Positions 1 through 26,039 of a stretch of DNA of 26,039 nucleotides are shown here, in pieces. The DNA comes from a virus. Its lineage: Duplodnaviria; Heunggongvirae; Uroviricota; Caudoviricetes. A program made the position numbers and the translations under genes. Under the pieces are notes generated by a model. It made no database searches. It saw only the letters and a list, made by a program, of their open reading frames with translations, and was not told the DNA's origin. Positions within the stretch are counted from its first letter, which is position 1, and the number at the start of each line of letters is the position of its first letter. The stretch spans positions 1 to 26,039 of IMG/VR virus record IMGVR_UViG_2690315742_000005. One strand, given 5' to 3'.

Positions 1-390
1 CAGGGCGACACCGGCAGAGATTGCCGATTTGCCGTTCTTACGGGGGATTTCGGTATACACCTCCCGGAAGCGGCGCAGCCGGGAGCCTTTATTGACCCAG
101 CCAAACGCGCAGCAGATCACAAAGAGCTGCCACGGCTCCAGCGTGATGGGCATCCTCTTAAATGCCCACTCACCCTTGGTGTGCGGCAACAGCTGAATAA
201 ATTTGGCGGCCCGTTCAGCCAGGTCCTTGTCGAAGCGGTAACGAAACGACTTACTTTTTTCCGCCATCAGGTCATCAAGATGGCGCTGGCAGGCCTGAAT
301 CACAAACTGGCAGGCCACAATCTTTCCGCGCACGACATCACGGGCATACTGATTGGCAGCATTTACGTTGGGGTAAGATTTCCGGCTCAT
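1..390 (-). CDS. phage terminase large subunit, N-terminal fragment (gene runs off window start)
   Basis: Reverse-complement of 1..390 is an open frame starting ATG at 390..388 (overlapping the terS stop in ATGA). Hand translation [20 protein letters not shown]...[23 protein letters not shown] has no stops; the PRKNGKS P-loop-like motif and position directly downstream of terS fit terminase large subunits. Not in the ORF track because it is truncated by the window edge. Confidence 0.7.
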
Positions 391-890
391 GATTCGATGA
401 TTTTCAGAAACGGGTTAGTGGCTTTCTTCTGCCCCGCCAGGCCAATCAGACGCTGGCGGCTGCTGGGGTCGAGTCCGAGCATTGCCCCCGTACTGCTCAT
501 CTCGGACTCCTGTTCTTTTTTGGCGGTCAGCTCCGGATTTTTGACCATACCGCCCATTGCACCGGTGATGGTGTTGCCCTGTCTGGCAATATTTTTCACG
601 GCACGTCGCCAGAACTCGTAGGCCACGCACCACCGCTCAAGCACCGCGAGGTCAGTCACGCACAGCAGGCCCTGACCGCAGAGTTCTTTAGTTGTCAGTT
701 GCCACATGATCGTAGCGAGAGGGAGATCTTCTTCAGCGAACCACTCCGGTGGCTCAACACCTTTGATGGGCGTAAAAACAGGTTCATCTTTATTCAGGGC
801 TCGCTTGCCGGGGTTTCCGGCCAGCGCCTTGCGCGCCGTTGGCTTGGGGCGACGCCCGGAACGCCCCGCCGTTCCAGCCATATGCGGCAC
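387..890 (-). CDS. phage terminase small subunit (P27-like family)
   Basis: 167-aa ORF; N-terminus [27 protein letters not shown] is the basic Gly/Arg-rich signature I recognise from P27-family small terminases; immediately upstream of and translationally coupled to the large-subunit start. Confidence 0.8.
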
Positions 891-1006
891 TCCTGGTTAA
901 ATTTCATTTTTCGCGGGTATAAAAAAACGATGGGGCGGGCAGTCCGGAAGACGTCAGGCTGCAGGGATTTGACCCGCCCCTCCCCTCAGACAGTTGAGAA
1001 TTATTA

Positions 1007-1357
1007 TCACTTTAACCGTTCACGGGCCGTCTTCGCCTTATGACACGGCCAGCACAGACTCTGCAGATTACTGTCAGCATCAGTGCCGCCATGCGCTTTA
1101 GGGATGATGTGGTCAACAGTTTTCGCCTCACGCACCACACCAGCACGCAGACATAATTGACACAGGCCTTTGTCACGCTTCAGAACACGCGCGCGGATAC
1201 TGTCCCACTTCGAACCGTAGCCGCGCTGATGACGGGATTGTCCAGGTTTGTATTGCTTCCAGCCTTCGCTTTTGTGGCTTTCGCAGTAGCCTGAAGGGTC
1301 AGTAGTGGTATGGCGGCAGCCGCGAACACGGCAGGCTTTCGGGGTTCGTGGCGGCAT
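1007..1357 (-). CDS. HNH endonuclease (terminase-associated)
   Basis: 116-aa ORF with Cys pairs CRVRGC...C and C..C flanking a DHIIPKAHGGTDADSNLQSLCWPCH motif (HNH catalytic His/Asn plus zinc ligands); classic position just upstream of terS in HK97-like cos phages. Confidence 0.9.
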   Translation of the reverse strand: MPPRTPKACRVRGCRHTTTDPSGYCESHKSEGWKQYKPGQSRHQRGYGSKWDSIRARVLKRDKGLCQLCLRAGVVREAKTVDHIIPKAHGGTDADSNLQSLCWPCHKAKTARERLK

Positions 1358-1408
1358 TAATGCTTCCCTTTAAGTTATTACGATGGAACAGACCATAGAA
1401 ATGGCAAT

Positions 1409-1430
1409 AAAAAACCGCCCGGAGGCGGTT
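1409..1430 (-). terminator. rho-independent terminator candidate downstream of the 1450..1770 gene
   Basis: On the minus strand a 7-bp perfect stem AACCGCC/GGCGGTT (loop 4 nt) is followed by TTTTTT, about 20 bp after the stop at 1450. Confidence 0.5.
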
Positions 1431-1449
1431 CAATTATCATCTCGATAAA

Positions 1450-1770
1450 CTAAATCAGATCACCAATGTATTTTGCACTAATTGAAATTTGCATCTGAGG
1501 CATTCCGACCACAGATCCATTTAACAGGTAATCACGTCCTCGTTCCTGCAAAGAAAGACTCAATTCAAAGTTCTTTACCCCAGGGAAAACCGAGGTGACA
1601 TTTAAATCATGCTGCGATACGCGCAGAATAAGTTGGCTACCGTCAATTTTTCCCTGATACGTAAAACCAAAATCTCCGCCGTTTACTGCATTGTTTTTGA
1701 CAACTACGGTACCATTACCAAAATCACGTTGATTGCTTCTGAAAACAACAAAATAGATACCATCTTTCAT
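1450..1770 (-). CDS. hypothetical protein (AT-rich single-gene cargo between spanins and HNH)
   Basis: 106-aa ORF with markedly lower GC than neighbours, its own downstream terminator, flanked by non-coding AT-rich DNA (1771..1862); no recognisable motif. Confidence 0.45.
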   Translation of the reverse strand: MKDGIYFVVFRSNQRDFGNGTVVVKNNAVNGGDFGFTYQGKIDGSQLILRVSQHDLNVTSVFPGVKNFELSLSLQERGRDYLLNGSVVGMPQMQISISAKYIGDLI

Positions 1771-1862
1771 GTGTAAAGCCCTTTAAAAGAGTCACCAAAA
1801 TCAGGTGCTTTGTATCTATTGGGCCATCACATATCAAATCAAGGAACAAAACAAAGTTAACA

Positions 1863-2132
1863 TCATTTTTTTTGCATGATGTGACCACGCTCAACTTCAA
1901 TCCTTCTGATGTCAGCTTTATCGGTATTACACTGCGCCAATGCAGACAACAAGGCGACATTCAGATCTAAGCTCGAGCCCCACGTAAAATGATCAGGTAA
2001 ATCAGGCTGAGGGGTTTCAGCCGTCAGGCTGGCTGGTAACGGAACTACCGGAACCTGGACGTAAACTGTTCGCGTACTTCCGCAACCGGTCAGCAGCGGC
2101 AGCAGGCACAGGACGTGAAGCACAATCATCAT
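1863..2132 (-). CDS. o-spanin Rz1 (outer-membrane lipoprotein), overlapping Rz
   Basis: ORF 1863..2198 contains an internal start MMIVLHVLCLLPLLTGCGS: signal peptide plus lipobox LLTGC, Pro-rich mature part. Start placed at the internal Met (2132); overlaps the 3' end of Rz in another frame. Confidence 0.7.
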   Translation of the reverse strand: MMIVLHVLCLLPLLTGCGSTRTVYVQVPVVPLPASLTAETPQPDLPDHFTWGSSLDLNVALLSALAQCNTDKADIRRIEVERGHIMQKK

Positions 2133-2409
2133 CCGCAACAGCCACTTTGATATCTTCCTGGGTTCTCTGTGACTCCAGTGCGATCTGCTGTTTTGCATGT
2201 TGATTCGCCTCCTGAATGATGTTCGTTATTGCCATAGTACGCAGAACATTCGCGGTGATAGCCTCAGTAGAATCAGCTCGCTGTTCCGCAGCATCAGCAC
2301 GCTTCTGCTCCTCCAGAAACTTTCCATGATAGTGATTCGCTGACCAGACAAGACCACCAGCGACACAAGCAATAAACGTTAAAATGAGCGCCCAATAACT
2401 CATCTTCAT
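2017..2409 (-). CDS. i-spanin Rz
   Basis: 130-aa ORF with N-terminal TM helix (WALILTFIACVAGGLVW) followed by a charged, coiled-coil-like region; immediately downstream of endolysin with 4-bp overlap; Rz1 overlaps its 3' end. Confidence 0.75.
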   Translation of the reverse strand: MKMSYWALILTFIACVAGGLVWSANHYHGKFLEEQKRADAAEQRADSTEAITANVLRTMAITNIIQEANQHAKQQIALESQRTQEDIKVAVADDDCASRPVPAAAADRLRKYANSLRPGSGSSVTSQPDG

Positions 2410-3020
2410 ACCAGCAGCGCCGCCCGCGCCTTGTTGTATCGGACCTTACGATCCTCAATACCGTTCAAACCGCCGTTAATGATGCGCGTAACACGGTTAA
2501 TATCGGCACCGTAGATCATGCAACCTTTAGAGGTGTAGAACCATGCAGCTGAGCGCGCAGCCTGTAGTTCCTGTTCCAGTTGTTCAGGTGAAGTCACCAG
2601 ATCTAACTTCAGCGCCGCGCCACAGATGCGATAATTATGGAGGCCAGTGATTTGAATTAATCCTCTACCACGATATTTCCAGCCATCACCTGGTGCTTTG
2701 TTACCCAGTCGGTTGCTATACACCAGATTGGCAATAGCATCCTGACGAGCTGCATGTCCGGATGTTCTGCCAAGGGCATCAGCCTGCTGCTGTGTGATCC
2801 TCTTTCCGAACGTCGCCACAAGCGCAGATGGTGTGTAGTTAAGATTTTCAACTACGGCGCTAAACCCCATCGACTCATGGCCTACCTGAGCGATAAACAT
2901 TGCCTGATCCGCTGGTGCTGTAATGCCGAATTCCTTCATCGCCGCATCAATGTGCGGAAACCAGCGCGCAGCCAGCCCGGCGCTAATACCAGCCGCCTTT
3001 TGAAATAATTGTTGGTTCAT
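2406..3020 (-). CDS. endolysin, glycoside hydrolase family 19 (chitinase-like lysozyme)
   Basis: 204-aa ORF; FIAQVGHESMGF, YRGRGLIQITG and NRVTRIINGGLNG resemble GH19 catalytic-core motifs of phage endolysins; sits in a holin-endolysin-Rz/Rz1 cassette. Confidence 0.85.
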   Translation of the reverse strand: MNQQLFQKAAGISAGLAARWFPHIDAAMKEFGITAPADQAMFIAQVGHESMGFSAVVENLNYTPSALVATFGKRITQQQADALGRTSGHAARQDAIANLVYSNRLGNKAPGDGWKYRGRGLIQITGLHNYRICGAALKLDLVTSPEQLEQELQAARSAAWFYTSKGCMIYGADINRVTRIINGGLNGIEDRKVRYNKARAALLV

Positions 3021-3301
3021 TAGTGCCTCAGATGATCAACCAGACGTGCAACGTTGCCTCTGACAGCCACCAGCACGGAAAGAAAAATAGTGTTCGCCAC
3101 GATAATGGGCCATGAGGAATGGGGATAAATCCCACAGAGATAGGCCAACGGAACAGCACTGTATGTAACAGTAATCAGCCAGGCTAAACGTGAAACCCAA
3201 GGACGATGCCGCGAATCACCACGACGATAAAACATCAGAGTAATAACAACACAAGCACATAACAGCGCATTTATAGTTGCTGTCGGGTCATTTAGCTCCA
3301 C
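3020..3301 (-). CDS. holin/antiholin-like small membrane protein
   Basis: 93-aa ORF with 2-3 hydrophobic helices, immediately upstream of and overlapping the endolysin start. Confidence 0.55.
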   Translation of the reverse strand: MELNDPTATINALLCACVVITLMFYRRGDSRHRPWVSRLAWLITVTYSAVPLAYLCGIYPHSSWPIIVANTIFLSVLVAVRGNVARLVDHLRH

Positions 3302-3674
3302 CTGAACCTCCCCGGCGCGTTATGAGCGCCACCAGCGAGCCGATATCCTGATTATTCAGGAACGTCAGGATTTTAACGGCTAAAGCAGAGACGATTACGG
3401 CACCAATAGCATCCAGAGGTTTATCACTGTATCCGGTCAAGTTCGCCAGCTTGGAGCCAACCAACCCAGAGCAAAGAATCCCGGCAATATATGACACGAT
3501 AAAATATGCCAGTCGGCGCGATGCACTCAGATCTGCAGCTGTTGCTATGTAGAATACAGCCCCTGCAAATGCGCCAAATACAACGCCGTAATCAGTTCCG
3601 GTCAGCAGTCCATAAACACTGGCACCCGTCAGGGCACCACCAGCCAGCCCAGTACCGGAAATCGGATCGGACAT
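3288..3674 (-). CDS. putative holin (multi-TM, Gly/Ala-rich)
   Basis: 128-aa ORF with several Gly/Ala-rich predicted TM segments, first gene of the lysis cassette. Confidence 0.55.
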   Translation of the reverse strand: MSDPISGTGLAGGALTGASVYGLLTGTDYGVVFGAFAGAVFYIATAADLSASRRLAYFIVSYIAGILCSGLVGSKLANLTGYSDKPLDAIGAVIVSALAVKILTFLNNQDIGSLVALITRRGGSGGAK

Positions 3675-3721
3675 TTAGCCCCCTCTTAATTGCTGTTGGT
3701 CCTCTCAGAACGAGGGGAAAC

Positions 3722-3745
3722 AAAAAAGGCCGCATTAAGGCGGCC
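3722..3745 (-). terminator. rho-independent terminator candidate downstream of the 3765..4361 gene
   Basis: Minus-strand hairpin GGCCGCC-TTAAT-GCGGCC followed by TTTTTT, 20 bp after the stop of the 3765..4361 ORF. Confidence 0.5.
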
Positions 3746-3764
3746 TTGGTAAGGTATAGTTTTT

Positions 3765-4361
3765 TTAAGATAAACTTTGATTGATATACTCATGACACCC
3801 AAAAATAAAGGCGTTTTGTGCATCAATAAATGACTTTTTTTCTTCCGGAGTAAAATACCCTTTTGTAAAACATACTTTTAGCGCTTTTTGAAGATCTGCC
3901 GTCAGGGTTATCAACTTACAACCTTCCTCATCAGGCCTTATTAATAGAAGTAATTTATTTTTACTTATTTCAGCGGCCTTTATTGGAACTTGAATCTCCT
4001 CAGGGAAAACACCCTTAGCCAATATATCCATATTCTTATTTCCGACCAGATGCCATTGCTCAAATGTGCTGGCCAACATAATTACGTCTGTCACATGCTC
4101 AGCGCCAGCAAAACGTATTTGTTGCGCCAATTCTTTATTAGTATTCAAGTGAGCCTGTAATGTGGCTAAGGCAAAATTTTCTTTGATTGCCCTGTATGCA
4201 ACCCAACCAGTTATTCCTGCGGCAATAACGCCTGCAAGAGCAGTAATGAGTGTTTCAAAAGGAAAGGAAGAACTGATTTCAATTGGCGGTAATTTTTCTA
4301 TTACCAAGGTCAACTCGCCAGTAGTTTTTTCGAAAGCGTACGGTACGTTTTGCCAAGTCAT
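3765..4361 (-). CDS. hypothetical single-pass membrane protein (AT-rich cargo gene between Q and holin)
   Basis: 198-aa ORF, low GC, one predicted TM helix (LITALAGVIAAGITGWVAY) near the N-terminus, bracketed by terminator hairpins on both sides; occupies the Q-to-lysis slot. Confidence 0.55.
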   Translation of the reverse strand: MTWQNVPYAFEKTTGELTLVIEKLPPIEISSSFPFETLITALAGVIAAGITGWVAYRAIKENFALATLQAHLNTNKELAQQIRFAGAEHVTDVIMLASTFEQWHLVGNKNMDILAKGVFPEEIQVPIKAAEISKNKLLLLIRPDEEGCKLITLTADLQKALKVCFTKGYFTPEEKKSFIDAQNAFIFGCHEYINQSLS

Positions 4362-4392
4362 GAAGCCTCCTGAGTTTCAGAGGAATCATAAC

Positions 4393-4415
4393 AAAAAAAC
4401 CCGCTCAATGGCGGG
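4393..4415 (-). terminator. rho-independent terminator candidate downstream of Q (tR'-like)
   Basis: Minus-strand hairpin with CCCGC/GCGGG stem (loop ATTGAG) followed by TTTTTTT, located 50 bp after the stop of the Q-like gene. Confidence 0.5.
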
Positions 4416-4467
4416 CTCTTAATGTTGTGTTGCTCAGTTCGCTTTAACGTCCCGAGCCTACCACAAT

Positions 4468-5046
4468 TTAAGCACTTTCTTGCTCACTCTGCAACTTAAA
4501 TCTGTCGCTATTTGTGCCGAATGCGTCACAAACTGGAGCGTACAGGATCGATTCTGCAAGACTTAGCCAAGTGTCAATGCGTCGACGACAGGTGATCAGC
4601 GGCCAGTCAGGATGTTTAGCCTGCAGTTCATTGGCCATCTGCAACTTGCTCTTACGAAGACGATACCGGTCAACAATCACGCTATAGAGCGATCGGTAGT
4701 CATCATTCATCAGTACTGAAGCAATGACACCGTCCACTAACAACCCTTCTTCATCTGAACAGAACGCCAGGCCGCTTTTATTTTTGCTGTTGAGAATTTC
4801 ACGCAGGTACGCTTCAAGTTCAGGCTTGGTGATACCCGCTATCTTCATCCGGCGTAGCGCTTCATTGATAGCTGTCTTGGTGATTTTCCCGGATGCCAGA
4901 AGCTGGTTAAACATGTTTCCACCACTACCACCGCCGATATAAGACCAGCGGCCCCACATGCGCAACTTGCCTTGTATCCAGATACTTTCCAGAGTACGAA
5001 GGCGAACCATTTCACCTGATTTGCCAACTTCAGAAGGATTAATCAT
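4468..5046 (-). CDS. late-gene antitermination protein Q-like (Phage_antitermQ-like)
   Basis: 192-aa ORF; LRMWGRWS... and the SDEEGLLVDGVIASV...YRSLYSVIVDRY segment resemble the LERWGAW / DD..ICGCM...LLVDYYV pattern I recall for Q-like antiterminators; sits immediately upstream of a terminator and the lysis genes. Confidence 0.55.
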   Translation of the reverse strand: MINPSEVGKSGEMVRLRTLESIWIQGKLRMWGRWSYIGGGSGGNMFNQLLASGKITKTAINEALRRMKIAGITKPELEAYLREILNSKNKSGLAFCSDEEGLLVDGVIASVLMNDDYRSLYSVIVDRYRLRKSKLQMANELQAKHPDWPLITCRRRIDTWLSLAESILYAPVCDAFGTNSDRFKLQSEQESA

Positions 5047-5060
5047 TTAGCATTCTCCAC

Positions 5061-6056
5061 TTACGCCAGTACGCCTATTGCCAGCGCACGATCGATAAAA
5101 CGAAATATCAGCTCCAGCTGGGAGCCATACTTCTCTTCAAATGCCACGGTATCCGCATGCAGCTCGTCGTGATGCTTTCTGCACAAAGGCAACACAAAGA
5201 GGTCATGCGCTTTTGTACCCATTCCACCCTGACCGTGACCTATCAGGTGGTGGGGATCATCAGCAGGCTTTCCACAACATGCACACGGCTGTGTCTTAAC
5301 CCAGCGCGTGTACTTTTCATTAACCCAGCGGCGACGTTTGGGGCGTAACATAAAAGACTCCGGCGACTCCGGATCCACTTTCAGCGCCAGCACCTTTTTC
5401 GCCTTATCCTGGATGATGCTGGTGGCAGGAACCGAAGGCATAAGGTCACTTTCCCGGGTAACAGACGGCACAACAGGCTTCGGTAATCTCAGTGCCTTAC
5501 GGGCTGCACTTTCCGGTAAGGCATCCGCCAGATCATTACGAATCAGCCACCAGCACAGTTCCGGCATTGTCACAACGTGACTATCATCAAAACCGAGATC
5601 CCGACGCACAACAGACAACACCCAGCGGGCACTGTTATCCGTTGCCATTGATTCCAGCCGTTCCGTGAACTGATCGCGCAGCTGGTTATCGCAGTGCCAG
5701 CACAAACGGATTGCGCCCGGAGCGTGTCGCATTGTTGTCATGTTCTCGCTGTGCCAGTCGGAATGAGGCCACTGGCAGCCTTTTTCACGAAGTAACCAGC
5801 TTTCAAGACATTCCACGCCACCAGCACGACGGATCACTGCCTCATTGCGGAACACGGCCCGAACGGCAGGATCATCCGCCAGCGGTTGTGATGCCGCCGG
5901 AACGGCACCACTGGCGAAAGATGAATAACGTTCCGGCTCAGGCTCCAGCAAGACACGCCCCTGCATAAACAAGGGCATCAGCTCTGAACCTGGTCTGAAC
6001 AATACGATCCCCATACGCGGGGCAATTTCAGGGGTCAGTAGTGCTCTCACGGTCAC
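5061..6056 (-). CDS. DUF968-like prophage protein (HNH/NinG-like C-terminus)
   Basis: 331-aa ORF; Cys/His-rich C-terminus CACCGKPADDPHHLIGHGQGGMGTKAHDLFVLPLCRKHHDELH resembles DUF968/NinG-type prophage proteins; position in the nin-like region upstream of Q. Confidence 0.5.
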   Translation of the reverse strand: MTVRALLTPEIAPRMGIVLFRPGSELMPLFMQGRVLLEPEPERYSSFASGAVPAASQPLADDPAVRAVFRNEAVIRRAGGVECLESWLLREKGCQWPHSDWHSENMTTMRHAPGAIRLCWHCDNQLRDQFTERLESMATDNSARWVLSVVRRDLGFDDSHVVTMPELCWWLIRNDLADALPESAARKALRLPKPVVPSVTRESDLMPSVPATSIIQDKAKKVLALKVDPESPESFMLRPKRRRWVNEKYTRWVKTQPCACCGKPADDPHHLIGHGQGGMGTKAHDLFVLPLCRKHHDELHADTVAFEEKYGSQLELIFRFIDRALAIGVLA

Positions 6057-6057
6057 C

Positions 6058-6867
6058 TCAATGAACGGTATCGAGCAGCTTTAACAGCTCAGGGAATCGG
6101 GATTCGAAGAAATGCGGCTGCGTCTCGCGCGGATTTGCGGGACTGGTGATGTTCTTGCCGAACATGCAGCCTTTCGCCGTCAGCGACCAGAATTTTTTGA
6201 TGTTGTTAATCGCAGTGCGGCTGTATCGTTCGCGCTGCTCGACGATCCCCAGCTTCACCATCTGGTGATATGCCTGATTAGCCGTCAGGCGGATACCATA
6301 CTGCTTCAGCAGTGCACTCAGTGACAGCGTAGGGCGACTTGAGCCATCGGGTGCATCGGCAGGAGCATCAATTGCATAGCGCGGAGCCAGATTCGGTAAG
6401 CCAACAGCCTCCTGGAGTTTCTGACAGGCACCAAGCACAGATGAGTTAGACAGGTTTAATTCCCGACGCATAAAGTCCAGCAGAATCACACCAGCCTGCA
6501 TCTTGTCAGCAGCCTGTCCGGATAATTTTTCCGGTGCGCTGGTTACCATGTCGAAAGTACGGATCACCTTCAGATGGAATGACGGGCTGATCCACATTGC
6601 ATAGGCATACACCAGTTCCTTGCAGACATAAGTTCCCCGTTCATTTCCCCCATGAATCACACTCACCGGGTCAACACCCAAATTCTGGGTGTTGGTCAAT
6701 TCATGAACAAGTTCAACAGTTTGTTGGCTGGAAAGAAACTTTCCTGGTTCCTTGGTTCTGGCATTTGCACCAGATGCTACTGCTGCGCGATGCAGATCGT
6801 TCAGGCTGTAACGCCCATAAGCATCACGACGAACTTCAATACCATCAATAACCATCAGATTATTCAT
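6058..6867 (-). CDS. KilA-N domain protein (antirepressor-like)
   Basis: 269-aa ORF; N-terminus MNNLMVIDGIEVRRDAYGRYSLNDLHRAA...YVCKELVYAYAMWISPSFHLKVI matches the KilA-N fold pattern, with a C-terminal extension. Confidence 0.65.
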   Translation of the reverse strand: MNNLMVIDGIEVRRDAYGRYSLNDLHRAAVASGANARTKEPGKFLSSQQTVELVHELTNTQNLGVDPVSVIHGGNERGTYVCKELVYAYAMWISPSFHLKVIRTFDMVTSAPEKLSGQAADKMQAGVILLDFMRRELNLSNSSVLGACQKLQEAVGLPNLAPRYAIDAPADAPDGSSRPTLSLSALLKQYGIRLTANQAYHQMVKLGIVEQRERYSRTAINNIKKFWSLTAKGCMFGKNITSPANPRETQPHFFESRFPELLKLLDTVH

Positions 6868-6886
6868 ACTTCGTTTCTCCTCTTAA

Positions 6887-7276
6887 TCAGGCGGCTGCAC
6901 CCGCCGGTTTCTCATACTTACTGATAGTGATCTCGACCTTCCCTTTCGGGATAACCGGTCCCCACTCAACCAGCATTCTTTTCACCTGACTGTCGTCCTC
7001 CCACACACCCGCGTGGGTCAGGGCGTCAAACAGCGCCTTGTTATAGTTGTCCAGATCGCGGATCCGGTTATCCGGAGGAAACAACACGATCTCCACTGAA
7101 GCAGGTGCCGACGTTGGTTTCGGCAGACGACGTAACTGCTCAACTATTGCTGCACACGCCGCGCTCTGGAATTTTCGCCCCGCCGCGCTTATCAGGCTCT
7201 TACCTGCAAACGCCCCTTTGTTGGGGTGTCGCCAGTACGTGTTCACGCTGGGCGGGAAAGGCAGGATCAGCTTCAT
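6887..7276 (-). CDS. rusA: Holliday junction resolvase RusA
   Basis: 129-aa ORF starting MKLILPFPPSVNTYW with an acidic DLDNYNKALFDAL segment, characteristic of RusA-family resolvases; typical nin-region location. Confidence 0.85.
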   Translation of the reverse strand: MKLILPFPPSVNTYWRHPNKGAFAGKSLISAAGRKFQSAACAAIVEQLRRLPKPTSAPASVEIVLFPPDNRIRDLDNYNKALFDALTHAGVWEDDSQVKRMLVEWGPVIPKGKVEITISKYEKPAGAAA

Positions 7277-7599
7277 ACTTTCAGGCCTCTCTCATGTAAC
7301 CAGTGGGTTGCACGCAGCCTGGCGTTTTCCTCACCGGCAAGCAGTGAGCGGATAATCCCGACCGCCTCGCTGTCGTCGTCCTTCACCGCGGTATGAAGAG
7401 TGATACCCCGGGCCACGCCACGCTTTATCGTGATGACGCCTTTTTTCTCCAGTGCGCGAAGATGTTCCACCGCTGCATTCACTGAACGGTATCCCAGCAT
7501 GGTTGCCACCTCCTGATTGGTTGGCGGGAAGCCACGTTCTTTCTGGTAAGAAATCAGCATATCCAGCACCTGCTGCTGGCATTGAGTTAACGTCGTCAT
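7273..7599 (-). CDS. LexA N-terminal DNA-binding-domain paralog lacking the S24 peptidase domain
   Basis: 108-aa ORF; residues 3-66 (LTQCQQQVLDML...GFPPTNQEVATMLGYRSVNAAVEHLRALEKKGVITIKRGVARGITL) align closely by eye with the E. coli LexA winged-helix domain (LTARQQEVFDLI...[46 protein letters not shown]). No Ala-Gly cleavage site and no Ser/Lys peptidase domain follow. Confidence 0.75.
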   Translation of the reverse strand: MTTLTQCQQQVLDMLISYQKERGFPPTNQEVATMLGYRSVNAAVEHLRALEKKGVITIKRGVARGITLHTAVKDDDSEAVGIIRSLLAGEENARLRATHWLHERGLKV

Positions 7600-8249
7600 G
7601 CCGCCATCTCCCTGACCAGTTTTTCCGCCTGCTGGCGAACCTGCGCCAGAAACGCCTCACCACATGCCTCAAGTTCATCACGCCCGATGTAGCTGATTGC
7701 CGGTCCCTTCCAGGTCTTGTCGAAAACAGCAATAGCACCAGCGAAGAAAGCGCCTGTCGGCACCTGCTTCTCGTCCTTCGGTATAAACCAGGCAGGCAGT
7801 TCAAAACCAATACGCCCGCGAATAAAAGCAATATGATCTGCATCTTCCGGCCACCACACTTCGCTGGTGGCCGCTTTGATCAGGAAAACATAGCGCCCGC
7901 CCTTATCACGCATGGCACTGGCATGTTTCATGATGTAACGCATGCCGGTGATGTATTGCCCCTCATGCTGACTGGCGCGGCTGTATGGGGGATTACCAAA
8001 GGCAGCACCTTTAAGCTCCGCAAGACGTTCTGACCAGTCATGCGCCAGCGCGTTATCTTCCGCCGTGTAATACGCGGCACATTTGGCGTTATCACCGTCA
8101 GTAAACAGATCCAGAACAAACGGGCCAAACAGGGTGTTAATTCCCCAGAAAATGTTGTCCGGCGTGCGCCACTGATCGCCCACTTCCTTCAGTTCATGGG
8201 CTGGTTTGTTCCGCAGTTCCACCAGCGCCTGGCAATATTTATTACTCAT
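7596..8249 (-). CDS. phage N6-adenine DNA methyltransferase (Dam-type)
   Basis: ORF 7596..8282; NPPY motif (FGNPPYS) typical of N6-adenine methyltransferases. Start placed at the internal ATG at 8249 (MSNKYC), which overlaps the upstream gene stop in TAATG; the upstream GTG/ATG at 8282 is an alternative. Confidence 0.8.
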   Translation of the reverse strand: MSNKYCQALVELRNKPAHELKEVGDQWRTPDNIFWGINTLFGPFVLDLFTDGDNAKCAAYYTAEDNALAHDWSERLAELKGAAFGNPPYSRASQHEGQYITGMRYIMKHASAMRDKGGRYVFLIKAATSEVWWPEDADHIAFIRGRIGFELPAWFIPKDEKQVPTGAFFAGAIAVFDKTWKGPAISYIGRDELEACGEAFLAQVRQQAEKLVREMAA

Positions 8250-8743
8250 TAAGCCCCCACGTAATTCCCTGACAGATACCACTCTTCACCCGATGCAGCG
8301 CGCTTGCTGCTTTTCCGTAAGCACCGCTCACGACGCGCCAGAAAATTGTTTCGTTCTGGCTGGGAGTGGCTTTCACGGAATGCCGCCATCCACACGGTTG
8401 CAGCACGACGGTATAAGCCCCTGGACTCCAGTTCTTCAGCCTGGCGGGTCAGGCACAAAATCACCCGTGGATCGTTAGTGCCGACATAGAAATTGCGCAC
8501 AGGTCTGGTTTCTCGAACTGGTTGTGGTTCCGGTTCCTGCGCTCTCTCAGTCAGGCGCGGGAAATGTCTGCGTGTATCTCCTTCACAACGGTGAGCCACA
8601 CGCCCACTCTGACGTAACTTGCTTGCTGACTGCAGAACGCGCTGCCGTGAGTAACCTGCAAAAGCATCCGCAATGTCTCCGGAAGTACACCCCGGATGGG
8701 CTTCAATGAATTTCTGAACTTCATTCAAAAGACTCATAATCAC
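8249..8743 (-). CDS. PerC-like transcriptional regulator domain protein
   Basis: 164-aa ORF; AEELESRGLYRRAATVWMAAF resembles the PerC-family motif (..GLWRRAA..W..), preceded by a possible winged-helix N-terminal region. Confidence 0.45.
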   Translation of the reverse strand: MIMSLLNEVQKFIEAHPGCTSGDIADAFAGYSRQRVLQSASKLRQSGRVAHRCEGDTRRHFPRLTERAQEPEPQPVRETRPVRNFYVGTNDPRVILCLTRQAEELESRGLYRRAATVWMAAFRESHSQPERNNFLARRERCLRKSSKRAASGEEWYLSGNYVGA

Positions 8744-9558
8744 CCCCTGAATCCTGCCGGGATCTGGCTGTAGTCCACGTTGTCGTAACTGGCTTTGAAG
8801 TACGGGTCCTCGCGTCTGGCTGCAGATACCGCAGGAACTTCCCAGGATTCTTCGAAATGACGATCCGGACCAAAGAACGTGACAGCCTGTTTCACAAATT
8901 GTGTGCCGCTGTTACCCATCGCAGATACCCAGCCCGCGTAGCGTTTCACACCTTCCAGCATGGTTTCGGGGTTTACTCCCTCATTCAAACGGGCTTTCCA
9001 GGCTTTGAAGGCTGCAGATTTTGAATTGCCACCAGCACGTTTGGGATATACCAGCCATGCCTGCTCAAACTCCGGAGAGTATTCCGGTCGGTTTGAACGA
9101 ACTCGCACGGACTCATCAACTGATGCACCAACAGCTATTGGTTCATTGACTGGTTCTTTGACAGGTTCAAAAGAGTGACTGGTTCTGGGTGAATCTCCTG
9201 CACTACCCCCTGGTGCAACTCCTGCACTACCTGGTGAATTTGCTGCACCAGATAGTGAATTATTTGCACTACCCCCTAGTGAATCTCCTGCACCATCCAG
9301 ATGAAGGAGATAGATATTACTTGAGTTACCTTTTTCACCTTTCCGGGTGACTTTTTTTACCAGCCCGGACTCACAAAGGGCCGCAATATGATTCATCACA
9401 GAACGTTTGCTAATCTCGCACTGGTCAGCAATATGCTGGTAGCTGGGCCAGCACTCACCCTGATCGCTGGCATTATCAGCCAGCTTGATCAGAACCAGTT
9501 TTCGCAATGGATTACCCACTCGAATTTTCATCGCTTTAACCATCAGCTCCATACTCAT
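8740..9558 (-). CDS. replication initiation protein (O-like) with internal iterons
   Basis: 272-aa ORF; N-terminal winged-helix-like region (LRKLVLIKLADNASDQGECWPSYQHIADQCEISKRSVMNHIAALCESGLVKK); central Gly/Ser-rich linker encoded by direct DNA repeats at 9188..9298, as in lambda O where ori lies inside the gene. Confidence 0.55.
   Translation of the reverse strand: MSMELMVKAMKIRVGNPLRKLVLIKLADNASDQGECWPSYQHIADQCEISKRSVMNHIAALCESGLVKKVTRKGEKGNSSNIYLLHLDGAGDSLGGSANNSLSGAANSPGSAGVAPGGSAGDSPRTSHSFEPVKEPVNEPIAVGASVDESVRVRSNRPEYSPEFEQAWLVYPKRAGGNSKSAAFKAWKARLNEGVNPETMLEGVKRYAGWVSAMGNSGTQFVKQAVTFFGPDRHFEESWEVPAVSAARREDPYFKASYDNVDYSQIPAGFRG
9188..9298. repeat. iteron-like direct repeats (candidate origin of replication) inside the initiator gene
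   Basis: Five tandem 21-24-bp units with consensus about GGTGAATCTCCTGCACTACCCCCT (9188-9211, 9212-9232, 9233-9254, 9255-9277, 9278-9298), read directly from the sequence. Confidence 0.6.
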
Positions 9559-9791
9559 GCTGCACCTCCGAGATGCTTCATGTTTTTTCCGGAGCGAAAG
9601 GCTATAAGCGGCATACTGACGCGGTAATTACGGCCCAGCGGTTCACAAACCACCTTCTGACATTCACGGTCAACCAGGCTAACACGTAGAACATGCCCTG
9701 CAGGCGTGGTGTACCACTGCCCAACTGTAGGAATTGATGTTTTTTTACGCTGAAGCAAACGGCAAATATTGAGGAACAACGGATTAAGCAT
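9555..9791 (-). CDS. hypothetical small protein (early operon)
   Basis: 78-aa ORF translationally coupled (4-bp overlaps) to both flanking genes; no recognisable motif. Confidence 0.4.
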   Translation of the reverse strand: MLNPLFLNICRLLQRKKTSIPTVGQWYTTPAGHVLRVSLVDRECQKVVCEPLGRNYRVSMPLIAFRSGKNMKHLGGAA

Positions 9792-10620
9792 GACGATGCC
9801 CTCCGCTGATATTCAGGAGACGGTGAATATGAAAATTAGCCTTATCCGCCAAACGAATACGTTCAGCCTGCAAGTTAAGAAGCGTTTCTACCAGAACCTG
9901 ATGCGCCTGCGGATCCGAAAGAGTTACCTTGCGCAGAGCACGTAGTGCAGTTGTTACATAACTGAGTTTATGTAAGTCTTCATCATTCAGACGAGTGAGG
10001 GCTGGGACAGTAGCCATGATGGCAGCCTCCTTGATCGGTGAAATACTTCCACCACCGGAAACGCCAATTTCGCTGGTGGTGAACTGAACGGGGTTGGCGT
10101 AACCGGTGATCAAGGAAACCGGCGCATCTTTCGATGCCCCCGCCCAGCCCACCATAACTTTGATGTGAGCAAATGCGGACGATAAAAAAGACGCTGGCGC
10201 GTCATATATCGCCTTGATCAGTTCCAGGACGCCAATCCCGGCACCCGCTTTATAAGGTGCCTGAACAGTGTAACGTCCCGGAATGGCAGAATCAATGTGC
10301 TGGTGGTCCTTCACACTCAACAAAATCACGCCTGAATTTCCACAAAGGACTAAAGCACTCATGCGGGTAGTCTTTGCGAAGATAGATAACGCGCTGTGTT
10401 TCTGGCTCCCAACGAATAACATGGACATAAAGCCCTCTTCCGTCACGAAACCAGCGGTTAAGTTCCTGCACAACTCGCCCCCCACAGTCAGGTAAAGTTC
10501 TCTGTGGTTACTTACAGCCAGGTGATTTGGTAATCTGCATTCATGCCGTAACAACAGGTGTTCAGCGACGCTGACCACCAGCTGTTGCGACAAACGGTTA
10601 TTTGCCGTTAAACTGTTCAT
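9784..10620 (-). CDS. hypothetical protein (early operon, unknown function)
   Basis: 278-aa ORF in operon context between the cII-position gene and the replication gene; Gly-rich stretches (GWAGASKD, GVSGGGS) but no confident family assignment. Confidence 0.5.
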   Translation of the reverse strand: MNSLTANNRLSQQLVVSVAEHLLLRHECRLPNHLAVSNHRELYLTVGGELCRNLTAGFVTEEGFMSMLFVGSQKHSALSIFAKTTRMSALVLCGNSGVILLSVKDHQHIDSAIPGRYTVQAPYKAGAGIGVLELIKAIYDAPASFLSSAFAHIKVMVGWAGASKDAPVSLITGYANPVQFTTSEIGVSGGGSISPIKEAAIMATVPALTRLNDEDLHKLSYVTTALRALRKVTLSDPQAHQVLVETLLNLQAERIRLADKANFHIHRLLNISGGHRHA

Positions 10621-11180
10621 GCGTTAGTTTCTCCACAGACACAAAACGCCACGACGCCCGGAGCTGCACACTCGCGGGCGTCACTCTTTTCTGGAGCGCA
10701 AAAGATTTTGTAGACCAGTGCTGCATGCTCCTGGAGCTTCGAAATTGACAGATACAACTCATCATTAATTGCTGTCTGCTCGTGTGGCTCCACTACCCCA
10801 TCTTCAATTGCCGAACGAATCTGCTTTGAGTAACTCCCGATCTGTTCGATGACTTCCAGCAGGCGCTGGTTTATATCGGCGTTCTCTACTTCCTCAATTT
10901 CAGGAAGCGATACAAACACCCCACCAGCAGACTGTGCGACAGCATCCGCAATGTAGTGAGTGCCAGCCGCGCGCTGTAAAATCATTGCCCATCCCAGCGG
11001 GAAAATCTGATCGCCATCTGCACGAAGGCGGTTGAATAAAGCGTTCTCTGTTACATCCAGCCACTCAGCAGCTTCAGCGTAACCCCCCGGCAACGCCGCG
11101 ATCGTTTTTCTGACAGCTTTCACGTACCACTCAGGCTGTTTTTCTACTTTCCAGTGATGCTTACCCACGGTTAGCCTCAT
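10617..11180 (-). CDS. hypothetical protein in the cII/YdaT position
   Basis: 187-aa ORF immediately downstream of the cro-like gene; functional call is by position only. Confidence 0.4.
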   Translation of the reverse strand: MRLTVGKHHWKVEKQPEWYVKAVRKTIAALPGGYAEAAEWLDVTENALFNRLRADGDQIFPLGWAMILQRAAGTHYIADAVAQSAGGVFVSLPEIEEVENADINQRLLEVIEQIGSYSKQIRSAIEDGVVEPHEQTAINDELYLSISKLQEHAALVYKIFCAPEKSDARECAAPGVVAFCVCGETNA

Positions 11181-11211
11181 CGTTCTGTGGTTAAAAATTG
11201 AAGGTGTTCTG

Positions 11212-11412
11212 TTAATCTTTCGGATAGATATCCGGTCTTAAGTCAGATTTCGTAATTGCACCTGACGTGCATTGCTCAAGTTTTTTAGCCAGCACAAAAC
11301 TGGCTTTTTTATAACCATTGAAAACCAGCCGTAAGTAGCCAGGTGTTGAGCCAACTTTTCCGGCCAACTCGCCCTGCTGTTCTTTGGTTAAAGAGTCCCA
11401 ATACGCTTTCAT
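11212..11412 (-). CDS. Cro-like (YdaS-like) HTH regulator
   Basis: ORF 11212..11517 has an internal ATG at 11412 (MKAYWDSLTKEQQGELAGKVGSTPGYL...) preceded by a GGAGGT RBS 9 nt upstream; small HTH-like protein divergent from the cI-like gene. Confidence 0.6.
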   Translation of the reverse strand: MKAYWDSLTKEQQGELAGKVGSTPGYLRLVFNGYKKASFVLAKKLEQCTSGAITKSDLRPDIYPKD

Positions 11413-11502
11413 ACAATATGTACCTCCGGTATACATATTACATGATTGAAATGAACCTTCAAGATACTTGTACCTTATCGGTACAAAGGTTTTAATTTCG
11501 TT
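11413..11502. promoter_or_regulatory. divergent cro/cI control region with operator-like dyads
   Basis: 90-bp intergenic region containing ACTTGTACC-ttatc-GGTACAAAG (11467..11488) and ATATGTA-N9-TACATAT (11416..11438), both sharing a TGTACC/GGTA(C/T)A core. Confidence 0.45.
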
Positions 11503-12177
11503 ATGAAAACAATCCATGACATCCGGCGGTCTAACGCCAGAAAACTGAGAGATGGTGTTGGCGGAAATTCATCCTTTGCCACCATGATTGATCGCGAGCC
11601 AACCCAAACCAGCAGGTTTATGGGGGATGGCGCTACTAAAAATATCGGTGACAGCATGGCACGGCACATCGAAAAATGTTTCGACCTGCCTGTCGGATGG
11701 CTTGATCAAGAACACCAGACAACGAACATCACAAAAAAACCTGATGTTTCAATCACTAACAAACAAATAACGTTAGTCCCTGTCATATCATGGGTACAGG
11801 CCGGAGCATGGAAAGAAGTTGGCTATTCTGAGGTTGATTTGAGCACAGCAGAAACTTATCCCTGCCCTGTACCCTGTGGCGAAATGACTTATATCTTGCG
11901 GGTGATTGGTGATTCAATGATTGATGAGTACCGCCCTGGAGACATGATTTTTGTTGATCCCGAAGTCCCTGCCTGCCACGGTGACGACGTTATTGCATTG
12001 ATGCACGATACAGGCGAAACTACCTTCAAGCGATTGATAGAAGATGGAACACAGCGTTATCTCAAAGCATTAAACCCAAACTGGCCTGAGCCTTACATTA
12101 AGATTAACGGTAATTGCTCTATAATTGGTACAGTGATTTTCTCGGGAAAACCAAGAAGATACACAATAAAGGCCTAA
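11503..12177 (+). CDS. CI-like prophage repressor (HTH plus S24 LexA-like peptidase domain)
   Basis: 224-aa ORF; C-terminal region VISWVQAGAW...VIGDSMIDEYRPGDMIFVD...FKRL carries the Ala-Gly cleavage site and Ser/Lys dyad pattern of S24 peptidases; divergent from the cro-like gene. Confidence 0.85.
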   Translation: MKTIHDIRRSNARKLRDGVGGNSSFATMIDREPTQTSRFMGDGATKNIGDSMARHIEKCFDLPVGWLDQEHQTTNITKKPDVSITNKQITLVPVISWVQAGAWKEVGYSEVDLSTAETYPCPVPCGEMTYILRVIGDSMIDEYRPGDMIFVDPEVPACHGDDVIALMHDTGETTFKRLIEDGTQRYLKALNPNWPEPYIKINGNCSIIGTVIFSGKPRRYTIKA

Positions 12178-12195
12178 TCAATATTTATGAACCTG

Positions 12196-12222
12196 CTTCG
12201 GCAGGTTTTTTTATACTTGACA
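12196..12222 (+). terminator. rho-independent terminator after the repressor gene
   Basis: Hairpin AACCTGC-TTCG-GCAGGTT followed by TTTTTTTAT, 19 bp after the cI-like stop. Confidence 0.65.
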
Positions 12223-12921
12223 ATGTACCCATGAGATACATAATGTATCCAAAAGAAACATGAGGCAGGCAAGATTCAAACAAAATTTGGTTGTAACACG
12301 GCGTATGGCACATGCGTCGTTAGCGGTCTGGGGACGTTAAAGGGGACAATCCACTCCTTGCTCGGGCAAACAAACCAGGTAGCCGGAATGTGCAAGTCAA
12401 TGATGATGCTGATAAGACGCCTAACCAGCGTGGCGATCCGGTTTGACGCCTGGGAAGAGACCAGGGTGCAACGATGAGGGCATTTATGGAGCCGCGACAA
12501 AGTGTGGTGCCGTAACTGGCTAAGTGCTCTCAGCGTTGTGGTCATCCGCGAAATGGCGCGGCGGTAAGTATGGCTGGGTTACTCTTTCCCCGTTGAGGAC
12601 ACCGGATTGTCAGGTTGACCATACGCCTGAGTGACAACCCCACCACAACAGCCACTGCTTTGGCGGTACCAGTTTGTACACTTGCTTCCGGCTGGTACCG
12701 CTCTTTTTACAAAACAGAGAAGAGCATCACCGGACGACGGGCTCATAACCCAATCCATCCGGGCGGCGGTCACCGCAGGTGTTCTTCTCTGTTTTGTGGA
12801 GAAACTAACCGCCCCTGCGGGGGCATCTATTGAAACGTAATTGCTTAATAATCGCCGGATGGCGAGGGCTTCCTTTTCCCAAAATTCAGCGCAGTGCAGC
12901 GCATATAAAGTGGAGAACGAA

Positions 12922-13458
12922 ATGTCATTTATTAAAACTTTTTCCGGGAAGCATTTTTATTATGACAAGATAAATAAAGACGACATCGTTATTAACGATA
13001 TCGCGGTTTCCCTTTCAAATATCTGTCGCTTTGCTGGTCATCTTTCACACTTCTACAGCGTCGCCCAACATGCGGTGCTTTGCAGCCAGCTGGTACCGCA
13101 GGAATTTGCTTTTGAAGCGTTAATGCATGATGCAACAGAAGCGTATTGCCAGGACATCCCGGCTCCACTGAAACGCCTTCTTCCTGACTATAAACGGATG
13201 GAAGAAAAAATAGACGCCGTAATCCGTGAGAAATACGGGTTACCCCCGGTTATGAGTACACCCGTGAAATATGCCGATCTCATCATGCTGGCAACCGAAC
13301 GCCGCGATCTCGGGCTTGATGATGGCTCTTTCTGGCCTGTGCTGGAAGGTATCCCGGCAACAGAGATGTTCAACGTGATTCCACTGGCTCCAGGCCATGC
13401 CTACGGGATGTTTATGGAACGCTTTAACGAATTATCGGAGTTACGCAAATGCGCATGA
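12922..13458 (+). CDS. HD-domain phosphohydrolase (YfbR-like 5'-deoxynucleotidase-like)
   Basis: ORF 12841..13458; start placed at ATG 12922 (GGAGAA RBS 6 nt upstream). The H..(H) ... HD pattern (AQHAVL ... LMHDATEAY ... PAPLK) parallels YfbR (EHSLQVAMVAH ... MYHDASEVLTGDLPTPVK) as I recall it. Confidence 0.65.
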   Translation: MSFIKTFSGKHFYYDKINKDDIVINDIAVSLSNICRFAGHLSHFYSVAQHAVLCSQLVPQEFAFEALMHDATEAYCQDIPAPLKRLLPDYKRMEEKIDAVIREKYGLPPVMSTPVKYADLIMLATERRDLGLDDGSFWPVLEGIPATEMFNVIPLAPGHAYGMFMERFNELSELRKCA

Positions 13459-13811
13459 ATGTTTTCGAAATGGAAGGGTTTCTTCGCGGGAAATGTGTAC
13501 CGCGAGATCTGAAAGTGAATGAAACAGATGCTGAATACCTGGTACGTAAATTCGATGCGCTTGAAGCTAAATGTGCAGCACTGGAAAACAAAGTAATACC
13601 AGTGTCAGCTGAACTGCCGCCAGCAAATGAAAGTGTTCTGTTATTTGATGCTAATGGAGAAGGCTGGCTGATTGGCTGGCGTTCTCTCTGGTACACCTGG
13701 GGACAAAAAGAAACCGGAGAATGGCAGTGGACATTTCAGGTCTGGGACCTTGAAAACGTCAATATCACTCACTGGGCAGTAATGCCGAAAGCACCAGAGA
13801 CTAAGAAATGA
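13449..13811 (+). CDS. DUF551-like phage protein
   Basis: 120-aa ORF; Trp-rich C-terminal segment (GWLIGWRSLWYTWGQ...EWQWTF...HWAVMP) is reminiscent of DUF551. Confidence 0.45.
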   Translation: MRMNVFEMEGFLRGKCVPRDLKVNETDAEYLVRKFDALEAKCAALENKVIPVSAELPPANESVLLFDANGEGWLIGWRSLWYTWGQKETGEWQWTFQVWDLENVNITHWAVMPKAPETKK

Positions 13812-14023
13812 GCGTAATAAAAACTCATACAGGAATTGTTATCACTCGAGACGGTGAAAAGCGGATGAAATTACATTCGACTGAAACGTCCTGGGTTGCC
13901 GGACGTTGTGAATCCTACGACAAAAAGACTGGTTACCGTTGGGGGGCGCCAAACATGCGCCGCCGTCTGCTCCTGGACAGCATCAGGCCAATTAAACAGG
14001 TAGCAACCAGAGAACAAAATTAA
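13808..14023 (+). CDS. hypothetical small protein
   Basis: 71-aa ORF, ATGA-coupled to the upstream gene; no motif recognised. Confidence 0.4.
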   Translation: MSVIKTHTGIVITRDGEKRMKLHSTETSWVAGRCESYDKKTGYRWGAPNMRRRLLLDSIRPIKQVATREQN

Positions 14024-14082
14024 TTATCAGGACTGGAATTTGATATTACTGCCCGTGTGCAGCGGGCTAAGTGGAGAAACAT

Positions 14083-14289
14083 ATGCTGAACCTCGATTGT
14101 GTTCCTATCTCAACTTATTGCAAAGAAACTGGCGAAACTCCTGAAGCAATAAACAAACGTGTACAGCGCGGTGTTTGGCGTGAAGGTGTTCAGGTTTTAA
14201 AGGTTGAAGGCGTTAAGGAGAGGTGGATTGATCTTAGTGAGGTTGCAAAATGGGCCAGACAAAACTGCTCAAACTACCGCGCGGCGTAA
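14083..14289 (+). CDS. excisionase (Xis-like)
   Basis: ORF 14071..14289; likely start ATG 14083 (GGAGAA RBS upstream). Small basic protein with winged-helix-like KRVQRGVWREGV segment, immediately upstream of and overlapping the integrase gene. Confidence 0.6.
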   Translation: MLNLDCVPISTYCKETGETPEAINKRVQRGVWREGVQVLKVEGVKERWIDLSEVAKWARQNCSNYRAA

Positions 14290-15416
14290 CAATCAGGAAA
14301 CACCGCCAGGGAGAAACGATCAATATAACTTTCACCTACAAAGGAGTTAGATGTCGTGAGCCGCTTTCCAATCTAGAAGTAACACCAAAGAACATTAAAT
14401 ACGCCGAGCGTACACTCGGCGAAATCCATAATAAGATCGAAAGGGGAACATTCATTTATGCAGAATATTTTCCCCGTTCTGCTCGTTTGAAAATTTTTGG
14501 TAATGCTGCTGCAGGCAAAACGGTAAAGATGTACCTGGACGAATATCTTGAAATCTGCGAAACAAGAAAACTTTCACCCTCTACGATTGGTGGCTATAAA
14601 AAATGCCGTAGTGCGTTAGCCTCACTTCACATTTGCCCTGCAAGTGAATTAACACCAGCAACCCTGAAAGCGTGGATTCAAAGCCAGAAAACAACCTTAA
14701 AAACCATTCGCAACCAGTTATCTTTCCTGCGGTCAGCACTTGATGAAGCCGTGACCGATGGGGTACTTCAAATTAACCCCGTATCGTTAGTAACAGCTTC
14801 GCGCTACCAAAGTGATAAGTCAGAAGCAGAAAGCAGCTATGTGGTTGATCCGCTATCACCAGCAGAAGTTGATGCATTATTAGCAGCAGCCGGAAACAAA
14901 CAATGGGAAAATCTGTTCCGGTTCGCCATACATACAGGCCTGCGTAGTTCTGAATTATGTGCCCTTCGATGGCGTGATATCGACTTTGTTGGAAAAACTG
15001 CCCATGTCCAGAGCGCAAGTGTTGTCGGTGTTATCAAAGGGACAAAGACAAAAGCAGGTACTCGTAAAGTTGAACTGACAGAAGAGGCAATGTTGGCGCT
15101 GATAAATCAGAAGCCATTTACATTCATGAAGGATGCTACTGTCTTTGAAGACCCAAAGACCAATAAGCCTTGGGCAAGTGCTGATGCAATAAGGAAAAAA
15201 GCATGGGTGCCAACATTACGAAAAGCAGGTATTCGTTACAGAAACCCATATCAAACCAGGCATACATTCGCCACCCGCCATATCAGCCGGGGAGCGAACC
15301 TGTTTTGGCTTGCAGCTCAAATGGGGCATAAAGGGCCTGAGATGCTTTTCAGGCACTATGGTCGATATCTCAAAGAATACGACGGAAAAAGCTCCATCAA
15401 ATACATTATACAATGA
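14250..15416 (+). CDS. tyrosine integrase (lambda Int family)
   Basis: 388-aa ORF; N-terminal arm-binding-like domain; C-terminal catalytic region with conserved R (TGLRSSELCALRW), HTFATRHISRGANL and GHKGPEMLFRHYGRYL (H-x-x-R ... Y). Confidence 0.9.
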   Translation: MGQTKLLKLPRGVTIRKHRQGETINITFTYKGVRCREPLSNLEVTPKNIKYAERTLGEIHNKIERGTFIYAEYFPRSARLKIFGNAAAGKTVKMYLDEYLEICETRKLSPSTIGGYKKCRSALASLHICPASELTPATLKAWIQSQKTTLKTIRNQLSFLRSALDEAVTDGVLQINPVSLVTASRYQSDKSEAESSYVVDPLSPAEVDALLAAAGNKQWENLFRFAIHTGLRSSELCALRWRDIDFVGKTAHVQSASVVGVIKGTKTKAGTRKVELTEEAMLALINQKPFTFMKDATVFEDPKTNKPWASADAIRKKAWVPTLRKAGIRYRNPYQTRHTFATRHISRGANLFWLAAQMGHKGPEMLFRHYGRYLKEYDGKSSIKYIIQ

Positions 15417-15428
15417 TTATGGCGGCAT

Positions 15429-16058
15429 TTATTGCCGCCCACATAATTCATTATGCCATTTATCCAAGTAACAATCCAATTGTTTTAATGTTTTCAATAC
15501 ATATACAGGCTTACGTGGCGGATGATTTTTTTGAAAAGAATCATATAAATGCATTATGAAATCGACACAAGCACTAGATACATTCTGAGCGCGAAAAACC
15601 CTATATGACTTATTAAAACAATATGATTTCTCACATTCCATAGTAGCTTCATCTATAATATTAGAAAAATACGAAATTGTTATTTTTATCCCCCTCTCAT
15701 CGAGAAGATTAATGTATTTATTTATTTGTATGGCTTTTCCATGAATTGCCGTTAAATATATTTTCGCCGACTGAGTATGCAATCCATTAGAGTTCTTAAA
15801 ATTTTTTTTCTTAAATGGATTAGAATCTGGTGGTGTTGACTTATTAACCCAGTAATCCAGAGACAAATCTGATATTTCGTTTAAAATTTTAGCAATCGCA
15901 TCTATAATCGATTTAGATTCAGAGCGAGTAGCAATCTTCAGTGAATTATTGTAAGTAACAAACCATCCAATAAACACTAAGATAATACTCACAACACTAA
16001 ACATCCATGCGTAAGTGGACACCCCTGCAAGGGTGTCCTTAATATCAACGGTGTTCAA
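15429..16058 (-). CDS. hypothetical membrane protein (third gene of AT-rich cargo operon); start uncertain
   Basis: ORF 15429..16142; predicted TM helix (MFSVVSIILVFIGWFVTY) then Lys/Asn-rich soluble domain; very low GC. Candidate starts: TTG at 16058 (GGAG 5 nt upstream, 1 nt after the upstream stop), ATG at 16004, or ATG at 16142 (would overlap the upstream gene by 83 nt). The 3' end overlaps a hairpin (15423..15441) shared with the convergent int gene. Confidence 0.5.
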   Translation of the reverse strand: MNTVDIKDTLAGVSTYAWMFSVVSIILVFIGWFVTYNNSLKIATRSESKSIIDAIAKILNEISDLSLDYWVNKSTPPDSNPFKKKNFKNSNGLHTQSAKIYLTAIHGKAIQINKYINLLDERGIKITISYFSNIIDEATMECEKSYCFNKSYRVFRAQNVSSACVDFIMHLYDSFQKNHPPRKPVYVLKTLKQLDCYLDKWHNELCGRQ

Positions 16059-16059
16059 A

Positions 16060-16401
16060 TCAACTCCTTTGGAAAGGCTTCCTTTCTGGATTAGCCATTT
16101 CAATATATCTAAAAATTTGATCTTTATAGAACGGCAAATCACTTTTTATAATTAGTTTTGCCTTAATGTCAGCCTTAGGTACACCTTCCTTCCTAACAAG
16201 CCCTCCAAAGGCCTCCTCTAGAAACGAAGAACCAATCCCATGATTTATACCCGTAAAATCTACGACAACCTCACGCTCACCAGATTTTAATGCAGGAACC
16301 AGAAAGTCCTTACGAAAACGCTCAGCACTGTTCGGGCTGTCAGACTTGAACCTTCCAAATGGCATCTTTGAGAAATCCCTTGCTATGACGATGTTAACCA
16401 T
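16060..16401 (-). CDS. STAS-like (anti-sigma-factor-antagonist-like) small protein
   Basis: 113-aa ORF; EVVVDFTGINHGIGSSFLEEAFGGL matches the STAS/SpoIIAA-like pattern (hydrophobic strand, D-F/L-S/T-G-V, then SSGL/SSFL helix); start overlaps the upstream gene stop by 8 nt. Confidence 0.5.
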   Translation of the reverse strand: MVNIVIARDFSKMPFGRFKSDSPNSAERFRKDFLVPALKSGEREVVVDFTGINHGIGSSFLEEAFGGLVRKEGVPKADIKAKLIIKSDLPFYKDQIFRYIEMANPERKPFQRS

Positions 16402-17317
16402 CTTCTCCTCTCCTCGGAACTAATGACCATTCAATCAATGTTCCCGGCATGTACTCAGGTATCCACTCGCATTTGGGAACCTCATTTCTTGAATTATAGC
16501 TGTACTTAACATTCCCTGTGAACACCAAAAGTGATTCTGAATTCGCACAGCCAGACCCTATAGGTCTCTTTATATCCTCAGAACCATTACCACGTCCAGC
16601 GTTAACATATCTGGACTGTCCTCCTGTCAGGGCTGTTGACACAGATGTCACGTCGTCATACCCAGTAAACAACGGAGAGGCTGAAGTAAATGATTTATGT
16701 ATGCCAAGCCCAAGATCATAAATAATAAAGACAACCTTGTCTGTGTCAGGGTTGTACCAACAACTCTGCCACCATCGTTTCCCTTGCATATGCTCTATAG
16801 CACCAGCAAAGTCTGGATGTTCATATGCATGATATGAAACATTCAGCATTGCCTCACTAAGGGCTGAGGAGACCAAAAGATATTGCTCAAATGTGAGAAT
16901 TGCTTTTGAATCAATAAATTCCATCGTTTTAGCCCAATGTTCATACGGTTCCACAGCAGACTGAAAGTACCTGCGTTCCTTAGTAAGAACATCTAATTTA
17001 TCAACTGTATTTGCCATTAGAGCAATCGATAACCCCGTCCCAACAATATATCGATGCCCATACGGATTATTTTCTTTTTTCGGCCAAATGAATCGAAGAC
17101 TACTTGTGCCGAATGCCATAAAATAAGCCCTACTGATGATAGCAAACAACCTTACGCTAGCTGCAGCACCTGCATATTCTACTGTCGAAAAGTCTATAAC
17201 CACTTGTCCAGATGCTCTCGCAAGGGTGTTATCAACTGAGTTCAAAAACTTAGCTGTAACACGGCGATCAGAATCATTATAAAGGCACAATCTTTTTGGG
17301 GAAATCAACAGTTCCAT
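16394..17317 (-). CDS. GHKL/HATPase_c-type ATPase or Ser-kinase-like protein with possible N-terminal STAS-like region
   Basis: 307-aa ORF with GAGGTG RBS 6 nt upstream. Candidate Bergerat-fold motifs: N-box-like LSEAMLNVSYHAYEH, G1-like FIIYDLGLGIHK (D-x-G-x-G), G2-like NAGRGNGSE. N-terminal QVVIDFSTVEYAGAAASVRLF resembles a STAS-like strand-helix. Low GC. Confidence 0.5.
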   Translation of the reverse strand: MELLISPKRLCLYNDSDRRVTAKFLNSVDNTLARASGQVVIDFSTVEYAGAAASVRLFAIISRAYFMAFGTSSLRFIWPKKENNPYGHRYIVGTGLSIALMANTVDKLDVLTKERRYFQSAVEPYEHWAKTMEFIDSKAILTFEQYLLVSSALSEAMLNVSYHAYEHPDFAGAIEHMQGKRWWQSCWYNPDTDKVVFIIYDLGLGIHKSFTSASPLFTGYDDVTSVSTALTGGQSRYVNAGRGNGSEDIKRPIGSGCANSESLLVFTGNVKYSYNSRNEVPKCEWIPEYMPGTLIEWSLVPRRGEDG

Positions 17318-17458
17318 GGCGACACCTCAGCCAAATCTGTCTAGTCAAAAATGAGCAAAATAAATTACTATAAAATAATGACGAAGTGCACGTTTTTGAT
17401 ACGCAAAGATTGCAGGAAGAAATTAAACTTTATTTTTCATACACATAAATTCAATCAT

Positions 17459-17488
17459 ACGCGGGTTCAACTCCCGCCAGCTCCACCA
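17459..17488 (+). other. attachment-site core: 30-bp copy of the 3' end of tmRNA (ssrA), ending CCA
   Basis: ACGCGGGTTCAACTCCCGCCAGCTCCACCA matches the 3' terminus of E. coli tmRNA as I recall it (...GGACGCGGGUUCAACUCCCGCCAGCUCCACCA); upstream sequence is AT-rich and not tmRNA-like, so this is a partial copy as generated by site-specific integration. Confidence 0.6.
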
Positions 17489-17498
17489 AATAAATCAA

Positions 17499-17531
17499 GG
17501 GGTTACGTGAAAGCGTAGCCCCTTTTTCTTT
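17499..17531 (+). terminator. rho-independent terminator candidate immediately after the tmRNA 3'-end copy
   Basis: Hairpin GGGGTTACG-TGAAA-GCGTAGCCCC (one G-U pair) followed by TTTTTCTTT. Confidence 0.45.
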
Positions 17532-17611
17532 GGTAGTGGCGGCAAAATGGCGACAGACTTTTGCGTCCATCTTGCCTGTCGCCATCTTGAAATCATGCAA
17601 AGAGGTTTCAC

Positions 17612-18094
17612 ATGGAAGAACTTCACTTTGTTTACATCAATGCAAATGGTCGTATCGCTGTTCACTCTATACAGAGCATCAGTTATAGCGAAAATCATAT
17701 ACAGGGCATTTGTAAGAACACCGATCGAATAAAAACCTTCCGAAAAGACCGCATTCTTAAACAGTACGATTCACCAGAACAAGCCATTCAGGAATGCGCG
17801 TCATTCCTCCCCGAAAGCTACTCACATCTCACTAAGCAGTCTGGTCCGAAAAAAAATACATTCGATGTGTGTTTCACCGGATTTAAGAAAGCAGATAAAG
17901 AAAGATTGGTTGATAAGGCGAATGAACAAGGATTAACGGTAAGAACCTCTATAACCCAAAGCCTTCAGATGCTCTGTTGCGGTTACAATGCAGGCCCATC
18001 AAAAGTATCGGCAGCCAGGATGAAAGGCACAATCATCATAGATGAGCCTGGCTTTATACATTTTCTTGAAACGGGTGAGATTCCAGATGAATAA
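17612..18094 (+). CDS. BRCT-domain protein (cargo gene between att core and ogr)
   Basis: 160-aa ORF with AAGAGG RBS; C-terminal 80 aa (FDVCFTGFKKADKERLVDKANEQGLTVRTSITQSLQMLCCGYNAGPSKVSAARMKGTIIIDEPGFIHFL) follows the BRCT pattern seen in NAD-ligase C-termini (F-TG, G-V..S.t....l..G.naGsK..kA...g..ii.E..F); N-terminal 75 aa unassigned; AT-rich. Confidence 0.5.
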   Translation: MEELHFVYINANGRIAVHSIQSISYSENHIQGICKNTDRIKTFRKDRILKQYDSPEQAIQECASFLPESYSHLTKQSGPKKNTFDVCFTGFKKADKERLVDKANEQGLTVRTSITQSLQMLCCGYNAGPSKVSAARMKGTIIIDEPGFIHFLETGEIPDE

Positions 18095-18120
18095 AAACCT
18101 GCCGTAGCAGGTTCTCTTTC

Positions 18121-18339
18121 TCAAAAATTCATATGCCCCTGACCACCTGGCAATGGATGTGGAGGAGCAGTAGCAATCAGTGCGGGTGTCACAATAAACC
18201 GGACCACTGTTTCATGAGTAACAAAAGTGCTCCCGCAGTTAATATTTTGGCACTGGCAGTAACGCTCTTTGGTGCTTTCAGTTACTTGAAAACTGCTCCT
18301 TGTGTGTGCCGCATGACCACACTTTGGACAATTCATCAT
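18121..18339 (-). CDS. ogr: Ogr/Delta-type zinc-finger late transcription activator
   Basis: ORF 18121..18384; from the internal Met (MMNCPKCGHAAHTRSS...TKERYCQCQNINCGSTF...PHPLPGGQ) it is 72 aa and matches P2 Ogr (CPLCQHAAH...TKERYHQCQNVNCSATF...PHPLPSGQ) including the four zinc-ligand Cys. Confidence 0.85.
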   Translation of the reverse strand: MMNCPKCGHAAHTRSSFQVTESTKERYCQCQNINCGSTFVTHETVVRFIVTPALIATAPPHPLPGGQGHMNF

Positions 18340-18407
18340 ATCCAGATCCCTACCTTTGCTATCAGAATCATTGTAATGATACACAAAATATCAATATTGA
18401 GAACACT

Positions 18408-19508
18408 TTATTCCATTTCAAGATCATCAATCTTCACTTCGAGTTCAATACTGGTTGTAAAACCGTTATCCGGGCTGACGGTATGTGTCAGAGTCGTAAT
18501 GGTCCATTCCGCATCATCTATCGGCTGTTTAAAACCACTGACCTTCACAGGCATTTCCGTGTAGAGATCTGCCCGCCCTTCTGCCAGTTGTAGCGAAAAT
18601 GACGCAACGCCGCGTTGCAGGCGTTCCCACTGCATTTTCGCCGCTCGTTCGGCGTTGCTCCGGTTGGCATAAGTGCGATTAAGTACCAGCACGTTTTCAT
18701 CCGTACCCACCAGGTAATCGCCCTGCTTCGCTTCTGGCTCTTTCTTCTGCTTCTTAGTTCTGCGCTTACGCTTCACCGTGGTGCTTTCTTTCTTCGCAGG
18801 TTCGCGGGTATGCAACCAGCTGGCAATTACGCCCGTGTAGGCTCCGCGATCTGCCAGGGTAAATCGGTGACTGTCGCCGTCCTTGCGTGTGATAGTGATC
18901 ACTGGCAGAGGTTTACCAGTGGCGCTTTTGCCCTGCCCCTGCCGGATGAATAACAGATTGCCATTTTTCACCGACGCGATGGCACCGTACTGTCGCGCCA
19001 GCCGCATCAGAAAACTGCCGTCACTCTCATTAGTCTGGTCTATATGCTCCACGGGCTTATCCGACAGGTCTTTACCCAGTGCCATCTTCAGCTTGTGCCG
19101 CGCGGCTATTTCCTTCACCACTTCCCCGACGGTGGTCTTATGCCACGATTTTTCACGGCGGGTATTCAGCGTTTCCCGAAAATCAGCACTTCGCGCCCGG
19201 ATAGTCAGGCGGTCCGGTGCGCCAGTGTGTTCAATCTCGTCCACTGTGAATGCCCCTTTCGGGAAAAGCGGCTGCCCCTTCCAGCCCAGCGCCAGCGTAA
19301 TAACCGCACCACGGCGCGGCAGCACGATTTTTCCGTCAGCGTCATCCAGCTCCAGATCAAGCTGGTCCGCTTCAAAGCCCCGGTTATCCGTCAGCGTCAA
19401 ACTCATCAGGCGGTTATCCAGCACAGTGGTGATATCCCTGCCCTCAATACTGATGCTGAATGCGGGAGTTTTGTTGCCTTTGTTAAGCAGTTCAGAGCTG
19501 AAATTCAC
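18408..19508 (-). CDS. D: P2-like tail protein D
   Basis: 366-aa ORF directly downstream of U and upstream of ogr, the conserved P2 order FI-FII-E-T-U-D-ogr; size and character fit gpD. Confidence 0.8.
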   Translation of the reverse strand: MNFSSELLNKGNKTPAFSISIEGRDITTVLDNRLMSLTLTDNRGFEADQLDLELDDADGKIVLPRRGAVITLALGWKGQPLFPKGAFTVDEIEHTGAPDRLTIRARSADFRETLNTRREKSWHKTTVGEVVKEIAARHKLKMALGKDLSDKPVEHIDQTNESDGSFLMRLARQYGAIASVKNGNLLFIRQGQGKSATGKPLPVITITRKDGDSHRFTLADRGAYTGVIASWLHTREPAKKESTTVKRKRRTKKQKKEPEAKQGDYLVGTDENVLVLNRTYANRSNAERAAKMQWERLQRGVASFSLQLAEGRADLYTEMPVKVSGFKQPIDDAEWTITTLTHTVSPDNGFTTSIELEVKIDDLEME

Positions 19509-19990
19509 GACAGCAGCCCTCCCACCGTTTTACTGATATCGCTTAAGGCAGACGTTGCCGTGTCCTGCAAATTATTCAGTTGCGCACTGAGATCACCGAA
19601 CATATCGGACAGGGATTCATCCACTCGTTTGAGCGACAGGGTGAACTCAATCCGGCGCGGCATACCGTCGCGGAAAAACTCCGTTTTAGTCTGATTCAGT
19701 CCCTCAATCACATACATGCCGTAAATCGTGCCGCTGCCTTCAATCAGGGGCCATGCTTTCCCCTGTTCTGCCATCTGCTCCAGTGCCAGCAACGACAGCC
19801 TGCCGCCTGTTATTTCCGGCATAAGAACACCGGAAAGCGTCAGCATGTCGTTTTCCGGTCCCAGAAACTGCGTGGACGGACGTCGGTTTACCCGACTGTT
19901 TGCCGCATGTCGCCAGCTGCGTTGATACTGCAGTTCCTGATACGGAACGGTGCGCAGCATAAACACGTACAATCCCAGCACCATCATCAT
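19505..19990 (-). CDS. U: P2-like tail protein U
   Basis: 161-aa ORF between T and D with 4-bp overlaps; size matches P2 gpU. Confidence 0.8.
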   Translation of the reverse strand: MMMVLGLYVFMLRTVPYQELQYQRSWRHAANSRVNRRPSTQFLGPENDMLTLSGVLMPEITGGRLSLLALEQMAEQGKAWPLIEGSGTIYGMYVIEGLNQTKTEFFRDGMPRRIEFTLSLKRVDESLSDMFGDLSAQLNNLQDTATSALSDISKTVGGLLS

Positions 19991-22900
19991 GCGTCGTATC
20001 CCCCCTGATCGCTGTAGTTACTCCTGGCTTTTGCCTTCAGCCTGCGTTCACGTTCATCAAGCTGGCGTGCCACCTCCCGCGCAATATCCTGCGCACTTTG
20101 TCCTGGCTGCGTCTGAATGATGATCTGCGTCGGTGCCTCAATCCGTTGAACGAGCGGCACAGTGGCTGCGCGACTCACAATTGCTTCTCCACCTTTCGCG
20201 GGAAGTGCCAAAGGGTGCAACGGTGGAAGCTCTGCTGGCGCGGCAGCAACGCCCATCATTCCGGCAACAACGGCAGCCAGTGCAGCTGTATTTCTCCGGC
20301 TGGTCACATTTGCCGGGCCGTTAACAATTTCCGGCCCGTTTTCACCGACGATGCCAAACTGCCCGCGCGGGATATACCCACCGCTGTCATACATCCCCGC
20401 AAAGCCATATCCCCATGATGGAAAACCACCCGATGGCATCATCACTTTACCGTCTGCATTCACCGTCGCAGGTTGCTGACGCGTCACGCTTTCCGGCAGT
20501 TTTGCCTTTGCGGCCTCTTTACTGACAATGCCGAGCTTCTCCAGCAACCAGGAAACGCCGGATTTCAGGGAGTCCAGCGGATGCATGACCATATTCAGCC
20601 CTTCCGCCAGTGCCTCCCCGAATCGCCGCCCCATTGCCGCTGCGCTCTGCAGTTCGGCAGAGGTCGACTTAACGGGCGTCAGCAGATCAGTAAACCAGCC
20701 CCACAGCGCCTGCACTTTGTCGCCAATCCACTGGAACACGGGCTTAAGCGGTTCGAACGCTGCACTGATGGGACCTGCCGCCGCTTTGAATCCTTCCACC
20801 ACGCCACCGAGAAATGCGGTGATGGGTTGCCAGTATTTCCAGACAACCAGCGCCACGCCCGCCAGTGCAGTAACCACAAGACCTATCGGACTGAGCAGAG
20901 CACCTAACAGACCAGATATGGCATACAGGGCAACGCGCAGCATCGCCAGCGGGCCGGATGCGAGCACACGCAGCACCGCGCCTGCGGCAGCCAGCCCACC
21001 GCGTAGTGCTGCCAGTGGATTCATAAACATCACAGCAACAGCACGTAAACCGGATAATCCAGACCGCAAAAGTGCAACCGGCGCACCTGCTACAGTTTTC
21101 AGGACATTCCCCATCAGTGATACCGTGCGACGCAAAGACGACAACGGAGCAGTAAGTAAACCCGCTGCGTTGCCCGATGAAGCAAGCCCGCGTCGCAGCA
21201 GTGCCAGTGGTGCGCCAGCCAGCCAGGACAACGCGCTGCTGGTTCGAGTTACTGCTGCCGTAACGGAAGGTAACGTTTTGATACCCAGCACAGAGAATCC
21301 CAGACGGATCACTGCCAGCGGCCCCAGCACTGCAGCCAGCGCCACCGCTAAGGTGCCGAGGCCTACGGTAACCGCAGCCACAACAGCCACTACTTTCATC
21401 AGTGTGCCTGTCAGTTCCGGGTTAGCTTCCACCCAGCGGCGCAACGCCCCCGTGACGCTTTTCACCGTGTACAGAATATCCATCAGCGGCTGGCGCAGCG
21501 TTTCGCCCAGGCTGCTGAAGGTGTTCTGCGCTCCGGTTTTGACCAGCAACCACTGAGCAGAAAGTGAGTCTTTGTTGATGTCGGATTCTTTCTGCATCGA
21601 ACCGAGCGCATCATTGCCCGCTGTCAGTTTTAGCTGGCGCTGTAGTTCCGGCAGGTTGTTTGCCAGTTTCGCCGCGTCATCGCCAAACTCTTTACCAAAC
21701 AACATGGTCATGGCAGACAGACGCTTGTCCTGCGGCAGTGCGTTCACCTTCTCCAGTACACGCTGGATGGTTCCCATCGCATCCTTCGTCATCTGCTTTT
21801 CAATCACTTCAGGATTGAGTTTCAGCAGATTCATCCCTTCAAAGAAACTCTTGCTTTGCATGGTGGCAATGGACAATTCACGCACCATCGCGTTTGCTGC
21901 ACTGGCTGCAACCTCCGGCGCAGCGCCCAGTGTCAGAAAGGTGGAACCCAGTGCCGCCGCTTTACGATAATCCAGACGGTCAGCCACACCGCCCAGACGT
22001 TGCATCACATCAATGATGTCCGCCCCTTTCGACATGGCGTTATCATCCAGATAGTTCAGCGCATCGCCGAGCTGTTCAATATTGCGGGTAGGTATTTTGT
22101 AGAGCTGGGCGATTTTCCCCAGACTTTCTGACAGTTCATCCGCTGGCAGCTCAAAGGCTGTTGCCGCCTTTGCTGCCGTACTGGCGAAGGCCAGCAGGTC
22201 ACGTTTCTGGTCTTCCCAGCTGTCGTCAGGGTTTGCCACGTTCATGCGCGCACCACCTTCAACCAGTGCAGCGAAGTCCACCGCACCGTTTTCCATCGGC
22301 AACTGTTCGCTGGCAGCCTTGATGGCATCCTGCATTTCGTAAAAACGCGCAGTGCGGTTGCCATTATCGTCACGCAGACCATTGACCTGCTTTGCCACAC
22401 CTTTCATGGCATCTTCCATGCTGGCATAGCTTTTTACCGCCGCCATCACTGGCGCGCCCATTGCCAGCCCTGCAGCCGTGGTGGTGGCTCCGGCTCCTGC
22501 GATACGATCGCGCACTTCAAGCCGTCTTGAGTATTGTTCTCTGGCAGCGTTCATCCGTGCCTGTTGTTCACCCAGACGTTTAAGTGCTTTTTGCTGGCCC
22601 TCCAGTGCCTGCCTTGTTTCTTCAGCATTTTTCTTAAGTTCTCGCTGGGCACTACTGAGTTGCCTGGTATCAATCCCTGATTCTTTAAGTGCCTGACGTT
22701 GTCTCTGGACCGCCCCCAACAAGCCGTTATAGGTCTGCTGAAGTTCCTGTACTCGTGTTTTGGCCTGACTGAATAACTTTGCCTGCGCGGCGGTTGGCCT
22801 GTTAGTGGCAGCAAATTGTGTGGCGAGTTTTGCCGCCTCTTCGCGGGCTGCGTTCAGGTTGTTGGCTGTTATGGCTAGTTGCGAGCGCGTCTTGCGAAAC

Positions 22901-23064
22901 TCATCAATTCTGCCAGCCTGCTTATTCAGTTCTTTGAGGCTGTTTCTGGTATTCTGAATTGCGCCAGCCAGCTCTTTCGAACTGGCCTGTGCAGCACGGA
23001 ATGGGCGGGTGAGTTTGTCAACCGCATTAAGAATGACCTGCAGACGCAGGTTGTTATCACTCAT
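19987..23064 (-). CDS. T: tail tape measure protein (gpT-like)
   Basis: 1025-aa ORF; N-terminal coiled-coil (Ala/Gln/Arg-rich) region, central hydrophobic Ala/Leu/Gly-rich repeats, C-terminal Gly-rich part; follows E/E' as in P2. Confidence 0.9.
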   Translation of the reverse strand: MSDNNLRLQVILNAVDKLTRPFRAAQASSKELAGAIQNTRNSLKELNKQAGRIDEFRKTRSQLAITANNLNAAREEAAKLATQFAATNRPTAAQAKLFSQAKTRVQELQQTYNGLLGAVQRQRQALKESGIDTRQLSSAQRELKKNAEETRQALEGQQKALKRLGEQQARMNAAREQYSRRLEVRDRIAGAGATTTAAGLAMGAPVMAAVKSYASMEDAMKGVAKQVNGLRDDNGNRTARFYEMQDAIKAASEQLPMENGAVDFAALVEGGARMNVANPDDSWEDQKRDLLAFASTAAKAATAFELPADELSESLGKIAQLYKIPTRNIEQLGDALNYLDDNAMSKGADIIDVMQRLGGVADRLDYRKAAALGSTFLTLGAAPEVAASAANAMVRELSIATMQSKSFFEGMNLLKLNPEVIEKQMTKDAMGTIQRVLEKVNALPQDKRLSAMTMLFGKEFGDDAAKLANNLPELQRQLKLTAGNDALGSMQKESDINKDSLSAQWLLVKTGAQNTFSSLGETLRQPLMDILYTVKSVTGALRRWVEANPELTGTLMKVVAVVAAVTVGLGTLAVALAAVLGPLAVIRLGFSVLGIKTLPSVTAAVTRTSSALSWLAGAPLALLRRGLASSGNAAGLLTAPLSSLRRTVSLMGNVLKTVAGAPVALLRSGLSGLRAVAVMFMNPLAALRGGLAAAGAVLRVLASGPLAMLRVALYAISGLLGALLSPIGLVVTALAGVALVVWKYWQPITAFLGGVVEGFKAAAGPISAAFEPLKPVFQWIGDKVQALWGWFTDLLTPVKSTSAELQSAAAMGRRFGEALAEGLNMVMHPLDSLKSGVSWLLEKLGIVSKEAAKAKLPESVTRQQPATVNADGKVMMPSGGFPSWGYGFAGMYDSGGYIPRGQFGIVGENGPEIVNGPANVTSRRNTAALAAVVAGMMGVAAAPAELPPLHPLALPAKGGEAIVSRAATVPLVQRIEAPTQIIIQTQPGQSAQDIAREVARQLDERERRLKAKARSNYSDQGGYDA

Positions 23065-23493
23065 CGTTGGCCCCGCTTCTCTGAATCGCTTTATACCGCC
23101 ATTCCAGCACTTCGGTCAGCGGCATAACGTCAGTAACGGATGGCGGCCAGTGAAAAATGGTGGCGATATCTGCCACCAGATCGTCAACCGTCAGGCTGTC
23201 GGTAAACCGGCAAGCACCGACTTCTTCAACAAAAAAGTGACAACCTCAACCGACATGGCAGTGAGATCTGCCGGGTCCATCTCTGCAATTTCCTGTGCAG
23301 TCAGTGCCGGGCTGGAGATGCGGGGGATCACGGTCATCATCGCGTTCACATCCATATCCATAATGGCCTGCAGGCGTGTACCGCGTAGCGCACCAGACTG
23401 CGGTTTACGCAGCACAATTTCGGTAATTTCTGTTTTACCGCGCTTGATAGGGGTATCCAGTTGAATGGTCTTTTCAGTCTGCTTATCGCTCAT
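23057..23493 (-). CDS. E+E' fusion product via programmed -1 translational frameshift (slip site at 23230..23237)
   Basis: On the minus strand gene E reads ...GTC ACT TTT TTG TTG AAG...; the -1 frame after TTTTTTG stays open (...VEEVGACRFTDSLTVDDLVADIATIFHWPPSVTDVMPLTEVLEWRYKAIQRSGANDE) and ends at a TGA (23059..23057) overlapping the T start codon, the P2 E/E' arrangement. Hand translation. Confidence 0.6.
23191..23493 (-). CDS. E: tail assembly chaperone E
   Basis: 100-aa acidic ORF between FII and T; slippery CTTTTTTG near its 3' end, as in P2 gene E. Confidence 0.8.
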   Translation of the reverse strand: MSDKQTEKTIQLDTPIKRGKTEITEIVLRKPQSGALRGTRLQAIMDMDVNAMMTVIPRISSPALTAQEIAEMDPADLTAMSVEVVTFLLKKSVLAGLPTA

Positions 23494-23547
23494 TTTGTTG
23501 TCCTGTGAATTGGGTTCTGGCGCGGAATCCCGCGCCGTTCAGATACA

Positions 23548-24063
23548 TCAGAGGCCGAGGGCGTTGCGGTGCGCTTCCATCAGGTCCACACCGTCCACAA
23601 TTTCCACCATGTTGATAAGGTCCACTTCATAGAGCACCTCACCATTGATGGTCAGCTTCGCGTAGCTGTTGGTACTGGTCACTTTGGTGGTGTTGCTTTC
23701 GCCCGTCTTCCACTCACCGGAATCCACTTCTTTGTGACGTCCACGTACCACAAGCTCCACGGGCTGCACTTCCCCGGTATCGTCACGCTGGATAGAGCCG
23801 GTAAAGCGCAGCTGGATGCCATCCACCGTGGCTTTGCCCATCTGCTTAAACAGCAGCAGTTCAGTACCACCAATGGAAAATTCTGTATCCAGTGCACTGT
23901 CATCCAGTCCCAGATCCACATCCACCGCCCCCGGCATACCGCCGCCGCGATACTTCTCATATTTGCGGGTGAATTTCGGCAGCGTCAGCGACTCAACGAT
24001 TCCCTGCCAGTTGTTCCCGTCGTTAAACAGGTTCAGATGTTTTAATTTGCGTGGTAAAGCCAT
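23548..24063 (-). CDS. FII: major tail tube protein FII
   Basis: 171-aa ORF; N-terminus MALPRKLKHLNLFNDGNNWQG and position downstream of the sheath gene fit P2 FII. Confidence 0.85.
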   Translation of the reverse strand: MALPRKLKHLNLFNDGNNWQGIVESLTLPKFTRKYEKYRGGGMPGAVDVDLGLDDSALDTEFSIGGTELLLFKQMGKATVDGIQLRFTGSIQRDDTGEVQPVELVVRGRHKEVDSGEWKTGESNTTKVTSTNSYAKLTINGEVLYEVDLINMVEIVDGVDLMEAHRNALGL

Positions 24064-24072
24064 GTTGTCCCC

Positions 24073-25245
24073 TTACGCGCTGACCTGGCTGGCGAAATTC
24101 ACCAGGTACTGATCGGTGATGCGCTGGCGCAGCATCAGATTTTCAAGTGGCGGCACTGGCGTGTAGTCGTAGTCGATGGTGAGTTTTCCGGCTTTAAGCG
24201 TGTCTTTGTCGTTCACCGACTCATCCAACCAGCAATCACCACCAATGAGATAGCCCTGACTGACCAGGTTGCGCATTTTGGCGCGGATACCTTCGATAAT
24301 GTCGCGGGCCAGCGACGGGTTCAGCGGTTTGTCCACCGCCCACATATGTGCTTCTGCCATTGTGTCCATCAGTACCTGCGCTGTGCGGGTGTAGTTTTCG
24401 AAGGCAAAAAGCGGATCATCGCTCAGACAGCGGGAACCCCAGAAGCGGAAACCATCCTTGCGCACAAGCGTGGTGACGTCGTTCTGGTTAAGCAGTCCCG
24501 CATCGGTTGCCGGGTCCTGCAGATCCCAGAACACATCAGCAGAAATTCCGGTGACACCGTTCACGCCCACGTTGGACAGGCTTTTGTGCCACCCGGTCTG
24601 CTCATCAATTTTGGCACGCAGACCAAGCGCACGGGCGGTGGCATATGCCGTTGCTTCGGCATTCAGCACCGTGTCCCAGCCAGTAAAGTCGGGCCAGATC
24701 AGCATCCCTTCGCGCTGGCTGAAGTTTTCACGGTAAGTGATTGCCTCCTGCACAGTCTTGCAGCCATACGCTGACAGGTAAGCAAACCCACGCAGGCTTT
24801 GCGCCACACTCAGCAACTCAGTAGCTACCGCCTTGGTGTCGTGACCTGGTACACCCAGAATGCGCGGTTTAACGCCGAGCTGTGACTGAGCAGATAACAG
24901 AGCTTTCATGCCTGTTTTTTTACCTTCAGCAGTCACTGCGCCGATGATATTGGTCGTGGTTTCTTCTTCCGTTTCACCCTGCGGCACACGCACAACAACG
25001 GTCACGGGTTTTGCCTGGTCAGCGATGGCATCCAGCGAACGGGCCAGCGTGCCGGACTCACCCGCTTTACCGCTGGCAGTCAGCACATCAGTGATCAGCA
25101 CGGGTTTATTAAGAGGAAACATTTTTGCATCGGCATCATCGCCCGTGCAGACCATACCCACGATGGCGGTGCTCACCGTGGTAATGGATCGGGTGCCTTC
25201 GTTGACTTCAACAACGCGCACCCCGTGGTGGTAATCCTGAGCCAT
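24073..25245 (-). CDS. FI: contractile tail sheath protein FI
   Basis: 390-aa ORF; long identical stretches to P2 FI as I recall it ([112 protein letters not shown]). Confidence 0.9.
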
Positions 25246-25387
25246 AGTGGCGAACCTCCTGATTGGATTAGGCTTCGCCCTATGTTGAAGTGATTGTGCC
25301 TGACAAACAGCTAAGCGCAGTTGTACCGTTATTCACACAAAATGACGGTATTTGTCTGCTTTCAGGGATAATCAAAATAAAGCTGAT

Positions 25388-25960
25388 TCAGGGAGATTTA
25401 TTGCTCTTATTTGCCGGAAGTTTTCGATAAATGGTAGAAACGCCTACATCAAAAATCAGTGCAATACGCTGTCTTGATTCTCCGGCCTCGAGTAAACGTC
25501 CAATCTGTGCCCACTGTTCAGTGGTCAACTTAGGACGGCGTCCACCTACTCTGCCTTTAGCACGAGCTGCAGCCAGCCCTGCCCGGGTACGTTCAACTAT
25601 CAGTTCGCGTTCCATTTCAGCCAGGGCACCCATGACATGAAAAAAGAAACGGCCCATTGGGGTACTGGTATCAATACTGTCAGTCAGGCTTCGGAAATTC
25701 ACACCACGCTGGCGCAACTCTTCTATCAGCGTAACAAGATGCCGCATACTGCGCCCCAACCTGTCCAGCTTCCAGACAACCAGCGTGTCTCCTGCCAATA
25801 GTGTCCTGAGCAGTTTTTTAAGCCCCGGTCTGTCGGACTTAGTGCCACTGATTTTGTCCTCAAAAATCCGCTCACATCCCGCGCAGTTCAGCGCATTACG
25901 TTGCAAATCGGTGTTCTGGTCATTTGTTGACACGCGTACATAGCCAATAAGCATGATCAT
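25388..25960 (-). CDS. serine-recombinase DNA invertase (Gin/Hin/Pin/Cin family)
   Basis: 190-aa ORF; N-terminal catalytic domain MLIGYVRVSTNDQNTDLQ (active-site Ser in RVST.DQ) and C-terminal HTH (GESRQRIALIFDVGVSTIYRK); located between tail sheath and the expected tail-fibre region. Confidence 0.9.
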   Translation of the reverse strand: MIMLIGYVRVSTNDQNTDLQRNALNCAGCERIFEDKISGTKSDRPGLKKLLRTLLAGDTLVVWKLDRLGRSMRHLVTLIEELRQRGVNFRSLTDSIDTSTPMGRFFFHVMGALAEMERELIVERTRAGLAAARAKGRVGGRRPKLTTEQWAQIGRLLEAGESRQRIALIFDVGVSTIYRKLPANKSNKSP

Positions 25961-26009
25961 CTCCCTGAATAAAAATAGGGGATGATGCCAGTTAGCCGTA
26001 ATCGCTGCA

Positions 26010-26035
26010 TTTTCTTAAACGTTGGTTTGGGAGAA
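26010..26035. promoter_or_regulatory. candidate invertase crossover site (gix/hix-like imperfect 26-bp dyad) at the edge of an invertible segment
   Basis: TTTTCTTAAACG-TT-GGTTTGGGAGAA: half-sites share TT.TC...AAAC(C), resembling hixL TTCTTGAAAACC-AA-GGTTTTTGATAA as I recall it; about 50 bp upstream of the invertase start. Confidence 0.45.
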
Positions 26036-26039
26036 GGCG

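Follow-up and report, generated by a model that had tools for sequence, protein, structure and literature searches.

From lambda biology, it is known that terminators do not affect a Q-modified polymerase. It is likewise established that every holin reacts when the membrane potential is lost. Morons in the Juhala/Hendrix sense are exemplified by HK97 gp15 and by lambda bor and lom. The slot between Q and the lysis genes is the site of some of the most consequential cargo of lambdoid phages, Shiga toxin included. Cargo described at this position comprises stx1/stx2 (in H-19B and 933W), nanS-p, tRNAs and the lc porin of PA-2 (general background and PMC3430580). HK97 gp15 is presented as a small inner-membrane protein that excludes superinfecting phage, in the terms in which PMC11364771 cites Cumby et al. 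2012.

Here, we describe a gene in the same slot of an E. coli lambdoid prophage. Comparison with related phages and prophages firmly supports that positions ~3720-4394 of the window (the whole stretch of DNA analysed, 26,039 nt) form a self-contained cargo cassette, whose gene is the first after a tR'-like terminator and which has two real terminators on its sides. The arrangement as such is well known, being the familiar phage cargo slot of the moron kind (general background and PMC3430580). What is new is the protein family, its fidelity to the slot across three Q families, and the precise junctions of the cassette.

The late genes of the prophage lie on the minus strand, and the 901 bases around the cassette are 100% identical to E. 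coli D10 and many other chromosomes. Along late transcription, the genes follow one another as a KilA-N protein (6058-6867), a DUF968/HNH protein (5061-6056), Q (4468..5046), the cargo gene (3765..4361), a first holin of PF16931 (3288..3674), a second holin-family gene (3020-3301), a GH19 endolysin (2406-3020) and Rz/Rz1 (2017-2409 and 1863-2198), all in minus orientation. Q, a late antiterminator of 192 aa that is DUF1133 and Q21-like, bounds the slot on its left side. It matches PF06576/DUF1133 at 3.4e-92 and PF06530 at 1.8e-8 in Pfam, and phrog_753 (‘anti-termination protein Q-like’) at 2.5e-68. Its similarity to the Q21 structures 6P18/6JNX is weak but specific (E=0.003) and includes the motif W-x-G-W-L-x-x-W-G. 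The first holin bounds the right side, so that the slot reads Q, tR'-like terminator, cargo gene, second terminator and two holins on one strand.

The cargo gene begins with an ATG and encodes a 198-aa bitopic inner-membrane protein of PHROG 18859. Its Shine-Dalgarno sequence, AGGAGG, is located at 4366-4371 (minus strand). Both the core AGGAGG and its distance from the ATG are kept in 5/5 loci of the close clade, and AAGGAGGC(T/A)TCATG is kept across four Enterobacter loci. The GC content of the gene is 0.384 (GC3 0.327), against 0.478 for Q, 0.522 for the holin, 0.517 for the endolysin, 0.549 for DUF968 and 0.51 for the flanks. This value lies at the 3rd percentile among all 597-nt windows of the 26-kb window, and a GC content 9-17 points under the flanks is also seen in 8 homologous loci. 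The first-pass annotation, made from the DNA alone, had described this open reading frame as a 198-aa single-pass membrane protein with lower GC than its neighbours. Our analysis confirms the reading frame and the single hydrophobic segment (residues 37-55), and the GC deviation holds up quantitatively (0.384 versus 0.48-0.55).

Could the reading frame be a spurious or decaying one in an AT-rich spacer between Q and holin? Database annotations are absent, and a frameshifted allele is present among some E. coli. However, the close homologues are full-length at 198 aa, and dN/dS is 0.07-0.15 with synonymous sites saturated, which by itself already refutes the idea. Length and architecture are kept down to 17-25% identity, the Shine-Dalgarno sequence is strong and conserved, and the AlphaFold (AF2) model is confident with 33 sequences. 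The notion of a spurious frame is hardly credible, and the substitution pattern demonstrates a real protein-coding gene under strong purifying selection.

The single PHROG matched by the protein is PHROG 18859, over residues 1-198 of 198 (E=7.3e-91). All 33 of 33 aligned relatives match the same entry, phrog_18859, which is labelled ‘unknown function’; some of them add scattered weak matches to 7 further PHROGs, with nothing else consistent. A word-indexed search returned 11 clusters at 90% identity, found in E. coli and Enterobacter. An exhaustive HMM search over 1.84 billion representatives returned ~36 clusters at 50% identity, nearly all of ~190-230 aa. Every named member belongs to the Enterobacterales and is labelled ‘hypothetical’. 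No family member was detected by tblastn among 50,697 sequenced phage genomes, and our literature search found no publication on the family.

The first-pass annotation had proposed a search for homologs among known Sie/Abi or toxin families, and none of the known Sie, Abi or defence families matched in Pfam, PHROGs or PADLOC. In Pfam, no family was reached at E<=0.01, including SieB (PF14163) and Imm (PF14373), and NCBIfam gave no match. Searching Pfam and PHROGs for holin, antiholin or lysis families gave no match either. Against PADLOC-DB v2, the cargo protein has no match at E<=1. The 33 family members show scattered sub-threshold PADLOC matches to unrelated models, each in 1-4 members, the best being a cyclase model at E=0.0005 in 2 members.

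Alignment of the deep family revealed the architecture of the protein. Exactly one hydrophobic peak is present in 33/33 members, and it exceeds the hydropathy threshold of 1.6 in 32/33. In the cargo protein, this single TM helix covers residues 37-55 (coding region 4197..4253, minus strand; hydropathy peak 1.81), following an acidic N-tail (residues 1-36) and preceding a helical bundle (residues 57-197). Summed over the 33 members, the N-flank carries charges of +32/-64 and the C-flank +93/-34. From this charge bias, the topology is predicted to be N-out/C-in, with an acidic periplasmic tail of ~35 aa and a cytoplasmic bundle.

AlphaFold with 12 close sequences gave a useless model (pLDDT 37), and the 33-sequence alignment was used instead. 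The resulting model has a pLDDT of 83, with residues 1-27 disordered. A long helix (residues 35-106) contains the TM segment, and the helices 121-140, 145-167 and 172-197 complete a four-helix bundle. The topology and structure prediction suggested by the first-pass annotation thus returns one TM helix, a predicted N-out/C-in orientation and a four-helix bundle. Mean pairwise identity in the deep family is 38% for the N-tail, 48% for the TM helix, 26% for the juxtamembrane helix and 14% for the rest of the C-domain. The TM helix is the best-conserved segment, which suggests specific intramembrane contacts.

Foldseek found no structure in BFVD or PDB at E<=0.001, only generic helical bundles, and a profile search of PDB sequences gave only designed or coiled-coil proteins (E>0.05). 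The bundle resembles the four-helix-bundle sensors TorS, NarX/NarQ, Tar/Tsr and QseE in fold only, at an identity of 4-13%. In the opposite orientation, N-in/C-out, a periplasmic bundle could serve as a decoy or binder related to such chemoreceptor or histidine-kinase sensor domains. We regard this orientation as very improbable. The charge bias over 33 members clearly favours a cytoplasmic C-domain, the N-terminus bears no positive charge, and cysteines number 0 to 3 per member, often an odd number. Talin and catenin bundles, which are unrelated, score nearly as well as the sensor domains against the model. Unlike the sensors, the cargo protein has a single TM helix, ends at residue 198 without a transmitter domain, and has a bundle predicted to be cytoplasmic; it has no match to Pfam 4HB_MCP. 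We also considered two other protein classes. An i-spanin is ruled out by the separate Rz/Rz1 at 1863-2409, and a lipoprotein or secreted protein is ruled out by the lack of a signal peptide and of a positive N-terminus.

We then compared the slot among related phages and prophages. Coming from the holin, their similarity to the window ends at ~3720 or 3747, and it resumes at 4393 towards Q. The interval has no counterpart in them, and both breaks of homology coincide with the two terminators. In sibling prophages, the same slot is occupied by a 249/261-aa protein family, by an 85-aa protein, by a multi-TM protein encoded on the opposite strand, by a TciA-annotated protein, by UspF or by tRNA-Thr. 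Four alternative cargo proteins from E. coli have no match in Pfam or PADLOC. These unrelated genes in the slot of the siblings indicate that the cargo gene is exchangeable and does not belong to the lysis backbone. Among related phages, we found none whose slot is empty, the 85-aa ORF being the least content seen; the term ‘insertion’ is thus deduced from replacement. The full cassette is present in 32/5426 complete E. coli genomes. Deviant base composition, replacement with sharp junctions and a downstream terminator of its own are the moron features seen in the cassette.

Upstream of the gene, the non-coding stretch from the Q stop to the terminator (4421..4467, minus strand) is conserved and is presumed to be a PR'-like late promoter, Q-loading and pause region. 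In the ~45 nt after the Q stop, ATTGTG(G/A)TAGGCTCGGGACGTTAAAGCGAACTGAGCA shows one substitution among four prophages or phages with a DUF1133-type Q, though the 3' end of Q varies. This stretch folds into a second hairpin upstream of the tR'-like terminator. We dropped an exact assignment of PR', since several weak -35/-10 combinations fit.

The tR'-like intrinsic terminator itself (AAGAGCCCGCC-ATTGA-GCGGG followed by T7; 4393..4420, minus strand) marks the left junction of the cassette. Its hairpin runs from 4420 to 4395 on the minus strand, with a 10-bp stem and then a T7 run, and the 86-nt region has a folding z of -5.0 versus dinucleotide shuffles. When four prophages or phages with the same Q are aligned, the terminator is conserved, and the similarity stops exactly where its T run ends, at 4393. 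Across the family, a hairpin with a T run (dG -11 to -14 kcal/mol) is located 13-33 nt before the ATG in 6/9 loci; in a seventh (L009), the distance is 66 nt.

Within the leader of the cassette, we notice a candidate extended -10 element, TGTTATGAT (4385..4393, minus strand), read from the sequence 23 nt before the ATG. TG(T/C)TATGAT occurs at equal spacing in three of the four Enterobacter cassettes (L007, L023 and L025), behind a different Q family, and the fourth (L021) has TGCTTTGAT at this position. The element is kept at 8/9 bases, a conservation no higher than that of the remaining leader. It is absent from the Providencia clade, in which the start codon follows the terminator after only 13-16 nt, and a two-hexamer promoter scan did not pick it up. 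TGTTATGAT is thus only a candidate for a promoter element of the cassette's own.

Downstream of the gene, the cassette terminator t2 (AAGGCCGCC-TTAAT-GCGGCCTT followed by a T run; 3716..3747, minus strand) lies 17 nt past the stop codon and marks the right junction. Its hairpin, from 3747 to 3726 on the minus strand, has an 8-bp stem in which 6 pairs are GC, a T6 run comes next, and the folding z is -3.8 versus dinucleotide shuffles. A hairpin with a T run follows the gene in 9/9 family loci, 16-19 nt past the stop in seven and farther downstream in two. The stems vary in sequence and keep their pairing by compensatory changes, as in GGCCGCC/GCGGCC, GGCTACC/GTAGCC, GGCTGCC/GGTGGCC with a G-U pair, and GAGGTCAC/GTGACC. 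In sibling prophages with a 98%-identical holin leader and the 85-aa cargo, t2 is absent, and the homology ends at 3719. A very similar downstream terminator, with the same tR'/t2 architecture, is found around other cargo. On this comparison, a t2-type terminator goes along with cargo cassettes and not with the holin.

A generic count of terminator-like sites over 10 kb was not above chance (12 found versus 11.4 expected), so the weight comes from position and conservation in relatives rather than from the scan. The first-pass annotation had placed the gene as cargo in the slot between Q and lysis, with a tR'-like hairpin after Q at 4393..4415 and a second hairpin at 3722..3745. The sharp homology breaks at the terminators and the unrelated genes of the siblings agree with this placement, and the two hairpins are found within a few bases of it, at 4395-4420 and 3726-3747. 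It had also named homology to a structural or lysis backbone protein as evidence to the contrary; profile and homology searches gave no such match.

We compared the position of the gene in nine lineages, comprising E. coli, four Enterobacter, Citrobacter, two Providencia-type lineages and one metagenomic Enterobacterales bin. In 8/9 of them, Q and holin are the immediate neighbours of the gene on its two sides. The Q proteins beside it belong to PF06576 (Q21-like), PF06323 and PF03589 (lambda-Q-like). The holins beside it are of PF16931 with PF05449, PF04971, PF05106 and an unclassified type, and the endolysins nearby are of the GH19, Phage_lysozyme and CHAP types. In the close clade, the gene and the holin are ~85-90 nt apart on the same strand. 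In the ninth lineage, the gene adjoins int/xis with no lysis gene near, in an apparently decayed element. Judged by these loci, the slot position belongs to the PHROG 18859 family and not just to the E. coli prophage. A partner gene was also considered; the divergent 188-aa neighbour is ruled out, being confined to Providencia-type loci.

One Enterobacter locus is a remnant that has lost Q by deletion and has a broken tR' stem, yet keeps the leader, the ORF and the downstream terminator intact. Its homology to an intact relative starts 123 nt upstream of the ATG. This remnant hints at a Q-independent use of the gene.

Based on these features, we propose that a portable one-gene cassette (‘moron’) has been inserted at the head of the late operon. 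On induction, Q-modified polymerase would pass both terminators and make the cargo protein an abundant first late product. The gene lies directly downstream of the tR'-like terminator on the late strand, so Q-modified polymerase should read it, and by analogy with lambda, 82 and 21 we infer strong Q-dependent expression upon induction. In the lysogen, leakage through tR' or a start at the candidate TGnTATGAT leader element may give low-level expression, and t2 would halt polymerase without Q modification, leaving the holin silent and the cell protected. Conservation of t2, which a Q-modified polymerase ignores, points to regular transcription of the gene by polymerase without Q, a point that goes beyond the first-pass annotation. 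We thus infer low-level Q-independent transcription in the lysogen that would be insulated from the lysis genes.

The strict linkage to the holin start could indicate a lysis-related role instead. The protein might be a lysis accessory that acts with any holin and tunes timing via membrane potential or a common host factor. Whichever of at least three Pfam families the holin belongs to, the cargo gene comes just before it, as the first gene after tR' and with a strong Shine-Dalgarno sequence. A generic modulator is conceivable, since all holins respond to membrane-potential loss, and the layout of a short N-segment, one TM helix and a C-domain of ~140 aa recalls the class III holin T of T4. 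On the other hand, the gene is dispensable, as prophages that are nearly identical and share the holins have unrelated genes or only the 85-aa ORF in its place. Two holin-family genes, an endolysin and spanins are present in the phage anyway, and the Pfam and PHROG searches connect the protein to no holin, antiholin or lysis family. Moreover, a conserved terminator parts the gene from the holin for a polymerase without Q modification, and one member sits beside int/xis, far from lysis genes. We therefore consider such an accessory unlikely. A more specific version, to which we give somewhat less credence, is a portable lysis clock for any holin, in which the acidic N-tail and the TM helix would sense or alter the membrane potential and so advance or delay holin triggering. 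It would explain why holins of at least three unrelated types follow the gene and why all three Q families precede it.

The first-pass annotation had raised superinfection exclusion and a lysis regulator as possibilities. We favour, at low confidence, a putative inner-membrane role in conflict between phages. The patchy distribution of the family and the pairing of a membrane part that is conserved with a soluble part that diversifies argue for this reading, as do the insulation by a terminator, the retention in the Q-less remnant, and precedents such as HK97 gp15. We speculate that the protein blocks the entry of a superinfecting genome at the inner membrane. It may alternatively act as a one-gene abortive infection system, in which the variable cytoplasmic bundle is the sensor, and the conserved TM helix and tail are the membrane effector. 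Searches of Pfam, PHROGs, PADLOC, BFVD and PDB gave no sequence or fold match linking PHROG 18859 to exclusion or defence systems. Taken together, a moron cassette with the expression scheme proposed above, whose product takes part in conflict between phages at the inner membrane, is our best explanation as a whole, with a probability of roughly one in three (about 0.35).

A further possibility is that the gene is lysogenic-conversion cargo, which alters the envelope, stress response or signalling of the lysogen or of the induced cell and brings a benefit unrelated to phage exclusion. We take this to be possible but doubtful. The distribution is very narrow and patchy, with 32/5426 E. coli genomes and 36 clusters worldwide, and rapid divergence, as in its cytoplasmic domain, is seen more typically in conflict genes. 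An enzymatic or signalling output domain is missing from the family, and its fold matches are generic, as talin and catenin bundles score almost equally.

These results give a clean comparative definition of how the cargo is packaged, with the left junction at the end of the tR' T run, a leader of its own and a terminator of its own. The whole cassette moves as a unit among phages that differ in their Q, holin and endolysin modules. PHROG 18859 is a compact, strongly constrained candidate for assays of phage exclusion or lysis timing. Should it prove to be a defence gene, a single-gene family and one more prophage hotspot worth searching would be gained; otherwise, it is an ordinary moron with no function assigned.

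We further compared the cargo with known systems. T4 gpT, the class III holin, is alike in its ~200 aa, one TM helix near 35-55, large C-domain and lysis-gene neighbourhood. In contrast to gpT, the cargo protein is predicted to have the opposite topology, matches no holin family, and is missing from siblings. One TM helix and a place beside the lysis genes are required of a holin, yet do not suffice to identify one. P22 SieA, lambda/P22 SieB, T4 Imm, RexB, Csx28 and the TM effectors of CBASS/Pycsar are likewise small inner-membrane proteins, and the cargo is prophage-borne. No Pfam, PHROG or PADLOC match ties it to these exclusion and Abi proteins, and a profile search reached Csx28 at no better than E=5.9. 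The conserved membrane segment and the variable soluble domain of the cargo protein would together fit a sensor-effector design.

Like morons, the cassette is compact, has a deviant GC content, carries its own terminator and ends at sharp junctions, and a -10 element of its own is plausible as a candidate. The cargo protein has no sequence relationship to HK97 gp15, Bor or Lom, and on its upstream side the cassette is bracketed by the tR' of the phage itself, not by a moron promoter. A close parallel in layout is the stx-like cargo, which occupies the same place on the late strand, following the late promoter and tR' and preceding the holin. Such cargo likewise forms a single-gene or small-operon unit of deviant composition that is replaced in siblings and expected to be strongly expressed under Q. 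The product here differs in being an unannotated bitopic membrane protein rather than a toxin, esterase, porin or tRNA, and here the family itself is tied to the slot across three Q families.

A near-consensus terminator, AAGGCTGCC-loop-GGCGGCCTTTTTTATTTCC, was found repeatedly at the holin-proximal end of differing cargo cassettes, where it precedes holins of different families. Its sites lie at 1001-1030 of the slot in the E. coli prophage L003, at about 5615-5650 in the Enterobacter loci L021, L023 and L025, and in the compared loci L015 and L019. This terminator looks like a common linker and the site of cassette exchange. In L003 (3169-3954 (-)) and another E. coli prophage, L002 (2721-3470), the slot between Q and holin is taken by a different cargo family, whose proteins are 249-261 aa long and whose genes are likewise bracketed by tR', the terminator after Q, on one side and a t2-type terminator on the other. 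These alternative proteins are soluble and gave no match in Pfam or PADLOC. The membrane-protein cargo gene itself has a frameshifted E. coli allele (P0002, 224 aa; 16 member sequences, 31 contigs), in which the C-terminus is changed from about residue 175 and the frame runs on into the terminator region.

On the Q side of the slot, we compared the window with L002, L005 and L017. Among these four DUF1133-Q prophages or phages, the 45 non-coding nt 3' of the Q stop codon (4421-4467 (-)) are near-identical, with one substitution, unlike the end of Q itself, which is variable. The block is probably the late promoter, Q-loading or pause region of DUF1133-type Q.

The cargo family also occurs in a prophage remnant of the Enterobacter hormaechei chromosome, located between prlC and yedK (L007, 4878-5914), where recognisable homology extends over about 1 kb. 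The remnant retains the cargo ORF, its leader, the terminator and an S21-type holin, Q is missing, and a small deletion disrupts the tR' stem. This cargo copy may be domesticated and constitutively read.

In the early region of the window's lambdoid prophage, Rfam identifies a C4 antisense RNA (10072-10159 (-), 82 bits) and isrK (10184-10260 (-), 63 bits), adjoined by an Ash-family gene (9784-10620). The segment 10072-10260 (-) is an antisense control module in the style of P1/P7. The integrase (14250-15416) marks the boundary of this prophage, followed by three low-GC ORFs without a Pfam match (15429-16142, 16394-17317 and 17612-18094), across which GC falls to 0.31. Beyond them lie P2-like tail genes: gpD at 18408-19508, a tape measure gene at 19987-23064 and a sheath gene at 24073-25245. 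The P2-like tail genes belong to a prophage in tandem with the lambdoid one; the low-GC block 15429-18094 may be a P2-type accessory hotspot.

Besides the cargo at 3765..4361, we notice another low-GC single-gene cassette at 1403-1770 (-), flanked by Rz/Rz1 on one side and HNH/small-terminase genes on the other. Its 106-aa gene (1450-1770 (-), GC 0.39), with its own terminator (1431->1412 (-), z = -4.6), matches phrog_2483, of unknown function, and scores 26.7 bits against GrlR-like PF16518, just under the 26.8 cut-off. In location the cassette resembles the Tai defence genes of phi80, which occupy the 'upstream of packaging' position (PMC11364771). The Enterobacter ludwigii prophage L021 has, together with the cargo family, an early-region PycTM protein and an adjoining nucleotide-cyclase-like gene (1-1833), which resemble a Pycsar-type defence pair.

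What the first reader, a model, noticed from the sequence alone, without database searches (positions are those of the whole stretch)
7273..7599. Phage-encoded LexA DNA-binding-domain-only paralog
The 108-aa product aligns along about 65 residues with the N-terminal winged-helix domain of host LexA but has no cleavage site or S24 peptidase/dimerisation domain. Such a protein could occupy SOS boxes without being inactivated by RecA*, or could titrate or heterodimerise with LexA, coupling prophage biology to or insulating it from the SOS response. It sits in the early-right operon between the methyltransferase and RusA.
Basis: partly seen in the sequence, partly recalled or inferred. Interest (0 to 1): 0.55.

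Follow-up and report, generated by a model that had tools for sequence, protein, structure and literature searches.

The report
Phage LexA DNA-binding-domain paralog beside RusA
A small prophage gene, present in about 40% of complete E. coli genomes, encodes only the DNA-binding half of the SOS repressor LexA plus a short helical tail, is always paired with the RusA Holliday-junction resolvase gene, and has no tested function, so it may be a LexA stand-in that DNA damage cannot switch off.

Summary
Window 7273..7599 (-) encodes a 108-aa protein. Residues 1-69 are a true LexA-type winged helix: Pfam PF01726 E=2.9e-19, about 50% identical to E. coli LexA, model rmsd 1.0 Å. There is no S24 peptidase domain. 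The Ala88-Gly89 pair that aligns with the LexA cleavage site is not conserved in the family.

New findings:
1. Residues 75-103 form a conserved two-helix tail, probably for dimerisation.
2. Four of five LexA base-contact residues are kept, but Glu44 and Arg28 are replaced in every family member.
3. The DNA-binding domain is under strong purifying selection (pN/pS 0.04).
4. The gene is locked to rusA by a 4-nt overlap in all 59 full-length E. coli hits sampled and in 11/11 places reached from RusA. In Kluyvera the domain is fused in frame to RusA.
5. A sister clade sits in operons behind near-perfect SOS boxes, once with dinI.
6. This 26-kb window has no SOS box.

The family is already annotated (PHROG 362, SfV orf42, Stx phages), but I found no functional study. 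The closest characterised analogue is GIL01 gp6.

Best reading, inferred: a RecA-insensitive, LexA-derived DNA-binding protein co-produced with RusA. Binding to SOS boxes is plausible but unproven.

The parts
7273..7599 (-). CDS of the 108-aa LexA-like protein (PHROG 362; named 'LexA family transcriptional regulator' by NCBI)
   Evidence: ORF. Pfam PF01726 E=2.9e-19. PHROG 362 E=1.1e-59 over the full length. 100% identical copies are annotated in E. coli genomes. Among 67 intact alleles pN/pS is 0.125.
7393..7599 (-). Residues 1-69: LexA-type winged helix-turn-helix (helices at 6-22, 28-35 and 40-52; strands at 56-58 and 66-68)
   Evidence: Ungapped alignment to E. coli LexA residues 2-69. AlphaFold secondary structure. 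Foldseek rmsd 1.0 Å to 3jso. pN/pS 0.041.
7444..7485 (-). Residues 39-52: recognition helix SVNAAVEHLRALEK, compared with LexA [14 protein letters not shown]
   Evidence: Ser39, Asn41, Ala42 and Glu45 are kept; Glu44 is Val and Pro40 is Val. Contact residues are listed in PMC3091678. pN/pS 0.035.
7291..7377 (-). Residues 75-103: conserved two-helix C-terminal tail, proposed to be the dimerisation element
   Evidence: AlphaFold helices at 75-88 and 93-103, pLDDT about 86. Ala97 and Leu101 are invariant across relatives of 40-50% identity; Glu78 and Leu86 are nearly invariant among the closer relatives. No match to LexA or S24. pN/pS 0.26. The tail is replaced by a 12-residue linker in the Kluyvera fusion.
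7333..7338 (-). Ala88-Gly89, which aligns with the LexA Ala84-Gly85 cleavage bond but is not conserved
   Evidence: Alignment. Variation in the family.
7596..7599 (-). ATGA overlap: methyltransferase stop codon and LexA-like start codon
   Evidence: Read from the sequence.
7273..7276 (-). ATGA overlap: LexA-like stop codon and rusA start codon, implying translational coupling
   Evidence: Read from the sequence. The same overlap occurs in relatives of 42-50% identity.
6887..7276 (-). rusA (129 aa), the invariant downstream partner gene
   Evidence: Pfam PF05866 E=6.6e-15. Adjacent in all 59 full-length hits of a spread sample of E. coli genomes and in 11/11 places reached by starting from RusA. 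Fused in frame to the LexA domain in Kluyvera.
7596..8282 (-). Dam-family N6-adenine methyltransferase, the variable upstream neighbour. The ORF as listed starts at a GTG. Judging from the 217-aa annotated homologue and the profile match, which begins at residue 12, the likely start is the ATG at 8249.
   Evidence: Pfam PF05869 E=1.1e-45. PADLOC MTase_II profile matched from residue 12. Annotation in strain HS13-1. In other phages this position holds PerC, a C5 or D12 methyltransferase, MT-A70 or a replication gene.

Best explanation
The gene encodes a LexA-derived, sequence-specific DNA-binding protein that RecA* cannot inactivate. It consists of the LexA winged helix-turn-helix plus a two-helix tail, which probably replaces the lost S24 domain as the dimeriser.

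It has no promoter-like site of its own. It is translated from the phage delayed-early (nin) transcript, coupled by ATGA overlaps to the methyltransferase upstream and to RusA downstream. It is therefore made only once the prophage is induced, when host LexA has already been cleaved.

Its most likely action is to bind CTGT-type (SOS-box-like) palindromes and stand in for LexA, re-imposing repression on SOS-controlled host or co-resident phage promoters while RusA deals with branched DNA.

Shown: the fold, the missing peptidase and cleavage site, the operon position, the RusA linkage and the purifying selection. Inferred: dimerisation, the DNA target and the repressive effect.
For: - LexA-specific domain: about 50% identity to E. 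coli LexA and rmsd 1.0 Å.
- Contact residues: Ser39, Asn41, Ala42 and Glu45 are kept here. Across the 25 family members tabulated, Ser39 is invariant, Asn41 is kept in 24, and position 45 is Glu or Asp in 20.
- Selection: pN/pS is 0.035 on the recognition helix and 0.041 on the domain across 67 intact alleles.
- No S24 domain and no conserved Ala-Gly.
- A conserved amphipathic two-helix tail. In the Kluyvera fusion the tail is lost where dimeric RusA is attached, which fits a dimerising role.
- No sigma-70-like site upstream, and overlapping stop/start codons on both sides.
- SOS link in relatives: four clade-II lineages carry the gene behind a terminator plus a promoter overlapped by an SOS box of 20.9-27.0 bits, once with dinI and once with a RecA_C-like gene.
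- Among 80 close E. coli-type phage loci, 49 carry SOS boxes. In six of them the box lies directly after rusA, in front of the KilA-N gene.
Against: - Glu44 and Arg28 of LexA are replaced in all 25 family members.
- Several lineages change Glu45 (to Gly, Ala, Leu or Ile), Asn41 (to Tyr) or Ala42, although the enterobacterial SOS box does not vary. SOS-box binding therefore cannot be a constraint on the whole family.
- In clade II the promoter boxes stay canonical while the recognition helices diverge, so those boxes are for host LexA.
- The 26-kb window has no SOS box: the best PWM score is 9.0 bits, against 12.7 for the weakest training site and a mean shuffle maximum of 11.6. CTGT-N8-ACAG with at most one mismatch occurs 13 times against 9.1 expected.
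- Dimer geometry and half-site spacing are unknown.
- No binding or expression data exist. I found no functional paper.
Confidence: 0.38

Rival explanations
1. RusA partner. The protein is an accessory DNA-binding or regulatory subunit of the phage RusA Holliday-junction resolvase. It would act either as a physical complex, of which the Kluyvera protein is the fused form with the RusA dimer holding two LexA-type domains, or as a dedicated controller of RusA activity or expression. Any effect on SOS genes would be incidental.
For: - rusA overlaps the gene in all 59 full-length hits of a spread sample of 2242 E. coli records.
- The two alleles occur in nearly equal numbers: 2855 and 2971 places.
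- Starting from RusA in Cronobacter, E. coli and Atlantibacter, 11/11 places have a PF01726 gene directly upstream with a 4-nt overlap, while the genes on either side of the pair vary.
- The adjacency survives at 41-50% protein identity.
- An in-frame LexA_DNA_bind::RusA fusion is a populated, diverged lineage: at least 24 clusters at 90% identity, 73-97% identical to one another, from several Kluyvera species, a Klebsiella isolate and metagenomes.
- Precedent for the layout: λ NinH, a mimic of the host protein Fis, lies immediately next to the resolvase gene rap in ninR (PMC7166090).
Against: - Three lineages keep the LexA-like gene without RusA: L014, L016 and L090.
- RusA homologues resolve junctions on their own (established knowledge: Mahdi 1996 and Chan 1997, cited).
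- There is no co-evolution signal. The tail-RusA identity correlation is r=0.37, below tail-DUF968 at 0.65. RusA is far more conserved (mean pairwise identity 78%) than the tail (43%).
- Strong selection on the recognition helix suggests sequence-specific binding rather than generic DNA binding.
- The fusion probably arose in a single event.
Confidence: 0.27
2. Phage-specific transcription factor. Like GIL01 gp6, the protein has diverged from LexA to recognise its own operator and activates or represses a phage promoter, for example for late genes, a moron or an antirepressor. Different 'types' of the protein would match different sites.
For: - gp6 is a truncated LexA homologue that binds GaCACAnnTGTGaC at -43.5 and activates the late promoter P3 (PMC6182141).
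- PHROG 362 is labelled 'transcriptional repressor'.
- The family splits into discrete types. They are strongly conserved within a type (pN/pS 0.04) but only 42-57% identical between types, while the neighbouring RusA is about 78% identical. This is the pattern seen in specificity-determining regulators.
- Glu44 and Arg28 are lost in every member.
Against: - No palindrome that co-varies with the protein type was found within 400 nt of the LexA-like/rusA unit.
- The gene is combined with different Q, immunity and late modules, so no linked target promoter is evident.
- This phage already has a Q-type antiterminator for late genes.
- Most types keep the LexA reading residues Ser39, Asn41, Ala42 and Glu/Asp45.
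Confidence: 0.22
3. Decoy or remnant. The protein titrates RecA* or LexA by protein contacts, or it is a decaying fragment of a captured lexA gene with no function.
For: The homology to LexA is the only point in favour. A few alleles are frameshifted or truncated.
Against: - 67 of 68 distinct ungapped full-length alleles are intact, with pN/pS 0.125.
- Length and tail are conserved down to 40% identity.
- RecA* engages the LexA C-terminal domain, which is absent here, and LexA also dimerises through that domain (established knowledge; see the 8trg entry).
Confidence: 0.05

Closest known systems
E. coli LexA (SOS repressor; S24 peptidase family; TIGR00498)
   Same: The N-terminal winged helix-turn-helix is homologous, about 50% identical, with rmsd 1.0 Å. 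Ser39, Asn41, Ala42 and Glu45 of the recognition helix, and Arg64-Gly65-Ile66 of the wing, are kept.
   Different: There is no S24 catalytic and dimerisation domain, no Ser119/Lys156 and no conserved Ala-Gly bond. Glu44 is Val, Arg28 is Asn and Pro40 is Val. A two-helix tail takes the place of the C-terminal domain. The gene is phage-borne in the nin operon and is not autoregulated from an SOS promoter in this window.
GIL01 gp6 (Bacillus thuringiensis tectivirus), the only phage-encoded truncated LexA homologue for which I found a functional study
   Same: It is a stand-alone LexA DNA-binding domain encoded by a temperate phage, expressed early after induction, and acts in a cell whose LexA has been cleaved (PMC6182141).
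   Different: gp6 consists essentially of the domain alone, activates the late promoter P3 at a non-LexA palindrome, and belongs to a linear tectivirus of Gram-positive bacteria. The protein here has an extra conserved tail, sits in a lambdoid nin region that uses Q antitermination, and is locked to RusA. Neither its target nor the sign of its effect is known.
Phage λ NinH (Fis mimic)
   Same: It is a small phage copy of the DNA-binding part of a host global DNA-binding protein. It is encoded in the ninR region directly next to a Holliday-junction resolvase gene (rap/ninG) and works as a homodimer (PMC7166090).
   Different: The fold is unrelated (Fis-type helix-turn-helix against LexA winged helix). 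ninH lies downstream of the resolvase gene rather than upstream. No fusion to the resolvase is reported.
PHROG 362 and other stand-alone LexA_DNA_bind phage proteins
   Same: The protein matches the full length of PHROG 362 (E=1.1e-59). Stand-alone LexA-domain proteins of 65-150 aa are common in phage structure and sequence libraries.
   Different: These are annotation classes only. The label 'transcriptional repressor' is inferred and has not been tested.

Membership tests
LexA repressor (TIGR00498 equivalog; S24 peptidase) | N-terminal LexA-type winged helix-turn-helix (PF01726) | tested here: met
   PF01726 E=2.9e-19 with the full profile matched; rmsd 1.0 Å to 3jso.
LexA repressor (TIGR00498 equivalog; S24 peptidase) | C-terminal S24 peptidase and dimerisation domain with the Ser119/Lys156 dyad | tested here: not met
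   The protein ends at residue 108. There is no PF00717 match. TIGR00498 scores 70.8 bits, below its cut-off of 110.95, covering profile positions 1-91 only.
LexA repressor (TIGR00498 equivalog; S24 peptidase) | Conserved Ala-Gly autocleavage site | tested here: not met
   Ala88-Gly89 aligns with Ala84-Gly85, but relatives have AK, AN, VG, TR or ER there, and Ala88 varies within E. coli alleles.
LexA repressor (TIGR00498 equivalog; S24 peptidase) | Base-contact residues Ser39, Asn41, Ala42, Glu44 and Glu45 | tested here: inconclusive
   Four of five are kept in the window protein. Glu44 is never Glu in the 25 family members, and Glu45, Asn41 and Ala42 vary in some lineages.
LexA repressor (TIGR00498 equivalog; S24 peptidase) | Binds CTGT-N8-ACAG SOS boxes and is inactivated by RecA* | not testable with these tools
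   This needs EMSA, ChIP and cleavage assays. The only indirect data are that the window has no SOS box while relatives do.
PHROG 362 / stand-alone phage LexA_DNA_bind proteins | Full-length match to the family profile and a phage context | tested here: met
   E=1.1e-59, residues 1-108 against profile positions 1-106. The gene lies in a lambdoid nin region and is present in SfV, SfII, cdtI, mEp460 and Stx2 phages.
GIL01 gp6-type late-gene activator | Truncated LexA homologue encoded by a temperate phage | tested here: met
GIL01 gp6-type late-gene activator | Own palindromic site overlapping the -35 element of a late promoter, with activation of that promoter | tested here: inconclusive
   No candidate site was found near the unit or in the gap downstream of Q. 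Activation cannot be tested here. Late genes in this phage have a Q-type antiterminator.
LexA-like/RusA two-gene unit (defined here) | PF01726-only gene directly upstream of rusA with a stop/start overlap | tested here: met
   ATGA overlap at 7273..7276. Found in all 59 full-length E. coli hits sampled and in 11/11 places starting from RusA.
LexA-like/RusA two-gene unit (defined here) | Physical or functional interaction of the two proteins | not testable with these tools
   Only indirect evidence exists: the fusion lineage on one side, and the absence of a co-evolution signal on the other.

The most novel reading that the evidence does not exclude
The LexA-like protein and RusA work as one machine. 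In the Kluyvera phages they are a single polypeptide. Elsewhere they would form a two-subunit complex in which the RusA dimer, or the two-helix tail, replaces the lost S24 dimeriser of LexA. The result would be a Holliday-junction resolvase carrying two LexA-type sequence-reading heads. Seen the other way, it would be an uncleavable SOS-box binder built on a resolvase. Either way, recombination-intermediate processing would be tied to LexA-type operators in about 40% of complete E. coli genomes and in Stx phages.
Probability: 0.22. Interest if true: 0.75.

Novelty: new variant of a known kind. Interest (0 to 1): 0.5.

Why it matters
The gene is in 2233 of 5426 complete E. coli genomes and in Stx2a, Stx2c and Stx2k phages, the Shigella serotype-converting phages SfII, SfIV and SfV, and phage cdtI. 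I found no experimental study of it.

If it binds SOS boxes, induced prophages would carry a LexA substitute that RecA* cannot remove. That could shut SOS functions off again during lytic growth, including mutagenesis, LexA-controlled toxins and LexA-controlled antirepressors of rival prophages. This bears on Shiga-toxin induction, antibiotic-triggered SOS responses and competition between prophages.

If instead it works with RusA, it would be the first DNA-binding partner reported for this otherwise stand-alone resolvase. It would also explain why a copy of a host regulator's DNA-binding domain sits beside a resolvase gene in nin regions, as λ NinH does.

Both ideas can be tested directly with simple biochemistry and a phage deletion mutant.

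Tried and rejected
- SOS boxes in the window. The regex CTGT-N8-ACAG with at most one mismatch gave 13 hits against 9.1 expected. The single perfect hit, 10502..10517, lies inside an Ash-family ORF. A PWM built from 20 E. coli SOS boxes that I recalled from memory gave a best score of 9.0 bits, below every training site and below the shuffle maxima. I conclude there is no SOS box here.
- A retained cleavage site. Ala88-Gly89 aligns with the LexA site but is not conserved. Rejected.
- An own promoter that would allow expression in the lysogen. No sigma-70-like site lies upstream on the minus strand.
- Tail-RusA co-evolution. The mirror-tree correlation is r=0.37, lower than with DUF968. This gives no support.
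- An operator linked to the unit. I scanned 14 lineages for palindromes within 400 nt of the unit. None co-varies with the protein type. Those inside the gene follow from the coding of the conserved QQ.VL and wing motifs.
- Other fusions. The E. coli LexA-like::RusA protein P0331 lacks the RusA N-terminus, and the LexA-domain::DUF968 protein P0158 is a single sequence. Both are singletons and probably deletions, so I did not count them.
- Defence-system membership. PADLOC gave only a marginal hit (E=3.6e-4 to a CARF model).
- Methods that failed. The LexA-DNA structure paper PMC2921665 is not held, so the contact residues come from PMC3091678.
- Literature. Nine searches found no functional work on this family. 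It is only catalogued as pham 237 in Stx phages (PMC8136144).
Full report

Yes. The minus strand of 7273..7599 carries an ATG-to-TGA ORF of 108 aa. Its start overlaps the stop codon of the upstream methyltransferase gene (ATGA at 7596..7599). Its stop overlaps the start codon of rusA (ATGA at 7273..7276).

- Residues 1-65 match the complete Pfam LexA_DNA_bind profile (E=2.9e-19).
- Residues 2-69 align without gaps to E. coli LexA residues 2-69 (E about 1e-15).
- A single-sequence AlphaFold model was poor (pLDDT 54.5). A model built on 18 homologues is good (pLDDT 83.4).
- That model superposes on the DNA-bound LexA domain of 3jso at 1.0 Å over 68 residues, with 50% identity.
- There is no Peptidase_S24 match. 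The NCBIfam lexA equivalog scores 70.8 bits against a cut-off of 110.95.
Beyond them lie PerC-like and replication genes upstream, and KilA-N, DUF968 and a Q-type antiterminator downstream. This is a lambdoid nin region.

**2.

- The HMMER alignment to LexA continues to residue 90 and puts Ala88-Gly89 on the LexA cleavage bond. The pair is not conserved: relatives have AK, AN, VG, TR or ER, and Ala88 varies even within E. coli alleles. It is not a cleavage site.
- Residues 75-103 form two helices. They are conserved in relatives of only 40-50% identity: Ala97 and Leu101 are invariant, and Glu78 and Leu86 are nearly invariant among the closer relatives. They resemble nothing in LexA. I infer that this tail is a minimal dimerisation element. 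This is an inference, not a result.
- Of the five LexA base-contact residues (Ser39, Asn41, Ala42, Glu44, Glu45; PMC3091678), four are kept here. Glu44 is Val. It is never Glu in the 25 family members I tabulated, and Arg28 is never Arg. Ser39, Lys53 and Arg64-Gly65-Ile66 are invariant or nearly so (Gly65 is Ala in one member).
- The S-x-N-A-A-x-E-H-L pattern is that of beta- and gammaproteobacterial LexA. This statement rests on my own knowledge.

**3. How common and how constrained is it?**

- The gene occurs at more than 90% nucleotide identity in 2233 of 5426 complete E. coli genomes, with up to four copies per genome.
- It is present in phages SfV (orf42, annotated 'unknown'), SfII, SfIV, cdtI, mEp460, Ayreon and the Stx2a, Stx2c and Stx2k phages.
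- Among 68 distinct ungapped full-length alleles from close phage loci, 67 are intact.
- pN/pS is 0.125 overall, 0.041 for the DNA-binding domain, 0.035 for the recognition helix and 0.26 for the tail. The protein is functional, and its DNA-reading surface is the most constrained part.
- Between lineages the protein falls into discrete types that are only 42-57% identical. The adjacent RusA stays about 78% identical and DUF968 about 66%.

**4. The RusA linkage**

- In a spread sample across 2242 E. coli records, rusA overlaps the gene in all 59 full-length hits. The upstream neighbour is a methyltransferase in about 49 and PerC in about 10.
- Every divergent lineage I fetched has RusA next to the gene. 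This covers Citrobacter, Kosakonia, Enterobacter, Silvania, Cronobacter and Atlantibacter, plus several assemblies and metagenome contigs whose organism the tools did not name.
- The exceptions are three lineages in which DUF968 follows directly or after one small ORF: L014, L016 and L090.
- Starting instead from RusA proteins chosen without regard to the LexA-like gene, 11 of 11 places have a PF01726 gene directly upstream with a 4-nt overlap. The outer neighbours differ: Dam genes of three sizes or MT-A70 upstream, and KilA-N or Rha/ANT downstream.
- In Kluyvera cryocrescens and K. ascorbata, a further unnamed Kluyvera isolate (STS39-E), a Klebsiella isolate and metagenomes, the LexA domain is fused in frame to full-length RusA through a 12-residue linker that replaces the tail. 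There are at least 24 clusters at 90% identity, 202-212 aa long and 73-97% identical to one another. Both Pfam domains score above their cut-offs.
- This is a Rosetta-stone hint of joint function. It also fits the simpler idea that dimeric RusA can replace the tail as the dimeriser.
- A mirror-tree test gave no support for tail-RusA docking (r=0.37, against 0.65 for tail-DUF968).

**5. The SOS link**

- This window has no SOS box.
- A sister clade of longer proteins (118-165 aa: P0138, P0242, P0168, P0219) is always preceded by a terminator and a sigma-70-like promoter overlapped by a near-perfect SOS box (20.9-27.0 bits).
- The operon behind that promoter is: [dinI, or a RecA_C-like gene, or nothing] - a conserved 75-82-aa ORF - the LexA-like gene - [a 66-67-aa ORF] - RusA and/or DUF968 - Q.
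- In those phages the gene therefore belongs to the host LexA regulon and travels with a known SOS modulator.
- Their recognition helices differ (SSPNAAAEHL, RSQNTVFIHL, SSSNAVLLHL, SSPYAAYEHL) while the boxes stay canonical. The boxes are therefore for host LexA, and at least some of these proteins probably read something else.
- In 80 close E. coli-type phage loci (1.4 Mb), 49 carry SOS boxes at three recurrent places: over the start codon of a methyltransferase gene downstream of Q (32 loci), inside the linker-coding part of a cI-like gene (22 loci), and in the rusA/KilA-N gap (6 loci). These are potential phage targets for a LexA stand-in. I have no control set of phages that lack the gene.

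**6. Most likely mechanism**

I commit, at modest confidence (0.38), to a RecA*-insensitive, dimeric, LexA-derived DNA-binding protein. It would be made from the delayed-early transcript together with RusA, and would bind CTGT-type palindromes in place of the cleaved host LexA.

- Shown: the fold, the loss of the peptidase and cleavage site, the operon position, the coupling to RusA and the purifying selection.
- Inferred: dimerisation through the tail, the DNA target and repression.

The main rivals are these.
- A functional or physical partnership with RusA (0.27).
- A gp6-like phage-specific regulator with its own operator (0.22). The type structure and the universal loss of Glu44 and Arg28 favour it. 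The absence of any co-varying palindrome within 400 nt of the unit counts against it.
- A decoy or remnant (0.05). Selection and the missing C-terminal domain contradict it.

**7. Comparison with what is known, and novelty**

- The protein is not a LexA. Two defining features, the S24 domain and the cleavage site, were tested and are not met.
- It is a full-length member of PHROG 362, and stand-alone LexA-domain proteins are common in phages.
- The only relative I found with experimental data is GIL01 gp6, an activator of a tectivirus late promoter (PMC6182141).
- λ NinH, a Fis mimic encoded next to the resolvase gene rap in ninR (PMC7166090), is a close parallel in logic but not in fold.
- Nine literature searches found no functional work on the enterobacterial family. 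It is only listed as pham 237 in a survey of Stx phages (PMC8136144).
- I rate it a new variant of a known kind. Its existence is already annotated. What is new is the conserved tail, the obligatory pairing and occasional fusion with RusA, and the SOS-promoter clade.
- Interest is 0.5. The gene is widespread, constrained and easy to test. However, the headline idea of an SOS-box mimic has mixed sequence evidence, and this prophage offers no target site for it.

Noticed in passing
L012 4001-4627; L013 4001-4639 (Kluyvera); proteins P0253-P0276: In-frame LexA_DNA_bind::RusA fusion proteins of 202-212 aa form a populated, diverged lineage. A 12-residue linker replaces the two-helix tail.
   Followed up: yes
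L007 5560-5579; L089 4561-4580; L090 513-532; L091 3242-3277: In a sister clade, near-perfect SOS boxes overlap sigma-70-like promoters placed just after terminator hairpins. These promoters drive operons of the form [dinI or RecA_C-like] - 75-82-aa ORF - LexA-like - 66-67-aa ORF - RusA/DUF968 - Q. Transcription from these LexA-controlled promoters may run on into the Q antiterminator gene.
   Followed up: partly
L001 17760-17779; L002 836-855; L009 1103-1122; L011 996-1015; 22 of 80 viral loci (e.g. L096 4901): A canonical SOS box (22-27 bits) lies inside the coding sequence of a 230-aa cI-like (HTH + S24) repressor gene, in the part that encodes the inter-domain linker. It is conserved across diverged alleles. 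Its role is unknown.
   Followed up: partly
L094 10157-10176 and 31 other viral loci; also L013 7929, L014 6926, L016 8113, L018 6794, L089 7739: An SOS box overlaps the start codon and first codons (MKNTVKI...) of an N6_N4-type methyltransferase gene located downstream of Q. A conserved hairpin, GCTTTAGCGCAAAAGC, precedes it.
   Followed up: partly
L099 9067-9086 (also L106, L135, L136, L152, L164): In six close relatives the gap between rusA and the KilA-N gene holds an SOS box of 21.6 bits behind a promoter-like sequence. There the KilA-N protein, a possible antirepressor, looks LexA-controlled. The window has only a 19-bp gap (6868..6886) and no box.
   Followed up: partly
window 6672-6694 (inside the KilA-N gene 6058..6867); equivalent positions in L002, L017, L022, L174, L176, L011, L181: Long perfect palindromes lie about 150-200 nt into the gene that follows rusA, whether it is KilA-N or Rha/ANT. 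Arms are 6-12 bp; the window has CAACACCCAGAATTTGGGTGTTG. The sequence differs between lineages and follows the allele of the downstream gene, not the LexA-like type. It could be an RNA hairpin or a protein-binding site.
   Followed up: partly
loci: The slot upstream of the LexA-like gene is often filled by DNA methyltransferases of unrelated families: Dam PF05869 in three sizes, C5 PF00145 with D12, and MT-A70. This suggests a hotspot for methyltransferase genes or a functional association.
   Followed up: no
proteins P0132, P0149, P0186, P0211, P0212, P0155, P0208: [quoted passage not shown]
   Followed up: no
window 4395-4420 (-): A strong terminator-like hairpin followed by a T-run lies just downstream of the Q-type gene (4468..5046). 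It is probably the tR'-type terminator that Q reads through.
   Followed up: no
window 10502-10517: The only perfect CTGT-N8-ACAG in the window lies inside an Ash-family ORF (9784..10620) and scores only 8.1 bits on the SOS PWM. It is most likely a chance match.
   Followed up: yes
L026 4001-4474 (Citrobacter sp. OP27): A 157-aa variant has the LexA domain followed by an unrelated C-terminal region of about 87 aa with no Pfam match, in place of the two-helix tail. It is still followed closely by RusA.
   Followed up: partly

Follow-up and report, generated by a model that had tools for sequence, protein, structure and literature searches.

A candidate replication origin of iterons and an invariant element inside the initiator gene of an SfV-like temperate phage

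The replication initiator gene of an SfV-like temperate phage carries within its coding sequence a tandem array of five repeats that are likely to be the initiator's own iterons and that, together with a family-invariant element directly beside them, would form the phage origin of theta replication. The genome analysed here (the window, a stretch of 26,039 nt) was compared with 71 relatives, and this comparison of sequences supports the original prediction of a likely origin that lies inside the initiator gene in the manner of ori-lambda. The reading is favored by the position of the array between the domains of the initiator, the spacing of the repeats by two helical turns, their dyad symmetry, the retention of the repeat irrespective of reading frame, its co-variation with the recognition helix of the protein and the minimum of duplex stability immediately downstream. 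In the literature that we searched, there was neither a description of this origin nor a binding or origin-activity experiment for any member of the initiator family, and a full-text search for strings of the element and of the peptide retrieved no paper.

The initiator gene and its genomic setting

Annotation of the ORFs with Pfam and PHROG identified the window as an SfV-like temperate phage genome of 26 kb. The repressor gene cI (11503-12177) is on the plus strand, and the early-right genes are found on the minus strand in the order cro, CII-like, Ash-like, a 78-aa ORF (9555-9791; phrog_1153, unknown function) and the 272-aa replication protein (8740-9558), continuing downstream with a PerC-like ORF (8249-8743), Dam, RusA, Q, the lysis genes and terminase. 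The initiator ORF overlaps its neighbors by four bases at both ends (9555-9558 with the upstream 78-aa ORF, 8740-8743 with the downstream PerC-like ORF), which suggests translational coupling along the operon. No phage helicase or P-like loader gene adjoins the initiator in the window, the next genes being those for the PerC-like protein and Dam. The integrase gene (14250-15416, plus strand) is followed by ORFs at 15429-17317 with PHROG matches of unknown function, which, judging from their sizes and the SfV gene order alone, might be the O-antigen-modification (gtr) genes, and then by the myovirus tail genes (tail protein, 18408-19508; tape measure, 19987-23064; sheath, 24073-25245). Since the integrase leads on to myovirus tail genes (14250-25245), the window looks like a circularly joined phage genome and not a host-flanked prophage.

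Two other repeat-bearing sites were seen in the window. On the 3' side of cI (12190-12262), a hairpin with a T-run forms a terminator, aacctgcttcggcaggttttttt, with TTGACA directly after it, and a 20-bp imperfect repeat pair, AATGTACCCATGAGATACAT and AATGTATCCAAAAGAAACAT (TRF 12222-12261), also follows; the TTGACA and the repeat pair could be a promoter or an operator. Within the tail protein gene, at 19329-19399, the direct repeat TT(T/A)TCCGTCAGCGTCA occurs twice, 55 bp apart, and 12-mers resembling GTCAGCGTCAAA occur three times, probably as a coding repeat.

The initiator consists of an N-terminal winged helix, a disordered linker and a helical C-terminal domain, as judged from Pfam matches and an AlphaFold2 model, the latter built on an alignment that is shallow (24 sequences, at 66% identity or more). 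Residues 17-67 match Pfam HTH_36 (E=1.8e-11; 44-47 bits against a cut-off of 25), the N-terminal domain in isolation also reaches DnaD_N (27.8 bits against a cut-off of 27), and the protein matches phrog_270, 'replication initiation protein', at 6.9e-88. The winged-helix domain, the candidate origin-binding part, comprises residues 1-88 (9295..9558, minus strand) and is modeled at a pLDDT of 82-94, with helices at 3-11, 17-29, 40-47 and 51-64 followed by strands at 67-73 and 79-85; the recognition helix falls at about residues 50-64 and the wing at about 67-85. In Foldseek this domain retrieved generic winged-helix folds only, including the DnaD N-terminal domain (2v79), with weak E-values of 0.01-0.09. 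Residues 91-157 are predicted to be disordered (pLDDT 31-46, compared to 82-94 in the winged-helix domain). Residues ~141-272 (8743..9139, minus strand), comprising the remainder of the linker plus the C-terminal domain, match phrog_1701, 'DnaD-like helicase loader' (7e-33, residues 145-249), and phrog_9327, 'primosomal protein', and the model has helices at 162-226 with a pLDDT of ~70-79. There is no Pfam match to this domain, and on the PHROG names it is presumed to be a recruitment module for the host replication machinery. Searches with the initiator gave no relative of solved structure in the PDB and no meaningful match in NCBIfam.

The array had been predicted to lie within an O-like initiator gene. 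It does lie inside the 272-aa initiator ORF on the minus strand, between the winged-helix and C-terminal domains, but the kinship with lambda O did not hold up: the protein is of the HTH_36/DnaD_N kind, its N-terminal domain gives no match to Phage_rep_O (PF04492, lambda O) even at E<=10, and 'O-like' occurs only among PHROG names. Nor is there a Pfam match to Rep_3, the family of plasmid RepA, RepE and pi, and one winged-helix domain is predicted, not two. The 901-bp initiator locus is found at 98-99% identity in SfV (orf39), mEp460, cdtI, the Stx2c phages and Stx2a_WGPS2, and the homologs in these SfV, mEp460, cdtI, Stx2c and Stx2a phages are annotated as replication proteins.

The probable iteron array in the window and in its relatives

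Tandem Repeats Finder places the array at 9189-9293, with a period of 24, 4.6 copies, a score of 77 and the consensus GTGAATCTCCTGCACTACCCCCTA, bearing out the five tandem repeats of 21-24 bp that had been noticed in the sequence. In plus-strand coordinates the units span 9189-9212 (24 nt), 9213-9233 (21), 9234-9254 (21), 9255-9278 (24) and 9279-9298, so spaced by 24, 21, 21 and 24 bp, or about two helical turns. All five cores fit the form GTG-N9-CAC. Read on the gene strand, iteron 1 (9279..9293), GTGCAGGAGATTCAC, is an exact match to the 15-mer, as is iteron 5, the last (9189..9203), also GTGCAGGAGATTCAC; iteron 3 (9234..9248), GTGCAGCAAATTCAC, and iteron 4 (9213..9227), GTGCAGGAGTTGCAC, each differ from it at two positions, and iteron 2 (9255..9269), GTGCAAATAATTCAC, has the most diverged center, with four mismatches to the consensus center. 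When 117-nt segments were stepped over the 26 kb, the array alone held four non-overlapping copies of a 12-mer at up to two mismatches, a count that neither the 300 base shuffles nor the 300 codon shuffles ever reached. The 15-mer GTGAATCTCCTGCAC, allowed up to three mismatches, has seven matches where 0.72 are expected, and seven were reached in none of 100 shuffles. Elsewhere in the 26-kb window, iteron-like sites occur as single weak matches and do not form another cluster. One isolated site, GTGTATCTCCTTCAC at 8572..8586, lies in the PerC-like gene ~600 bp downstream of the array; it has two mismatches to the iteron 15-mer and fits GTG-N9-CAC, and ~0.05 such sites are expected by chance. 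The PerC-like gene is absent from phage cdtI, so that this site is dispensable, and its significance is doubtful.

The predicted Gly/Ser-rich linker is what the units encode in the window, where they are in frame and are translated as D-GAGDSL-GGSANNSL-SGAANSP-GSAGVAP-GGSAGDSP (residues 88-124), a segment that AlphaFold2 predicts to be disordered. Unit number changes readily among close relatives: 75 of 80 close viral contigs keep five units and three have six or seven, phage cdtI has eight, and proteins at 87% identity or more carry anywhere from one to nine, the number changing by whole units. Polymorphisms among these close relatives fall mostly in the spacers between the units.

Since the scan of viral contigs returned near-identical loci only, informative for copy number, a species-level genome collection was used for diversity. 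Scanning one genome per species with the protein as guide gave 80 loci (Enterobacterales, Pseudomonas, Aeromonas, Shewanella, Marinomonas, Aliivibrio and others); a further five loci came from phages of Vibrio, Stenotrophomonas, Salmonella and E. coli, and the set in which iterons were compared comprises 71 relatives, all gammaproteobacterial phages and prophages. These proteins begin with a highly conserved N-terminus, MSMxLMxKAMxIKVGNPLRKLVLIKLADNANDxGECWPSYQHIAD, followed by a variable recognition helix, a conserved wing, KGNSSNxY, and a lineage-specific repeat region. At the linker position that matches the array, every usable locus has 2-7 units, and 61 of the 71 have 2-7 copies of GTG-N9-CAC itself. 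The consensus of 275 units is a 19-bp palindromic frame, TRGTGMA-N5-TKCACYA, the dyad symmetry of which fits binding by a dimer. For this frame (GTG-N9-CAC), 8.6 kb of linker contain 275 copies and 49 kb from other parts of the gene contain 6, i.e. 32 per kb compared to 0.12 per kb, an enrichment of ~270-fold. The centers are specific to lineages, Shewanella relatives for instance having centers of the GTGAATCTGCTGCAC type.

Across the family the units are spaced by 21 bp (66 cases), 22 (32), 23 (29) or 24 (52), and 40 of the 71 loci have at least one spacing that is not a multiple of three, which implies that it is the DNA repeat that is kept and not the peptide. Single units that fall out of frame are translated as GVVQEIHQ in place of GGSAGDSP, and in four lineages (L154, L160, L161 and L164) the core is inverted relative to the gene. 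These DNA-level data from the relatives fit the prediction for a binding site and not that for a peptide repeat. Formal analysis thus upheld the conservation of the repeats in both spacing and sequence, with spacings of 21-24 bp and one palindromic frame shared by the 71 relatives.

Iteron similarity between loci follows the identity of the recognition helix (Mantel r=0.61, Spearman, p<=0.0005). The partial correlation given the DNA distance of the N-terminal domain is 0.60, and once the helix is given the N-terminal DNA contributes nothing to iteron similarity (-0.05). The co-variation could partly reflect physical linkage, which may inflate it, because the DNA encoding the helix is only 60-150 bp from the array.

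The invariant element beside the array

Directly downstream of iteron 5 in the direction of the gene is a candidate family-invariant origin element, CCAGAACCAGTCACTCTTTTGAACCTGTCAAAGAACCAGTCAATGAACC on the gene strand (9140..9188, minus strand). It belongs to a second repeat system (9135-9188) made of 10/11-mers of the form GAACC(A/T)GTCA, with direct copies of GAACCAGTCA at 9176-9185, 9159-9168 and 9147-9156 and a degenerate copy at 9135-9144, the copies being spaced by 17 bp and then 12 bp. Relatives have 2-4 copies of GAACCAGTCA. Iteron 5 joins the element through its CAC in a constant register, CAC-CC-AGAACC, and the junction CACCCAGAA or a close variant of it is present in nearly all of the 71 loci. 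In a blastn search for distant matches with 9100-9400 as the query, phages of Vibrio, Stenotrophomonas, Klebsiella and Salmonella aligned at 92-97% identity over 9152-9188 only. Among the plasmid collection, the element sequence is found in just 15 records and, where annotated, in helix-turn-helix (initiator) genes; a diverged version is present in a betaproteobacterial relative.

The conservation of the element does not follow the reading frame. Over 42 dereplicated loci, its third codon positions are conserved at 0.92, equal to the first and second positions, as against 0.55 for the third positions of 27 equally conserved codons of the N-terminal domain (majority frequency 0.55-0.57, i.e. 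normal synonymous divergence). The substitutions that do occur in the element are mostly non-synonymous (ACC to ATC, CAC to AAC, TTT to CTT, TCT or TTA, and CCA to TCA), and synonyms of its codons AGA, AGT, TCT, GAA and GTC are essentially never used, even in Pseudomonas and Stenotrophomonas. Moreover, the same 10-mer is translated differently from copy to copy: within the window one copy is read R-T-S-H and another, identical, E-P-V; intact genes of Shewanella and Parashewanella read the first copy as P-E-P-V-T; Plesiomonas reads Q-N-Q-S, as also seen in Arsenophonus; and one Arsenophonus gene has three copies in three frames.

The element is also the local minimum of GC content and of nearest-neighbor duplex stability in the gene. 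The family means at the element are a GC content of 0.39 and a dG of -51, compared to -57 to -62 elsewhere, and in the Pseudomonas loci its GC content is 0.44 against about 0.6. In the window it has 43-45% GC, and the stretch at 9300-9359, on the other side of the array, is more AT-rich (35% GC). The search for an adjacent AT-rich unwinding element therefore had a mixed outcome: a local stability minimum is indeed found downstream of the array, but it is only moderately AT-rich (39-45% GC) and consists of conserved 10/11-mers with no A+T tract.

Several other features were looked for around the array. An Rfam scan of 8600-9800 found no known RNA family, the sole match being a sub-threshold microRNA. 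A reading of the element and array as a structured RNA or a primosome-assembly site was dropped because neither strand folds into a convincing hairpin (z +0.35 to -1.8). A sigma-70 scan of 8600-9900 found no promoter, and an internal or antisense promoter at the TTGAC motifs was likewise discarded as a reading; the first 11-mer of the element is too weak a match to be claimed as a half-iteron (AGTCAC against TKCAC). No DnaA boxes were found in 6868-10629, taking in ~1 kb either way of the array, and their total in the window is below that in shuffled sequences.

Based on these comparisons, the element at 9140-9188 probably serves the origin as its site of unwinding or loading. We would go further, tentatively and with somewhat less than even confidence, and suggest that the GAACCAGTCA array is a previously undescribed core origin element, family-wide in gammaproteobacterial temperate phages and with a diverged betaproteobacterial form, that is selected purely as DNA and serves both as a sequence-specific site for unwinding or helicase entry and as the joint at which modules are swapped. 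Selection purely as DNA would explain that the element is read in all three frames. The single-stranded form would, for example, be bound by a conserved face of the initiator, sequence-specific binding of this kind being something that we purely infer.

The swapping of modules raises the possibility that the element is conserved solely as a joint for homologous recombination between the N- and C-terminal modules and has no part in initiation, which we consider unlikely. Among loci L088-L167 the two modules reassort freely, with their junction at the element: one helix type is combined with at least eight unrelated C-terminal types, two C-terminal types are each combined with 7-8 helix types, and distant phages resemble one another in DNA only over the element and the neighboring units. 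However, recombination by itself does not preserve the sequence of a joint, and across Enterobacterales, Pseudomonas, Vibrio, Shewanella and Stenotrophomonas the synonymous sites of the flanking N-terminal region are saturated (0.55) while those positions of the element remain at 0.92. The 10/11-mer repeats, the fixed register with the iterons and the stability minimum likewise point to a role in cis. It is plausible that the element acts as a recombination joint as well as a part of the origin, as the two roles are compatible.

Probable origin function, natural variants and comparison with known systems

For the array itself, it can be argued that it binds the initiator for the purpose of autoregulation, copy control or incompatibility, through titration or handcuffing, and that unwinding and helicase loading take place elsewhere. 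Iterons of plasmids are known to have such secondary roles, relatives with only 1-2 units exist, and the DNA flanking the array is not strongly AT-rich. This seems improbable to us, since the 26-kb window offers no second iteron-like cluster beyond the single weak matches, the array is joined in a fixed register to an invariant element that is also the stability minimum, and nothing that would point to another origin close by was found, neither DnaA boxes within ~1 kb nor a promoter or hairpin in the scanned stretch. That the repeats are simply a slippage-prone, low-complexity Gly/Ser/Ala coding repeat, making a flexible linker and having no function as DNA, would suit a Gly/Ser-rich peptide that is predicted to be disordered and varies by whole in-frame units in close relatives, but the data on frame and orientation all but rule it out, the DNA core being kept in out-of-frame units (spacings of 22 and 23) in 40 of 71 relatives and inverted in some members of the family. 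A purely coding repeat is made less credible still by the ~270-fold enrichment of GTG-N9-CAC in the linker, a unit sequence that follows the recognition helix and polymorphisms that lie mainly in the spacers.

The most likely interpretation is that of iterons and element acting together as an origin. Starting from the anatomy of the locus, the DNA-level conservation, the co-variation with the helix, the disorder of the peptide and the independent assortment of the modules, we infer a mechanism in which dimers of the N-terminal winged helix would bind each 19-bp palindromic unit, the conserved arms of the unit contacting conserved residues and the lineage-specific center contacting the variable recognition helix. 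Five dimers phased every 21-24 bp could then assemble into a nucleoprotein complex like the O-some, and the resulting strain would open the least stable neighbor, at 9140-9188, which is the GAACCAGTCA array. There the initiator may keep hold of one strand, as plasmid Rep proteins do with the 13-mers of their unwinding elements, and the C-terminal domain would bring in the host helicase, a step suggested by the lack of an adjacent helicase or loader gene in the window. Elsewhere in the family, the downstream partners range from none, as in the window, to genes for a DnaB-like helicase, a primase-helicase or lambda P-like proteins.

A number of natural variants alter the region. One allele (P0040, three contigs) is without the last iteron and the whole invariant element, others have two units (P0028, 64 contigs) or one (P0042), and further alleles in this protein set (P0040, P0028, P0042, P0018 and P0017) differ by plus or minus one 12-bp EPVx unit. 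Two prophage loci, L106 and L142, have a frameshift at the element and are truncated at 133 and 118 aa. These origin-region variants possibly come from decayed prophages and could be useful as natural mutants. In the plasmid collection (~30 records, mostly 40-kb phage-like elements), we found no small natural replicon with the initiator gene alone, so that none delimits the origin. A separate case is Arsenophonus nasoniae, in which ~ten 28-104-kb 'plasmids' (H122-H131) each encode a member of the initiator family and look like multiple extrachromosomal phage-like elements that share one type of replication module.

The exact protein cluster of the initiator has 2,852 member sequences, and the present analysis provides a concrete and testable candidate origin for a module that is found in thousands of prophages of E. 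coli, Shigella and Salmonella. The comparison across the family yields a grammar for the iterons, a 19-bp palindrome with lineage-specific centers, and with it a set of natural specificity variants, and the frame-independent conservation of the element neatly illustrates how a cis-acting site can override the constraint of coding. Should it turn out to be a sequence-specific unwinding site, the model of single-strand binding by plasmid Rep proteins would be extended to phage origins. The same replication module is present in the 'Eru6' Stx-converting phages, the replication regions of which have so far merely been classified. Stx2a_WGPS2 (AP012537), the type phage of Eru6 (PMC8951638), is 98.3% identical over the query, and the initiator gene corresponds to its 'Eru6' replication region; the two papers concerned classify the genes only and do not mention iterons or an origin of replication in that sense (PMC8044961, PMC8951638).

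Two groups of known origins invite comparison. The lambda iteron is a 19-bp unit with dyad symmetry, and comparisons of lambdoid origins in 1979-81 reportedly found the iterons to be type-specific and the adjoining segment to be shared between phages. Lambda ori has its iterons, followed by an AT-rich, easily melted part, in the middle of the initiator gene O, and the Stx phages 933W and P27 have 6-iteron origins, the number of units varying between related phages and adding residues to the protein (PMC7466680). The candidate origin described here has the same polarity as lambda ori: transcription of the initiator gene runs first through the iterons, at mid-gene, and then through the presumed easily melted part. 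It has 19-bp dyad units, and the array encodes the linker between an origin-binding N-terminal domain and a C-terminal recruitment domain. As in lambda, 933W and P27, the number of units varies among related phages. Unlike in lambda, the initiator is of the HTH_36/DnaD_N type and not Phage_rep_O, the iteron sequence is unrelated, 2-4 GAACCAGTCA repeats at ~40-45% GC stand in place of the 40-bp A+T tract, and no P-like loader gene comes next in the window.

Plasmid iteron origins lie between genes and are served by Rep proteins with a pair of winged-helix domains (Rep_3). RK2 oriV with TrfA and F oriS with RepE resemble the present case in having a winged-helix initiator, direct repeats and adjacent short repeated motifs, and differ from it in that the phage array is intragenic, the initiator has no match to Rep_3 and there are no DnaA boxes near the array. 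The unwinding elements of such plasmids are made of 13-mer repeats, of which the exact sequence is required and which Rep binds as single-stranded DNA (PMC4081077, PMC10602881); TrfA and RepE, which hold the 13-mers of their unwinding elements, provide the winged-helix precedent (PMC4081077). These 13-mers are the closest analogy at hand for the invariant 10/11-mer array. Considering these likenesses and differences at the level of sequence, it seems that an origin of the lambda kind is here associated with another initiator family, HTH_36/DnaD_N in place of Phage_rep_O, and the part that may be new is the invariant, frame-independent array of 10/11-mers.

Follow-up and report, generated by a model that had tools for sequence, protein, structure and literature searches.

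Conserved structured modules and a candidate DicF relative in the putative early-left leader of a lambdoid prophage

Features of the interval between the repressor gene and yfdR

The window analyzed here, a 26,039-nucleotide stretch of Caudoviricetes DNA (IMG/VR record IMGVR_UViG_2690315742_000005), contains an open reading frame (ORF) for a CI/LexA-type repressor that ends at position 12177 and, from position 12922 onward, the yfdR gene. The 744 bp between them carry no annotated or credible gene, and the NCBI PGAP annotation of this gap is empty in a genome that is identical over the 746 bp queried. A preliminary description made from the sequence alone had recognized the gap, with a boundary at 12921 that is one base off, the yfdR ATG being at 12922. 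It had also called the interval GC-rich, in agreement with a G+C fraction of 0.55-0.56 over positions 12300-12800 compared with 0.35-0.46 in the flanks. Three explanations were offered there, namely a structured noncoding RNA, a distal operator, and a decayed gene, of which the first is borne out below and the other two are not. The features that we located are collected in Table 1.

Table 1. Features located from the end of the repressor gene through yfdR (positions in the window)
Feature	Position	Strand	Basis
Intrinsic terminator of the CI-type repressor gene	12189..12208	+	Terminator scan; hairpin and T-run
Predicted pL-type early-left promoter	12217..12244	+	Promoter scan: TTGACA, 16-nt spacer, CATAAT; 11/12 consensus matches
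Putative oL-like operators	12224..12260		Pattern search: perfect TGTAY-N7-RTACA at 12224-12240, one-mismatch copy at 12244-12260
Module A, conserved multi-helix RNA of ~180 nt	12286..12465	+	Homologues, structure test, covariance model
A2, long imperfect hairpin of ~28 pairs joining module A to the next unit	12467..12540	+	Folding, conservation
Module B, cloverleaf-like four-way junction	12535..12649	+	Homology to DicF precursor body, structure test
DicF-slot hairpin and predicted intrinsic terminator (the dyad of the preliminary description)	12655..12708	+	DicF position, folding, relatives
Module C, long hairpin (25-bp stem) whose branched apex is conserved, CGACGGGCTCAT (12735-12746)	12704..12802	+	Folding, relatives
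Small G+C-rich hairpin, GCCCC-UGCG-GGGGC, no U-run	12811..12824	+	Relatives: sequence varies, pairing kept
yfdR, HD-domain 5'-deoxynucleotidase, first protein gene of the operon in the window	12922..13458	+	PGAP

The left edge of the interval resembles the start of an early-left operon. Phages Ayreon and SfV have a terminator annotated at the place of the repressor terminator, and the annotators of Ayreon also predicted a promoter at the place of ours. Transcription from this promoter would begin near position 12251. The operators overlap the promoter spacer, the -10 hexamer, and this predicted start site, and the oL-like site is 75% identical to an oR site at 11418-11437. Perfect matches to the operator pattern otherwise occur only at 11419-11435 and 11469-11485. 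Judging from these motifs, the interval does have a genuine oL-like operator, but at its left edge, over a near-consensus predicted promoter. At the other end, yfdR is preceded by GGAG 7 nt upstream of its ATG. The interval very probably forms the 5' untranslated leader of an early-left operon under repressor control, in a lambdoid prophage of the SfV/cdtI type for which no N gene is annotated.

The interval is non-coding

The four ORFs listed in the preliminary description (12276..12545, 12579..12773, 12615..12833, and 12631..12840) are present, and they overlap one another on both strands. It has to be asked, then, whether the interval might be a decayed or unrecognized protein-coding gene, for example one with a non-ATG start or one on the minus strand. 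Such a gene is suggested by the match of the 64-aa minus-strand ORF 12579-12773 to phrog_3651 (9e-38), by the match of a plus-strand ORF to phrog_33599 (7e-17), and by the hypothetical proteins that are annotated over this DNA in some phage records. We therefore examined substitutions by codon phase and the lengths of insertions and deletions among homologues, with the flanking cI and yfdR genes as controls. Both controls display a strong third-position bias, with counts by phase of [33,16,138] for cI (p = 4e-31) and [22,16,83] for yfdR (p = 2e-15). Three sub-intervals of the region give [29,28,28], [8,11,12], and [14,16,20] (p = 0.99, 0.66, and 0.57, respectively), and ORF 12579-12773 taken separately gives [9,6,11] (p = 0.48).

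Codon periodicity is thus absent in every phase. Moreover, 98 of the 101 indels in the interval are not multiples of three and shift the frame; the other three are multiples. A Pfam search with seven ORFs from the interval returned no match, and PGAP calls nothing. The PHROG matches involve both strands of one stretch of DNA that shows no coding signal, and we therefore judge them to be spurious, as would be expected of families assembled from false ORF calls. In the cdtI record, orf40, annotated over this DNA, overlaps orf39 on the opposite strand. A decayed or overlooked gene is consequently very improbable.

The interval contains conserved, plus-strand RNA folds

The structured RNA reading fares much better. 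The whole 675-nt leader has a folding z-score of -5.0, and the interval resolves into five elements whose folds are backed by compensatory base changes in relatives, which include other phages and other genera. Two analyses that the preliminary description had proposed are informative here. Folding with covariation across relatives yields compensated pairs in modules A, B, and C, and an Rfam/Infernal scan leaves the interval without a family match. Specifically, nothing in the interval was matched at the gathering threshold, positions 12150-12950 gave only chance-level matches (E 0.2-7) at E <= 10, and modules A, A2, B, and C are not matched by the covariance model of any Rfam 15 family. ARAGORN finds no tRNA or tmRNA in the interval, and the Rfam tRNA model likewise does not match any module.

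The predicted folds include many G-U pairs and are more stable on the plus strand, which supports reading them as plus-strand RNA. The region is non-coding, and its folds are conserved, specific to the plus strand, and compensated, with the modules distributed among phages as a mosaic. We hold it to be highly likely that the leader is a tandem array consisting of module A, the A2 hairpin, module B, a hairpin-terminator in the position of DicF, and the long hairpin of module C, and that these modules move independently between phages.

When the sequence is folded singly, the minimum-energy structure pairs the 3' half of module A with module B, and the local hairpins supported by covariation do not form. 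Because the single-sequence fold prefers this A-B pairing, the fold in vivo may alternate between the local hairpins and an A-B duplex.

Module A is shared by lambdoid, P1-like, and epsilon15-like phages

Module A has at least five helices. Among its landmarks are a stem around TATGGCACATG (12304-12314), the invariant string GGTAGCCGGAATGTGCAAG (12378-12396), a hairpin at 12417-12431, and another at 12449-12465 that presents the invariant loop GGAAGAGA. A pseudoknot formed by GGCACAU and AUGUGC is possible. Homologues occur in P1, phiV10, SPN1S, a Klebsiella phage, mEp390, and 24 loci in other Enterobacteriaceae genera, and 1375 of 5426 complete E. coli genomes (25%) carry the module. In a structure test with 24 diverse sequences, 94.5% of cells were paired and 11 pairs were changed on both sides, and none of 500 shuffles did as well. 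The covariance model built for module A scores the window at 166 bits; when run on SfV, ST64B, phiNP, Qin, a Rac-like phage, and the rest of the window, it detected no additional diverged copy.

Module A typically lies 10-75 nt after a TTGACA-type promoter, and in epsilon15-like phages it is located upstream of tRNA-Arg. The P1 copy (71010-71194; 78% identity) sits in the spacer between trnI and ban, which carries no annotation, immediately after trnI. The module contains long invariant strings that are predicted to be single-stranded, within which a 19-mer is identical across more than 10 genera. No match to the invariant strings turned up in the literature searched by sequence, and a literature search for P1 transcriptome work found nothing relevant. 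On the strength of its homologues and modeled fold, module A is, we propose, a separate and strongly conserved early-phage RNA.

Module B and the adjacent hairpin are related to the dicF locus

The A2 hairpin that follows module A has a predicted folding energy of -35.5 kcal/mol (z = -4.6) on the plus strand, compared with -24.3 on the minus strand. As a junction motif, the sequence of its 3' strand, AGTGCTCTCAGCGTTGTGG, turns up in other phages ahead of module B, of module A, or of a tRNA gene, and A2 is conserved in phiV10, where it abuts tRNA-Arg. Such a long stem is a plausible RNase III substrate.

Module B is closed by a stem between GTTGTGG (12535-12541) and CCACAAC (12643-12649), and its arms consist of a hairpin at 12546-12561, a middle arm with a pyrimidine-rich loop, and an arm around CAGGTTGACCAT (12611-12622). 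Although the module alone is not unusually stable (z = +0.5), its structure test gave 94.5% paired and eight pairs changed on both sides, versus 2.8 +/- 1.2 in shuffles, with 0 of 500 shuffles as good. Positions 12535-12657 are 87.8% identical to DNA of the K-12 prophage Qin that ends 8 nt before dicF. The published forms of DicF are 190 nt long, with a 5' end made by RNase III, and 53 nt long, with a 5' end made by RNase E, and their 3' end is at an intrinsic terminator (PMC10448788; PMC5069750). By arithmetic, a 190-nt RNA ending at the DicF terminator would begin at the first base of this homology. Module B is thus homologous, by sequence comparison, to the segment that makes up the 5' body of the DicF precursor of 190 nt.

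Directly 3' of this conserved precursor segment, and in a repressor-controlled early-left operon as is DicF itself, lies the perfect 10-bp dyad of the preliminary description, GCGGTACCAG-N19-CTGGTACCGC (12663-12672 and 12692-12701). It is present together with its trailing TCTTTTT (12702-12708) exactly as had been described, and its arms are 100% complementary. The stem extends to 13 pairs (12662-12674 and 12690-12702) and carries a 15-nt loop, UGUACACUUGCUUCC, followed by CUUUUU. The hairpin has a folding energy of -21.5 kcal/mol (z = -3.6), which 1 of 200 shuffles equaled, and it is more stable on the plus strand. A hairpin and U-run of this kind form a predicted terminator such as that which ends DicF, with a U-run of only five U. 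Our terminator scan did not call it because its loop exceeds the 8-nt limit of the scan.

The 5' arm of this hairpin, TTTGGCGGTAYCAGTTT, is that of DicF, as is its position, while the 3' arm has co-varied and the loop is different. In other genera the dyad recurs with compensated stems. Indeed, the hairpin-terminators found in the slot after module B form a graded series with a common 5' arm, scoring 58.9, 38.8, and 30.3 bits with the Rfam DicF model (RF00039; gathering score 48 bits) and then giving no match. The variant scoring 30.3 bits has a stem identical to that in the window, whereas RF00039 finds no DicF in the window at the gathering threshold or in positions 12150-12950 at E <= 10. 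From its sequence and position, the dyad hairpin is best described as a diverged DicF relative occupying the DicF slot. This variant, found in 1593 of the 5426 complete E. coli genomes, has never been annotated. None of the published small RNAs considered corresponds to this element: svsR maps to the 3' end of cI, and both Pas and HnrS belong to late regions.

The dyad had also been proposed as a distal, oL-like operator at which the CI-type repressor would bind and loop the DNA to the cro/cI operators. Lambda-type repressors do use distant operators, and the GGTACC and TGTACA hexamers, both of which are in the hairpin, resemble operator half-sites. However, their order and spacing are wrong for the operators of this repressor, and the echo is superficial. 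The dyad does not match the operator pattern even with one mismatch, and the true sites begin at 11419, 11469, 12224, and 12244. Furthermore, 45 of the 71 loci with the dyad have an unrelated immunity and promoter region with none of these operators, which demonstrates that the dyad is independent of immunity type. Variants in Citrobacter and elsewhere keep the stem and lose TGTACA, and the element occupies the exact position of DicF. A distal operator at 12663-12701 is hardly credible in light of these observations.

Comparison with the leaders of Qin and P1

The Qin dicF locus shares much with the diverged DicF relative and its surroundings. It lies downstream of a prophage repressor gene in a repressor-controlled early-left operon, it has the same conserved module of ~120 nt before the hairpin (88% identity) and the same 5' arm (UUUGGCGGUAYCAGUUU), and its hairpin and U-run end are followed by a long stem before the next gene. 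The homology of module B and the hairpin to this locus is therefore evident at the level of sequence. The two loci differ in the 3' arm and loop. The distance from module B to the hairpin is 12 nt here versus 31 nt in Qin, and thus ~19 nt with the 5' seed and the RNase E region are missing; the seed, UUUCUGGUGACG, which is used for xylR, is in the absent segment. Because this deletion takes out both the seed and the AU-rich RNase E site, the short form of DicF may not be made here. The window loop lacks complementarity to the ftsZ ribosome-binding site, and a search of the window for sequences complementary to the loop found none. In a variant with the same stem (L188), UUUCUCUCC is retained and is complementary over its full length to GGAGAGAAA of ftsZ. 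Finally, ydfABC and dicB are absent here, with module A and A2 upstream instead.

The leader of the P1 ban operon, which is also a repressor-controlled early operon, contains modules B and A in the same orientation. There, module B comes right after the C1-controlled promoter Pban, overlaps an annotated "dicF-like region" (68791-68892), and is followed by its own hairpin and T-run, whose sequence is unrelated to that of the hairpin in the window. In contrast to the order here, module B precedes module A in P1, at a distance of 2.3 kb, and three tRNA genes as well as tciABC are interspersed.

The 5' strand of module C begins inside the U-run of the terminator. Module C folds with -51.2 kcal/mol (z = -8.4), again more stably on the plus strand, and 7 of its 36 consensus pairs have compensatory changes. 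Several of its invariant U-G pairs are compatible with the plus strand only. It is common to SfV, ST64B, and phiNP, where it is upstream of the first early-left gene, and it could well be an RNase III processing site for read-through transcripts. The small hairpin beyond it occurs in relatives as CGACCTTGCAGGGTCG and GGCGGTTGCAGCCGCC. In Qin-type leaders and in P1, the slot occupied here by module C, immediately downstream of DicF, has sub-threshold matches to the prophage small RNA STnc100 (RF02076). STnc100 has a fold different from that of module C, and it was not matched in positions 12150-12950 even at E <= 10.

Possible functions of the leader RNA

For the start site, termination, processing, and targets of the leader RNA, we infer the following scheme from analogy with dicBF. 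Rightward transcription would start at the early-left promoter, which the CI-type repressor would shut off through the overlapping operators. Once the repressor is lost, many transcripts would end at the hairpin with its U-run, which would yield a primary RNA of ~455 nt. RNase III might then cut the long stems (A2 or the closing stem of module B) to release a DicF-like RNA of ~175 nt (12535-12708), which could pair with host mRNAs via its exposed pyrimidine-rich loops. Its targets probably differ from those of DicF because the loop is different and the complement to the ftsZ ribosome-binding site is lost. Transcripts that read through would be trimmed at hairpin C and carry yfdR, xis, and int.

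Other roles for the modules can be considered. Suppression of termination by the put RNAs of phage HK022 is factor-independent, acts in cis, and depends on the zinc-binding domain of the beta' subunit of RNA polymerase. Perhaps one or more modules, above all module A, act similarly on the transcribing polymerase and allow read-through of the DicF-type and later terminators in phages without N, which would be compatible with the leader arrangement proposed above. Neither this operon nor cdtI, mEp460, or SfV has an annotated N-like gene; a terminator precedes all early-left genes; and module A has its usual place shortly after a promoter, much as putL of HK022, also an N-less lambdoid phage with structured RNA there, is just downstream of pL (PMC9378689). 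However, put RNAs comprise two stem-loops in ~70 nt, a size and architecture different from those of module A, and neither BLAST against the HK022 pL and pR regions nor the module A model gave a match. Moreover, module A in P1 is 2.3 kb from the promoter and directly before ban, with no terminator between, and Qin expresses dicB beyond the DicF terminator without module A. We regard a put-like role as quite unlikely.

Alternatively, the modules might serve mainly as processing punctuation, in which tRNA-derived or tRNA-like folds and long hairpins guide RNase III, E, or P to cut cargo RNAs (tRNAs, DicF-type RNAs, and mRNAs) apart, with no trans-acting role for module A. The four-way junction of module B with its closing stem of 7-8 bp would suit such a role, as would the recurrence of the A2 junction motif before different cargos. 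Genes for tRNAs also occupy the same slots, with tRNA-Arg after A2 in phiV10, SPN1S, and a Klebsiella phage and tRNA-Ile directly before module A in P1. Yet module B resembles tRNA only in its four-way-junction topology, given that ARAGORN and the Rfam tRNA model recognize none of the modules, and the long invariant strings of module A represent more constraint than a cleavage signal needs. Punctuation as the main role is accordingly unlikely.

Stable RNAs that are co-transcribed with phage tRNAs have precedents in the C4 RNA of P1 and P7, which is cut by RNase P, and in the species 1 and 2 RNAs of the T4 tRNA cluster. Like the modules described here, these are noncoding RNAs in phage transcription units beside tRNA genes, in those cases released by host nucleases, but they have no sequence relationship to the modules. 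C4 was detected by the Rfam scan elsewhere in the window (10072-10159).

Combining these strands, we tentatively entertain a broader proposal that we consider possible but less than probable. Module A could represent a new class of functional RNA encoded by phages. Lambdoid, P1-like, and epsilon15-like phages would produce it early in lytic growth, and it would target a machine or protein of the host (RNA polymerase, the ribosome, an RNA-binding regulator, or a defense system) instead of being a mere processing scaffold. The same proposal sees the DicF slot as a "seed-swapping" cassette: module B and the stem would form a conserved scaffold on which loops are interchangeable and retarget the small RNA.

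Implications

Module A and the hairpin variant are each present in roughly a quarter to a third of complete E. coli genomes, where annotation pipelines pass over them for lack of an Rfam model able to recognize them. Conversely, several PHROG "protein families" over this DNA look like artifacts of ORF calling on noncoding sequence.

Module A is a testable candidate for a new phage RNA function, and the phage-host systems concerned are the best-studied ones. It is common to P1, epsilon15-like, and lambdoid phages, it adjoins phage tRNA genes, and its sequence and structure are under unusually strong constraint. DicF affects cell division, sugar metabolism, phage resistance, and the virulence of EHEC, and it may be one member of a family in which the same scaffold carries different loops, so that prophages retarget the regulator. 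If the RNAs in the DicF position do form such a family, counts of "DicF copies" would underestimate the repertoire.

Promoter and repressor control

The interval between the repressor terminator and the HD-domain gene (12223-12921) begins with a repressor-controlled promoter. Behind it, in non-coding DNA, conserved folds specific to the + strand are arrayed, and one part of the array is homologous to the dicF locus. The window is a lambdoid E. coli prophage (SfV/cdtI/mEp460 type), and PGAP annotates zero features within the 744-bp gap that separates the repressor gene from yfdR. From the cro/cI intergenic sites we deduced an operator dyad, TGTAY-N7-RTACA, whose only perfect copies lie at 11419-11435, 11469-11485 and 12224-12240, with a one-mismatch copy at 12244-12260. 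Because promoter and operator copies coincide at the left edge of the interval, this edge is a pL/oL-type control region, and the rest to the right is the 5′ part of a transcript that we infer to start near 12251. In the annotation of phage Ayreon, too, this terminator and this promoter are predicted.

The 3′ end of cI and its terminator (12100-12274) are 91% identical to SfV, and the svsR small RNA has been placed at the cI 3′ end in an SfV-like prophage (PMC12803456). Sub-threshold Rfam matches to STnc370 and STnc50 (12179-12253, - strand) apparently arise from the bidirectional terminator.

Features of the locus and related RNA matches (window positions unless a comparison locus, L, is named)
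Feature	Position	Strand or direction	Details
C4 antisense RNA	10072-10159	-	82 bits; above Rfam gathering threshold
isrK	10184-10260	-	63 bits; above Rfam gathering threshold
Cro-like gene		leftward	
LexA/CI-type repressor gene	11503-12177	rightward	
Hairpin terminator	12189-12208		at end of repressor gene
Promoter TTGACA-16-CATAAT	12217-12244	+	11/12 consensus positions; directly after repressor terminator
Module A	12286-12465		
A2 long hairpin	12467-12540		-35.5 kcal/mol, z = -4.6
Module B	12535-12649		
Dyad (hairpin)	12663-12701		DicF slot
Module C hairpin	12704-12802		25-bp stem; -51.2 kcal/mol, z = -8.4
yfdR (HD-domain 5′-deoxynucleotidase)	ATG 12922		next annotated gene; then small genes and integrase
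STnc100 sub-threshold matches	L135 2266-2450; L183 4701-4923; L210 5002-5155; L162 5296-5444; L004 (P1) 2071-2190		

A non-coding interval

The preliminary description had recorded four overlapping ORFs, 55-56% G+C and a perfect 10-bp inverted repeat with TCTTTTT, all of which are as described, and had suggested a distal operator, a decayed gene or a structured RNA. The dyad is not an operator: it does not fit the consensus TGTAY-N7-RTACA, and in 45 of 71 loci it follows an immunity region that is unrelated and has other operators, of the TTGCA...GCAA type. Citrobacter and other variants retain the stem and have lost TGTACA.

A protein-coding gene, decayed or intact, is likewise rejected. Among the homologues gathered in this analysis, variable sites are spread evenly over the three phases at 12295-12465 (29, 28, 28; p = 0.99), 12466-12650 (8, 11, 12; p = 0.66) and 12651-12810 (14, 16, 20; p = 0.57), and 98 of 101 indels would shift a reading frame. 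The flanking genes, which served as controls, show strong bias (cI: 33, 16, 138; p = 4e-31; yfdR: 22, 16, 83; p = 2e-15) and carry in-frame indels only. A Pfam search of the interval ORFs gave no match. Four PHROG families (phrog_3651, phrog_33599, phrog_8854 and phrog_38074) match ORFs on both strands at 12276-12840, which is the expected product of spurious ORF calls on conserved non-coding DNA, and these families were probably built from such calls. In phage cdtI, orf40 is annotated over the homologous DNA and overlaps orf39 on the opposite strand.

The structured RNA reading is the one that held. The fold of a 675-nt stretch is far more stable than those of shuffled controls on both strands (z about -5), the + strand being the more stable of the two (-260 versus -232 kcal/mol), and the folds of its modules are supported by covariation. 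BLAST against phage genomes splits the interval, a mosaic of RNA modules, into pieces that are found separately elsewhere. None of the modules has a match among the Rfam 15 families.

Module A

In P1, module A (71010-71194) begins two bases past trnI and ends before ban. It also lies behind the repressor of mEp390 and, followed by tRNA-Arg(UCU), in the epsilon15-like phages phiV10, SPN1S, PAT1 and a Klebsiella phage, where it is oriented opposite to the flanking structural genes. A further 24 loci are found in Kosakonia, Phytobacter, Citrobacter, Kluyvera, Klebsiella, Erwinia, Pseudescherichia, Buttiauxella and others, and 1375 of 5426 complete E. coli genomes carry the module (256 places are on plasmids).

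An alignment of 24 diverse sequences was tested against a six-helix structure. Paired states fill 94.5% of cells, and both sides have changed in 11 pairs (59 cells), values reached by 0 of 500 shuffles; slid partners yield only 1-4 double-changed pairs. One helix, GGUCYGG/CCRGGU, alternates between C-G and U-A (13 versus 11 sequences), and the two 3′ hairpins have three covarying pairs apiece. Because many pairs are G-U, the fold is specific to the + strand. The strings UAUGGCACAUG, AGCGGUC and GGUAGCCGGAAUGUGCAAG and the loop GGAAGAGA are invariant, and we found no paper containing these strings. RNAalifold prefers a pairing of GGCACAU with AUGUGC that could form a pseudoknot; both sides are invariant.

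In epsilon15-like phages (L005 2501-2818, L128 1380-1802, L129 1380-1745), module A and tRNA-Arg(UCU) form a small opposite-strand unit between the terminase and portal genes. Because the SPN1S-type unit has its own TTGACA promoter and the dyad TTACCTTTTAGGTAA, it looks like a regulated moron. At three loci (L092, L095, L128) a tRNA-like fragment with the T-arm motif GGTTCAATTCC lies ~70-110 nt past module A; it receives no ARAGORN call and may be what is left of a tRNA that filled the cargo slot.

Module B and the DicF slot

Module B directly follows the C1-controlled Pban promoter of P1, where it overlaps an annotated "dicF-like region", and it also occurs in the K-12 prophage Qin. It folds as a four-way junction with closing stem GUUGUGG/CCACAAC (94.5% of cells paired), and 8 pairs show double-sided changes versus 2.8 ± 1.2 in shuffles (0 of 500 as good). 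The stability of module B alone is not unusual (z = +0.5).

Window positions 12535-12657 are 87.8% identical to Qin 1649251-1649373, a stretch that stops 8 nt short of annotated dicF (1649382-1649434). DicF is cut from the dicBp transcript in two lengths, 190 nt with an RNase III-dependent 5′ end and 53 nt with an RNase E-dependent one, and both end at an intrinsic terminator (PMC10448788; PMC5069750). By arithmetic from coordinates, a 190-nt RNA ending there would start at ~1649251, the first base of homology, which makes module B the body of the long DicF form.

The dyad hairpin occupies the DicF position and keeps the DicF 5′ arm UUUGGCGGUAYCAGUUU. Co-variation in the 3′ arm makes the stem perfect, and the loop is not that of DicF. 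Among 152 places with a module B anchor in the fetched loci, the slot holds canonical DicF (~76), the window type (~38), the P1 type (~20) or other variants of the same design with other pyrimidine-rich loops (~12), and 6 are unrelated chance matches. The Rfam DicF model scores the variants at 58.9, 38.8 and 30.3 bits, then gives no match. L188, the 30.3-bit variant, shares its stem with the window and has a loop perfectly complementary to the ftsZ ribosome-binding site, a complement that the window loop does not have. Because of these graded scores, shared stem and loop difference, we interpret the window hairpin as a diverged DicF homologue, one that the curated family model does not recognize and whose targets have probably changed. 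Relative to Qin, ~19 nt are missing, the segment where Qin has the RNase E region and 5′ seed, and for this reason the long form may be the active one.

The window-type hairpin is present in 1593 of 5426 complete E. coli genomes; among the matches listed for module A and the hairpin, all are unannotated except one partial match under a hypothetical protein. STnc100 (RF02076) gives sub-threshold matches (30-39 bits versus a gathering score of 47) directly 3′ of DicF in Qin-type leaders and also in P1, which suggests another diverged module family in these arrays.

A2, module C and A-B complementarity

The 3′ strand of hairpin A2 is a recurring junction motif: in the window and in Qin it stands before module B, in phiV10 before tRNA-Arg, and in sequences from Klebsiella, PAT1 and Erwinia before module A. 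This motif, CGTWAA...RGTGCKCTYYCAGSKTGTGG (window 12510-12541; L136 ~19225-19258; L005 ~2700-2742; upstream of module A in L129 and L131), directly precedes its varied RNA cargos as if marking cassette boundaries. Module C has 36 consensus pairs, with compensatory changes in 7 and invariant U-G pairs, and lies 5′ of the first early-left gene in SfV, ST64B and phiNP.

The 3′ half of module A (12426-12462) and the centre of module B (12577-12617) are complementary over ~40 nt (-46.2 kcal/mol, z = -4.7, 0 of 500 shuffles), as they are in P1 (~3136-3190 versus 751-806 of L004; -50.7 kcal/mol, z = -4.2, 1 of 500). An A and a B from phages that have just one of them show no such complementarity (z = -1.2), and co-resident pairs remain compatible (C-G, U-G, U-A). 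This pairing competes with covariation-supported local hairpins. Perhaps it provides an alternative fold; it may also form an A-B duplex for RNase III to cut, or bring the invariant purine loop of A, GGAAGAG, into a kissing interaction with the pyrimidine loop of B.

Possible working and significance

Upon derepression, many transcripts would stop at 12702-12708. RNase III would cleave the long stems, either A2 or the one that closes B, and so free two RNAs: module A, ~220 nt when counted from the start site, and a ~175-nt DicF-like RNA, the latter pairing with host mRNAs via exposed pyrimidine-rich loops. Read-through RNA would be trimmed at hairpin C and carry yfdR, xis and int. A role of a leader module as a cis-acting antitermination element, which need not exclude this scheme, stays live because an N-like gene is annotated neither in the window operon nor in cdtI, mEp460 or SfV; however, the leader modules have no similarity to put, the cis-acting antitermination RNAs of HK022.

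Elsewhere in the window, C4 RNA and isrK adjoin each other upstream of an ash/antirepressor-type ORF; together they are an RNA-controlled antirepressor module of the P1 immI/Gifsy-1 type, in the right operon. Just past the integrase gene (~15400-16100 and beyond), G+C falls sharply to 29-38%, and a genome identical over the queried 746 bp has an ATP/GTP-binding protein and a RloB-family protein annotated there. This stretch may be defence-type cargo at the prophage end.

A dicF-type locus is an already known kind, as in the dicBF operon and the "dicF-like region" of P1. The new elements are the seed-variant form, the tRNA-like body of its precursor and, most of all, module A, apparently a family of structured RNAs in temperate enterobacterial phages that has not been described before.

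Follow-up and report, generated by a model that had tools for sequence, protein, structure and literature searches.

The E. coli prophage gene yfdR and a structured leader RNA, apparently undescribed, in a presumed early-left operon

A reading frame of 178 codons lies between the repressor and the integrase genes of a Caudoviricetes prophage, and the question it raises is which enzyme it encodes and what that enzyme would do for the prophage. The window in which we addressed this question is the whole stretch of 26,039 nucleotides available as IMG/VR record IMGVR_UViG_2690315742_000005. The initial annotation had proposed an HD-domain, YfbR-like nucleotide phosphohydrolase, which is right as far as the superfamily goes; the protein is YfdR, a member of PHROG 318. 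The class of enzyme had therefore been recognized, while the name of the gene, yfdR, and its link to the replication initiator DnaA had been missed.

From the repressor onward, the gene order is repressor, terminator, pL-like promoter, structured leader, yfdR, yfdS, a 71-codon frame (orf71), a small ORF and int. The coding features and the signals around them are the following, with the leader elements given further below:

11503-12177, plus strand: cI-type (LexA/S24) repressor gene, ymfK-like (Pfam Peptidase_S24, E 1.5e-26; RefSeq 'ymfK: LexA family protein')
12189-12208, plus strand: intrinsic terminator-like hairpin with a T-run, ending the repressor transcript (terminator scan; annotated in phage Ayreon)
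12217-12244, plus strand: sigma-70 promoter-like site, TTGACA-16-CATAAT, 11 of 12 matches (promoter scan; annotated in phage Ayreon)
12912-12915, plus strand: Shine-Dalgarno sequence GGAG, 6 nt ahead of the yfdR ATG (read directly from the sequence)
12922-13458, plus strand: yfdR, intact from the ATG at 12922 to the TGA at 13458, 178 aa
13449-13811, plus strand: yfdS, a DUF551 gene whose translation is coupled to that of yfdR (21.3 bits to Pfam DUF551, slightly below the cut-off of 22)
13808-14023, plus strand: ORF of 71 aa coupled to yfdS through an ATGA overlap (RefSeq hypothetical protein)
14083-14289, plus strand: ORF of 68 aa overlapping the start of int (RefSeq CDS in the closest genome)
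14250-15416, plus strand: tyrosine integrase gene, at the end of the operon (Pfam Arm-DNA-bind_2, E 9.5e-24; Phage_integrase, E 9.5e-17)

Because an S24 cI-type repressor (11503-12177) stands on one side of the gene and the integrase (14250-15416) on the other, its earlier placement in the immunity-to-integrase region is accurate. The tight coupling of the downstream genes is equally real, since the end of yfdR and the start of yfdS share 10 nt (13449-13458), and 4 nt (13808-13811; ATGA) are common to the end of yfdS and the start of the ORF behind it. The further remark that the start of the gene overlaps the preceding non-coding region carries no content, as yfdR has an ordinary Shine-Dalgarno sequence and ATG behind an untranslated stretch. 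The gap between the repressor gene and yfdR measures 745 bp and contains no credible ORF; PGAP annotates nothing there, and the small ORFs that some phage records place in this leader are not called by PGAP. A longer yfdR frame starting at the TTG at 12841 was rejected, given that K-12 and all RefSeq homologues use the ATG at 12922 with GGAG ahead of it.

The site at 12217-12244 is presumed, from its sequence, to be the early-left (pL-like) promoter of the yfdR operon. yfdR would then be the first protein-coding gene of that operon, so that it should be made upon inactivation of the repressor, probably early on induction and within a transcription unit ending at int. Downstream of yfdS, no Pfam family was assigned to either of the two small ORFs. 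The 71-aa ORF (13808-14023) was considered as YfdT and discarded, having no similarity to K-12 YfdT, and the 68-aa ORF (14083-14289), which occupies the expected position of an excisionase and is a putative one on that ground, showed no similarity to TorI.

The flagged ORF is the prophage gene yfdR, the orthologue of E. coli K-12 b2361. Aligned with K-12 YfdR (b2361, NP_416862; cryptic prophage CPS-53/KpLE1), the protein is identical at 177 of 178 positions without gaps (E 8e-139), E170D being the sole change, and the downstream YfdS matches its K-12 counterpart at 114 of 118 positions. In the nearest genomes (98.7% identity over 2.2 kb) RefSeq names the same CDS 'yfdR: 5'-deoxynucleotidase'. 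The K-12 gene encodes a protein of the same length, is followed by the same coupled yfdS and likewise lies between the immunity genes and the integrase of its prophage; the arrangement found here, with an overlapping yfdS next and an early-left prophage region ending at the integrase, is that of the YfdR orthologue group. Compared with CPS-53, the prophage in the window lacks yfdP and yfdQ upstream and yfdT downstream, its immunity region is e14/SfV-like, and it looks far less degraded.

yfdR is an already known, named and very common prophage gene of E. coli. It was found in 2,948 of 5,426 complete E. coli genomes (coverage of at least 80%), with up to four copies per genome, and the yfdR region also occurs in lambdoid and Stx-converting phages, in SfV-like phages and in cdtI, 2H10 and Ayreon. 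Besides, tblastn retrieved relatives of YfdR in 333 phage records, from phages of Bacillus, Caulobacter, Rhizobium, Vibrio, Pseudomonas and other hosts, and the members of the family include lytic jumbo phages. As a discovery the gene offers little, since it already has a published enzymatic annotation and a DnaA-binding study and is present in about half of the complete E. coli genomes.

The initial annotation had asked that its HD motif be checked for conservation in an alignment, and the motif proved real. The signature comprises H50 (13069-13071; in the context VAQH), H69-D70 (13126-13131) together with E73 in MHDATE, D78 in QD, and D119 (13276-13278) in KYAD. Among 35 aligned homologues (66-99% identity), H50, H69 and D119 never vary, at least 90% retain D70, and E73 and D78 are invariant or conserved in at least 90%. 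The H...HD...D metal-binding motif of the HD superfamily of metal-dependent phosphohydrolases (Aravind & Koonin 1998) is thus present and conserved in YfdR. The protein is accordingly predicted to be a small, all-helical, metal-dependent HD phosphohydrolase in which His50, His69, Asp70 and Asp119 would be the metal ligands, and Glu73, Asp78 and Arg36 would line the nucleotide pocket.

The closest family profile is PHROG 318, 'deoxyribonucleoside 5' monophosphate phosphatase', which matches residues 1-178 over profile positions 97-274 of 296 (E 4e-110). A profile comparison with YfbR had also been proposed, and its outcome was divided: the HD core of YfdR aligns to H68-D69-E72-D77 of YfbR, but the similarity stops at about 40 residues. 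BLASTP between the two proteins gave E 9e-5 over 40 residues and hhalign aligned columns 61-96, in both cases the HD core only. Scores against the YfbR-like models are correspondingly under their cut-offs, with 24.3 bits against 25.9 for Pfam PF12917 and 19.9 bits against 122 for NCBIfam NF003009, the YfbR equivalog of 5'-deoxynucleotidases. With similarity confined to the HD core and these scores below cut-off, YfdR was rejected as a YfbR equivalog and is therefore regarded as a distant relative that works like YfbR. E. coli YfbR itself (PDB 2PAQ/2PAR) is encoded by a housekeeping chromosomal gene and is about 18% identical to YfdR.

Structural comparison agrees with this assignment. An AlphaFold model of YfdR, built from the alignment of 35 sequences, reached a pLDDT of 86 and a pTM of 0.84, has the all-alpha HD fold and superposes on YfbR. 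The closest solved structure is that of Atu1052 (PDB 2GZ4; phmmer E 1e-13; Foldseek TM 0.78-0.80 against the model), a chromosomal, uncharacterised structural-genomics protein of Agrobacterium tumefaciens that carries small insertions relative to YfdR. The nearest characterised folds belong to enzymes acting on dNMPs or dNTPs (the YfbR/DatZ/OxsA group), and so YfdR works like the small HD phosphohydrolases of the YfbR/DatZ/OxsA type while forming a subfamily of its own together with Atu1052.

The likeness to DatZ raises the reading that YfdR is a dNTP triphosphohydrolase of the DatZ/OxsA type, removing a specific dNTP from the pool. DatZ of cyanophage S-2L (PDB 6ZPA) is, like YfdR, an HD phosphohydrolase that is encoded by a phage and of small, comparable size, with H34/H66/D67/D119 as metal ligands in the places of H50/H69/D70/D119; the match of YfdR to phrog_7076 is a weak one (E 1e-4). 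We nevertheless find this very unlikely. The strong family match (E 4e-110) is to a monophosphatase PHROG, whereas DatZ is a dATP triphosphohydrolase, and the activity published for the K-12 protein concerns monophosphates (PMC4776307). Additionally, DatZ acts within the 2-aminoadenine (Z-genome) system of S-2L (PMC8065100), and no base-modification enzyme was matched among the scanned ORFs, which covered the right half of the window.

It had further been suggested that the enzyme might degrade nucleotide-based immune signals, and this received no support. That YfdR would be a counter-defence enzyme acting on the cyclic or linear signals of CBASS, Pycsar, Thoeris or type III CRISPR is hardly credible, as its nearest structural relatives are mono- and triphosphohydrolases (YfbR/DatZ/OxsA) working on dNMPs and dNTPs and not diesterases of the HD-GYP or PgpH type. 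PADLOC, which covers defence proteins rather than counter-defence ones, gave no match for YfdR, and no literature link to such a role was found. The gene is moreover present in over half of the E. coli genomes, including in the long-degraded prophage CPS-53. Acb1 and Apyc1 have 2H and MBL folds, which are unlike that of YfdR.

The function of the K-12 protein has been studied directly. Noguchi and Katayama (2016; PMC4776307) described K-12 YfdR as an HD-domain protein and a structural homologue of YfbR, and termed its function elusive. [quoted passage not shown] The purified protein binds domain I of DnaA, in a specific manner for which Phe46 of DnaA is important, and competes moderately with DiaA and DnaB (PMC4776307). 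Multicopy yfdQRS or yfdQRT inhibits initiation at oriC; deletion of yfdQRST left initiation unaffected, and the authors grant that the overexpression phenotype could be an artefact (PMC4776307). The YfdR-DnaA findings are repeated in a review (PMC5448010), and in metabolic engineering yfdR was listed as a reported CMP phosphatase, its deletion in K-12 bringing no gain in CMP yield (PMC10870394).

Altogether, we assign a probability of about 0.85 to the explanation that the gene is the b2361 orthologue and encodes an early-left, DnaA-binding HD phosphohydrolase, whose most likely role would be to damp host initiation and/or free DnaB. [quoted passage not shown] The picture offered earlier is thereby corrected to YfdR instead of YfbR, with a link to DnaA and with no evidence for the degradation of immune signals.

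The concession made by the K-12 authors (PMC4776307) leaves a tentative place for the view that YfdR does nothing but act on the nucleotide pool: made early by the phage as a dNMP phosphatase (or nucleotidase), it would get rid of deoxynucleotides or divert them while the prophage is induced, with DnaA binding an artefact of overexpression. The PHROG and NCBI names of the protein and the conservation of the whole HD catalytic set are in keeping with it, and so is the distribution of the family across phages of unrelated hosts, lytic jumbo phages included. This distribution suggests that the enzymatic activity is ancestral, and DnaA binding of the E. coli type is unlikely to be the conserved function in the phages of Bacillus, Caulobacter, Vibrio and other hosts. 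On the other hand, the affinities given in the K-12 paper are far below those of YfbR, the function was called elusive there, and the purified protein bound DnaA specifically and in a Phe46-dependent manner (PMC4776307); in the CMP-production strain, deletion of yfdR had no phenotype (PMC10870394). An enzyme-only role is in our judgement possible but short of probable, and the DnaA-binding phosphohydrolase is the reading that we retain.

How far the K-12 phenotype extends to this prophage depends on its gene content. This prophage lacks the 1.3-kb yfdP-yfdQ cassette that K-12, SfV, Ayreon and numerous E. coli prophages possess, its span in the compared relative locus (3724-5015) lying opposite positions 12811-12825 of the window, and both arrangements, with and without yfdP-yfdQ, occur among E. 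coli genomes. The absence is of consequence, as yfdQ was required for the phenotype published for YfdR: inhibition was obtained with Q+R+S or Q+R+T, and the yfdQ-R-S-T set is incomplete here. Since yfdQ (and yfdT) are missing, the full in vivo inhibition of K-12 may not operate in this prophage, leaving only the activities that YfdR has alone. A prophage with yfdR-yfdS and without yfdQ or yfdT is, for the same reason, a natural test of YfdR acting by itself.

The stretch ahead of yfdR holds more of interest than the gene. The leader has a GC content of 55-56% (12250-12830) against about 40% in its flanks, its RNA folds with a z of -4.5 relative to shuffles, and in a search for distant DNA matches it proved to be a mosaic of three modules, each common to different phages. 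The elements recognized in it are:

12294-12472, plus strand: core of a structured RNA motif, about 180 nt, with a 3' helix reaching about 12545 (covariance model R1, 144.7 bits)
12663-12708, plus strand: perfect 10-bp hairpin (GCGGTACCAG/CTGGTACCGC; hairpin at 12663-12701) followed by TCTTTTT, terminator-like (inverted repeat and sequence)
12709-12797, plus strand: long hairpin, an inverted repeat with 25-nt arms that are 84% complementary, in a module that SfV and SfIV also carry ahead of yfdP
12810-12825, plus strand: GC-rich hairpin at the yfdP-yfdQ junction (BLAST breakpoints at 12811-12822; junction alignment)

Module A spans about 12285-12545 and contains the structured motif. Module B (12535-12657, plus strand) has 85-88% identity to 'PPompW' Stx2a prophages and to an Actinobacillus phage, in regions with no annotation or a hypothetical one, and shows an imperfect inverted repeat of 19 nt (12529-12547 / 12613-12631). 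Module C (12660-12822, plus strand) is common to SfV, SfIV and others, where it lies just upstream of yfdP. The hairpin at 12663-12708 appears, from its sequence, to be a terminator-like element between the promoter and yfdR; it was missed by the terminator scan because its loop exceeds 8 nt. Module C may act as an attenuator or as a terminator that early-left transcription has to read through. The hairpins that flank the yfdP-yfdQ cassette in relatives are similar to the junction hairpin of the window, though not identical to it.

The motif of module A, which the covariance model detects once in the window, consists of five helices including an H-type pseudoknot. It was tested on 27 representatives clustered at 90% identity, in which 96% of the cells are paired and both partners vary in 12 of 28 pairs, a level of covariation reached by 0 of 500 shuffles. 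Pairing falls to 28-52% when the partners are slid, a control that is inflated in particular by the fact that the five-helix structure was derived by hand from the same sequences on which it was tested. Copies were collected through an exact 19-mer from the most conserved block; this 19-mer is invariant by construction, and therefore nothing can be said on covariation inside it. RNAalifold proposes an alternative to helix 1, GCACAT/AUGUGC, whose 3' strand falls inside the collecting 19-mer.

The 19-mer retrieved at least 120 IMG/VR loci, and of the 5,426 complete E. coli genomes 1,638 carry module A. Two genomic settings recur. Among 129 copies, most of them from IMG/VR, 46 have a tRNA gene on the same strand no more than 300 nt away; 28 of these precede tRNA-Arg UCU and 18 closely follow tRNA(CAU). 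In P1, P7 and SJ46, module A directly follows tRNA-Ile(CAU) and precedes ban, and in epsilon15-like phages (phiV10, SPN1S, BUCT711) it directly precedes tRNA-Arg(UCU); it is unannotated in both groups and always on the strand of the tRNA. In prophages without the tRNA, the motif is preceded on its strand, at a distance of about 90-250 nt, by the end of a cI-type repressor ORF in all eight diverse loci tested (six repressors with HTH and Peptidase_S24 domains, two with HTH only), an arrangement of repressor followed by motif that matches the window.

This leader RNA is apparently undescribed. Rfam 15, searched with gathering and E-value thresholds, gave no relevant match for the motif, either in the window or for six loci related to it, and a full-text literature search for its sequence found nothing. 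Among the 25 matches listed in E. coli, none is annotated as an RNA motif, and the only features beneath them are adjacent tRNA-Arg genes. Other identities were considered and set aside. The motif is not a tRNA remnant, as ARAGORN found no tRNA in the window, and it is not coding, because the indels between its conserved blocks are not multiples of three and because its changes are compensatory. Two known RNAs were detected elsewhere in the window on the minus strand, namely a C4 antisense RNA at 10072-10159 (Rfam, 82.3 bits) and, adjoining it, the Hfq-binding RNA isrK at 10184-10260 (Rfam, 63.2 bits), both above their gathering scores. They lie in the early-right region, inside the ash/immunity-region gene annotated in relatives.

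From the promoter and the position next to the repressor it follows that the motif would head the transcript made from the early-left promoter. The same position is held by putL of phage HK022, which is also the first element transcribed from the early-left promoter, just past the repressor gene and ahead of terminators, and in both phages there is no N-like gene at that position. The put antiterminator RNAs act in cis to allow read-through of downstream terminators, in dependence on the zinc-binding domain of the RNA polymerase beta' subunit. By this analogy of position, the motif may be a put-like, protein-independent antiterminator; it may otherwise be a stable early phage RNA, with its ends set by the promoter or by tRNA processing. 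In structure the two RNAs differ, put having about 70 nt and two stems and the motif about 180 nt and five helices including a pseudoknot, and the motif is single-copy where HK022 has putL and putR. Homology with put was rejected, as HK022 contains no copy of the 19-mer even with three mismatches allowed. Covariance model R1 found no copy of the motif in HK022, SfV or K-12 CPS-53, and in HK022 gave only a chance match of 10 bits inside a tail gene.

The leader also enters a broader and, in our opinion, improbable proposal, in which YfdR, in an intact and inducible prophage, would be a host-takeover factor that halts host initiation on induction through its binding to DnaA domain I and without YfdQ and, separately, the expression of the genes from yfdR to int would depend on the leader RNA. 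In such a takeover the HD site might be regulatory, or might have some unrecognised nucleotide as its substrate, an immune signal for example. Of its two parts, the dependence of the operon on the leader RNA is the more plausibly novel. The main value of the locus accordingly lies in the leader, with a widespread, unannotated and covariation-supported RNA heading the early-left operon of many lambdoid prophages; should it turn out to be a stable RNA of the phage, or an antiterminator of a new kind that needs no protein, it would be of interest to those studying phage regulation and to RNA biologists.

Some observations concern the region beyond int. A low-GC block begins directly after the integrase gene (about 30% GC at 15429-17317; 29-33% in the profiled part, 15429-16000), and minus-strand ORFs of 237, 113 and 307 aa at 15429-19990 belong to no clear family, with no Pfam family found for the 237- and 307-aa ORFs. 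The 237-aa ORF has a weak PADLOC match to a '2TM effector' (E 0.0056), the plus-strand ORF at 17612-18094 matches PDC-S48 in PADLOC (E 4e-7), and the closest genome has an ATP-binding protein and RloB pair instead at the position after int. The segment 15429-19990 may be variable cargo or a defence hotspot at the end of the prophage. Past the low-GC block there are phage tail genes on the minus strand, including an ORF of 1,025 aa (19987-23064) with a phage minor-tail domain of the tape-measure type, and its place beyond int suggests either a second phage-derived element abutting the prophage or an unusual gene order.

What the first reader, a model, noticed from the sequence alone, without database searches (positions are those of the whole stretch)
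15423..17460. AT-rich three-gene cargo operon (GHKL/HATPase_c protein, STAS-like protein, membrane protein) between integrase and the ssrA att core: candidate undescribed defence module
Three translationally coupled minus-strand genes (16394..17317, 16060..16401, 15429..~16058) sit in the int-to-att slot, convergent with int, and are visibly AT-richer than the prophage backbone. The first carries candidate Bergerat-fold motifs (N-box-like ...EAMLNVSYHAYEH, G1-like DLGLG, G2-like GRGNG) plus a possible N-terminal STAS-like segment. The second is a stand-alone STAS-like protein (VVVDFTGINHGIGSSFLEEAFGGL). The third is a membrane protein with a Lys/Asn-rich soluble domain. A GHKL Ser-kinase-like ATPase with a STAS-like partner resembles partner-switching (RsbW/RsbV-type) logic; the membrane protein is a plausible effector. 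I cannot match this architecture to a named anti-phage system from memory, and the location is a classic prophage accessory hotspot.
Basis: partly seen in the sequence, partly recalled or inferred. Interest (0 to 1): 0.85.

Follow-up and report, generated by a model that had tools for sequence, protein, structure and literature searches.

The report
Kinase–STAS–membrane protein prophage module
A prophage carries a tightly linked three-gene cassette (a serine-kinase-type ATPase, a small STAS-like partner protein and a single-pass membrane protein) whose first two genes are distant relatives of the recently described VapKSC anti-phage toxin–antitoxin system, which makes it a plausible but untested phage-defence module with a membrane effector in place of a nuclease.

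Summary

The A-B-small membrane protein order is kept in all 59 related loci I examined, in prophages, one isolated phage and plasmids of Gammaproteobacteria.

The architecture is no longer unmatched. VapKSC (EMBO J 2026) is a STAS-GHKL kinase, a DUF4325 antitoxin and a VapC PIN toxin, and it protects against phage. A and B are distant homologues of VapK and VapS. C replaces the PIN toxin, and B lacks VapS's inhibitory C-terminal helix.

My best reading is a kinase-gated, STAS-restrained membrane effector that causes abortive infection. Only the anatomy is shown; the mechanism is inferred. I rate it a new variant of a known kind, interest about 0.55.

The parts
16394..17317 (-). Gene A ('K'): 307-aa protein with an N-terminal STAS domain (about residues 1-120) and a C-terminal SpoIIAB/RsbW-type GHKL serine-kinase domain (about 125-305).
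16060..16401 (-). Gene B ('S'): 113-aa stand-alone STAS-like protein (Pfam DUF4325). Candidate phospho-acceptor is Ser58/Ser59 in the GSSFLEE motif. It overlaps A by 8 nt.
   Evidence: Pfam PF14213 E=8e-15. VapS hits the same Pfam family at E=2.7e-17. S59 is kept in 44/44 and S58 in 42/44 distinct sequences. MAFFT aligns S58 with VapS S48.
15429..16058 (-). Gene C ('TM'): 209-aa single-pass membrane protein. TM helix is at about residues 16-36, followed by an invariant juxtamembrane motif R45-x-E47-x-K49-x3-D53, a Lys/Asn-rich linker and a predicted cytoplasmic four-helix bundle. TTG start follows an AAGGAG RBS.
17318..17458 (-). AT-rich 141-bp leader between the att core and the start of gene A; presumed to hold the operon's own promoter.
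   Evidence: Sequence. The consensus scan found no convincing sigma-70 site here, so the promoter is inferred, not shown.
15421..15439 (.). Inverted repeat GGCGGCA-ATAAA-TGCCGCC that overlaps the stop codon of C and lies 5 nt after the int stop. Possible shared hairpin between the convergent genes.
   Evidence: Read directly from the sequence. The terminator scan did not call it because it lacks a T-run.
17459..17489 (+). ssrA (tmRNA) 3'-end att core. It marks the end of the lambdoid prophage that carries the operon and the junction with a tandem P2-like prophage.
   Evidence: Window 17459-17600 is 100% identical to annotated ssrA. The match of the operon-bearing E. coli prophages ends at about 17489. 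Rfam tmRNA E=1.4e-5.
14250..15416 (+). Tyrosine integrase of the host prophage (context; convergent with the operon).
   Evidence: Pfam Arm-DNA-bind_2 9.5e-24 and Phage_integrase 9.5e-17.

Best explanation
This is a prophage-borne three-component module. It is built like the VapKSC kinase-gated toxin-antitoxin / abortive-infection system but uses a membrane effector.

Proposed mechanism:
1. In the lysogen all three proteins are made from one translationally coupled transcript.
2. Unphosphorylated B, the DUF4325 STAS protein, holds the cytoplasmic part of the membrane protein C inactive.
3. On infection or DNA damage, the STAS-GHKL kinase A is activated. By analogy with CapK/VapK the trigger may be single-stranded DNA bound between its STAS and kinase domains.
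4. A phosphorylates B on Ser58/Ser59.
5. Phospho-B lets go of C, which then oligomerises and compromises the inner membrane. This stops the infected cell before phage progeny are released, an outcome like that of lambda RexAB.

What is shown: gene anatomy and coupling; the folds and catalytic motifs of A; the family membership and conserved Ser of B; the single-TM topology of C; strict co-occurrence of the three genes; and their location in accessory slots of mobile elements.

What is inferred: that A phosphorylates B; that B, rather than A, restrains C; that C is toxic; the nature of the trigger; and any anti-phage effect.

For: 2. Homology to VapKSC. B and the experimentally characterised antitoxin VapS both belong to Pfam DUF4325 (E=8e-15 and 2.7e-17). 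The A-family profile against the VapK-family profile gives hhalign probability 84%, E=7e-6, over both domains. I confirmed independently that an E. coli VapK homologue is followed by a DUF4325 gene and a PIN gene at a prophage end.

3. Precedent. PMC13373217 shows that VapS binds and neutralises VapC. A phosphomimetic S48E abolishes binding. The operon gives about 2 logs of protection against phage Bas42, and this needs the toxin, the Ser, and the kinase's putative ssDNA-site residue.

4. Conserved residues. B keeps a Ser at that position (S59 44/44, S58 42/44). A has Tyr48 aligned with VapK Phe54; that position is aromatic in 34 of 47 members.

5. Obligate triad. K, then S, then a small protein predicted or judged by inspection to be membrane-spanning, occurs on one strand, tightly packed, in 59/59 related loci. 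In 54 the third gene matches the C profile. In 5 distant ones (26-29% identity) K and S are still clearly family members, scoring 32-184 and 72-94 bits. There the third gene is a small protein with N- or C-terminal hydrophobic helices; the Pasteurella one fell below my hydropathy threshold.

6. Context. The triad sits in an int-att slot in E. coli, Klebsiella and Vibrio prophages. In Providencia it lies between lysis and terminase genes, and in Yersinia and Pectobacterium in tail-distal regions. In Marinobacter phage AS1 and a Pasteurella phage-plasmid it lies next to the cI-type repressor. It is also on Vibrio and Acinetobacter plasmids beside MazEF or RelE toxin-antitoxin pairs. It is rare and patchy: 10 of 5426 complete E. 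coli genomes.

7. Effector candidate. C is the only component without a signalling-type fold, so it is the only candidate output.
Against: There is no experiment on this family.

B lacks the C-terminal helix (VapS residues 94-116) that VapS needs to inhibit VapC, so B would have to restrain C in a different way.

B is far better conserved than C across distant loci (72-94 bits against 0-34 bits). That is unexpected if the B-C contact is the key interface. It fits better with B's main partner being the kinase, or with only a short juxtamembrane motif being the contact.

The aromatic residue equivalent to the VapK/CapK ssDNA-site residue is not universal (34/47), so the trigger may differ.

No promoter was identified upstream of A.

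A and B have no PADLOC 2.0 model, and I did not measure enrichment next to known defence genes.
Confidence: 0.55

Rival explanations
1. Same three-part module but with reversed wiring, as in classical partner switching (SpoIIAB/SpoIIAA). The kinase A itself binds and holds C, as an anti-sigma factor holds sigma. Unphosphorylated B displaces A from C, and phosphorylation of B resets the switch. C is still the membrane output.
Against: In the only characterised relative it is the STAS protein, not the kinase, that binds the toxin (PMC13373217). A already carries its own N-terminal STAS domain, which the paper assigns to ligand (ssDNA) sensing.
Confidence: 0.15
2. A superinfection-exclusion or injection-blocking device. 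C acts at the inner membrane to block entry of incoming phage DNA without killing the cell, and A/B tune its activity.
For: C is a single-pass inner-membrane protein encoded by temperate phages in lysogenic-conversion slots, including directly downstream of the repressor gene. Many prophage exclusion proteins are small membrane proteins (general knowledge).
Against: Known exclusion proteins work alone. A dedicated ATP-dependent kinase/STAS pair with strict co-inheritance (59/59 loci) points to a gated, potentially dangerous activity. The closest characterised relative is a toxin-antitoxin system.
Confidence: 0.12
3. The kinase is the effector. A phosphorylates host or phage proteins to abort infection or to reprogramme the lysogen. 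B is a pseudo-substrate or decoy inhibitor, and C is a membrane-anchored sensor or scaffold.
For: A has an intact ATP site. C's soluble domain is a four-helix bundle, a fold common in membrane sensor domains.
Against: SpoIIAB/RsbW-type GHKL kinases are only known to phosphorylate their cognate STAS partners (established knowledge of these families; also SiaB/SiaC). C's bundle is predicted to be cytoplasmic (positive-inside rule), not an external sensor.
Confidence: 0.08
4. Not defence. The module is a regulatory partner-switch of the prophage's own life cycle (lysis timing, induction or a holin/antiholin control) or of a host sigma factor or regulator.
For: Structural kinship to anti-sigma modules. 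In one Providencia prophage the triad lies between the lysis cassette and terminase. C has a very weak holin-family hit (E=0.17).
Against: There is no sigma factor, PP2C phosphatase or DNA-binding domain in or beside the operon. The position within prophages varies from phage to phage, and the triad also occurs on plasmids and in a chromosomal islet. It is present in only 10 of 5426 E. coli genomes, while closely related prophage backbones exist without it. All of this marks it as dispensable cargo, not core phage machinery.
Confidence: 0.07

Closest known systems
VapKSC kinase-gated toxin-antitoxin / anti-phage system (Chambers, Rani, Min, Villa, Corbett; EMBO J 2026; PMC13373217)
   Same: It is a three-gene operon in the same order: a STAS+GHKL kinase of about 300 aa, a DUF4325 STAS protein of about 115 aa with a conserved Ser, and an output protein. 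The kinase profiles align over both domains (hhalign 84%, E=7e-6). Both STAS proteins belong to Pfam PF14213. Both operons sit at prophage ends in E. coli.
   Different: The third gene is a single-pass membrane protein, not a VapC/PIN RNase. B lacks the VapS C-terminal inhibitory helix. A and B form separate sequence families: VapK and VapS score only 19 and 17 bits against the A and B profiles, whereas distant triad members score 32-184 and 72-94 bits. VapK-type kinases hit Pfam HATPase_c, while A hits HATPase_c_2 weakly. No experimental data exist for this family.
CapK/CapS DNA-damage-responsive regulators of CBASS, Bub, Thoeris and other immune operons (same paper)
   Same: A GHKL kinase with a STAS domain phosphorylates a STAS-domain partner on a conserved Ser.
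   Different: CapK has an extra N-terminal HTH (368 aa). CapS has a C-terminal wHTH and acts as a transcriptional repressor of a downstream immune operon. A has no HTH and B has no DNA-binding domain. Only C follows them. CapK scores 2 bits with the A profile.
Anti-sigma partner-switching modules SpoIIAB/SpoIIAA, RsbW/RsbV, UsfX/RsfB, and P. aeruginosa SiaB/SiaC
   Same: These are the best structural matches for both domains of A. They share the logic of a GHKL Ser-kinase phosphorylating a STAS-type partner.
   Different: There is no sigma factor and no PP2C phosphatase. The kinase carries its own STAS domain. The partner is DUF4325 rather than the canonical STAS family. The output is a membrane protein. 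The module is encoded on mobile elements.
Lambda RexAB (analogy only)
   Same: It is prophage-encoded and, in several phages, lies directly downstream of the cI-type repressor. The proposed design of a cytoplasmic sensor plus a membrane effector resembles Rex.
   Different: There is no sequence or fold relationship. PADLOC has no Rex hit. Rex is a two-component system without a kinase.
CBASS/Pycsar transmembrane effectors
   Same: They are small proteins with N-terminal TM helices and a cytoplasmic regulatory domain, used as abortive-infection effectors. PADLOC '2TM effector' models give weak hits in 6 of 27 C-family members.
   Different: The hits are not significant (E about 1e-3 to 7e-3). 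C has one TM helix. The system has no nucleotide-signalling enzyme.

Membership tests
VapKSC | The first gene encodes a fused STAS + GHKL kinase (VapK). | tested here: met
VapKSC | The second gene encodes a small STAS (DUF4325) protein with a conserved phospho-acceptor Ser/Thr. | tested here: met
   B hits PF14213 at E=8e-15 and VapS at E=2.7e-17. S59 is invariant and S58 is 42/44. S58 aligns with VapS S48.
VapKSC | VapS has a C-terminal helix (residues 94-116) that reaches the toxin active site and is required for antitoxin activity. | tested here: not met
   B and its homologues end about 10 variable residues after the STAS domain. The VapS tail has no counterpart in alignment A3.
VapKSC | The third gene encodes a VapC-like PIN nuclease toxin. 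| tested here: not met
   C has no PIN hit in Pfam or NCBIfam. It has one TM helix and an all-helical bundle. A genuine vapKSC locus shows a PIN gene in that position.
VapKSC | An aromatic residue at the STAS/kinase interface is needed for (predicted) ssDNA activation (VapK F54, CapK W68). | tested here: inconclusive
   Tyr48 of A aligns with VapK F54. Only 34 of 47 family members have F or Y there. DNA binding cannot be modelled with these tools.
VapKSC | Toxicity of the third protein is neutralised by the STAS protein, and the operon protects against phage. | not testable with these tools
   This needs wet-lab assays.
CapK/CapS regulators | CapK has an N-terminal HTH, and CapS has a C-terminal wHTH and binds promoter palindromes. 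| tested here: not met
   A (307 aa) starts directly with the STAS domain and has no HTH hit. B (113 aa) is a STAS domain only. CapK is 368 aa and scores 2 bits with the A profile.
CapK/CapS regulators | The pair lies upstream of a known immune operon (CBASS, Bub, Thoeris and others). | tested here: not met
   Only C follows B, then the convergent integrase. The same holds in all other loci.
SpoIIAB/RsbW anti-sigma partner-switching modules | A GHKL serine-kinase fold with N, G1 and G2 boxes. | tested here: met
SpoIIAB/RsbW anti-sigma partner-switching modules | A cognate sigma factor and a PP2C phosphatase in the module. | tested here: not met
   Neither is present in the operon or its flanks in the window or in related loci.
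Known defence systems in PADLOC-DB 2.0.0 | A significant match of any component to a system model. | tested here: not met
   A and B have no hit at E<=1. C has only a weak 2TM-effector hit at E=0.0056.

The most novel reading that the evidence does not exclude
The triad is the founding example of a large, uncharacterised family of mobile-element-borne defence modules. The A-type kinase profile finds 2467 clusters (50% identity) at E<=1e-3, though I sampled only a few distant ones for gene context. In this reading, a STAS-GHKL kinase and a DUF4325 STAS switch gate fast-evolving membrane effectors. That would be a Rex-like membrane abortive-infection device controlled by serine phosphorylation. 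It would show that the kinase/STAS pair is a general sensor cassette that can be plugged onto nuclease, transcriptional or membrane outputs, possibly sensing a trigger other than ssDNA.
Probability: 0.45. Interest if true: 0.7.

Novelty: new variant of a known kind. Interest (0 to 1): 0.55.

Why it matters
If the model is right, phosphorylation-based partner switching, known from sporulation and stress sigma factors, is used widely by temperate phages and plasmids to arm a membrane-targeting suicide effector.

It would extend the 2026 CapKS/VapKSC discovery from transcriptional and nuclease outputs to a third class of output. It would give the DUF4325 Pfam family and three 'unknown function' PHROGs a role. 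It would also add a candidate system that PADLOC-DB 2.0.0 (2023), the only defence-model library tested here, does not detect.

The predictions can be tested directly with point mutants: B S58/S59, A N159/D201/Y48, and C R45/E47/K49/D53.

Tried and rejected
- Sequence search of B against PDB chains found nothing even at E<=10. The VapS-VapC entry 9Z7O is evidently not in the copy, so I took the VapS and VapK sequences from the paper's AF3 model file and CapK from its plasmid map.
- The afdb50 fold library was unavailable.
- The sigma-70 scan found no convincing promoter in the 141-bp leader.
- tblastn of A against 50,697 phage records found no match. Only a more distant family member retrieved Marinobacter phage AS1.
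The operon partners of most of the 2467 related kinase clusters therefore remain unsampled.
- Literature searches for DUF4325, the RefSeq accessions, and STAS/HATPase terms in defence-discovery papers found no description of this triad. The only traces were an unannotated table entry for Francisella phage KIRK and a 2017 note that a PIN subgroup is coupled to DUF4325 genes.
- I rejected the idea that the conserved Ser-rich juxtamembrane motif of C (TRSESKS) is a phospho-site. Its serines are replaced by N, A, T or D in distant homologues, while R, E, K and D stay invariant.
Full report
**1. What is in the sequence**

A runs 16394..17317 (307 aa), B 16060..16401 (113 aa) and C 15429..16058 (209 aa), all on the minus strand. 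RefSeq annotates the same three CDS in a 100%-identical E. coli prophage (strain 2A).

A and B overlap by 8 nt. C starts at a TTG two bases after B's stop, 5 nt downstream of an AAGGAG ribosome-binding site. The three genes therefore look translationally coupled.

They are convergent with a tyrosine integrase at 14250..15416. They end 141 bp before the ssrA 3'-end att core at about 17459-17489.

GC content is 41.8%, 40.6% and 32.4% for A, B and C. The window as a whole is 49.9%.

The carrying element is a lambdoid prophage (lysis genes, Q, RusA, KilA-N, cI/cro-type genes). In this window it is followed in tandem by a P2-like prophage (Ogr, gpD, tape measure).

The operon is rare. It is in 10 of 5426 complete E. 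coli genomes, always at this prophage end.

**2. The three proteins**

*Protein A.* The AF2 model is confident (pLDDT 90, pTM 0.90).
- In 47 distinct family members the following are invariant: E155, N159, H163-A164-Y165, D201, G203, G243, G245 and S246.
- Sequence-level hits to HATPase_c_2, SpoIIAB and RsbW are weak but consistent with this.

*Protein B.* It is a bona fide member of Pfam DUF4325 ('STAS-like'; E=8e-15, above the curated cutoff).
- In the GSSFLEE motif at the start of the second helix, where SpoIIAA, RsbV, CapS and VapS carry their phospho-serine, S59 is invariant (44/44) and S58 nearly so (42/44).

*Protein C.*
- It has a single hydrophobic helix at residues about 16-36. There are more K/R residues after it than before it (3 against 1), so the larger part is predicted to be cytoplasmic.
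- An invariant R45-x-E47-x-K49-x3-D53 motif follows the TM helix.
- The AF2 model (pLDDT 78.6) is one long helix running from the membrane into a four-helix bundle.
- A few family members touch PADLOC's CBASS '2TM effector' models at non-significant E-values.

**3. It is a unit**

The A family has 149 90%-identity clusters in Enterobacterales, Vibrionales, Alteromonadales and Pasteurellales, all annotated 'hypothetical'.

I examined 54 related loci drawn from genomes, assemblies and IMG/VR viral contigs. Profile searches on six-frame ORFs found A, then B, then C in that order on one strand, with short or no gaps, in all 54.

Five more distant loci (26-29% identity to A or to a distant representative) come from a Pasteurella phage-plasmid, two Vibrio plasmids, an Acinetobacter plasmid and Marinobacter phage AS1. 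All five again show a kinase, then a STAS-like gene, then a small protein with terminal hydrophobic helices.
- Their K and S proteins are clearly in the A and B families (32-184 and 72-94 bits).
- Their third proteins have diverged beyond recognition, except in phage AS1 (34 bits).

The published gene table of Francisella phage KIRK lists the same triplet next to its cI repressor: a 293-aa hypothetical protein, a 112-aa DUF4325 protein and a 125-aa TM protein (PMC7924643).

An exhaustive profile search finds 2467 50%-identity clusters related to A at E<=1e-3, and 1328 at E<=1e-10. I could inspect the gene context of only a handful of these.

The genomic slots are typical for cargo:
- int-att ends;
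- the repressor-adjacent position, like lambda rexAB;
- between lysis and packaging genes;
- tail-distal regions;
- plasmid accessory regions beside MazEF or RelE pairs, anti-restriction genes and an AcrIF11-like gene.

**4. Comparison with what is known**

A literature search turned up Chambers et al. (EMBO J 2026, PMC13373217).

They describe CapK (HTH-STAS-GHKL kinase) and CapS (STAS-wHTH repressor). This pair de-represses adjacent immune operons when ssDNA activates the kinase.

They also describe a three-gene toxin-antitoxin operon, vapKSC:
- VapK is a STAS-GHKL kinase.
- VapS is a 116-aa STAS protein with a C-terminal helix. It binds and inhibits VapC.
- VapC is a PIN toxin.
- The phosphomimetic VapS S48E releases VapC.
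- The operon gives about 2 logs of protection against phage Bas42. Protection depends on VapC D28, VapS S48 and VapK F54.

I recovered the VapS and VapK sequences from the paper's AF3 file.
- VapS is Pfam DUF4325 at E=2.7e-17, the same family as B.
- The A-family profile aligns with a VapK-family profile over both domains (hhalign 84%, E=7e-6, 251 columns). Tyr48 of A sits opposite VapK Phe54.
- An E. coli VapK homologue is indeed followed by DUF4325 and PIN genes at a P2-like prophage end.

The differences are clear:
- C is a membrane protein, not a PIN nuclease.
- B lacks the VapS tail.
- A and B are separate sequence families from VapK and VapS (19 and 17 bits) and from CapK (2 bits).
- There is no HTH or wHTH.

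The paper does not mention a membrane-protein variant. PADLOC 2.0 has no model for A or B. Other recent discovery papers I checked do not list this combination.

**5. Most likely mechanism**

By homology of two of the three parts, by identical gene order, and by elimination (C is the only non-signalling component), I propose a kinase-gated membrane-effector module:
1. B restrains C.
2. An infection or DNA-damage signal activates A.
3. A phosphorylates B on Ser58/59.
4. C is released and damages the inner membrane, aborting the infection.

Everything beyond anatomy, folds, conserved residues, synteny and context is inference.

Points that weaken the simple VapS-like wiring:
- B has no inhibitory tail.
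- B is much better conserved than C. This favours either a short conserved juxtamembrane contact or the alternative wiring in which A holds C and B competes for A.
- The putative ssDNA-site aromatic residue is present in only 34 of 47 members.

I keep as rivals a non-lethal superinfection-exclusion role, a kinase-as-effector model and a phage-intrinsic regulatory role. The last is disfavoured by the variable position, the presence on plasmids, the rarity, and the absence of a sigma factor, phosphatase or DNA-binding domain.

**6. Verdict**

However, the claim that the architecture is undescribed is out of date, because the kinase/STAS pair belongs to the kind of system published in 2026 as VapKSC and CapKS.

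What remains new:
- the membrane third component;
- the distinct, large and MGE-associated sequence family;
- its Rex-like placement in several phages.

I classify it as a new variant of a known kind, with moderate interest (0.55). It is a well-defined, readily testable candidate defence module rather than a conceptual surprise.

Noticed in passing
window 17612-18094 (+): A 160-aa ORF lies between the ssrA att core and ogr of the tandem P2-like prophage. It gives a weak Pfam BRCT hit (E=0.0022) and matches the C-terminal part of the PADLOC candidate PDC-S48 (E=4e-7). It may be a second cargo or defence-candidate gene at the other prophage's end.
   Followed up: partly
window 1-17489 and 17490-26039: Two prophages are integrated in tandem at ssrA. 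One is a lambdoid element carrying the triad. The other is a P2-like element (ogr 18121-18384, gpD 18408-19508, tape measure 19987-23064). The att core at 17459-17489 is their junction. In other E. coli strains the lambdoid prophage is present without the P2-like neighbour.
   Followed up: partly
window 9189-9293: Three imperfect 39-nt direct repeats (GTGAATCTCCTGCACTACCCCCT...) lie inside the 272-aa minus-strand ORF 8740..9558. They are probably origin iterons within a replication-initiator gene.
   Followed up: no
L060 3351-5277 (Marinobacter phage AS1), L017 4989-6635 (Pasteurella phage-plasmid); Francisella phage KIRK Fhv_0046-0048 (PMC7924643): In these phages the same kinase/STAS/TM triad lies directly downstream of the cI-type repressor gene. 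This is the position rexAB occupies in lambda, which suggests co-expression with the repressor in lysogens.
   Followed up: partly
window 15429-16058 versus 16060-17317: Gene C is markedly more AT-rich (32.4% GC) than A and B (about 41%). Its protein family also diverges much faster than A and B. This is compatible with rapid evolution or swapping of the effector behind a conserved kinase/STAS pair.
   Followed up: partly
L015 7552-8031: In a Providencia lambdoid prophage, an AcrIF11-like ADP-ribosyltransferase gene and a YdaS-like gene lie about 2 kb upstream of the triad. Anti-defence and candidate defence cargo share one accessory region there.
   Followed up: no
L058 6001-7860: A genuine E. 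coli vapKSC operon (VapK homologue at 92% identity, then a DUF4325 gene, then a PIN gene) lies next to tail-fibre genes of a P2-like prophage. The characterised relative is therefore also prophage cargo.
   Followed up: partly

Follow-up and report, generated by a model that had tools for sequence, protein, structure and literature searches.

Mobile elements that use tyrosine integrases at tRNA and tmRNA genes carry the 3' part of the target gene in attP, and their integration regenerates the gene (PMC4383910). The original 3' end is moved to the far border of the element, and several elements on one gene give rise to tandem arrays (PMC4383910; PMC8112680). The Islander database contains 125 such arrays at tDNA targets, each island having its own integrase and its own fragment (PMC4383910). 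At the tmRNA gene ssrA, attP and attB of phage phiNP were mapped by sequencing lysogens to the 25-bp 3' end of the gene, GGTTCAACTCCCGCCAGCTCCACCA (PMC6456863), and the P2-like phages Fels-2 and SopEPhi are reported to integrate there as well (PMC3448106). CP4-57, which lies downstream of ssrA in E. coli K-12 and supplies the 3' end of the gene, has a P4-type integrase; when it excises, T357 is lost and tmRNA becomes inactive (PMC10107115). In STEC and EPEC, prophage-in-prophage clusters form at one locus where a resident prophage holds an attB usable by another phage; the classical tandem case is treated in the discussion of the same paper (PMC8112680).

We analysed a stretch of viral DNA of 26,039 nucleotides, the window, in which a 30-nt copy of the ssrA 3' end separates a lambdoid from a P2-like prophage. 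This fragment is very probably the att copy inside an array of prophages that stand in tandem at the tmRNA gene. The data show what the fragment is, where both elements end, that each occurs at ssrA without the other, and that the integrases are related to those of phages known to target ssrA.

The locus follows the pattern of tandem tDNA islands, in which island DNA rebuilds the target gene, each island ends at a displaced 3' fragment in direct orientation and elements with different integrases queue at ssrA. It does not differ from them in principle; its particular feature is the pairing of a phiNP-type lambdoid with a Fels-2-type P2-like prophage, seen in 0 of 5426 complete E. coli genomes. 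The phenomenon is already known, as are the two phage families and their att sites, and the present case is one more ssrA example. Its chief value lies in annotation, since it fixes the exact boundaries of the two elements, the lambdoid ending on its right at 17488 and the P2-like prophage starting on its left at 17489.

Two of the described systems differ from this locus in instructive ways. Like CP4-57, the elements here lie downstream of ssrA and supply its 3' end, but the fragment in the window is a perfect copy, so excision of the lambdoid should restore the wild-type 3' end of ssrA together with the P2-like terminator. As in the STEC and EPEC clusters, the resident prophage carries a site usable by another phage, in that attP and attL of the P2-like element contain the 30-bp target of the lambdoid. 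In those clusters, however, the secondary attB lies inside the resident prophage, whereas the target here is the chromosomal gene as rebuilt at the edge of the prophage.

The ssrA fragment at the junction

The core of the junction is the 3' end of ssrA. ACGCGGGTTCAACTCCCGCCAGCTCCACCA, on the plus strand at 17459-17488, aligns with the last 30 nt of the annotated ssrA of E. coli LF4-1 at 30 of 30 positions (reference locus L001; ssrA 5668-6030, counterpart of the 30-mer 6001-6030), so that the 30-bp match to the tmRNA 3' end in the preliminary description is exact. A tDNA 3'-end fragment at the island boundary, the mark used by Islander, is present here as this 30/30 match at 17459-17488. When 17300-17700 was compared by megablast with 5426 complete E. 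coli genomes, perfect matches started exactly at 17459 and overlapped annotated ssrA. The 26-nt core occurs once within the window and in none of 100 shuffles.

Placed on the Rfam tmRNA alignment of LF4-1 ssrA, the 30-mer opens with A, the final base of helix 2, and C, one linker base; the T-stem half GCGGG, the T-loop UUCAACU, the T-stem half CCCGC, the 3' strand of the acceptor (CAGCUCC) and ACCA follow. ARAGORN and Rfam (RF00023) detect no tmRNA gene over the whole window; 17459-17488 is therefore a fragment only, and a second tmRNA gene at this position is ruled out. With 30 of 363 nt in the window, the tRNA-like domain, tag reading frame and pseudoknots expected of a functional tmRNA are not there. 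We annotate 17459..17488 (+) as a displaced ssrA 3' end that forms a hybrid att core, being at once the attR core of the lambdoid and the remainder of the attL core of the P2-like prophage.

A lambdoid prophage on the left

The left flank is a lambdoid prophage related to SfV and phiNP. Window positions 1-13400 are 98.6% identical to prophages at ssrA in UTAK-14 and other E. coli strains, and phage SfV covers 51% of the query 1-17458 at 96.7% identity. By homology to UTAK-14 and SfV, 1..13458 contains SfV-like early, lysis and packaging genes: terminase small subunit, HNH, lysis cassette, DUF968, KilA-N, RusA, Dam, PerC, replication genes and an immunity region, with a cro-like gene and yfdR also among them. 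Relatives of this lambdoid have full sets of head genes and of Mu-like tail genes of their own.

The left flank also carries the repressor, an xis-like ORF and int. A CI-like repressor of the LexA/S24 family lies at 11503..12177 (+; Peptidase_S24, and annotated ymfK/LexA in homologous loci), and a 388-aa tyrosine integrase of phiNP type at 14250..15416 (+), with an arm-binding Arm-DNA-bind_2 domain (9.5e-24) and a catalytic Phage_integrase domain (9.5e-17). A small ORF that overlaps the int start (14071..14289, +) is a probable excisionase; it has no Pfam match, so the assignment goes by position, the phiNP ORF in the same place being annotated xis.

The integrase points to ssrA as the target of this element. 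It shares 92.2% amino-acid identity with the Int of Citrobacter phage phiNP (OR565852) over 99% of its length, and this kinship, together with the mapped phiNP att site, indicates that it is ssrA-specific. The two phages have the same order of xis, int, cargo and attP. The published phiNP 25-mer corresponds to window positions 17464-17488, inside the 30-mer, and also terminates the phiNP record; a G-to-T difference just upstream limits the identity block of phiNP to 25 bp, against 30 bp for the lambdoid of the window, whose block starts 2 nt ahead of the T-stem. Both phages have a P' arm with the same segment of about 150 bp that resembles DNA downstream of ssrA. They differ in the cargo after int (an AAA ATPase in phiNP, a three-gene operon in the window), in the sequence of the P arm and in the rest of the prophage, which in the window is SfV-like and from E. 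coli.

The non-coding P arm of the lambdoid occupies 17318..17458 (+), between the last cargo gene and the core. The same P arm with the same core recurs in 10 complete genomes and at loci L002, L003 and L007-L016. A comparison of arm motifs found GATACGCAAAG, at 17398-17408 in this arm, again in the P' arm of this family of phages, which makes it a candidate arm-type Int site.

A P2-like prophage on the right

From the right edge of the core onward, the window is P2-like phage DNA of the Fels-2/Elveevirus type. Positions 17489-26036 match the free Escherichia phage Cartapus (Peduoviridae, Elveevirus) in one piece, at 96.9% identity over 8.5 kb. Annotation transferred from LF4-1, in keeping with the Cartapus match, places a late and tail module on the minus strand at 18121..26039: ogr (18121-18339), D (18408-19508), U (19505-19990), the tape measure gene T (19987-23064), E/E' (23057-23493), tube FII (23548-24063), sheath FI (24073-25245) and an invertase-like ORF (25388-25960). 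The series ogr-D-U-T-E-FII-FI is collinear with that of Peduoviridae of this type.

LF4-1 and Cartapus show how this phage sits at ssrA and how it is built when free. In LF4-1 the intact ssrA is followed by the terminator, a BRCT gene, ogr, D, U, the tape measure, E, the tube and the sheath; the far end of the prophage, about 32 kb away, has cI, int, dCTP-deaminase cargo, a 45-bp ssrA repeat and then native DNA. Cartapus attP reads P arm, ATGTAGGAATTTCGG plus the 30-mer (a 45-nt ssrA copy), AATAAATCAAGGGGTTACGTGAAAGCGTAGCCCC and onward, and the BRCT gene. The P2-like ssrA repeat is 45 bp, and at the window junction the attL of this prophage retains the last 30 of these 45 core nucleotides, with lambdoid DNA upstream. 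Fels-2, SopEPhi and Cartapus likewise combine P2-like late genes with an attP in which the ssrA 3' end lies between ogr and int. The integrase of Cartapus is of the Fels-2 (186-like) type, with 92.3% identity to Fels-2 Int. The window ends before it reaches int, cI and the far-end cargo of its own P2-like copy; cargo at that end varies, LF4-1 having a dCTP deaminase and Cartapus a RES-domain protein.

The P' arm of the P2-like phage, at 17489..17611 (+), comprises the spacer AATAAATC, an intrinsic terminator and repeats of the motif TGGCGRCA. It directly follows the intact ssrA in LF4-1 and the 45-nt ssrA copy in Cartapus attP, and 17489-17632 differs from the Cartapus arm at two positions (17529 and 17611). 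The hairpin of the terminator begins 8 bases downstream of the 30-mer, at 17497-17524, and closes a 4-nt loop with a 12-bp stem, behind which lies TTTCTTT; it folds at -19.8 kcal/mol (z = -4.9), a value that none of 200 shuffles reached. The whole rho-independent terminator (17497..17531, +) has the same hairpin as in Cartapus and LF4-1. Since both the hairpin and the BRCT gene follow the attP ssrA copy in free Cartapus, they are phage DNA, and the terminator belongs to the P2-like phage and not to the host. In single P2-like lysogens the phage terminator ends the regenerated ssrA; in the window it is orphaned behind a 30-nt fragment.

The observations of the preliminary description hold in each particular: a lambdoid int-xis-cI arm on the left (repressor and int by Pfam and homology, xis by position only), the ogr-D-U-T end of a P2-like tail module on the right (by the LF4-1 annotation and the 96.9% Cartapus match) and a terminator-like hairpin after the 30-mer, to which we add that the ssrA terminator is supplied by the P2-like phage. 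Its statement that tmRNA is a target of both lambdoid and P2-like elements agrees with the mapped phiNP site (PMC6456863) and with what is reported for Fels-2 and SopEPhi (PMC3448106).

Repeats in the arm suggest where the P2-like integrase may bind. Candidate arm-type Int-binding repeats lie at 17537..17589, with GTGGCGGCAAAATGGCGACAGA at 17537-17558 and the inverted CTGTCGCCATCTTG at 17576-17589. The GTGGCGGCAAAATGGCGACAGA 22-mer recurs on the opposite arm, beside the P2-like attR in LF4-1, and a rearranged version is present in the P arm of Cartapus. Both P2-like att arms contain TGGCGRCA-type repeats, direct in the P arm (L005 ~8490-8512, minus strand; L019 ~2050-2075, minus strand) and both direct and inverted in the P' arm; they are probably arm-type Int sites. 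The start codon of the lambdoid cargo gene is overlapped by one more exact copy, ATGGCGACA at 17316-17324, perhaps by coincidence.

Occurrence of the elements and of their junction

Each element is found at ssrA without the other. Of the 5426 complete E. coli genomes, 10 contain the lambdoid right arm with the core (17290-17488), with 99-100% identity. Strain 2A shows the solitary arrangement, with intact smpB-ssrA, a prophage of about 41 kb, int, the same cargo, the 30-bp core and native glaH. We searched public assemblies for the protein of the cargo gene closest to the junction. Across the loci compared, the same arm and core run into at least five different right-hand sequences: native DNA (L002, L010, L012), P4-type-integrase islands of three kinds (L003 with L013-L016; L007; L011) and the P2-like arm (the window and L009). 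The sequence from 17489 onward, in turn, follows an intact ssrA directly in about 170 complete genomes (169-174), so P2-like lysogens at ssrA are about 17 times as common as lambdoid ones. In a four-way alignment, homology breaks exactly at both edges of the 30-mer.

Counts of the P2-like lysogen depend on the span that is matched. The query 17459-17700 matched 2739 genomes, of which 174 have the full junction of ssrA with the P2-like arm; most of the matches are trivial ssrA matches of 32-35 nt, and an intermediate group carries a 77-nt relic described below. The reading of the 2739 matches as a very common P2-like lysogen is accordingly ruled out.

The pairing of the two phages at ssrA is rare. 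No megablast match spanned the junction in the 5426 complete E. coli genomes, and scans for the exact junction in one representative genome per species and in JGI metagenome contigs found none. Chance pairing would yield about 0.3 genomes (10 x 170 / 5426), so that the result for the complete genomes is unsurprising. The junction recurs in one other, independent assembly, GCA_027276205.1 (L009), where 8.5 kb (window 12660-21219) match at 98.7% identity. Its P2-like partner, at L009 5230-7813, has a large internal deletion: homology ends within the gene for the tape measure at 21219, beyond which the first called gene is a homologue of gpO, the capsid scaffold. This copy is thus defective, and elements of such an array can be so.

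Integration history and alternative explanations

Tandem integration at the tmRNA gene explains the junction with known steps. The attP of both phages holds a copy of the ssrA 3' end, which tyrosine integrases would recombine with the chromosomal gene; each integration would rebuild ssrA from phage DNA and move the old 3' end to the opposite border of the prophage. In the proposed order, the P2-like phage would have lysogenised first, placing its terminator and BRCT gene after ssrA, and the lambdoid would then have integrated into the regenerated ssrA of this resident lysogen. That insertion would have shifted the last 30 nt of the gene and the entire P2-like prophage about 40 kb downstream, creating a hybrid site in the order lambdoid P arm, 30-bp core, P2-like P' arm. 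Beside the intact ssrA, the model predicts the P' arm of the lambdoid, beginning ATCATGATTGG, and to the right of the 30-bp core it predicts a P2-like prophage of about 33 kb, with int, the 45-bp repeat and native DNA at its far end. The 7-nt T-loop between the inverted halves of the T-stem has the geometry of an overlap region flanked by core-type sites, and we infer that crossover takes place in the T-loop with the T-stem halves in that role.

The full array would have three copies of the ssrA end. Because the window stops short of the intact ssrA on one side and of the P2-like int and attR on the other, this picture is drawn from the homologous loci, which place an intact ssrA at one end and a 45-bp distal repeat at the other. 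Either element may be able to excise today. Conceivably, though we think it unlikely, excision of the P2-like prophage has to wait for loss of the lambdoid, an ordered, hierarchical induction, or recombination of the P2-like attR with the distant ssrA removes the array of about 75 kb as one circle. If so, the two prophages would form an interdependent pair acting as one unit, with accessory genes, perhaps directed against phages, to the left and right of the junction.

The lambdoid could instead have arrived first, with the P2-like phage integrating later into the displaced 30-bp fragment, the lambdoid attR. In principle, integration can use any att copy of an array, and a crossover within the last 30 nt would be expected to give a junction identical base for base; since both orders give the same junction, sequence does not prove the order. 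The P2-like identity block, however, is 45 bp, of which the intact ssrA offers the full site, while the fragment offers 30 bp with unrelated lambdoid DNA upstream. Other arrays with this lambdoid, for instance that of UTAK-10, have it next to ssrA and an older P4-type island distal to it, which fits a pattern with the newest element closest to the intact gene. The roughly 17-fold excess of P2-like over lambdoid lysogens at ssrA also speaks against the reverse order. We consider it improbable, because a Fels-2-type Int would have had to prefer a truncated site over an intact gene.

Homologous recombination or transduction between a lambdoid and a P2-like lysogen, within ssrA or its flanks, could have brought the two prophages together, and an assembly misjoin at the short repeat could have imitated such an event. 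Lysogens of both kinds have ssrA and its flanks in common, and the approximately 150 bp of the phiNP-type P' arm that resemble native DNA downstream of ssrA offer additional substrate for RecA. Even so, a hybrid site formed in this way still needs one earlier site-specific recombination. The misjoin is rejected, as the 30-bp repeat is shorter than typical assembly k-mers and the same junction is present in an independent contig of 4.9 Mb (GCA_027276205.1). Taken together, we regard these routes as very improbable.

The preliminary description had left open whether the region is a tandem integration or a composite element, and the single composite does not survive. A mosaic prophage in which lambdoid early genes were fused to a P2-like tail module, with an internal att relic retained, would account for gene sets that are contiguous in the window with 294 bp of non-coding DNA between the cargo genes, but we reject it as next to impossible: each half is known as a complete, separately bounded prophage at ssrA, the right half from the exact core edge belongs to the genome of a free phage (Cartapus) with its own attP, the lambdoid relatives have complete head and Mu-like tail genes, and homology breaks exactly at the two edges of the 30-mer, so that each element is independently bounded at the 30-bp core. 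The solitary occurrence of both elements at ssrA, the five right-hand contexts and the Cartapus attP all argue for a tandem array.

Cargo genes beside the core

Both accessory loci sit in att-proximal cargo slots of their phages, a context that bears on their appraisal as candidate defence systems. The three-gene operon at 15429..17317 (-) occupies the lambdoid cargo slot, which runs from int to attR, and ends 141 bp left of the core; the BRCT-domain gene at 17612..18094 (+), which Cartapus also has, lies between the P2-like P' arm and ogr and starts 123 bp right of the core. The accessory loci thus abut the core as first described.

The operon encodes a 307-aa protein with a weak match to HATPase_c_2, a 113-aa STAS-like DUF4325 protein and a 209-aa protein with a weak match to a 2TM effector profile. 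The BRCT protein matches the PADLOC candidate PDC-S48 at 4e-7, and its Cartapus counterpart is annotated 'putative exonuclease'. PADLOC and Pfam gave weak or domain-level matches for the four cargo proteins and named no defence system.

The same slots hold other genes in related phages. Between int and att, UTAK-14 has an ATP/GTP-binding protein and RloB, and phiNP has its AAA ATPase (L004 23637-25588; L017 4671-6458); from this gene content the lambdoid slot looks like a hotspot for defence cargo. The P2-like cargo varies at both att-proximal ends, with the BRCT protein on the ogr side and, on the int side, the anti-phage dCTP deaminase of LF4-1 or the RES-domain protein of Cartapus (L005 8608-10350; L019 2084-3289).

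Small RNAs, variant att sites and relics

The lambdoid early region contains two adjacent full-length Rfam matches on the minus strand, the C4 antisense RNA (10072-10159; 82 bits) and the Hfq-binding sRNA IsrK (10184-10260; 63 bits). Both fall inside an ORF of the 'ash family' at 9784-10620. The pair suggests a P1/P7-type antisense-controlled antirepressor module, and the call of this 278-aa ORF may be too long.

The phiNP-type P' arm resembles host DNA. Its segment of about 150 bp, with two hairpins, is about 90% identical to the DNA that follows ssrA or the att fragment in island-free E. coli, and copies lie at L006 10700-10901 (-), L002 9090-9250, L018 26-180 and L005 8200-8354 (-). The phage may have taken up the trailer and terminator of the native ssrA; alternatively, what counts as 'native' may be a scar left by an old phage. 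With this segment included, the direct att repeats of strain 2A are about 180 bp long instead of 30. In the genome from which the window derives, the segment would leave direct repeats flanking the whole array, which could be substrates for RecA.

One lambdoid attR is truncated. GCA_026869115.1 (L008 ~9830-9860, minus strand) carries the fragment minus 7 bp, reading ...CCCGCCAGC|CAATCATG, with TCCACCA missing. Int-mediated excision at that locus would damage the 3' end of ssrA or be blocked.

A further trace of integration lies outside any intact prophage. In E. coli MSHS 472 (L020 4001-4076), a 77-nt relic is found about 3.5 kb downstream of ssrA, in the stretch from a recombinase pseudogene to ypjCB. 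Its components are an ssrA end that has degenerated, CCGCCAGCTCAACA, the terminator hairpin of the P2-like phage and a portion of the TGGCGRCA motif of the arm. The relic is present in 7 of 30 sampled rows of the listing of its spread (H151-H157), which suggests that many E. coli genomes carry it. From its make-up, it looks like the fossil of an earlier Fels-2-type integration.

What the first reader, a model, noticed from the sequence alone, without database searches (positions are those of the whole stretch)
17544..18094. BRCT-domain cargo gene with an upstream 13-bp inverted repeat, between att core and ogr
The 160-aa product (17612..18094) has a C-terminal region fitting the BRCT fold pattern and an unassigned N-terminal domain, and is AT-rich. 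BRCT modules bind phosphoproteins or DNA ends and are uncommon as stand-alone phage accessory proteins. Upstream at 17544..17588 is a near-perfect 13-bp inverted repeat (AAAATGGCGACAG ... CTGTCGCCATCTT, 19-bp spacer) that could be an operator. The P2-like backbone has no gene expected here.
Basis: partly seen in the sequence, partly recalled or inferred. Interest (0 to 1): 0.55.

Follow-up and report, generated by a model that had tools for sequence, protein, structure and literature searches.

The report
Prophage WYL–BRCT gene beside attP
A real but uncharacterised accessory gene of a P2-like prophage encodes a small two-domain protein with no enzyme domain (a WYL ligand-sensing barrel plus a BRCT domain), and the "operator" upstream of it is made of the integrase's arm-binding repeats in the phage attachment site.

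Summary
ORF 17612-18094 is a conserved 160-aa gene with 41% GC, against 54-56% in the tail genes. It lies between the ssrA-type att core and ogr of a 186/Fels-2-type P2-like prophage. The 14-nt inverted repeat (13/14 complementary, 19-nt spacer) is present.

The gene is cargo. Fels-2 and SEN8 have nothing at this site, and a Klebsiella relative has a different small ORF. The cargo travels with the lysogeny module: in many P2-like phages it sits directly after the immunity repressor gene (cI→gene→int).

The operator reading is not supported. The left arm is one of two 186-type Int arm-binding repeats. These repeats occur on both arms of attP and are invariant even in phages without the gene. 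The right arm is a third, inverted copy found only in the E. coli lineage.

Function is untested. The best guess is a lysogen-expressed protein that binds ssDNA next to a 5'-phosphate, used for exclusion or for sensing DNA damage. Interest is moderate.

The parts
17460..17488 (+). 3' end of ssrA (tmRNA), CGCGGGTTCAACTCCCGCCAGCTCCACCA. This is the att core shared by the two tandem prophages. Sequence to its left belongs to another, lambdoid-type prophage.
   Evidence: RefSeq annotates ssrA over the matching stretch in E. coli genomes. Identity with the relatives starts at 17459/17460. No complete tmRNA gene is found in the window.
17497..17524 (+). ssrA-type intrinsic terminator hairpin supplied by the phage (12-bp stem followed by a T run).
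   Evidence: Terminator scan. Conserved with compensatory changes in relatives. The dominant hairpin in the RNA fold.
17537..17555 (.). Two direct 8-bp repeats 11 bp apart, TGGCGGCA (17537-17544) and TGGCGACA (17548-17555). These are the 186-type Int arm-binding sites of the P' arm of attP. The second repeat forms the left arm of the reported inverted repeat.
   Evidence: Invariant in all 7 and 9 aligned ssrA-integrating P2-like phages, with or without the gene. The same pair lies about 110-125 bp upstream of the core in the free phages Cartapus, MLG42 and SEN8. The reverse complement matches the published consensus tgccGCCActt (PMC3448106).
17576..17589 (.). Right arm of the inverted repeat. 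It contains a third, inverted copy of the arm-site motif (TGGCGACA on the minus strand, 17577-17584).
   Evidence: Present only in the E. coli lineage (window, Cartapus; one extra mismatch in 500465-1). Absent in Yersinia MLG42 and in the Erwinia, Klebsiella, Tatumella and Citrobacter pasteurii loci. Fels-2 and SEN8 carry a direct third copy instead.
17601..17605 (+). Shine-Dalgarno sequence AGAGG, 6 nt upstream of the ATG.
   Evidence: Read from the sequence. An AAAG-G block is conserved before the ATG in relatives.
17612..18094 (+). WYL-BRCT gene, 160 aa plus stop codon.
   Evidence: ORF list. 112 homologues with E<=1e-3 in the word-indexed search. 2,417 cluster representatives at E<=1e-3. 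dN/dS 0.16 against Cartapus. PHROG 2561, E 2.4e-76.
17612..17773 (+). WYL domain (aa 1-54): five-stranded Sm-like beta-barrel with the conserved motif K-T-F-R-K-D-R-I (aa 41-48).
17855..18079 (+). BRCT domain (aa 82-156) of the LigA/RFC1 type, with invariant T89, G90, F91 and K131.
18096..18113 (.). GC-rich hairpin between the convergent WYL-BRCT and ogr genes; probably a shared terminator.
   Evidence: Terminator scans in the window and in MLG42, where it scores on both strands.
18121..18339 (-). ogr (late-gene activator), 72 aa as annotated in relatives. The mechanical ORF runs on to a GTG at 18384.
   Evidence: Pfam Ogr_Delta E 1.5e-20. Coordinates mapped from Cartapus and 500465-1.

Best explanation
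SHOWN. The ORF is a genuine, selectively maintained accessory gene of a 186/Fels-2-type P2-like (Peduoviridae) prophage integrated at ssrA. Its 160-aa product has no catalytic domain. It consists of an N-terminal WYL domain, a small Sm-like barrel that binds ssDNA in PafBC, DriD and CapW, and a C-terminal LigA/RFC1-type BRCT domain. The canonical BRCT phosphate-pocket residues (T89-G90...K131) are invariant across the family.

The gene belongs to the lysogeny module. In many P2-like phages it lies directly downstream of, and co-directional with, the immunity repressor gene (cI -> gene -> int). In this enterobacterial lineage it sits on the far side of attP (cI -> int -> attP -> gene, convergent with ogr). 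After integration it therefore ends up next to ssrA at the prophage edge.

The upstream inverted repeat is not a dedicated operator. It is built from 186-type Int arm-binding repeats of the P' arm of attP: two conserved direct copies plus a lineage-specific third, inverted copy.

INFERRED. The protein is made in the lysogen and works by binding, not by catalysis. The WYL barrel would recognise single-stranded nucleic acid, and the BRCT pocket a 5'-phosphate (or possibly a phospho-protein). The likely target is a ss/ds DNA junction, gap, resected end or cohesive end. The most likely biological role is exclusion of superinfecting phages or sensing of DNA damage or replication intermediates on behalf of the prophage. 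Int bound at the arm sites could incidentally affect the gene's expression.
For: Folds:

Conservation:
- Y8, T42, T89, G90, F91, L99, L121, G124 and K131 are invariant, and F43, R44, K93 and K96 are at least 90% conserved, in 39 homologues down to 31% identity.
- K131 aligns with the lysine of the RFC1 BRCT GQSK motif.
- dN/dS is 0.16.

The WYL+BRCT architecture was already listed by Makarova et al. 2014 (PMC4012209).

Lysogeny-module linkage:
- cI -> gene -> int, with gaps of 2-35 nt, in the two Xenorhabdus-type loci; no plus-strand terminator or promoter lies between the genes in the one locus scanned, L009.
- The gene follows the repressor gene in Mannheimia PHL101 (by 4 nt), Vibrio PV94 and Burkholderia phages and in Serratia.
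- CI-type, S24-type or HTH_3 repressor genes lie directly upstream in at least 12 further genome loci.

Cargo status:
- The site is empty in Fels-2 and SEN8 and holds another ORF in a Klebsiella phage.
- The gene is present in 176 of 5,426 complete E. coli genomes.
- GC is 41%, against 54-56% for the tail genes.

Inverted repeat as Int arm sites: and the published 186-type consensus.
Against: - No experiment on this family was found in the searchable literature, so every functional step is inference.
- For this particular sequence both Pfam matches are sub-threshold (BRCT 18.6 bits against 21.3; no WYL hit).
- The two arginines flanking the WYL strand that contact ssDNA in CapW (the RWHVR motif) are not conserved here (the strand reads H-I-Q-G-I-C). 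The ligand may therefore not be ssDNA.
- Inter-domain geometry is uncertain (pTM 0.51).
- No sigma-70 consensus promoter was found between the ssrA terminator and the start codon in either att-ogr lineage. Expression in the lysogen is therefore unproven, and in this window the gene is not even downstream of an intact ssrA.
- No effector or partner gene is consistently adjacent.
- PADLOC matches cover only the BRCT part of the candidate PDC-S48.
Confidence: 0.6

Rival explanations
1. One reading: a stand-alone BRCT cargo gene whose expression is controlled by a dedicated repressor or activator binding the 13-bp inverted repeat as an operator.
For: The repeat exists. It lies between the terminator and the Shine-Dalgarno sequence, where an operator could sit. 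It is the only repeat of its class in the window.
Against: The left arm is invariant in phages that lack the gene (Fels-2, SEN8, Klebsiella ST15 phage). It belongs to a direct-repeat pair duplicated on the other att arm, and it matches the 186-type Int arm-site consensus. The right arm is absent in 5 of 8 other loci that carry the gene at this site. No promoter was detected for it to control. Chance expectation is 0.35 per window.
Confidence: 0.1
2. The protein is an accessory factor of site-specific recombination. It would help Int assemble or would bias integration against excision at attP/attL, which would explain why it always sits next to int, attP or cI.
For: The gene is adjacent to int and/or attP in the window lineage and in the Xenorhabdus, Serratia and Vibrio phages. 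BRCT and WYL are both nucleic-acid-binding or adaptor modules. In this lineage the Int arm sites lie within 60 bp of the gene.
Against: Fels-2, SEN8, 186 and P2 use the same Int/arm-site system without the gene. In the Mannheimia and Burkholderia phages the gene follows the repressor gene with no int nearby. Homologues also occur next to Mrr, MrcB-HNH, AbiGi and methylase genes outside P2-like phages. Apl/Cox already serves as the directionality factor in this family.
Confidence: 0.08
3. It is an anti-defence or host-takeover protein acting during lytic growth. For example, a decoy that soaks up the ssDNA signal read by host WYL regulators (CapW, BrxR), or a LigA-BRCT mimic that competes with host ligase or exonuclease at nicks.
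For: The WYL fold matches the ssDNA-sensing regulators of defence operons. The BRCT is closest to the LigA and DEDDh-exonuclease BRCTs. The protein is small and has no effector, as many anti-defence proteins are.
Against: Its position in the repressor operon of many phages points to expression in the lysogen and not in the lytic programme. No direct evidence exists either way.
Confidence: 0.15
4. The database labels are right: it is a DNA ligase, a ligase subunit or an exonuclease (PHROG 2561 'DNA ligase'; 'putative exonuclease' in phage Cartapus).
For: PHROG 2561 carries that name. There are weak NCBIfam hits to LigA and to a DEDDh exonuclease.
Against: The hits cover only the C-terminal 70-105 residues (the BRCT). 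Scores are 17.6 against a cut-off of 444 for LigA, and 24.9 against 389 for the exonuclease. The protein has 160 residues, all accounted for by a WYL barrel, a short helical linker and one BRCT. There is no nucleotidyl-transferase, OB, zinc-finger, HhH or DEDD domain.
Confidence: 0.01

Closest known systems
wHTH-WYL-WCX regulators that sense ssDNA (CapW, BrxR, DriD, PafBC)
   Different: It has no winged-HTH DNA-binding domain and no WCX dimerisation domain, so it cannot act as a classical transcription factor. The RWHVR arginines that contact ssDNA in CapW are not conserved. The output module is a BRCT domain instead.
BRCT domains of bacterial NAD-dependent ligase LigA and of eukaryotic RFC1 (p140), which bind DNA and 5'-phosphate
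   Same: These are the best sequence matches for residues 82-156. The fold is the same. The T-G...K phosphate-pocket positions are conserved and invariant in the family. That these RFC1 residues bind the 5'-phosphate is from my own recollection of the RFC1 BRCT literature and was not checked here.
   Different: Here the BRCT is not attached to a ligase, clamp loader or exonuclease. It is attached to a WYL barrel in a 160-aa protein.
186-type Int arm-binding sites of P2-like attP (Nilsson et al. 2011, PMC3448106)
   Same: The upstream repeats match the published consensus tgccGCCActt. They occur as two direct repeats on each side of the core, as described for P2 and 186.
   Different: Fels-2 and SEN8 have an extra direct copy instead.
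Lysogeny-operon morons of temperate phages (for example lambda rexAB co-transcribed with cI; own knowledge) and the P2/P4 defence hotspots (Rousset et al. 2022, PMC9122126)
   Same: It is a low-GC, variably present gene placed in or beside the repressor-integrase unit of a prophage. That is the typical location for exclusion and defence cargo.
   Different: No anti-phage activity has been shown. The terms ogr, ssrA, attachment site and BRCT do not occur in the main text of Rousset et al.. There is no recognisable effector domain.

Membership tests
BRCT domain (Pfam PF00533) | beta-alpha-beta-beta-alpha-beta-alpha fold of about 80-90 residues | tested here: met
BRCT domain (Pfam PF00533) | Sequence profile match above Pfam's gathering score | tested here: inconclusive
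   The window protein scores 18.6 bits against a cut-off of 21.3 (E 0.0022). 34 of 39 family members match at E<=0.1, best 2.1e-6.
BRCT domain (Pfam PF00533) | Phosphate-binding pocket: (S/T)-G after beta1 and Lys in alpha2 | tested here: met
   T89, G90 and K131 are invariant in 39 homologues. K131 aligns with the K of GQSK in the RFC1 BRCT, and T89 and K131 align with the equivalent Rad4 residues. Actual phosphate binding was not tested.
WYL domain (Pfam PF13280) | Five-stranded Sm/SH3-like barrel that superimposes on solved WYL domains | tested here: met
WYL domain (Pfam PF13280) | Sequence profile match | tested here: inconclusive
   No Pfam WYL hit for the window protein. 2 of 39 homologues hit at E 0.003. 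PADLOC WYL gives E 0.04 for the window protein and 9.4e-5 for homologue P0117. A profile search against PDB sequences found nothing.
WYL domain (Pfam PF13280) | Conserved basic ligand-contact residues (Arg of the F-R-x-D-R-I strand; arginines flanking the W-Y-L strand) | tested here: inconclusive
   R44 is at least 90% conserved in the motif T-F-R-K-D-R-I. The positions equivalent to the CapW RWHVR arginines read H-I-Q-G-I-C. The equivalence is by sequence pattern only and not by structural superposition.
wHTH-WYL-WCX transcription regulators (CapW/BrxR/DriD/PafBC) | N-terminal winged helix-turn-helix DNA-binding domain | tested here: not met
   The WYL barrel starts at residue 3. There are no HTH hits in Pfam.
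wHTH-WYL-WCX transcription regulators (CapW/BrxR/DriD/PafBC) | C-terminal WCX extension domain | tested here: not met
   After the barrel come two short helices and a BRCT domain.
NAD-dependent DNA ligase LigA (label of PHROG 2561 and of several phage records) | Adenylation (nucleotidyl-transferase), OB-fold, Zn-finger and HhH domains | tested here: not met
   TIGR00575 scores 17.6 bits against a cut-off of 444, and only profile positions 548-650 of 652 are matched. The 160 residues are fully accounted for by WYL, linker and BRCT.
DEDDh exonuclease with C-terminal BRCT (NCBIfam NF004719; label in phage Cartapus) | DnaQ-like DEDDh exonuclease domain | tested here: not met
   24.9 bits against a cut-off of 389. 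Only profile positions 229-307 of 331 (the BRCT tail) are matched.
186-type Int arm-binding sites of attP | Match to the consensus tgccGCCActt | tested here: met
   The reverse complement of 17534-17544 is TGCCGCCACTA, which is 10 of 11. The second and third copies read TGTCGCCAT.
186-type Int arm-binding sites of attP | [quoted passage not shown] | tested here: met
   Cartapus, MLG42 and SEN8 have pairs on the P arm (3873/3884; 2873/2884 in SEN8) and on the P' arm (4079/4090; 3079/3090 in SEN8), each 11 bp apart.
186-type Int arm-binding sites of attP | Bound by the N-terminal domain of Int | not testable with these tools
   Needs footprinting or EMSA.
Known anti-phage defence systems (PADLOC-DB v2) | Full-length match to a system component | tested here: not met
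   Only the BRCT tail of candidate PDC-S48 is matched (profile positions 334-406 of 411, E 4e-7). The same holds for the longer homologues.

The most novel reading that the evidence does not exclude
The WYL-BRCT protein is an effector-less superinfection-exclusion factor that caps phage DNA ends. The WYL barrel would hold the single-stranded cohesive overhang, and the BRCT pocket would hold its 5'-phosphate. In a lysogen this would stop incoming cos-type genomes (P2, 186 or lambda-like) from circularising or being ligated. Membrane-anchored and duplicated versions of the module (P0119, P0155, P0181) would do the same at the entry site. A corollary is that, in this lineage, integration moves the gene from the cI-int transcript of the circular phage to a position behind the highly transcribed ssrA. 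Its expression would then depend on the integration state.
Probability: 0.1. Interest if true: 0.75.

Novelty: new variant of a known kind. Interest (0 to 1): 0.42.

Why it matters
WYL domains are emerging as the ssDNA sensors that switch bacterial immune and DNA-damage operons on and off. So far they have been studied mainly as part of transcription factors.

This family couples a minimal WYL barrel to a BRCT phosphate-binding module, with no DNA-binding HTH and no enzyme. P2-like phages of gamma- and beta-proteobacteria keep it in their lysogeny module; in the loci examined it most often directly follows the repressor gene. Its function, if worked out, would show what a prophage gains from sensing ssDNA or DNA ends. 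It could also reveal a purely binding-based way of excluding rival phages or reading host DNA damage.

On the practical side:
- The 'DNA ligase' and 'exonuclease' labels on this family are wrong and should be corrected.
- The palindrome next to the gene should be annotated as Int arm sites of attP.
- The att-ogr junction is a third cargo slot of ssrA-integrating P2-like phages.

Tried and rejected
- Direct sequence and profile searches of the PDB with the full protein and with the N-domain alignment gave only weak BRCT hits and chance hits such as streptokinase and TubZ. The N-domain could be classified only by fold.
- I looked for informative domain fusions among longer homologues using Pfam, PADLOC and PHROGs. 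The extra regions are TM segments, a second WYL-BRCT copy, or phage families of unknown function (phrog_36782, phrog_31886). No effector was identified.
- The promoter search upstream of the gene found no sigma-70 consensus site in the window or in the Yersinia phage lineage. By eye, the non-E. coli lineage has only a weak TTCATT-N17-TGTAAT candidate. Expression signals remain unresolved.
- RNA folding of the leader shows the inverted repeat could form a hairpin (z = -4.6 for the 137-nt stretch, dominated by the ssrA terminator). It has no T tail and is not conserved, so I do not read it as an attenuator.
- Literature searches for WYL+BRCT, BRCT+prophage/P2-like, BRCT+anti-phage and BRCT+phage defence+ssDNA found no study of this family. 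The only mention is the architecture in Makarova et al. 2014. The one BRCT search hit in the integron-defence preprint was a false match.
- The afdb50 fold library was unavailable. The viral library gave only LigA-type BRCT and small WYL matches.
- dS against other genera is saturated, so dN/dS could be computed only against Cartapus.
- Raw enrichment of TGGCGRCA in the window (15 sites) is not meaningful by itself, because the word resembles common E. coli codon strings. Only the clustered, positionally conserved copies at att are used as evidence.

Full report
SETTING. The window holds two prophages in tandem at the tmRNA gene ssrA. The left part, up to about 17459, is a lambdoid-type element. 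It ends with an integrase (14250-15416; Arm-DNA-bind_2 plus Phage_integrase) and a three-gene, low-GC cargo on the minus strand. From 17460 the sequence is the 3' end of ssrA (CGCGGGTTCAACTCCCGCCAGCTCCACCA) followed by an ssrA-type terminator hairpin at 17497-17524. Next come the ORF in question, then ogr, and then tail genes D, U and T of a P2-like phage on the minus strand. ARAGORN finds no complete tmRNA gene, so this core is a duplicated att core. In 170 complete E. coli genomes the same ORF-ogr block lies directly behind an intact ssrA. No record in that collection spans this window's junction with the left prophage; the maximum coverage was 87%.

CHECK OF THE OBSERVATION. All stated features are present. 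The ORF runs 17612-18094 and encodes 160 aa. A good Shine-Dalgarno sequence (AGAGG, 17601-17605) precedes it. Its GC is 41.2%, against 54-56% in the adjacent tail genes. The inverted repeat is 14 nt per arm, 13/14 complementary, with a 19-nt spacer (17543-17556 and 17576-17589). It is the only such repeat in the window, but simulated sequences yield 0.35 per window. Statistics alone therefore do not make it a functional site.

The database names 'DNA ligase' (PHROG 2561 and the phage 500465-1 and PHL101 records) and 'putative exonuclease' (Cartapus) reflect only the BRCT tail. The domain content refutes them.

HOW WIDESPREAD IT IS, AND WHERE IT SITS. The family is large: 2,417 cluster representatives at E<=1e-3 and 192 at E<=1e-30. 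The gene is under purifying selection (dN/dS 0.16 against Cartapus; dS is saturated against other genera). It is in 176 of 5,426 complete E. coli genomes.

In free phage genomes of this lineage (Cartapus and Yersinia MLG42) the gene order is cI -> int -> (RES gene in Cartapus) -> attP -> WYL-BRCT, convergent with ogr. Fels-2 and SEN8 use the same core and the same arm repeats but have no gene here. A Klebsiella relative has a 73-aa lipoprotein-like ORF instead.

The broader picture adds one point. In more distant P2-like phages the gene lies inside the lysogenic operon, immediately after the immunity repressor gene:
- Xenorhabdus and a related metagenomic phage have cI -> gene -> int with 2-35-nt gaps and no intervening signals.
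- Mannheimia PHL101 has the gene 4 nt after cI.
- Vibrio PV94, Burkholderia and Serratia show the same linkage.
- At least 12 more genome loci have a 186-type CI, a LexA-like S24 CI or a small HTH_3 repressor directly upstream.

A minority of homologues lie in other mobile or defence-like neighbourhoods, next to Mrr, MrcB-HNH, AbiGi or methylase genes. Some are fused to membrane anchors, to a second copy of the module, or to phage domains of unknown function. The recurrent theme is co-expression with the prophage repressor.

THE INVERTED REPEAT. Aligning the region after the core from seven phages shows a block, GTGGCGGCAAA(A/T)TGGCG(A/G)CAG, that contains the left arm. This block is invariant in all of them, including three phages without the gene. 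The same holds for six further loci from other genera. The block consists of two 8-bp direct repeats (TGGCGGCA and TGGCGACA) 11 bp apart.

In the free phages Cartapus, MLG42 and SEN8 an equivalent pair lies on the other side of the core, just after int. Nilsson et al. [quoted passage not shown] They give tgccGCCActt as the 186-type arm-site consensus, and the reverse complement of 17534-17544 matches it 10 of 11. The left arm is therefore the second Int arm-binding site of the P' arm.

The right arm is a third copy of the same motif in inverted orientation. It is present in the E. coli lineage only. Five other genera with the gene lack it. Two loci have an inverted copy of the other repeat variant (read by eye from the alignment). 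Fels-2 and SEN8 have a direct third copy. The simplest reading is a variable array of Int arm sites and not an operator dedicated to the gene. Int bound there could still affect transcription entering the gene, but that is untested.

EXPRESSION. I found no sigma-70 consensus promoter between the ssrA terminator and the start codon, either here or in the Yersinia lineage. Transcription could come from a non-consensus promoter. It could also come from read-through of the ssrA terminator in ordinary lysogens, or from the cI-int transcript in the circular phage. In this window the first 5' neighbour is another prophage's minus-strand cargo, so ssrA read-through is not available. This question is open.

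MECHANISM. Shown: the fold, the invariant pocket residues, the lack of any catalytic or HTH domain, cargo status, linkage to the repressor operon, and the identity of the repeats. Inferred: the protein is made in the lysogen and acts by binding. WYL domains in PafBC, DriD and CapW bind ssDNA produced by damage or infection. LigA/RFC1-type BRCTs bind DNA with a 5'-phosphate (own knowledge). Together they suggest recognition of ssDNA next to a 5'-phosphate, that is, gaps, resected ends or cohesive ends. A role in excluding superinfecting phages, or in reading DNA damage or replication stress for the prophage, fits the operon position.

Caveats: the CapW RWHVR arginines are not conserved here. 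Domain orientation is not predicted with confidence (pTM 0.51). No partner or effector is evident. I put about 0.9 on the molecular identity and on the reinterpretation of the repeat. I put about 0.3-0.4 on the DNA-junction-binding mechanism, and less on any specific biological role.

COMPARISON AND NOVELTY. The protein is not a member of the wHTH-WYL-WCX regulators, because the HTH and WCX domains are absent. It is not a ligase or an exonuclease. It is not a component of any PADLOC system; only the BRCT tail of candidate PDC-S48 matches. It is a WYL sensor barrel coupled to a different output module, so I rate it a new variant of a known kind. The sequence itself is already in databases as 'hypothetical' or 'BRCT domain-containing protein'. 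Rousset et al. 2022 never use the terms ogr, ssrA, attachment site or BRCT, so the att-ogr slot does not appear to be discussed there. Interest is moderate: a tractable, widespread, uncharacterised lysogeny-module protein, but nothing that contradicts current understanding.

Noticed in passing
window 14250-17317: The left, lambdoid-type prophage ends with its integrase and a low-GC (38.5%) three-gene cargo on the minus strand. The genes are a 237-aa protein (weak PADLOC '2TM effector' hit, E 0.006), a 113-aa DUF4325/STAS-like protein (E 8e-15) and a 307-aa protein with a weak HATPase_c_2 hit. No PADLOC system matches. The same block is in 10 complete E. coli genomes. It looks like an uncharacterised partner-switching-type candidate defence cargo.
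   Followed up: partly
window 17440-17488 (junction): Two prophages share one ssrA-derived att core in tandem. No complete E. coli genome in the collection spans this exact junction (maximum 87% coverage), although each half is common on its own.
   Followed up: partly
L005 1243-1464 (Klebsiella phage ST15-OXA48phi14.1): The same att-ogr slot holds a different 73-aa ORF that begins with a lipoprotein-like signal sequence. This shows the slot exchanges cargo.
   Followed up: no
L002 2661-3866 (phage Cartapus): A 401-aa RES-domain (NAD+-binding toxin-like) gene sits between int and attP. This is a second cargo slot on the other side of the attachment site.
   Followed up: no
proteins P0155, P0119, P0181, P0150, P0163, P0169, P0177: The WYL-BRCT module also occurs duplicated, fused to N- or C-terminal transmembrane segments, or fused to a C-terminal domain of about 230 aa and unknown function (phrog_36782). 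None of the partner domains could be assigned.
   Followed up: partly
window 18121-18384: The mechanical ORF for ogr is 87 aa starting at GTG 18384. Relatives annotate 72 aa, which corresponds to an ATG at 18339.
   Followed up: yes
NZ_CP020835.1 (hit H1): In E. coli CFSAN051542 the ssrA / WYL-BRCT / ogr region is interrupted by an IS1B element; the match comes in two pieces.
   Followed up: no
window 18096-18113: A GC-rich hairpin between the convergent WYL-BRCT and ogr genes scores as a terminator. In the Yersinia phage it scores on both strands, so it probably serves both genes.
   Followed up: partly

Follow-up and report, generated by a model that had tools for sequence, protein, structure and literature searches.

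The window analysed here, a stretch of 26,039 nucleotides, breaks off at its right end within the late genes of a P2-like prophage. The outermost gene (25388..25954, minus strand; 188 amino acids plus stop) encodes a DNA invertase, a small serine recombinase of the Gin/Cin type. Ahead of it lie a leader (25955..26009, minus strand) with a GGGAG ribosome-binding site and, at 26010..26035, a 26-bp dyad that stops 4 nt (GGCG) short of the edge of the window. Beyond the invertase gene, the minus strand carries in succession the genes for the tail sheath (24073..25245; a P2 FI homologue matching Pfam Phage_sheath_1, Phage_sheath_1C and Gp18_domIII_N), the tail tube (23548..24063), the tail chaperones, the tape measure protein (19987..23064; 1025 amino acids), gpU and gpD (18408..19508), and finally ogr (18121..18384; Ogr_Delta). 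This is the P2 order FI-FII-E/E'-T-U-D-ogr with Ogr-type late control, and the region is colinear with annotated P2-like Escherichia coli prophages and with phage Cartapus (Peduoviridae, Elveevirus). The slot between G, the gene for tail-fibre assembly, and FI is taken up by the invertase module; in P2 it contains the cargo gene fun(Z). A TGT-N12-ACA dyad on the minus strand at 25322..25339, TGTGTGAATAACGGTACA, precedes the sheath start codon by 94 nt and is positioned like the Ogr activator site of the P2 late promoter pF; on the strength of this position, the invertase gene would lie upstream of a putative F promoter and outside the sheath-tube operon. When 25200..26039 was scanned with a sigma-70 consensus, nothing resembling a promoter for the invertase was detected.

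The open reading frame as listed (25388..25960, minus strand, 190 amino acids) starts 6 nt further upstream than the gene described above. The second ATG, at 25954 (MLIGYVRVS...), is most likely the authentic start, because the RefSeq coding sequence of identical prophages is 567 nt long and begins at the equivalent ATG, because residue 1 of Gin aligns with residue 3 of the listed frame, and because the GGGAG Shine-Dalgarno sequence is properly spaced before it. Pfam recognizes a Resolvase domain (residues 5-137, E 1e-52) followed by HTH_7 (residues 140-183, E 1e-15), and the best match to a solved structure is to Mu Gin (3uj3, E 3.6e-92). Counted from 25954, the protein is 73.9% identical to Gin and 76.3% identical to Cin of P1; it is 98.4% identical to a Cartapus protein labelled “DNA-invertase, Mu phage Gin invertase homolog”, and the RefSeq entry for it in the near-identical prophages L001 and L004 is WP_001535207.1. 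The frame is intact, with all the catalytic and regulatory residues retained. The nucleophilic serine is at the position equivalent to Gin S9 and Hin S10, and the protein is wild type at the histidine and the methionine that are altered in the Fis-independent mutants Hin-H107Y (PMC4817059) and Gin-M114V (PMC3575834). With Hin numbering taken from the alignment to chain 1hcr, the DNA-binding domain of Hin, it carries K, K and R at the equivalents of Hin 47, 48 and 51, and Q, R and L at those of Gln151, Arg154 and Leu155; the basic residues at the former positions and the latter three are uniquely conserved in Fis/enhancer-dependent invertases (McLean et al., PMC3798978, Figure 8).

Enzymes of this family are activated by Fis, which binds to an enhancer located near the 5' end of the gene that encodes the invertase (PMC3575834, PMC3798978). 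Nucleotides 19-90 of the gene (25865..25936, minus strand) are a putative recombinational enhancer, or Fis-binding region, designated by homology only: they align without gaps with nt 19-90 of cin, annotated in P1 as “enhancer of Cin-mediated C-segment inversion”, with 78% identity to cin and 72% to gin, and the same stretch encodes a conserved protein segment. Identity at third codon positions, compared with gin and cin, shows no excess in nt 19-90 over the rest of the gene (0.38-0.50 versus 0.40-0.41), in a comparison of three sequences that is underpowered. Two 15-mers of the form G-N13-C occur at gene nt 22-36 and 71-85, the Fis motif being bounded by G and C (PMC4784862); when a strict Fis-like regular expression with Y-R steps was applied, the distal 15-mer alone matched. 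By analogy with Gin, Cin and Hin, and given the enhancer alignment, the G/C-bounded 15-mers and the Fis-contact residues, inversion probably depends on Fis from the host, bound to an enhancer in the initial 90 nt of the gene.

The dyad at the end of the window reads TTTTCTTAAACG TT GGTTTGGGAGAA, with an outer half at 26010..26021, a core at 26022..26023 (TT on the plus strand, AA on the minus strand) and an inner half at 26024..26035; the two half-sites are symmetrical at 8 of 12 positions. A degenerate consensus, TTNTCNNAAACCNNGGTTTNNGANAA, was built solely from the gix sites of Mu and the cix sites of P1 as given in annotated phage records, and was searched for with up to 3 mismatches allowed. 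It matched the 26-kb window once, at 26010..26035 and with 1 mismatch, against 0.01 matches expected from shuffled sequences. Of its 26 positions, the site shares 17 with gix and 19 with each of cixL and cixR. A spacer of 67 nt separates its core from the invertase ATG; the corresponding spacer in Mu, from the gixR core to gin, measures 66 nt. By sequence and placement, the dyad is a gix/cix-type crossover site, the one proximal to the invertase. The preliminary description of this DNA had recognized a Gin/Hin/Pin-type serine recombinase between the sheath gene and the place where tail-fibre genes were expected, together with an imperfect 26-bp dyad resembling hix and gix sites about 50 bp upstream of it. 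The enzyme can now be called Gin/Cin-type from its Pfam domains, its match to 3uj3 and its 74-76% identity to the two prototypes, and the slot is that between G and FI; the dyad was found exactly where it had been placed, 55 nt upstream of the ATG at 25954 and 49 nt from the first ATG, and its likeness to gix gains from its being the sole consensus match in the window and from its Mu-like position.

The last 16 nt of the window (26024..26039, plus strand) form the beginning of the invertible segment, namely the start of a promoterless, silent alternative C-terminal cassette for the tail fibre: they read GGT TTG GGA GAA GGC G, or G-L-G-E-G. In identical prophages, RefSeq places here a gene (“phage tail protein” or “gp53-like domain-containing protein”) whose ATG, corresponding to 25985 on the plus strand, lies in the leader separating the invertase gene from the crossover site, and whose frame crosses the site. 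The frame called from 25985 is the silent cassette rather than a gene that has a start of its own, and its start codon is therefore most likely an annotation artefact.

The window itself holds one site and 4 nt beyond it, and the partner site is known from near-identical genomes. The sequence was extended through draft E. coli assemblies that encode exactly the same 1025-residue tape-measure protein (n=6). Among these, L009 matches window positions 17459..26039 (8.6 kb) at 99.95%, the final GGCG included, and L011 is 100% identical over 7.6 kb leftward from the site. As for complete E. coli genomes, about 1650 of 5426 carry related DNA, and 669 do so over most of a query covering the invertase, sheath and tube genes; homology typically ends at the site (query positions 2529-2539 of 2540), the best match among these complete genomes is 99.9% identical, and none of them matches through the last base of the window.

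Extension into L009 brings the rest of the system into view. In 23 kb of this locus there are exactly two consensus sites (0.02 expected), at 5173-5198 and 7030-7055; they are inverted relative to each other, lie 1855 bp apart and both have the AA/TT core. The partner site reads TTCTCACATACC TT GGTTTGGGAGAA (on the plus strand of the window, TTCTCCCAAACCAAGGTATGTGAGAA), so that the outer halves differ between the window-type site and the fibre-side site, the latter having GGTATGTGAGAA as its outer half. Past the end of the window, the L009 sequence runs on as GGCGCTCCAGCT..., and the far end of the segment, in reverse complement, is ...GGGAGAAGCGGCAAAACGG. The partner site falls at codon 350 of a gene for a 474-residue tail-fibre protein with an N-terminal Phage_tail_fib and a C-terminal Gp53-like_C domain. 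Following the phage gene order, the segment contains the expressed fibre tip, a chaperone gene of the Caudo_TAP type (146 amino acids), a second Caudo_TAP gene on the opposite strand (197 amino acids) and, also on the opposite strand, a promoterless fibre C-terminus that ends at the invertase-side site; the two chaperone genes are convergent. The silent frame runs on as GLGEGAPAIGVPFFWPSEAMPNT... and is the expressed C-terminus of a 507-residue fibre in L011. The constant part of the fibre thus comprises residues 1-350, ending in ...GLLTYLGLGE, and is continued either by AAKRDVGNGQ..., giving the gp53-like tip of the 474-residue protein, or by GAPAIGVPFFWPSE..., giving the 507-residue form; no Pfam domain was found in the GAPAIGVPFFW... 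cassette. An invertible tail-fibre segment had been predicted to begin at the window edge, with an inverted partner site and alternative fibre C-termini to be sought to the right. Its first 16 nt are indeed present in the window and the remainder is seen in L009, where the partner site lies 1855 bp on and the genes downstream are a fibre gene, two chaperone genes and an alternative C-terminus. The prophages L001, L002, L003 and L005 likewise have two inverted sites with an identical core. In L010, whose tape-measure protein is identical, the invertase-side site (around 7030..7055) is a one-base variant with TTCTCCTAAACC as its inner half, and the silent fibre fragment has no gene call.

The segment is found in both orientations. 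Between the cores, the 1855 bp of L009 and L011 are 100% identical only when one of the two is reverse-complemented, while the flanks are 99.95% identical: L009 and L011 are one prophage in two orientations. The complete chromosomes of strains N10 (L003) and 23CRST038 (L005) provide a second pair, in which the 1971 bp between the cores are 100% identical in reverse complement and 25% identical when compared directly, the 2-kb flanks match at 100%, and the strands that encode the two chaperone proteins are swapped. In both pairs the inversion breakpoints fall exactly at the 2-bp core. Two junction types also occur among the complete genomes, in 10 and 28 genomes, respectively. From the sequence at its end, the window is in the L009 state, with the gp53-like tip expressed and the GAPAIGVPFFW... 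cassette silent beside the invertase gene.

Taken together, these findings lead us to regard the end of the window as the edge, on the invertase side, of a two-site Gin-type inversion switch carried by a P2-like (Peduoviridae) E. coli prophage, a reading to which we would assign a probability of roughly 90%. In this switch, the 188-residue invertase would bind as dimers to two 26-bp sites, one at 26010..26035 and the other about 1.86 kb beyond the window, in inverted orientation, at codon 350 of the tail-fibre gene H. Both sites would be cut at their identical AA/TT cores, half of the resulting tetramer would be rotated by 180 degrees, and religation of the ends would leave the segment flipped; dimer binding to each 26-bp site, phosphoserine-linked cleavage of the core, 180-degree subunit rotation and religation are the established steps in this family (PMC3575834, PMC3798978). 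As the segment carries two convergent cassettes, in each of which a fibre C-terminus is paired with its own assembly chaperone, the 350-residue constant N-terminal part is fused in frame to one or the other of two receptor-binding tips. We infer that flipping takes place in the strain from which this window derives. That the two tips are distinct and come with their own chaperones, together with the precedents of Mu and P1, suggests that they would confer different host ranges, and the progeny is likely to be a mixture with two host ranges.

The alternative that fares best is that the window represents an orphan remnant: with its partner site or fibre gene lost, or the prophage otherwise defective, the invertase and the site would be genuine but would have nothing left to switch. 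Such losses do occur: in L004, which is 99.9% identical over the invertase-sheath region, the outer half-site and the core are joined to unrelated DNA; the inner half-site has gone, as have the entire segment and some 10 kb of late genes. The window, moreover, cannot by itself reveal its partner site. However, L004 diverges immediately after the core, whereas the window keeps an intact inner half-site, and the GGCG that follows agrees with L009 and L014, both of which have a complete segment and a partner site. With the invertase frame intact as well, down to its catalytic and regulatory residues, we hold a remnant to be quite improbable.

A multi-site shufflon, with at least three crossover sites and more than two fibre variants, is a still less probable arrangement. 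Plasmid p15B is an example of such a system. A locus with three repeats and four variants has been described in a P2-like prophage (PMC4272514), and the segments of the relatives are mosaic in content, with gp53-like, collar-type and other cassettes distributed among L001, L002, L003 and L009 and with lengths of 1845, 1529, 1971 and 1855 bp, respectively. Against this stands the count of sites, which is exactly two in the 23 kb of L009; the pattern search found two sites only in L001, L003 and L005.

The two-site switch must also be weighed against the idea that the orientation differences arose by RecA recombination or assembly error, the dyad being simply a short inverted repeat. The comparison is one between isolates rather than within a single culture, and some of the assemblies are draft. 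Yet L003 and L005 are complete chromosomes, and in each of two independent pairs the break coincides exactly with the core of a gix/cix-like site adjacent to a gene for a Gin homologue. Furthermore, the inverted sequence common to both sites extends over only about 15-16 bp (the inner half-site, the core and one or two flanking bases), and repeats of this length are too short for efficient RecA recombination. The shortness of the repeat and the position of the breakpoints point to a site-specific enzyme rather than to general recombination, and we give this alternative almost no credence. Hardly any weight, either, can be given to the possibility that the protein is a transposon or plasmid resolvase, or a general prophage recombinase, for although its catalytic domain bears the Pfam name “Resolvase” and the gamma-delta and Tn3 resolvases are also matched, Gin scores far higher (310 bits, versus 122 for gamma-delta resolvase), residues unique to invertases are present (PMC3798978), and the protein is associated with a single 26-bp site in a tail-fibre gene context, not with a three-subsite res.

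By every feature tested, the locus is a member of the Gin/Cin/Pin/Hin family, the enhancer being assigned by homology only. Its alternative fibre C-termini, which come with cognate chaperones and join a constant N-terminus in frame at the crossover site, place it with the phage tail-fibre switches of the Mu G, P1 C and e14 P type. The organization is that of the Mu G segment: the enzymes are of the same family, a fibre gene with a constant N-terminus is followed by a chaperone gene, an inverted second chaperone gene and an inverted alternative fibre C-terminus; next comes a crossover site and, after it, the invertase gene, whose transcription leads away from the segment. However, the Mu segment has a length of about 3 kb, as against 1.86 kb here, and is bounded by a pair of identical gix sites with a GA core, whereas here the outer halves differ and the core is AA; the module here also belongs to a P2-like phage and lies between G and FI. 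With the C segment of P1, the locus shares the closer of the Gin/Cin enzymes (76.3% identity), the AA core, the agreement with cix at 19 of 26 positions, an outer half-site in cixR, GGTATTGGATAA, that resembles the fibre-side GGTATGTGAGAA, and an annotated enhancer to which the start of the present gene can be aligned. The P1 segment differs in its length (4.2 kb) and in the placement of cin, which is read towards the segment and whose 3' end overlaps the crossover site; here, as in Mu, the site is upstream of the gene. The Hin system of Salmonella, which governs flagellar phase variation, is of the same mechanistic class and is alike in its 26-bp hix sites and its Fis-contact residues; its enhancer, bound by Fis near the 5' end of the recombinase gene, would have a counterpart in the putative enhancer here (PMC3798978). 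In that system, however, hin is situated within its own segment and inversion moves a promoter, whereas here the invertase gene lies outside and coding 3' ends are exchanged.

Further parallels are offered by phages of the same kind. Phage Cartapus shares the position of the module and the gene order, in addition to the near-identical invertase, and the P2-like loci of E. coli E2348/69 share the phage type and the module position. Cassette content varies among these P2-like loci, whose segments are mosaic. Fin of Salmonella phage Fels-2 is a comparable invertase system, and Kutsukake et al. reportedly described two DNA invertases in Salmonella in 2006. Flipping was detected and quantified within cultures at two P2-like loci of E2348/69, one of which is the three-repeat, four-variant shufflon mentioned above (Goldberg et al., PMC4272514), and it has been reported in a P2-like (P88-type) prophage of ST131 isolates (preprint, bioRxiv 10.1101/2022.05.07.487787). 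In view of these reports, of the RefSeq entry WP_001535207.1 and of the “Gin homolog” label in Cartapus, the switch, although correctly read, is already known, and the locus matters little for discovery. It is of use in annotation, since there are two forms of the fibre protein of this prophage, and differences at this locus between assemblies of one strain may have a biological cause. It could also serve as a compact natural two-state switch or as a marker of within-strain heterogeneity.

The differing lengths of the segments and their mosaic cassettes imply that tips and chaperones have been exchanged between prophages as modules bounded by crossover sites. Since near-identical crossover sites recur in several P2-like prophages of one genome, it is conceivable, if unlikely, that the invertase recombines sites of different prophages, or pseudo-sites, bringing about cassette exchange and large chromosomal inversions or deletions. 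A preprint describes fibre DNA moving from one prophage to another in ST131. If the invertase does act in this manner, and if the strain holds a second such prophage, 26010..26035 would be a possible hot spot for genome rearrangement. L004 and L013 provide hints of such activity, as both could have arisen by action of the invertase on non-cognate sites. At the junction in L004 (8492..8620; NZ_CP148385.1), TTTTCTTAAACG TT is retained and is followed by the half-site-like CGTTTCGAACAG and then by unrelated DNA; the late genes missing from this prophage are those from capsid to fibre. The fact that the break is exactly at the core suggests a rearrangement mediated by the invertase with a pseudo-site. 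In L013 (4542..7677; GCA_019202505.1), a 1837-bp segment is found between the invertase genes of two P2-like prophages. The two invertases are 81% identical as proteins and each has its own outer half-site; the configuration could be the product of recombination between prophages (a large inversion) or of misassembly across a repeated segment.

The P2-like prophage is not alone in the window. Homology to L009 begins at 17459, and the left 17.4 kb lie outside this prophage. Positions 1..15416 belong to a lambdoid prophage (KilA-N, DUF968, YfdQ and antitermination genes) that ends with a tyrosine integrase gene at 14250..15416 on the plus strand. The starting point of the L009 homology therefore indicates that the two prophages stand almost back to back. 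No tRNA or tmRNA gene was found in the window, and the chromosomal flank of the best complete-genome match showed no match to window positions 1..18409. In L009-L014, the P2-like prophage adjoins smpB.

Between the two prophages, a cluster of three open reading frames of low GC content (0.37-0.42) occupies 15429..17317 on the minus strand. One of the products (237 amino acids) weakly matches a PADLOC “2TM effector” (E 0.006), another (113 amino acids) has a STAS-like DUF4325 domain, and the third (307 amino acids) weakly matches HATPase_c_2. PADLOC and Pfam scans of the cluster gave weak matches only and identified no known defence system; the cluster may represent accessory or defence cargo. 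Lastly, a frame of 160 codons beside ogr at the end of the P2-like prophage (17612..18094, plus strand) shows a weak BRCT match and a partial match to PADLOC PDC-S48. L009-L014 have a 160-residue frame in the same place, with no Pfam match on record, and its counterpart in Cartapus is labelled “putative exonuclease”.
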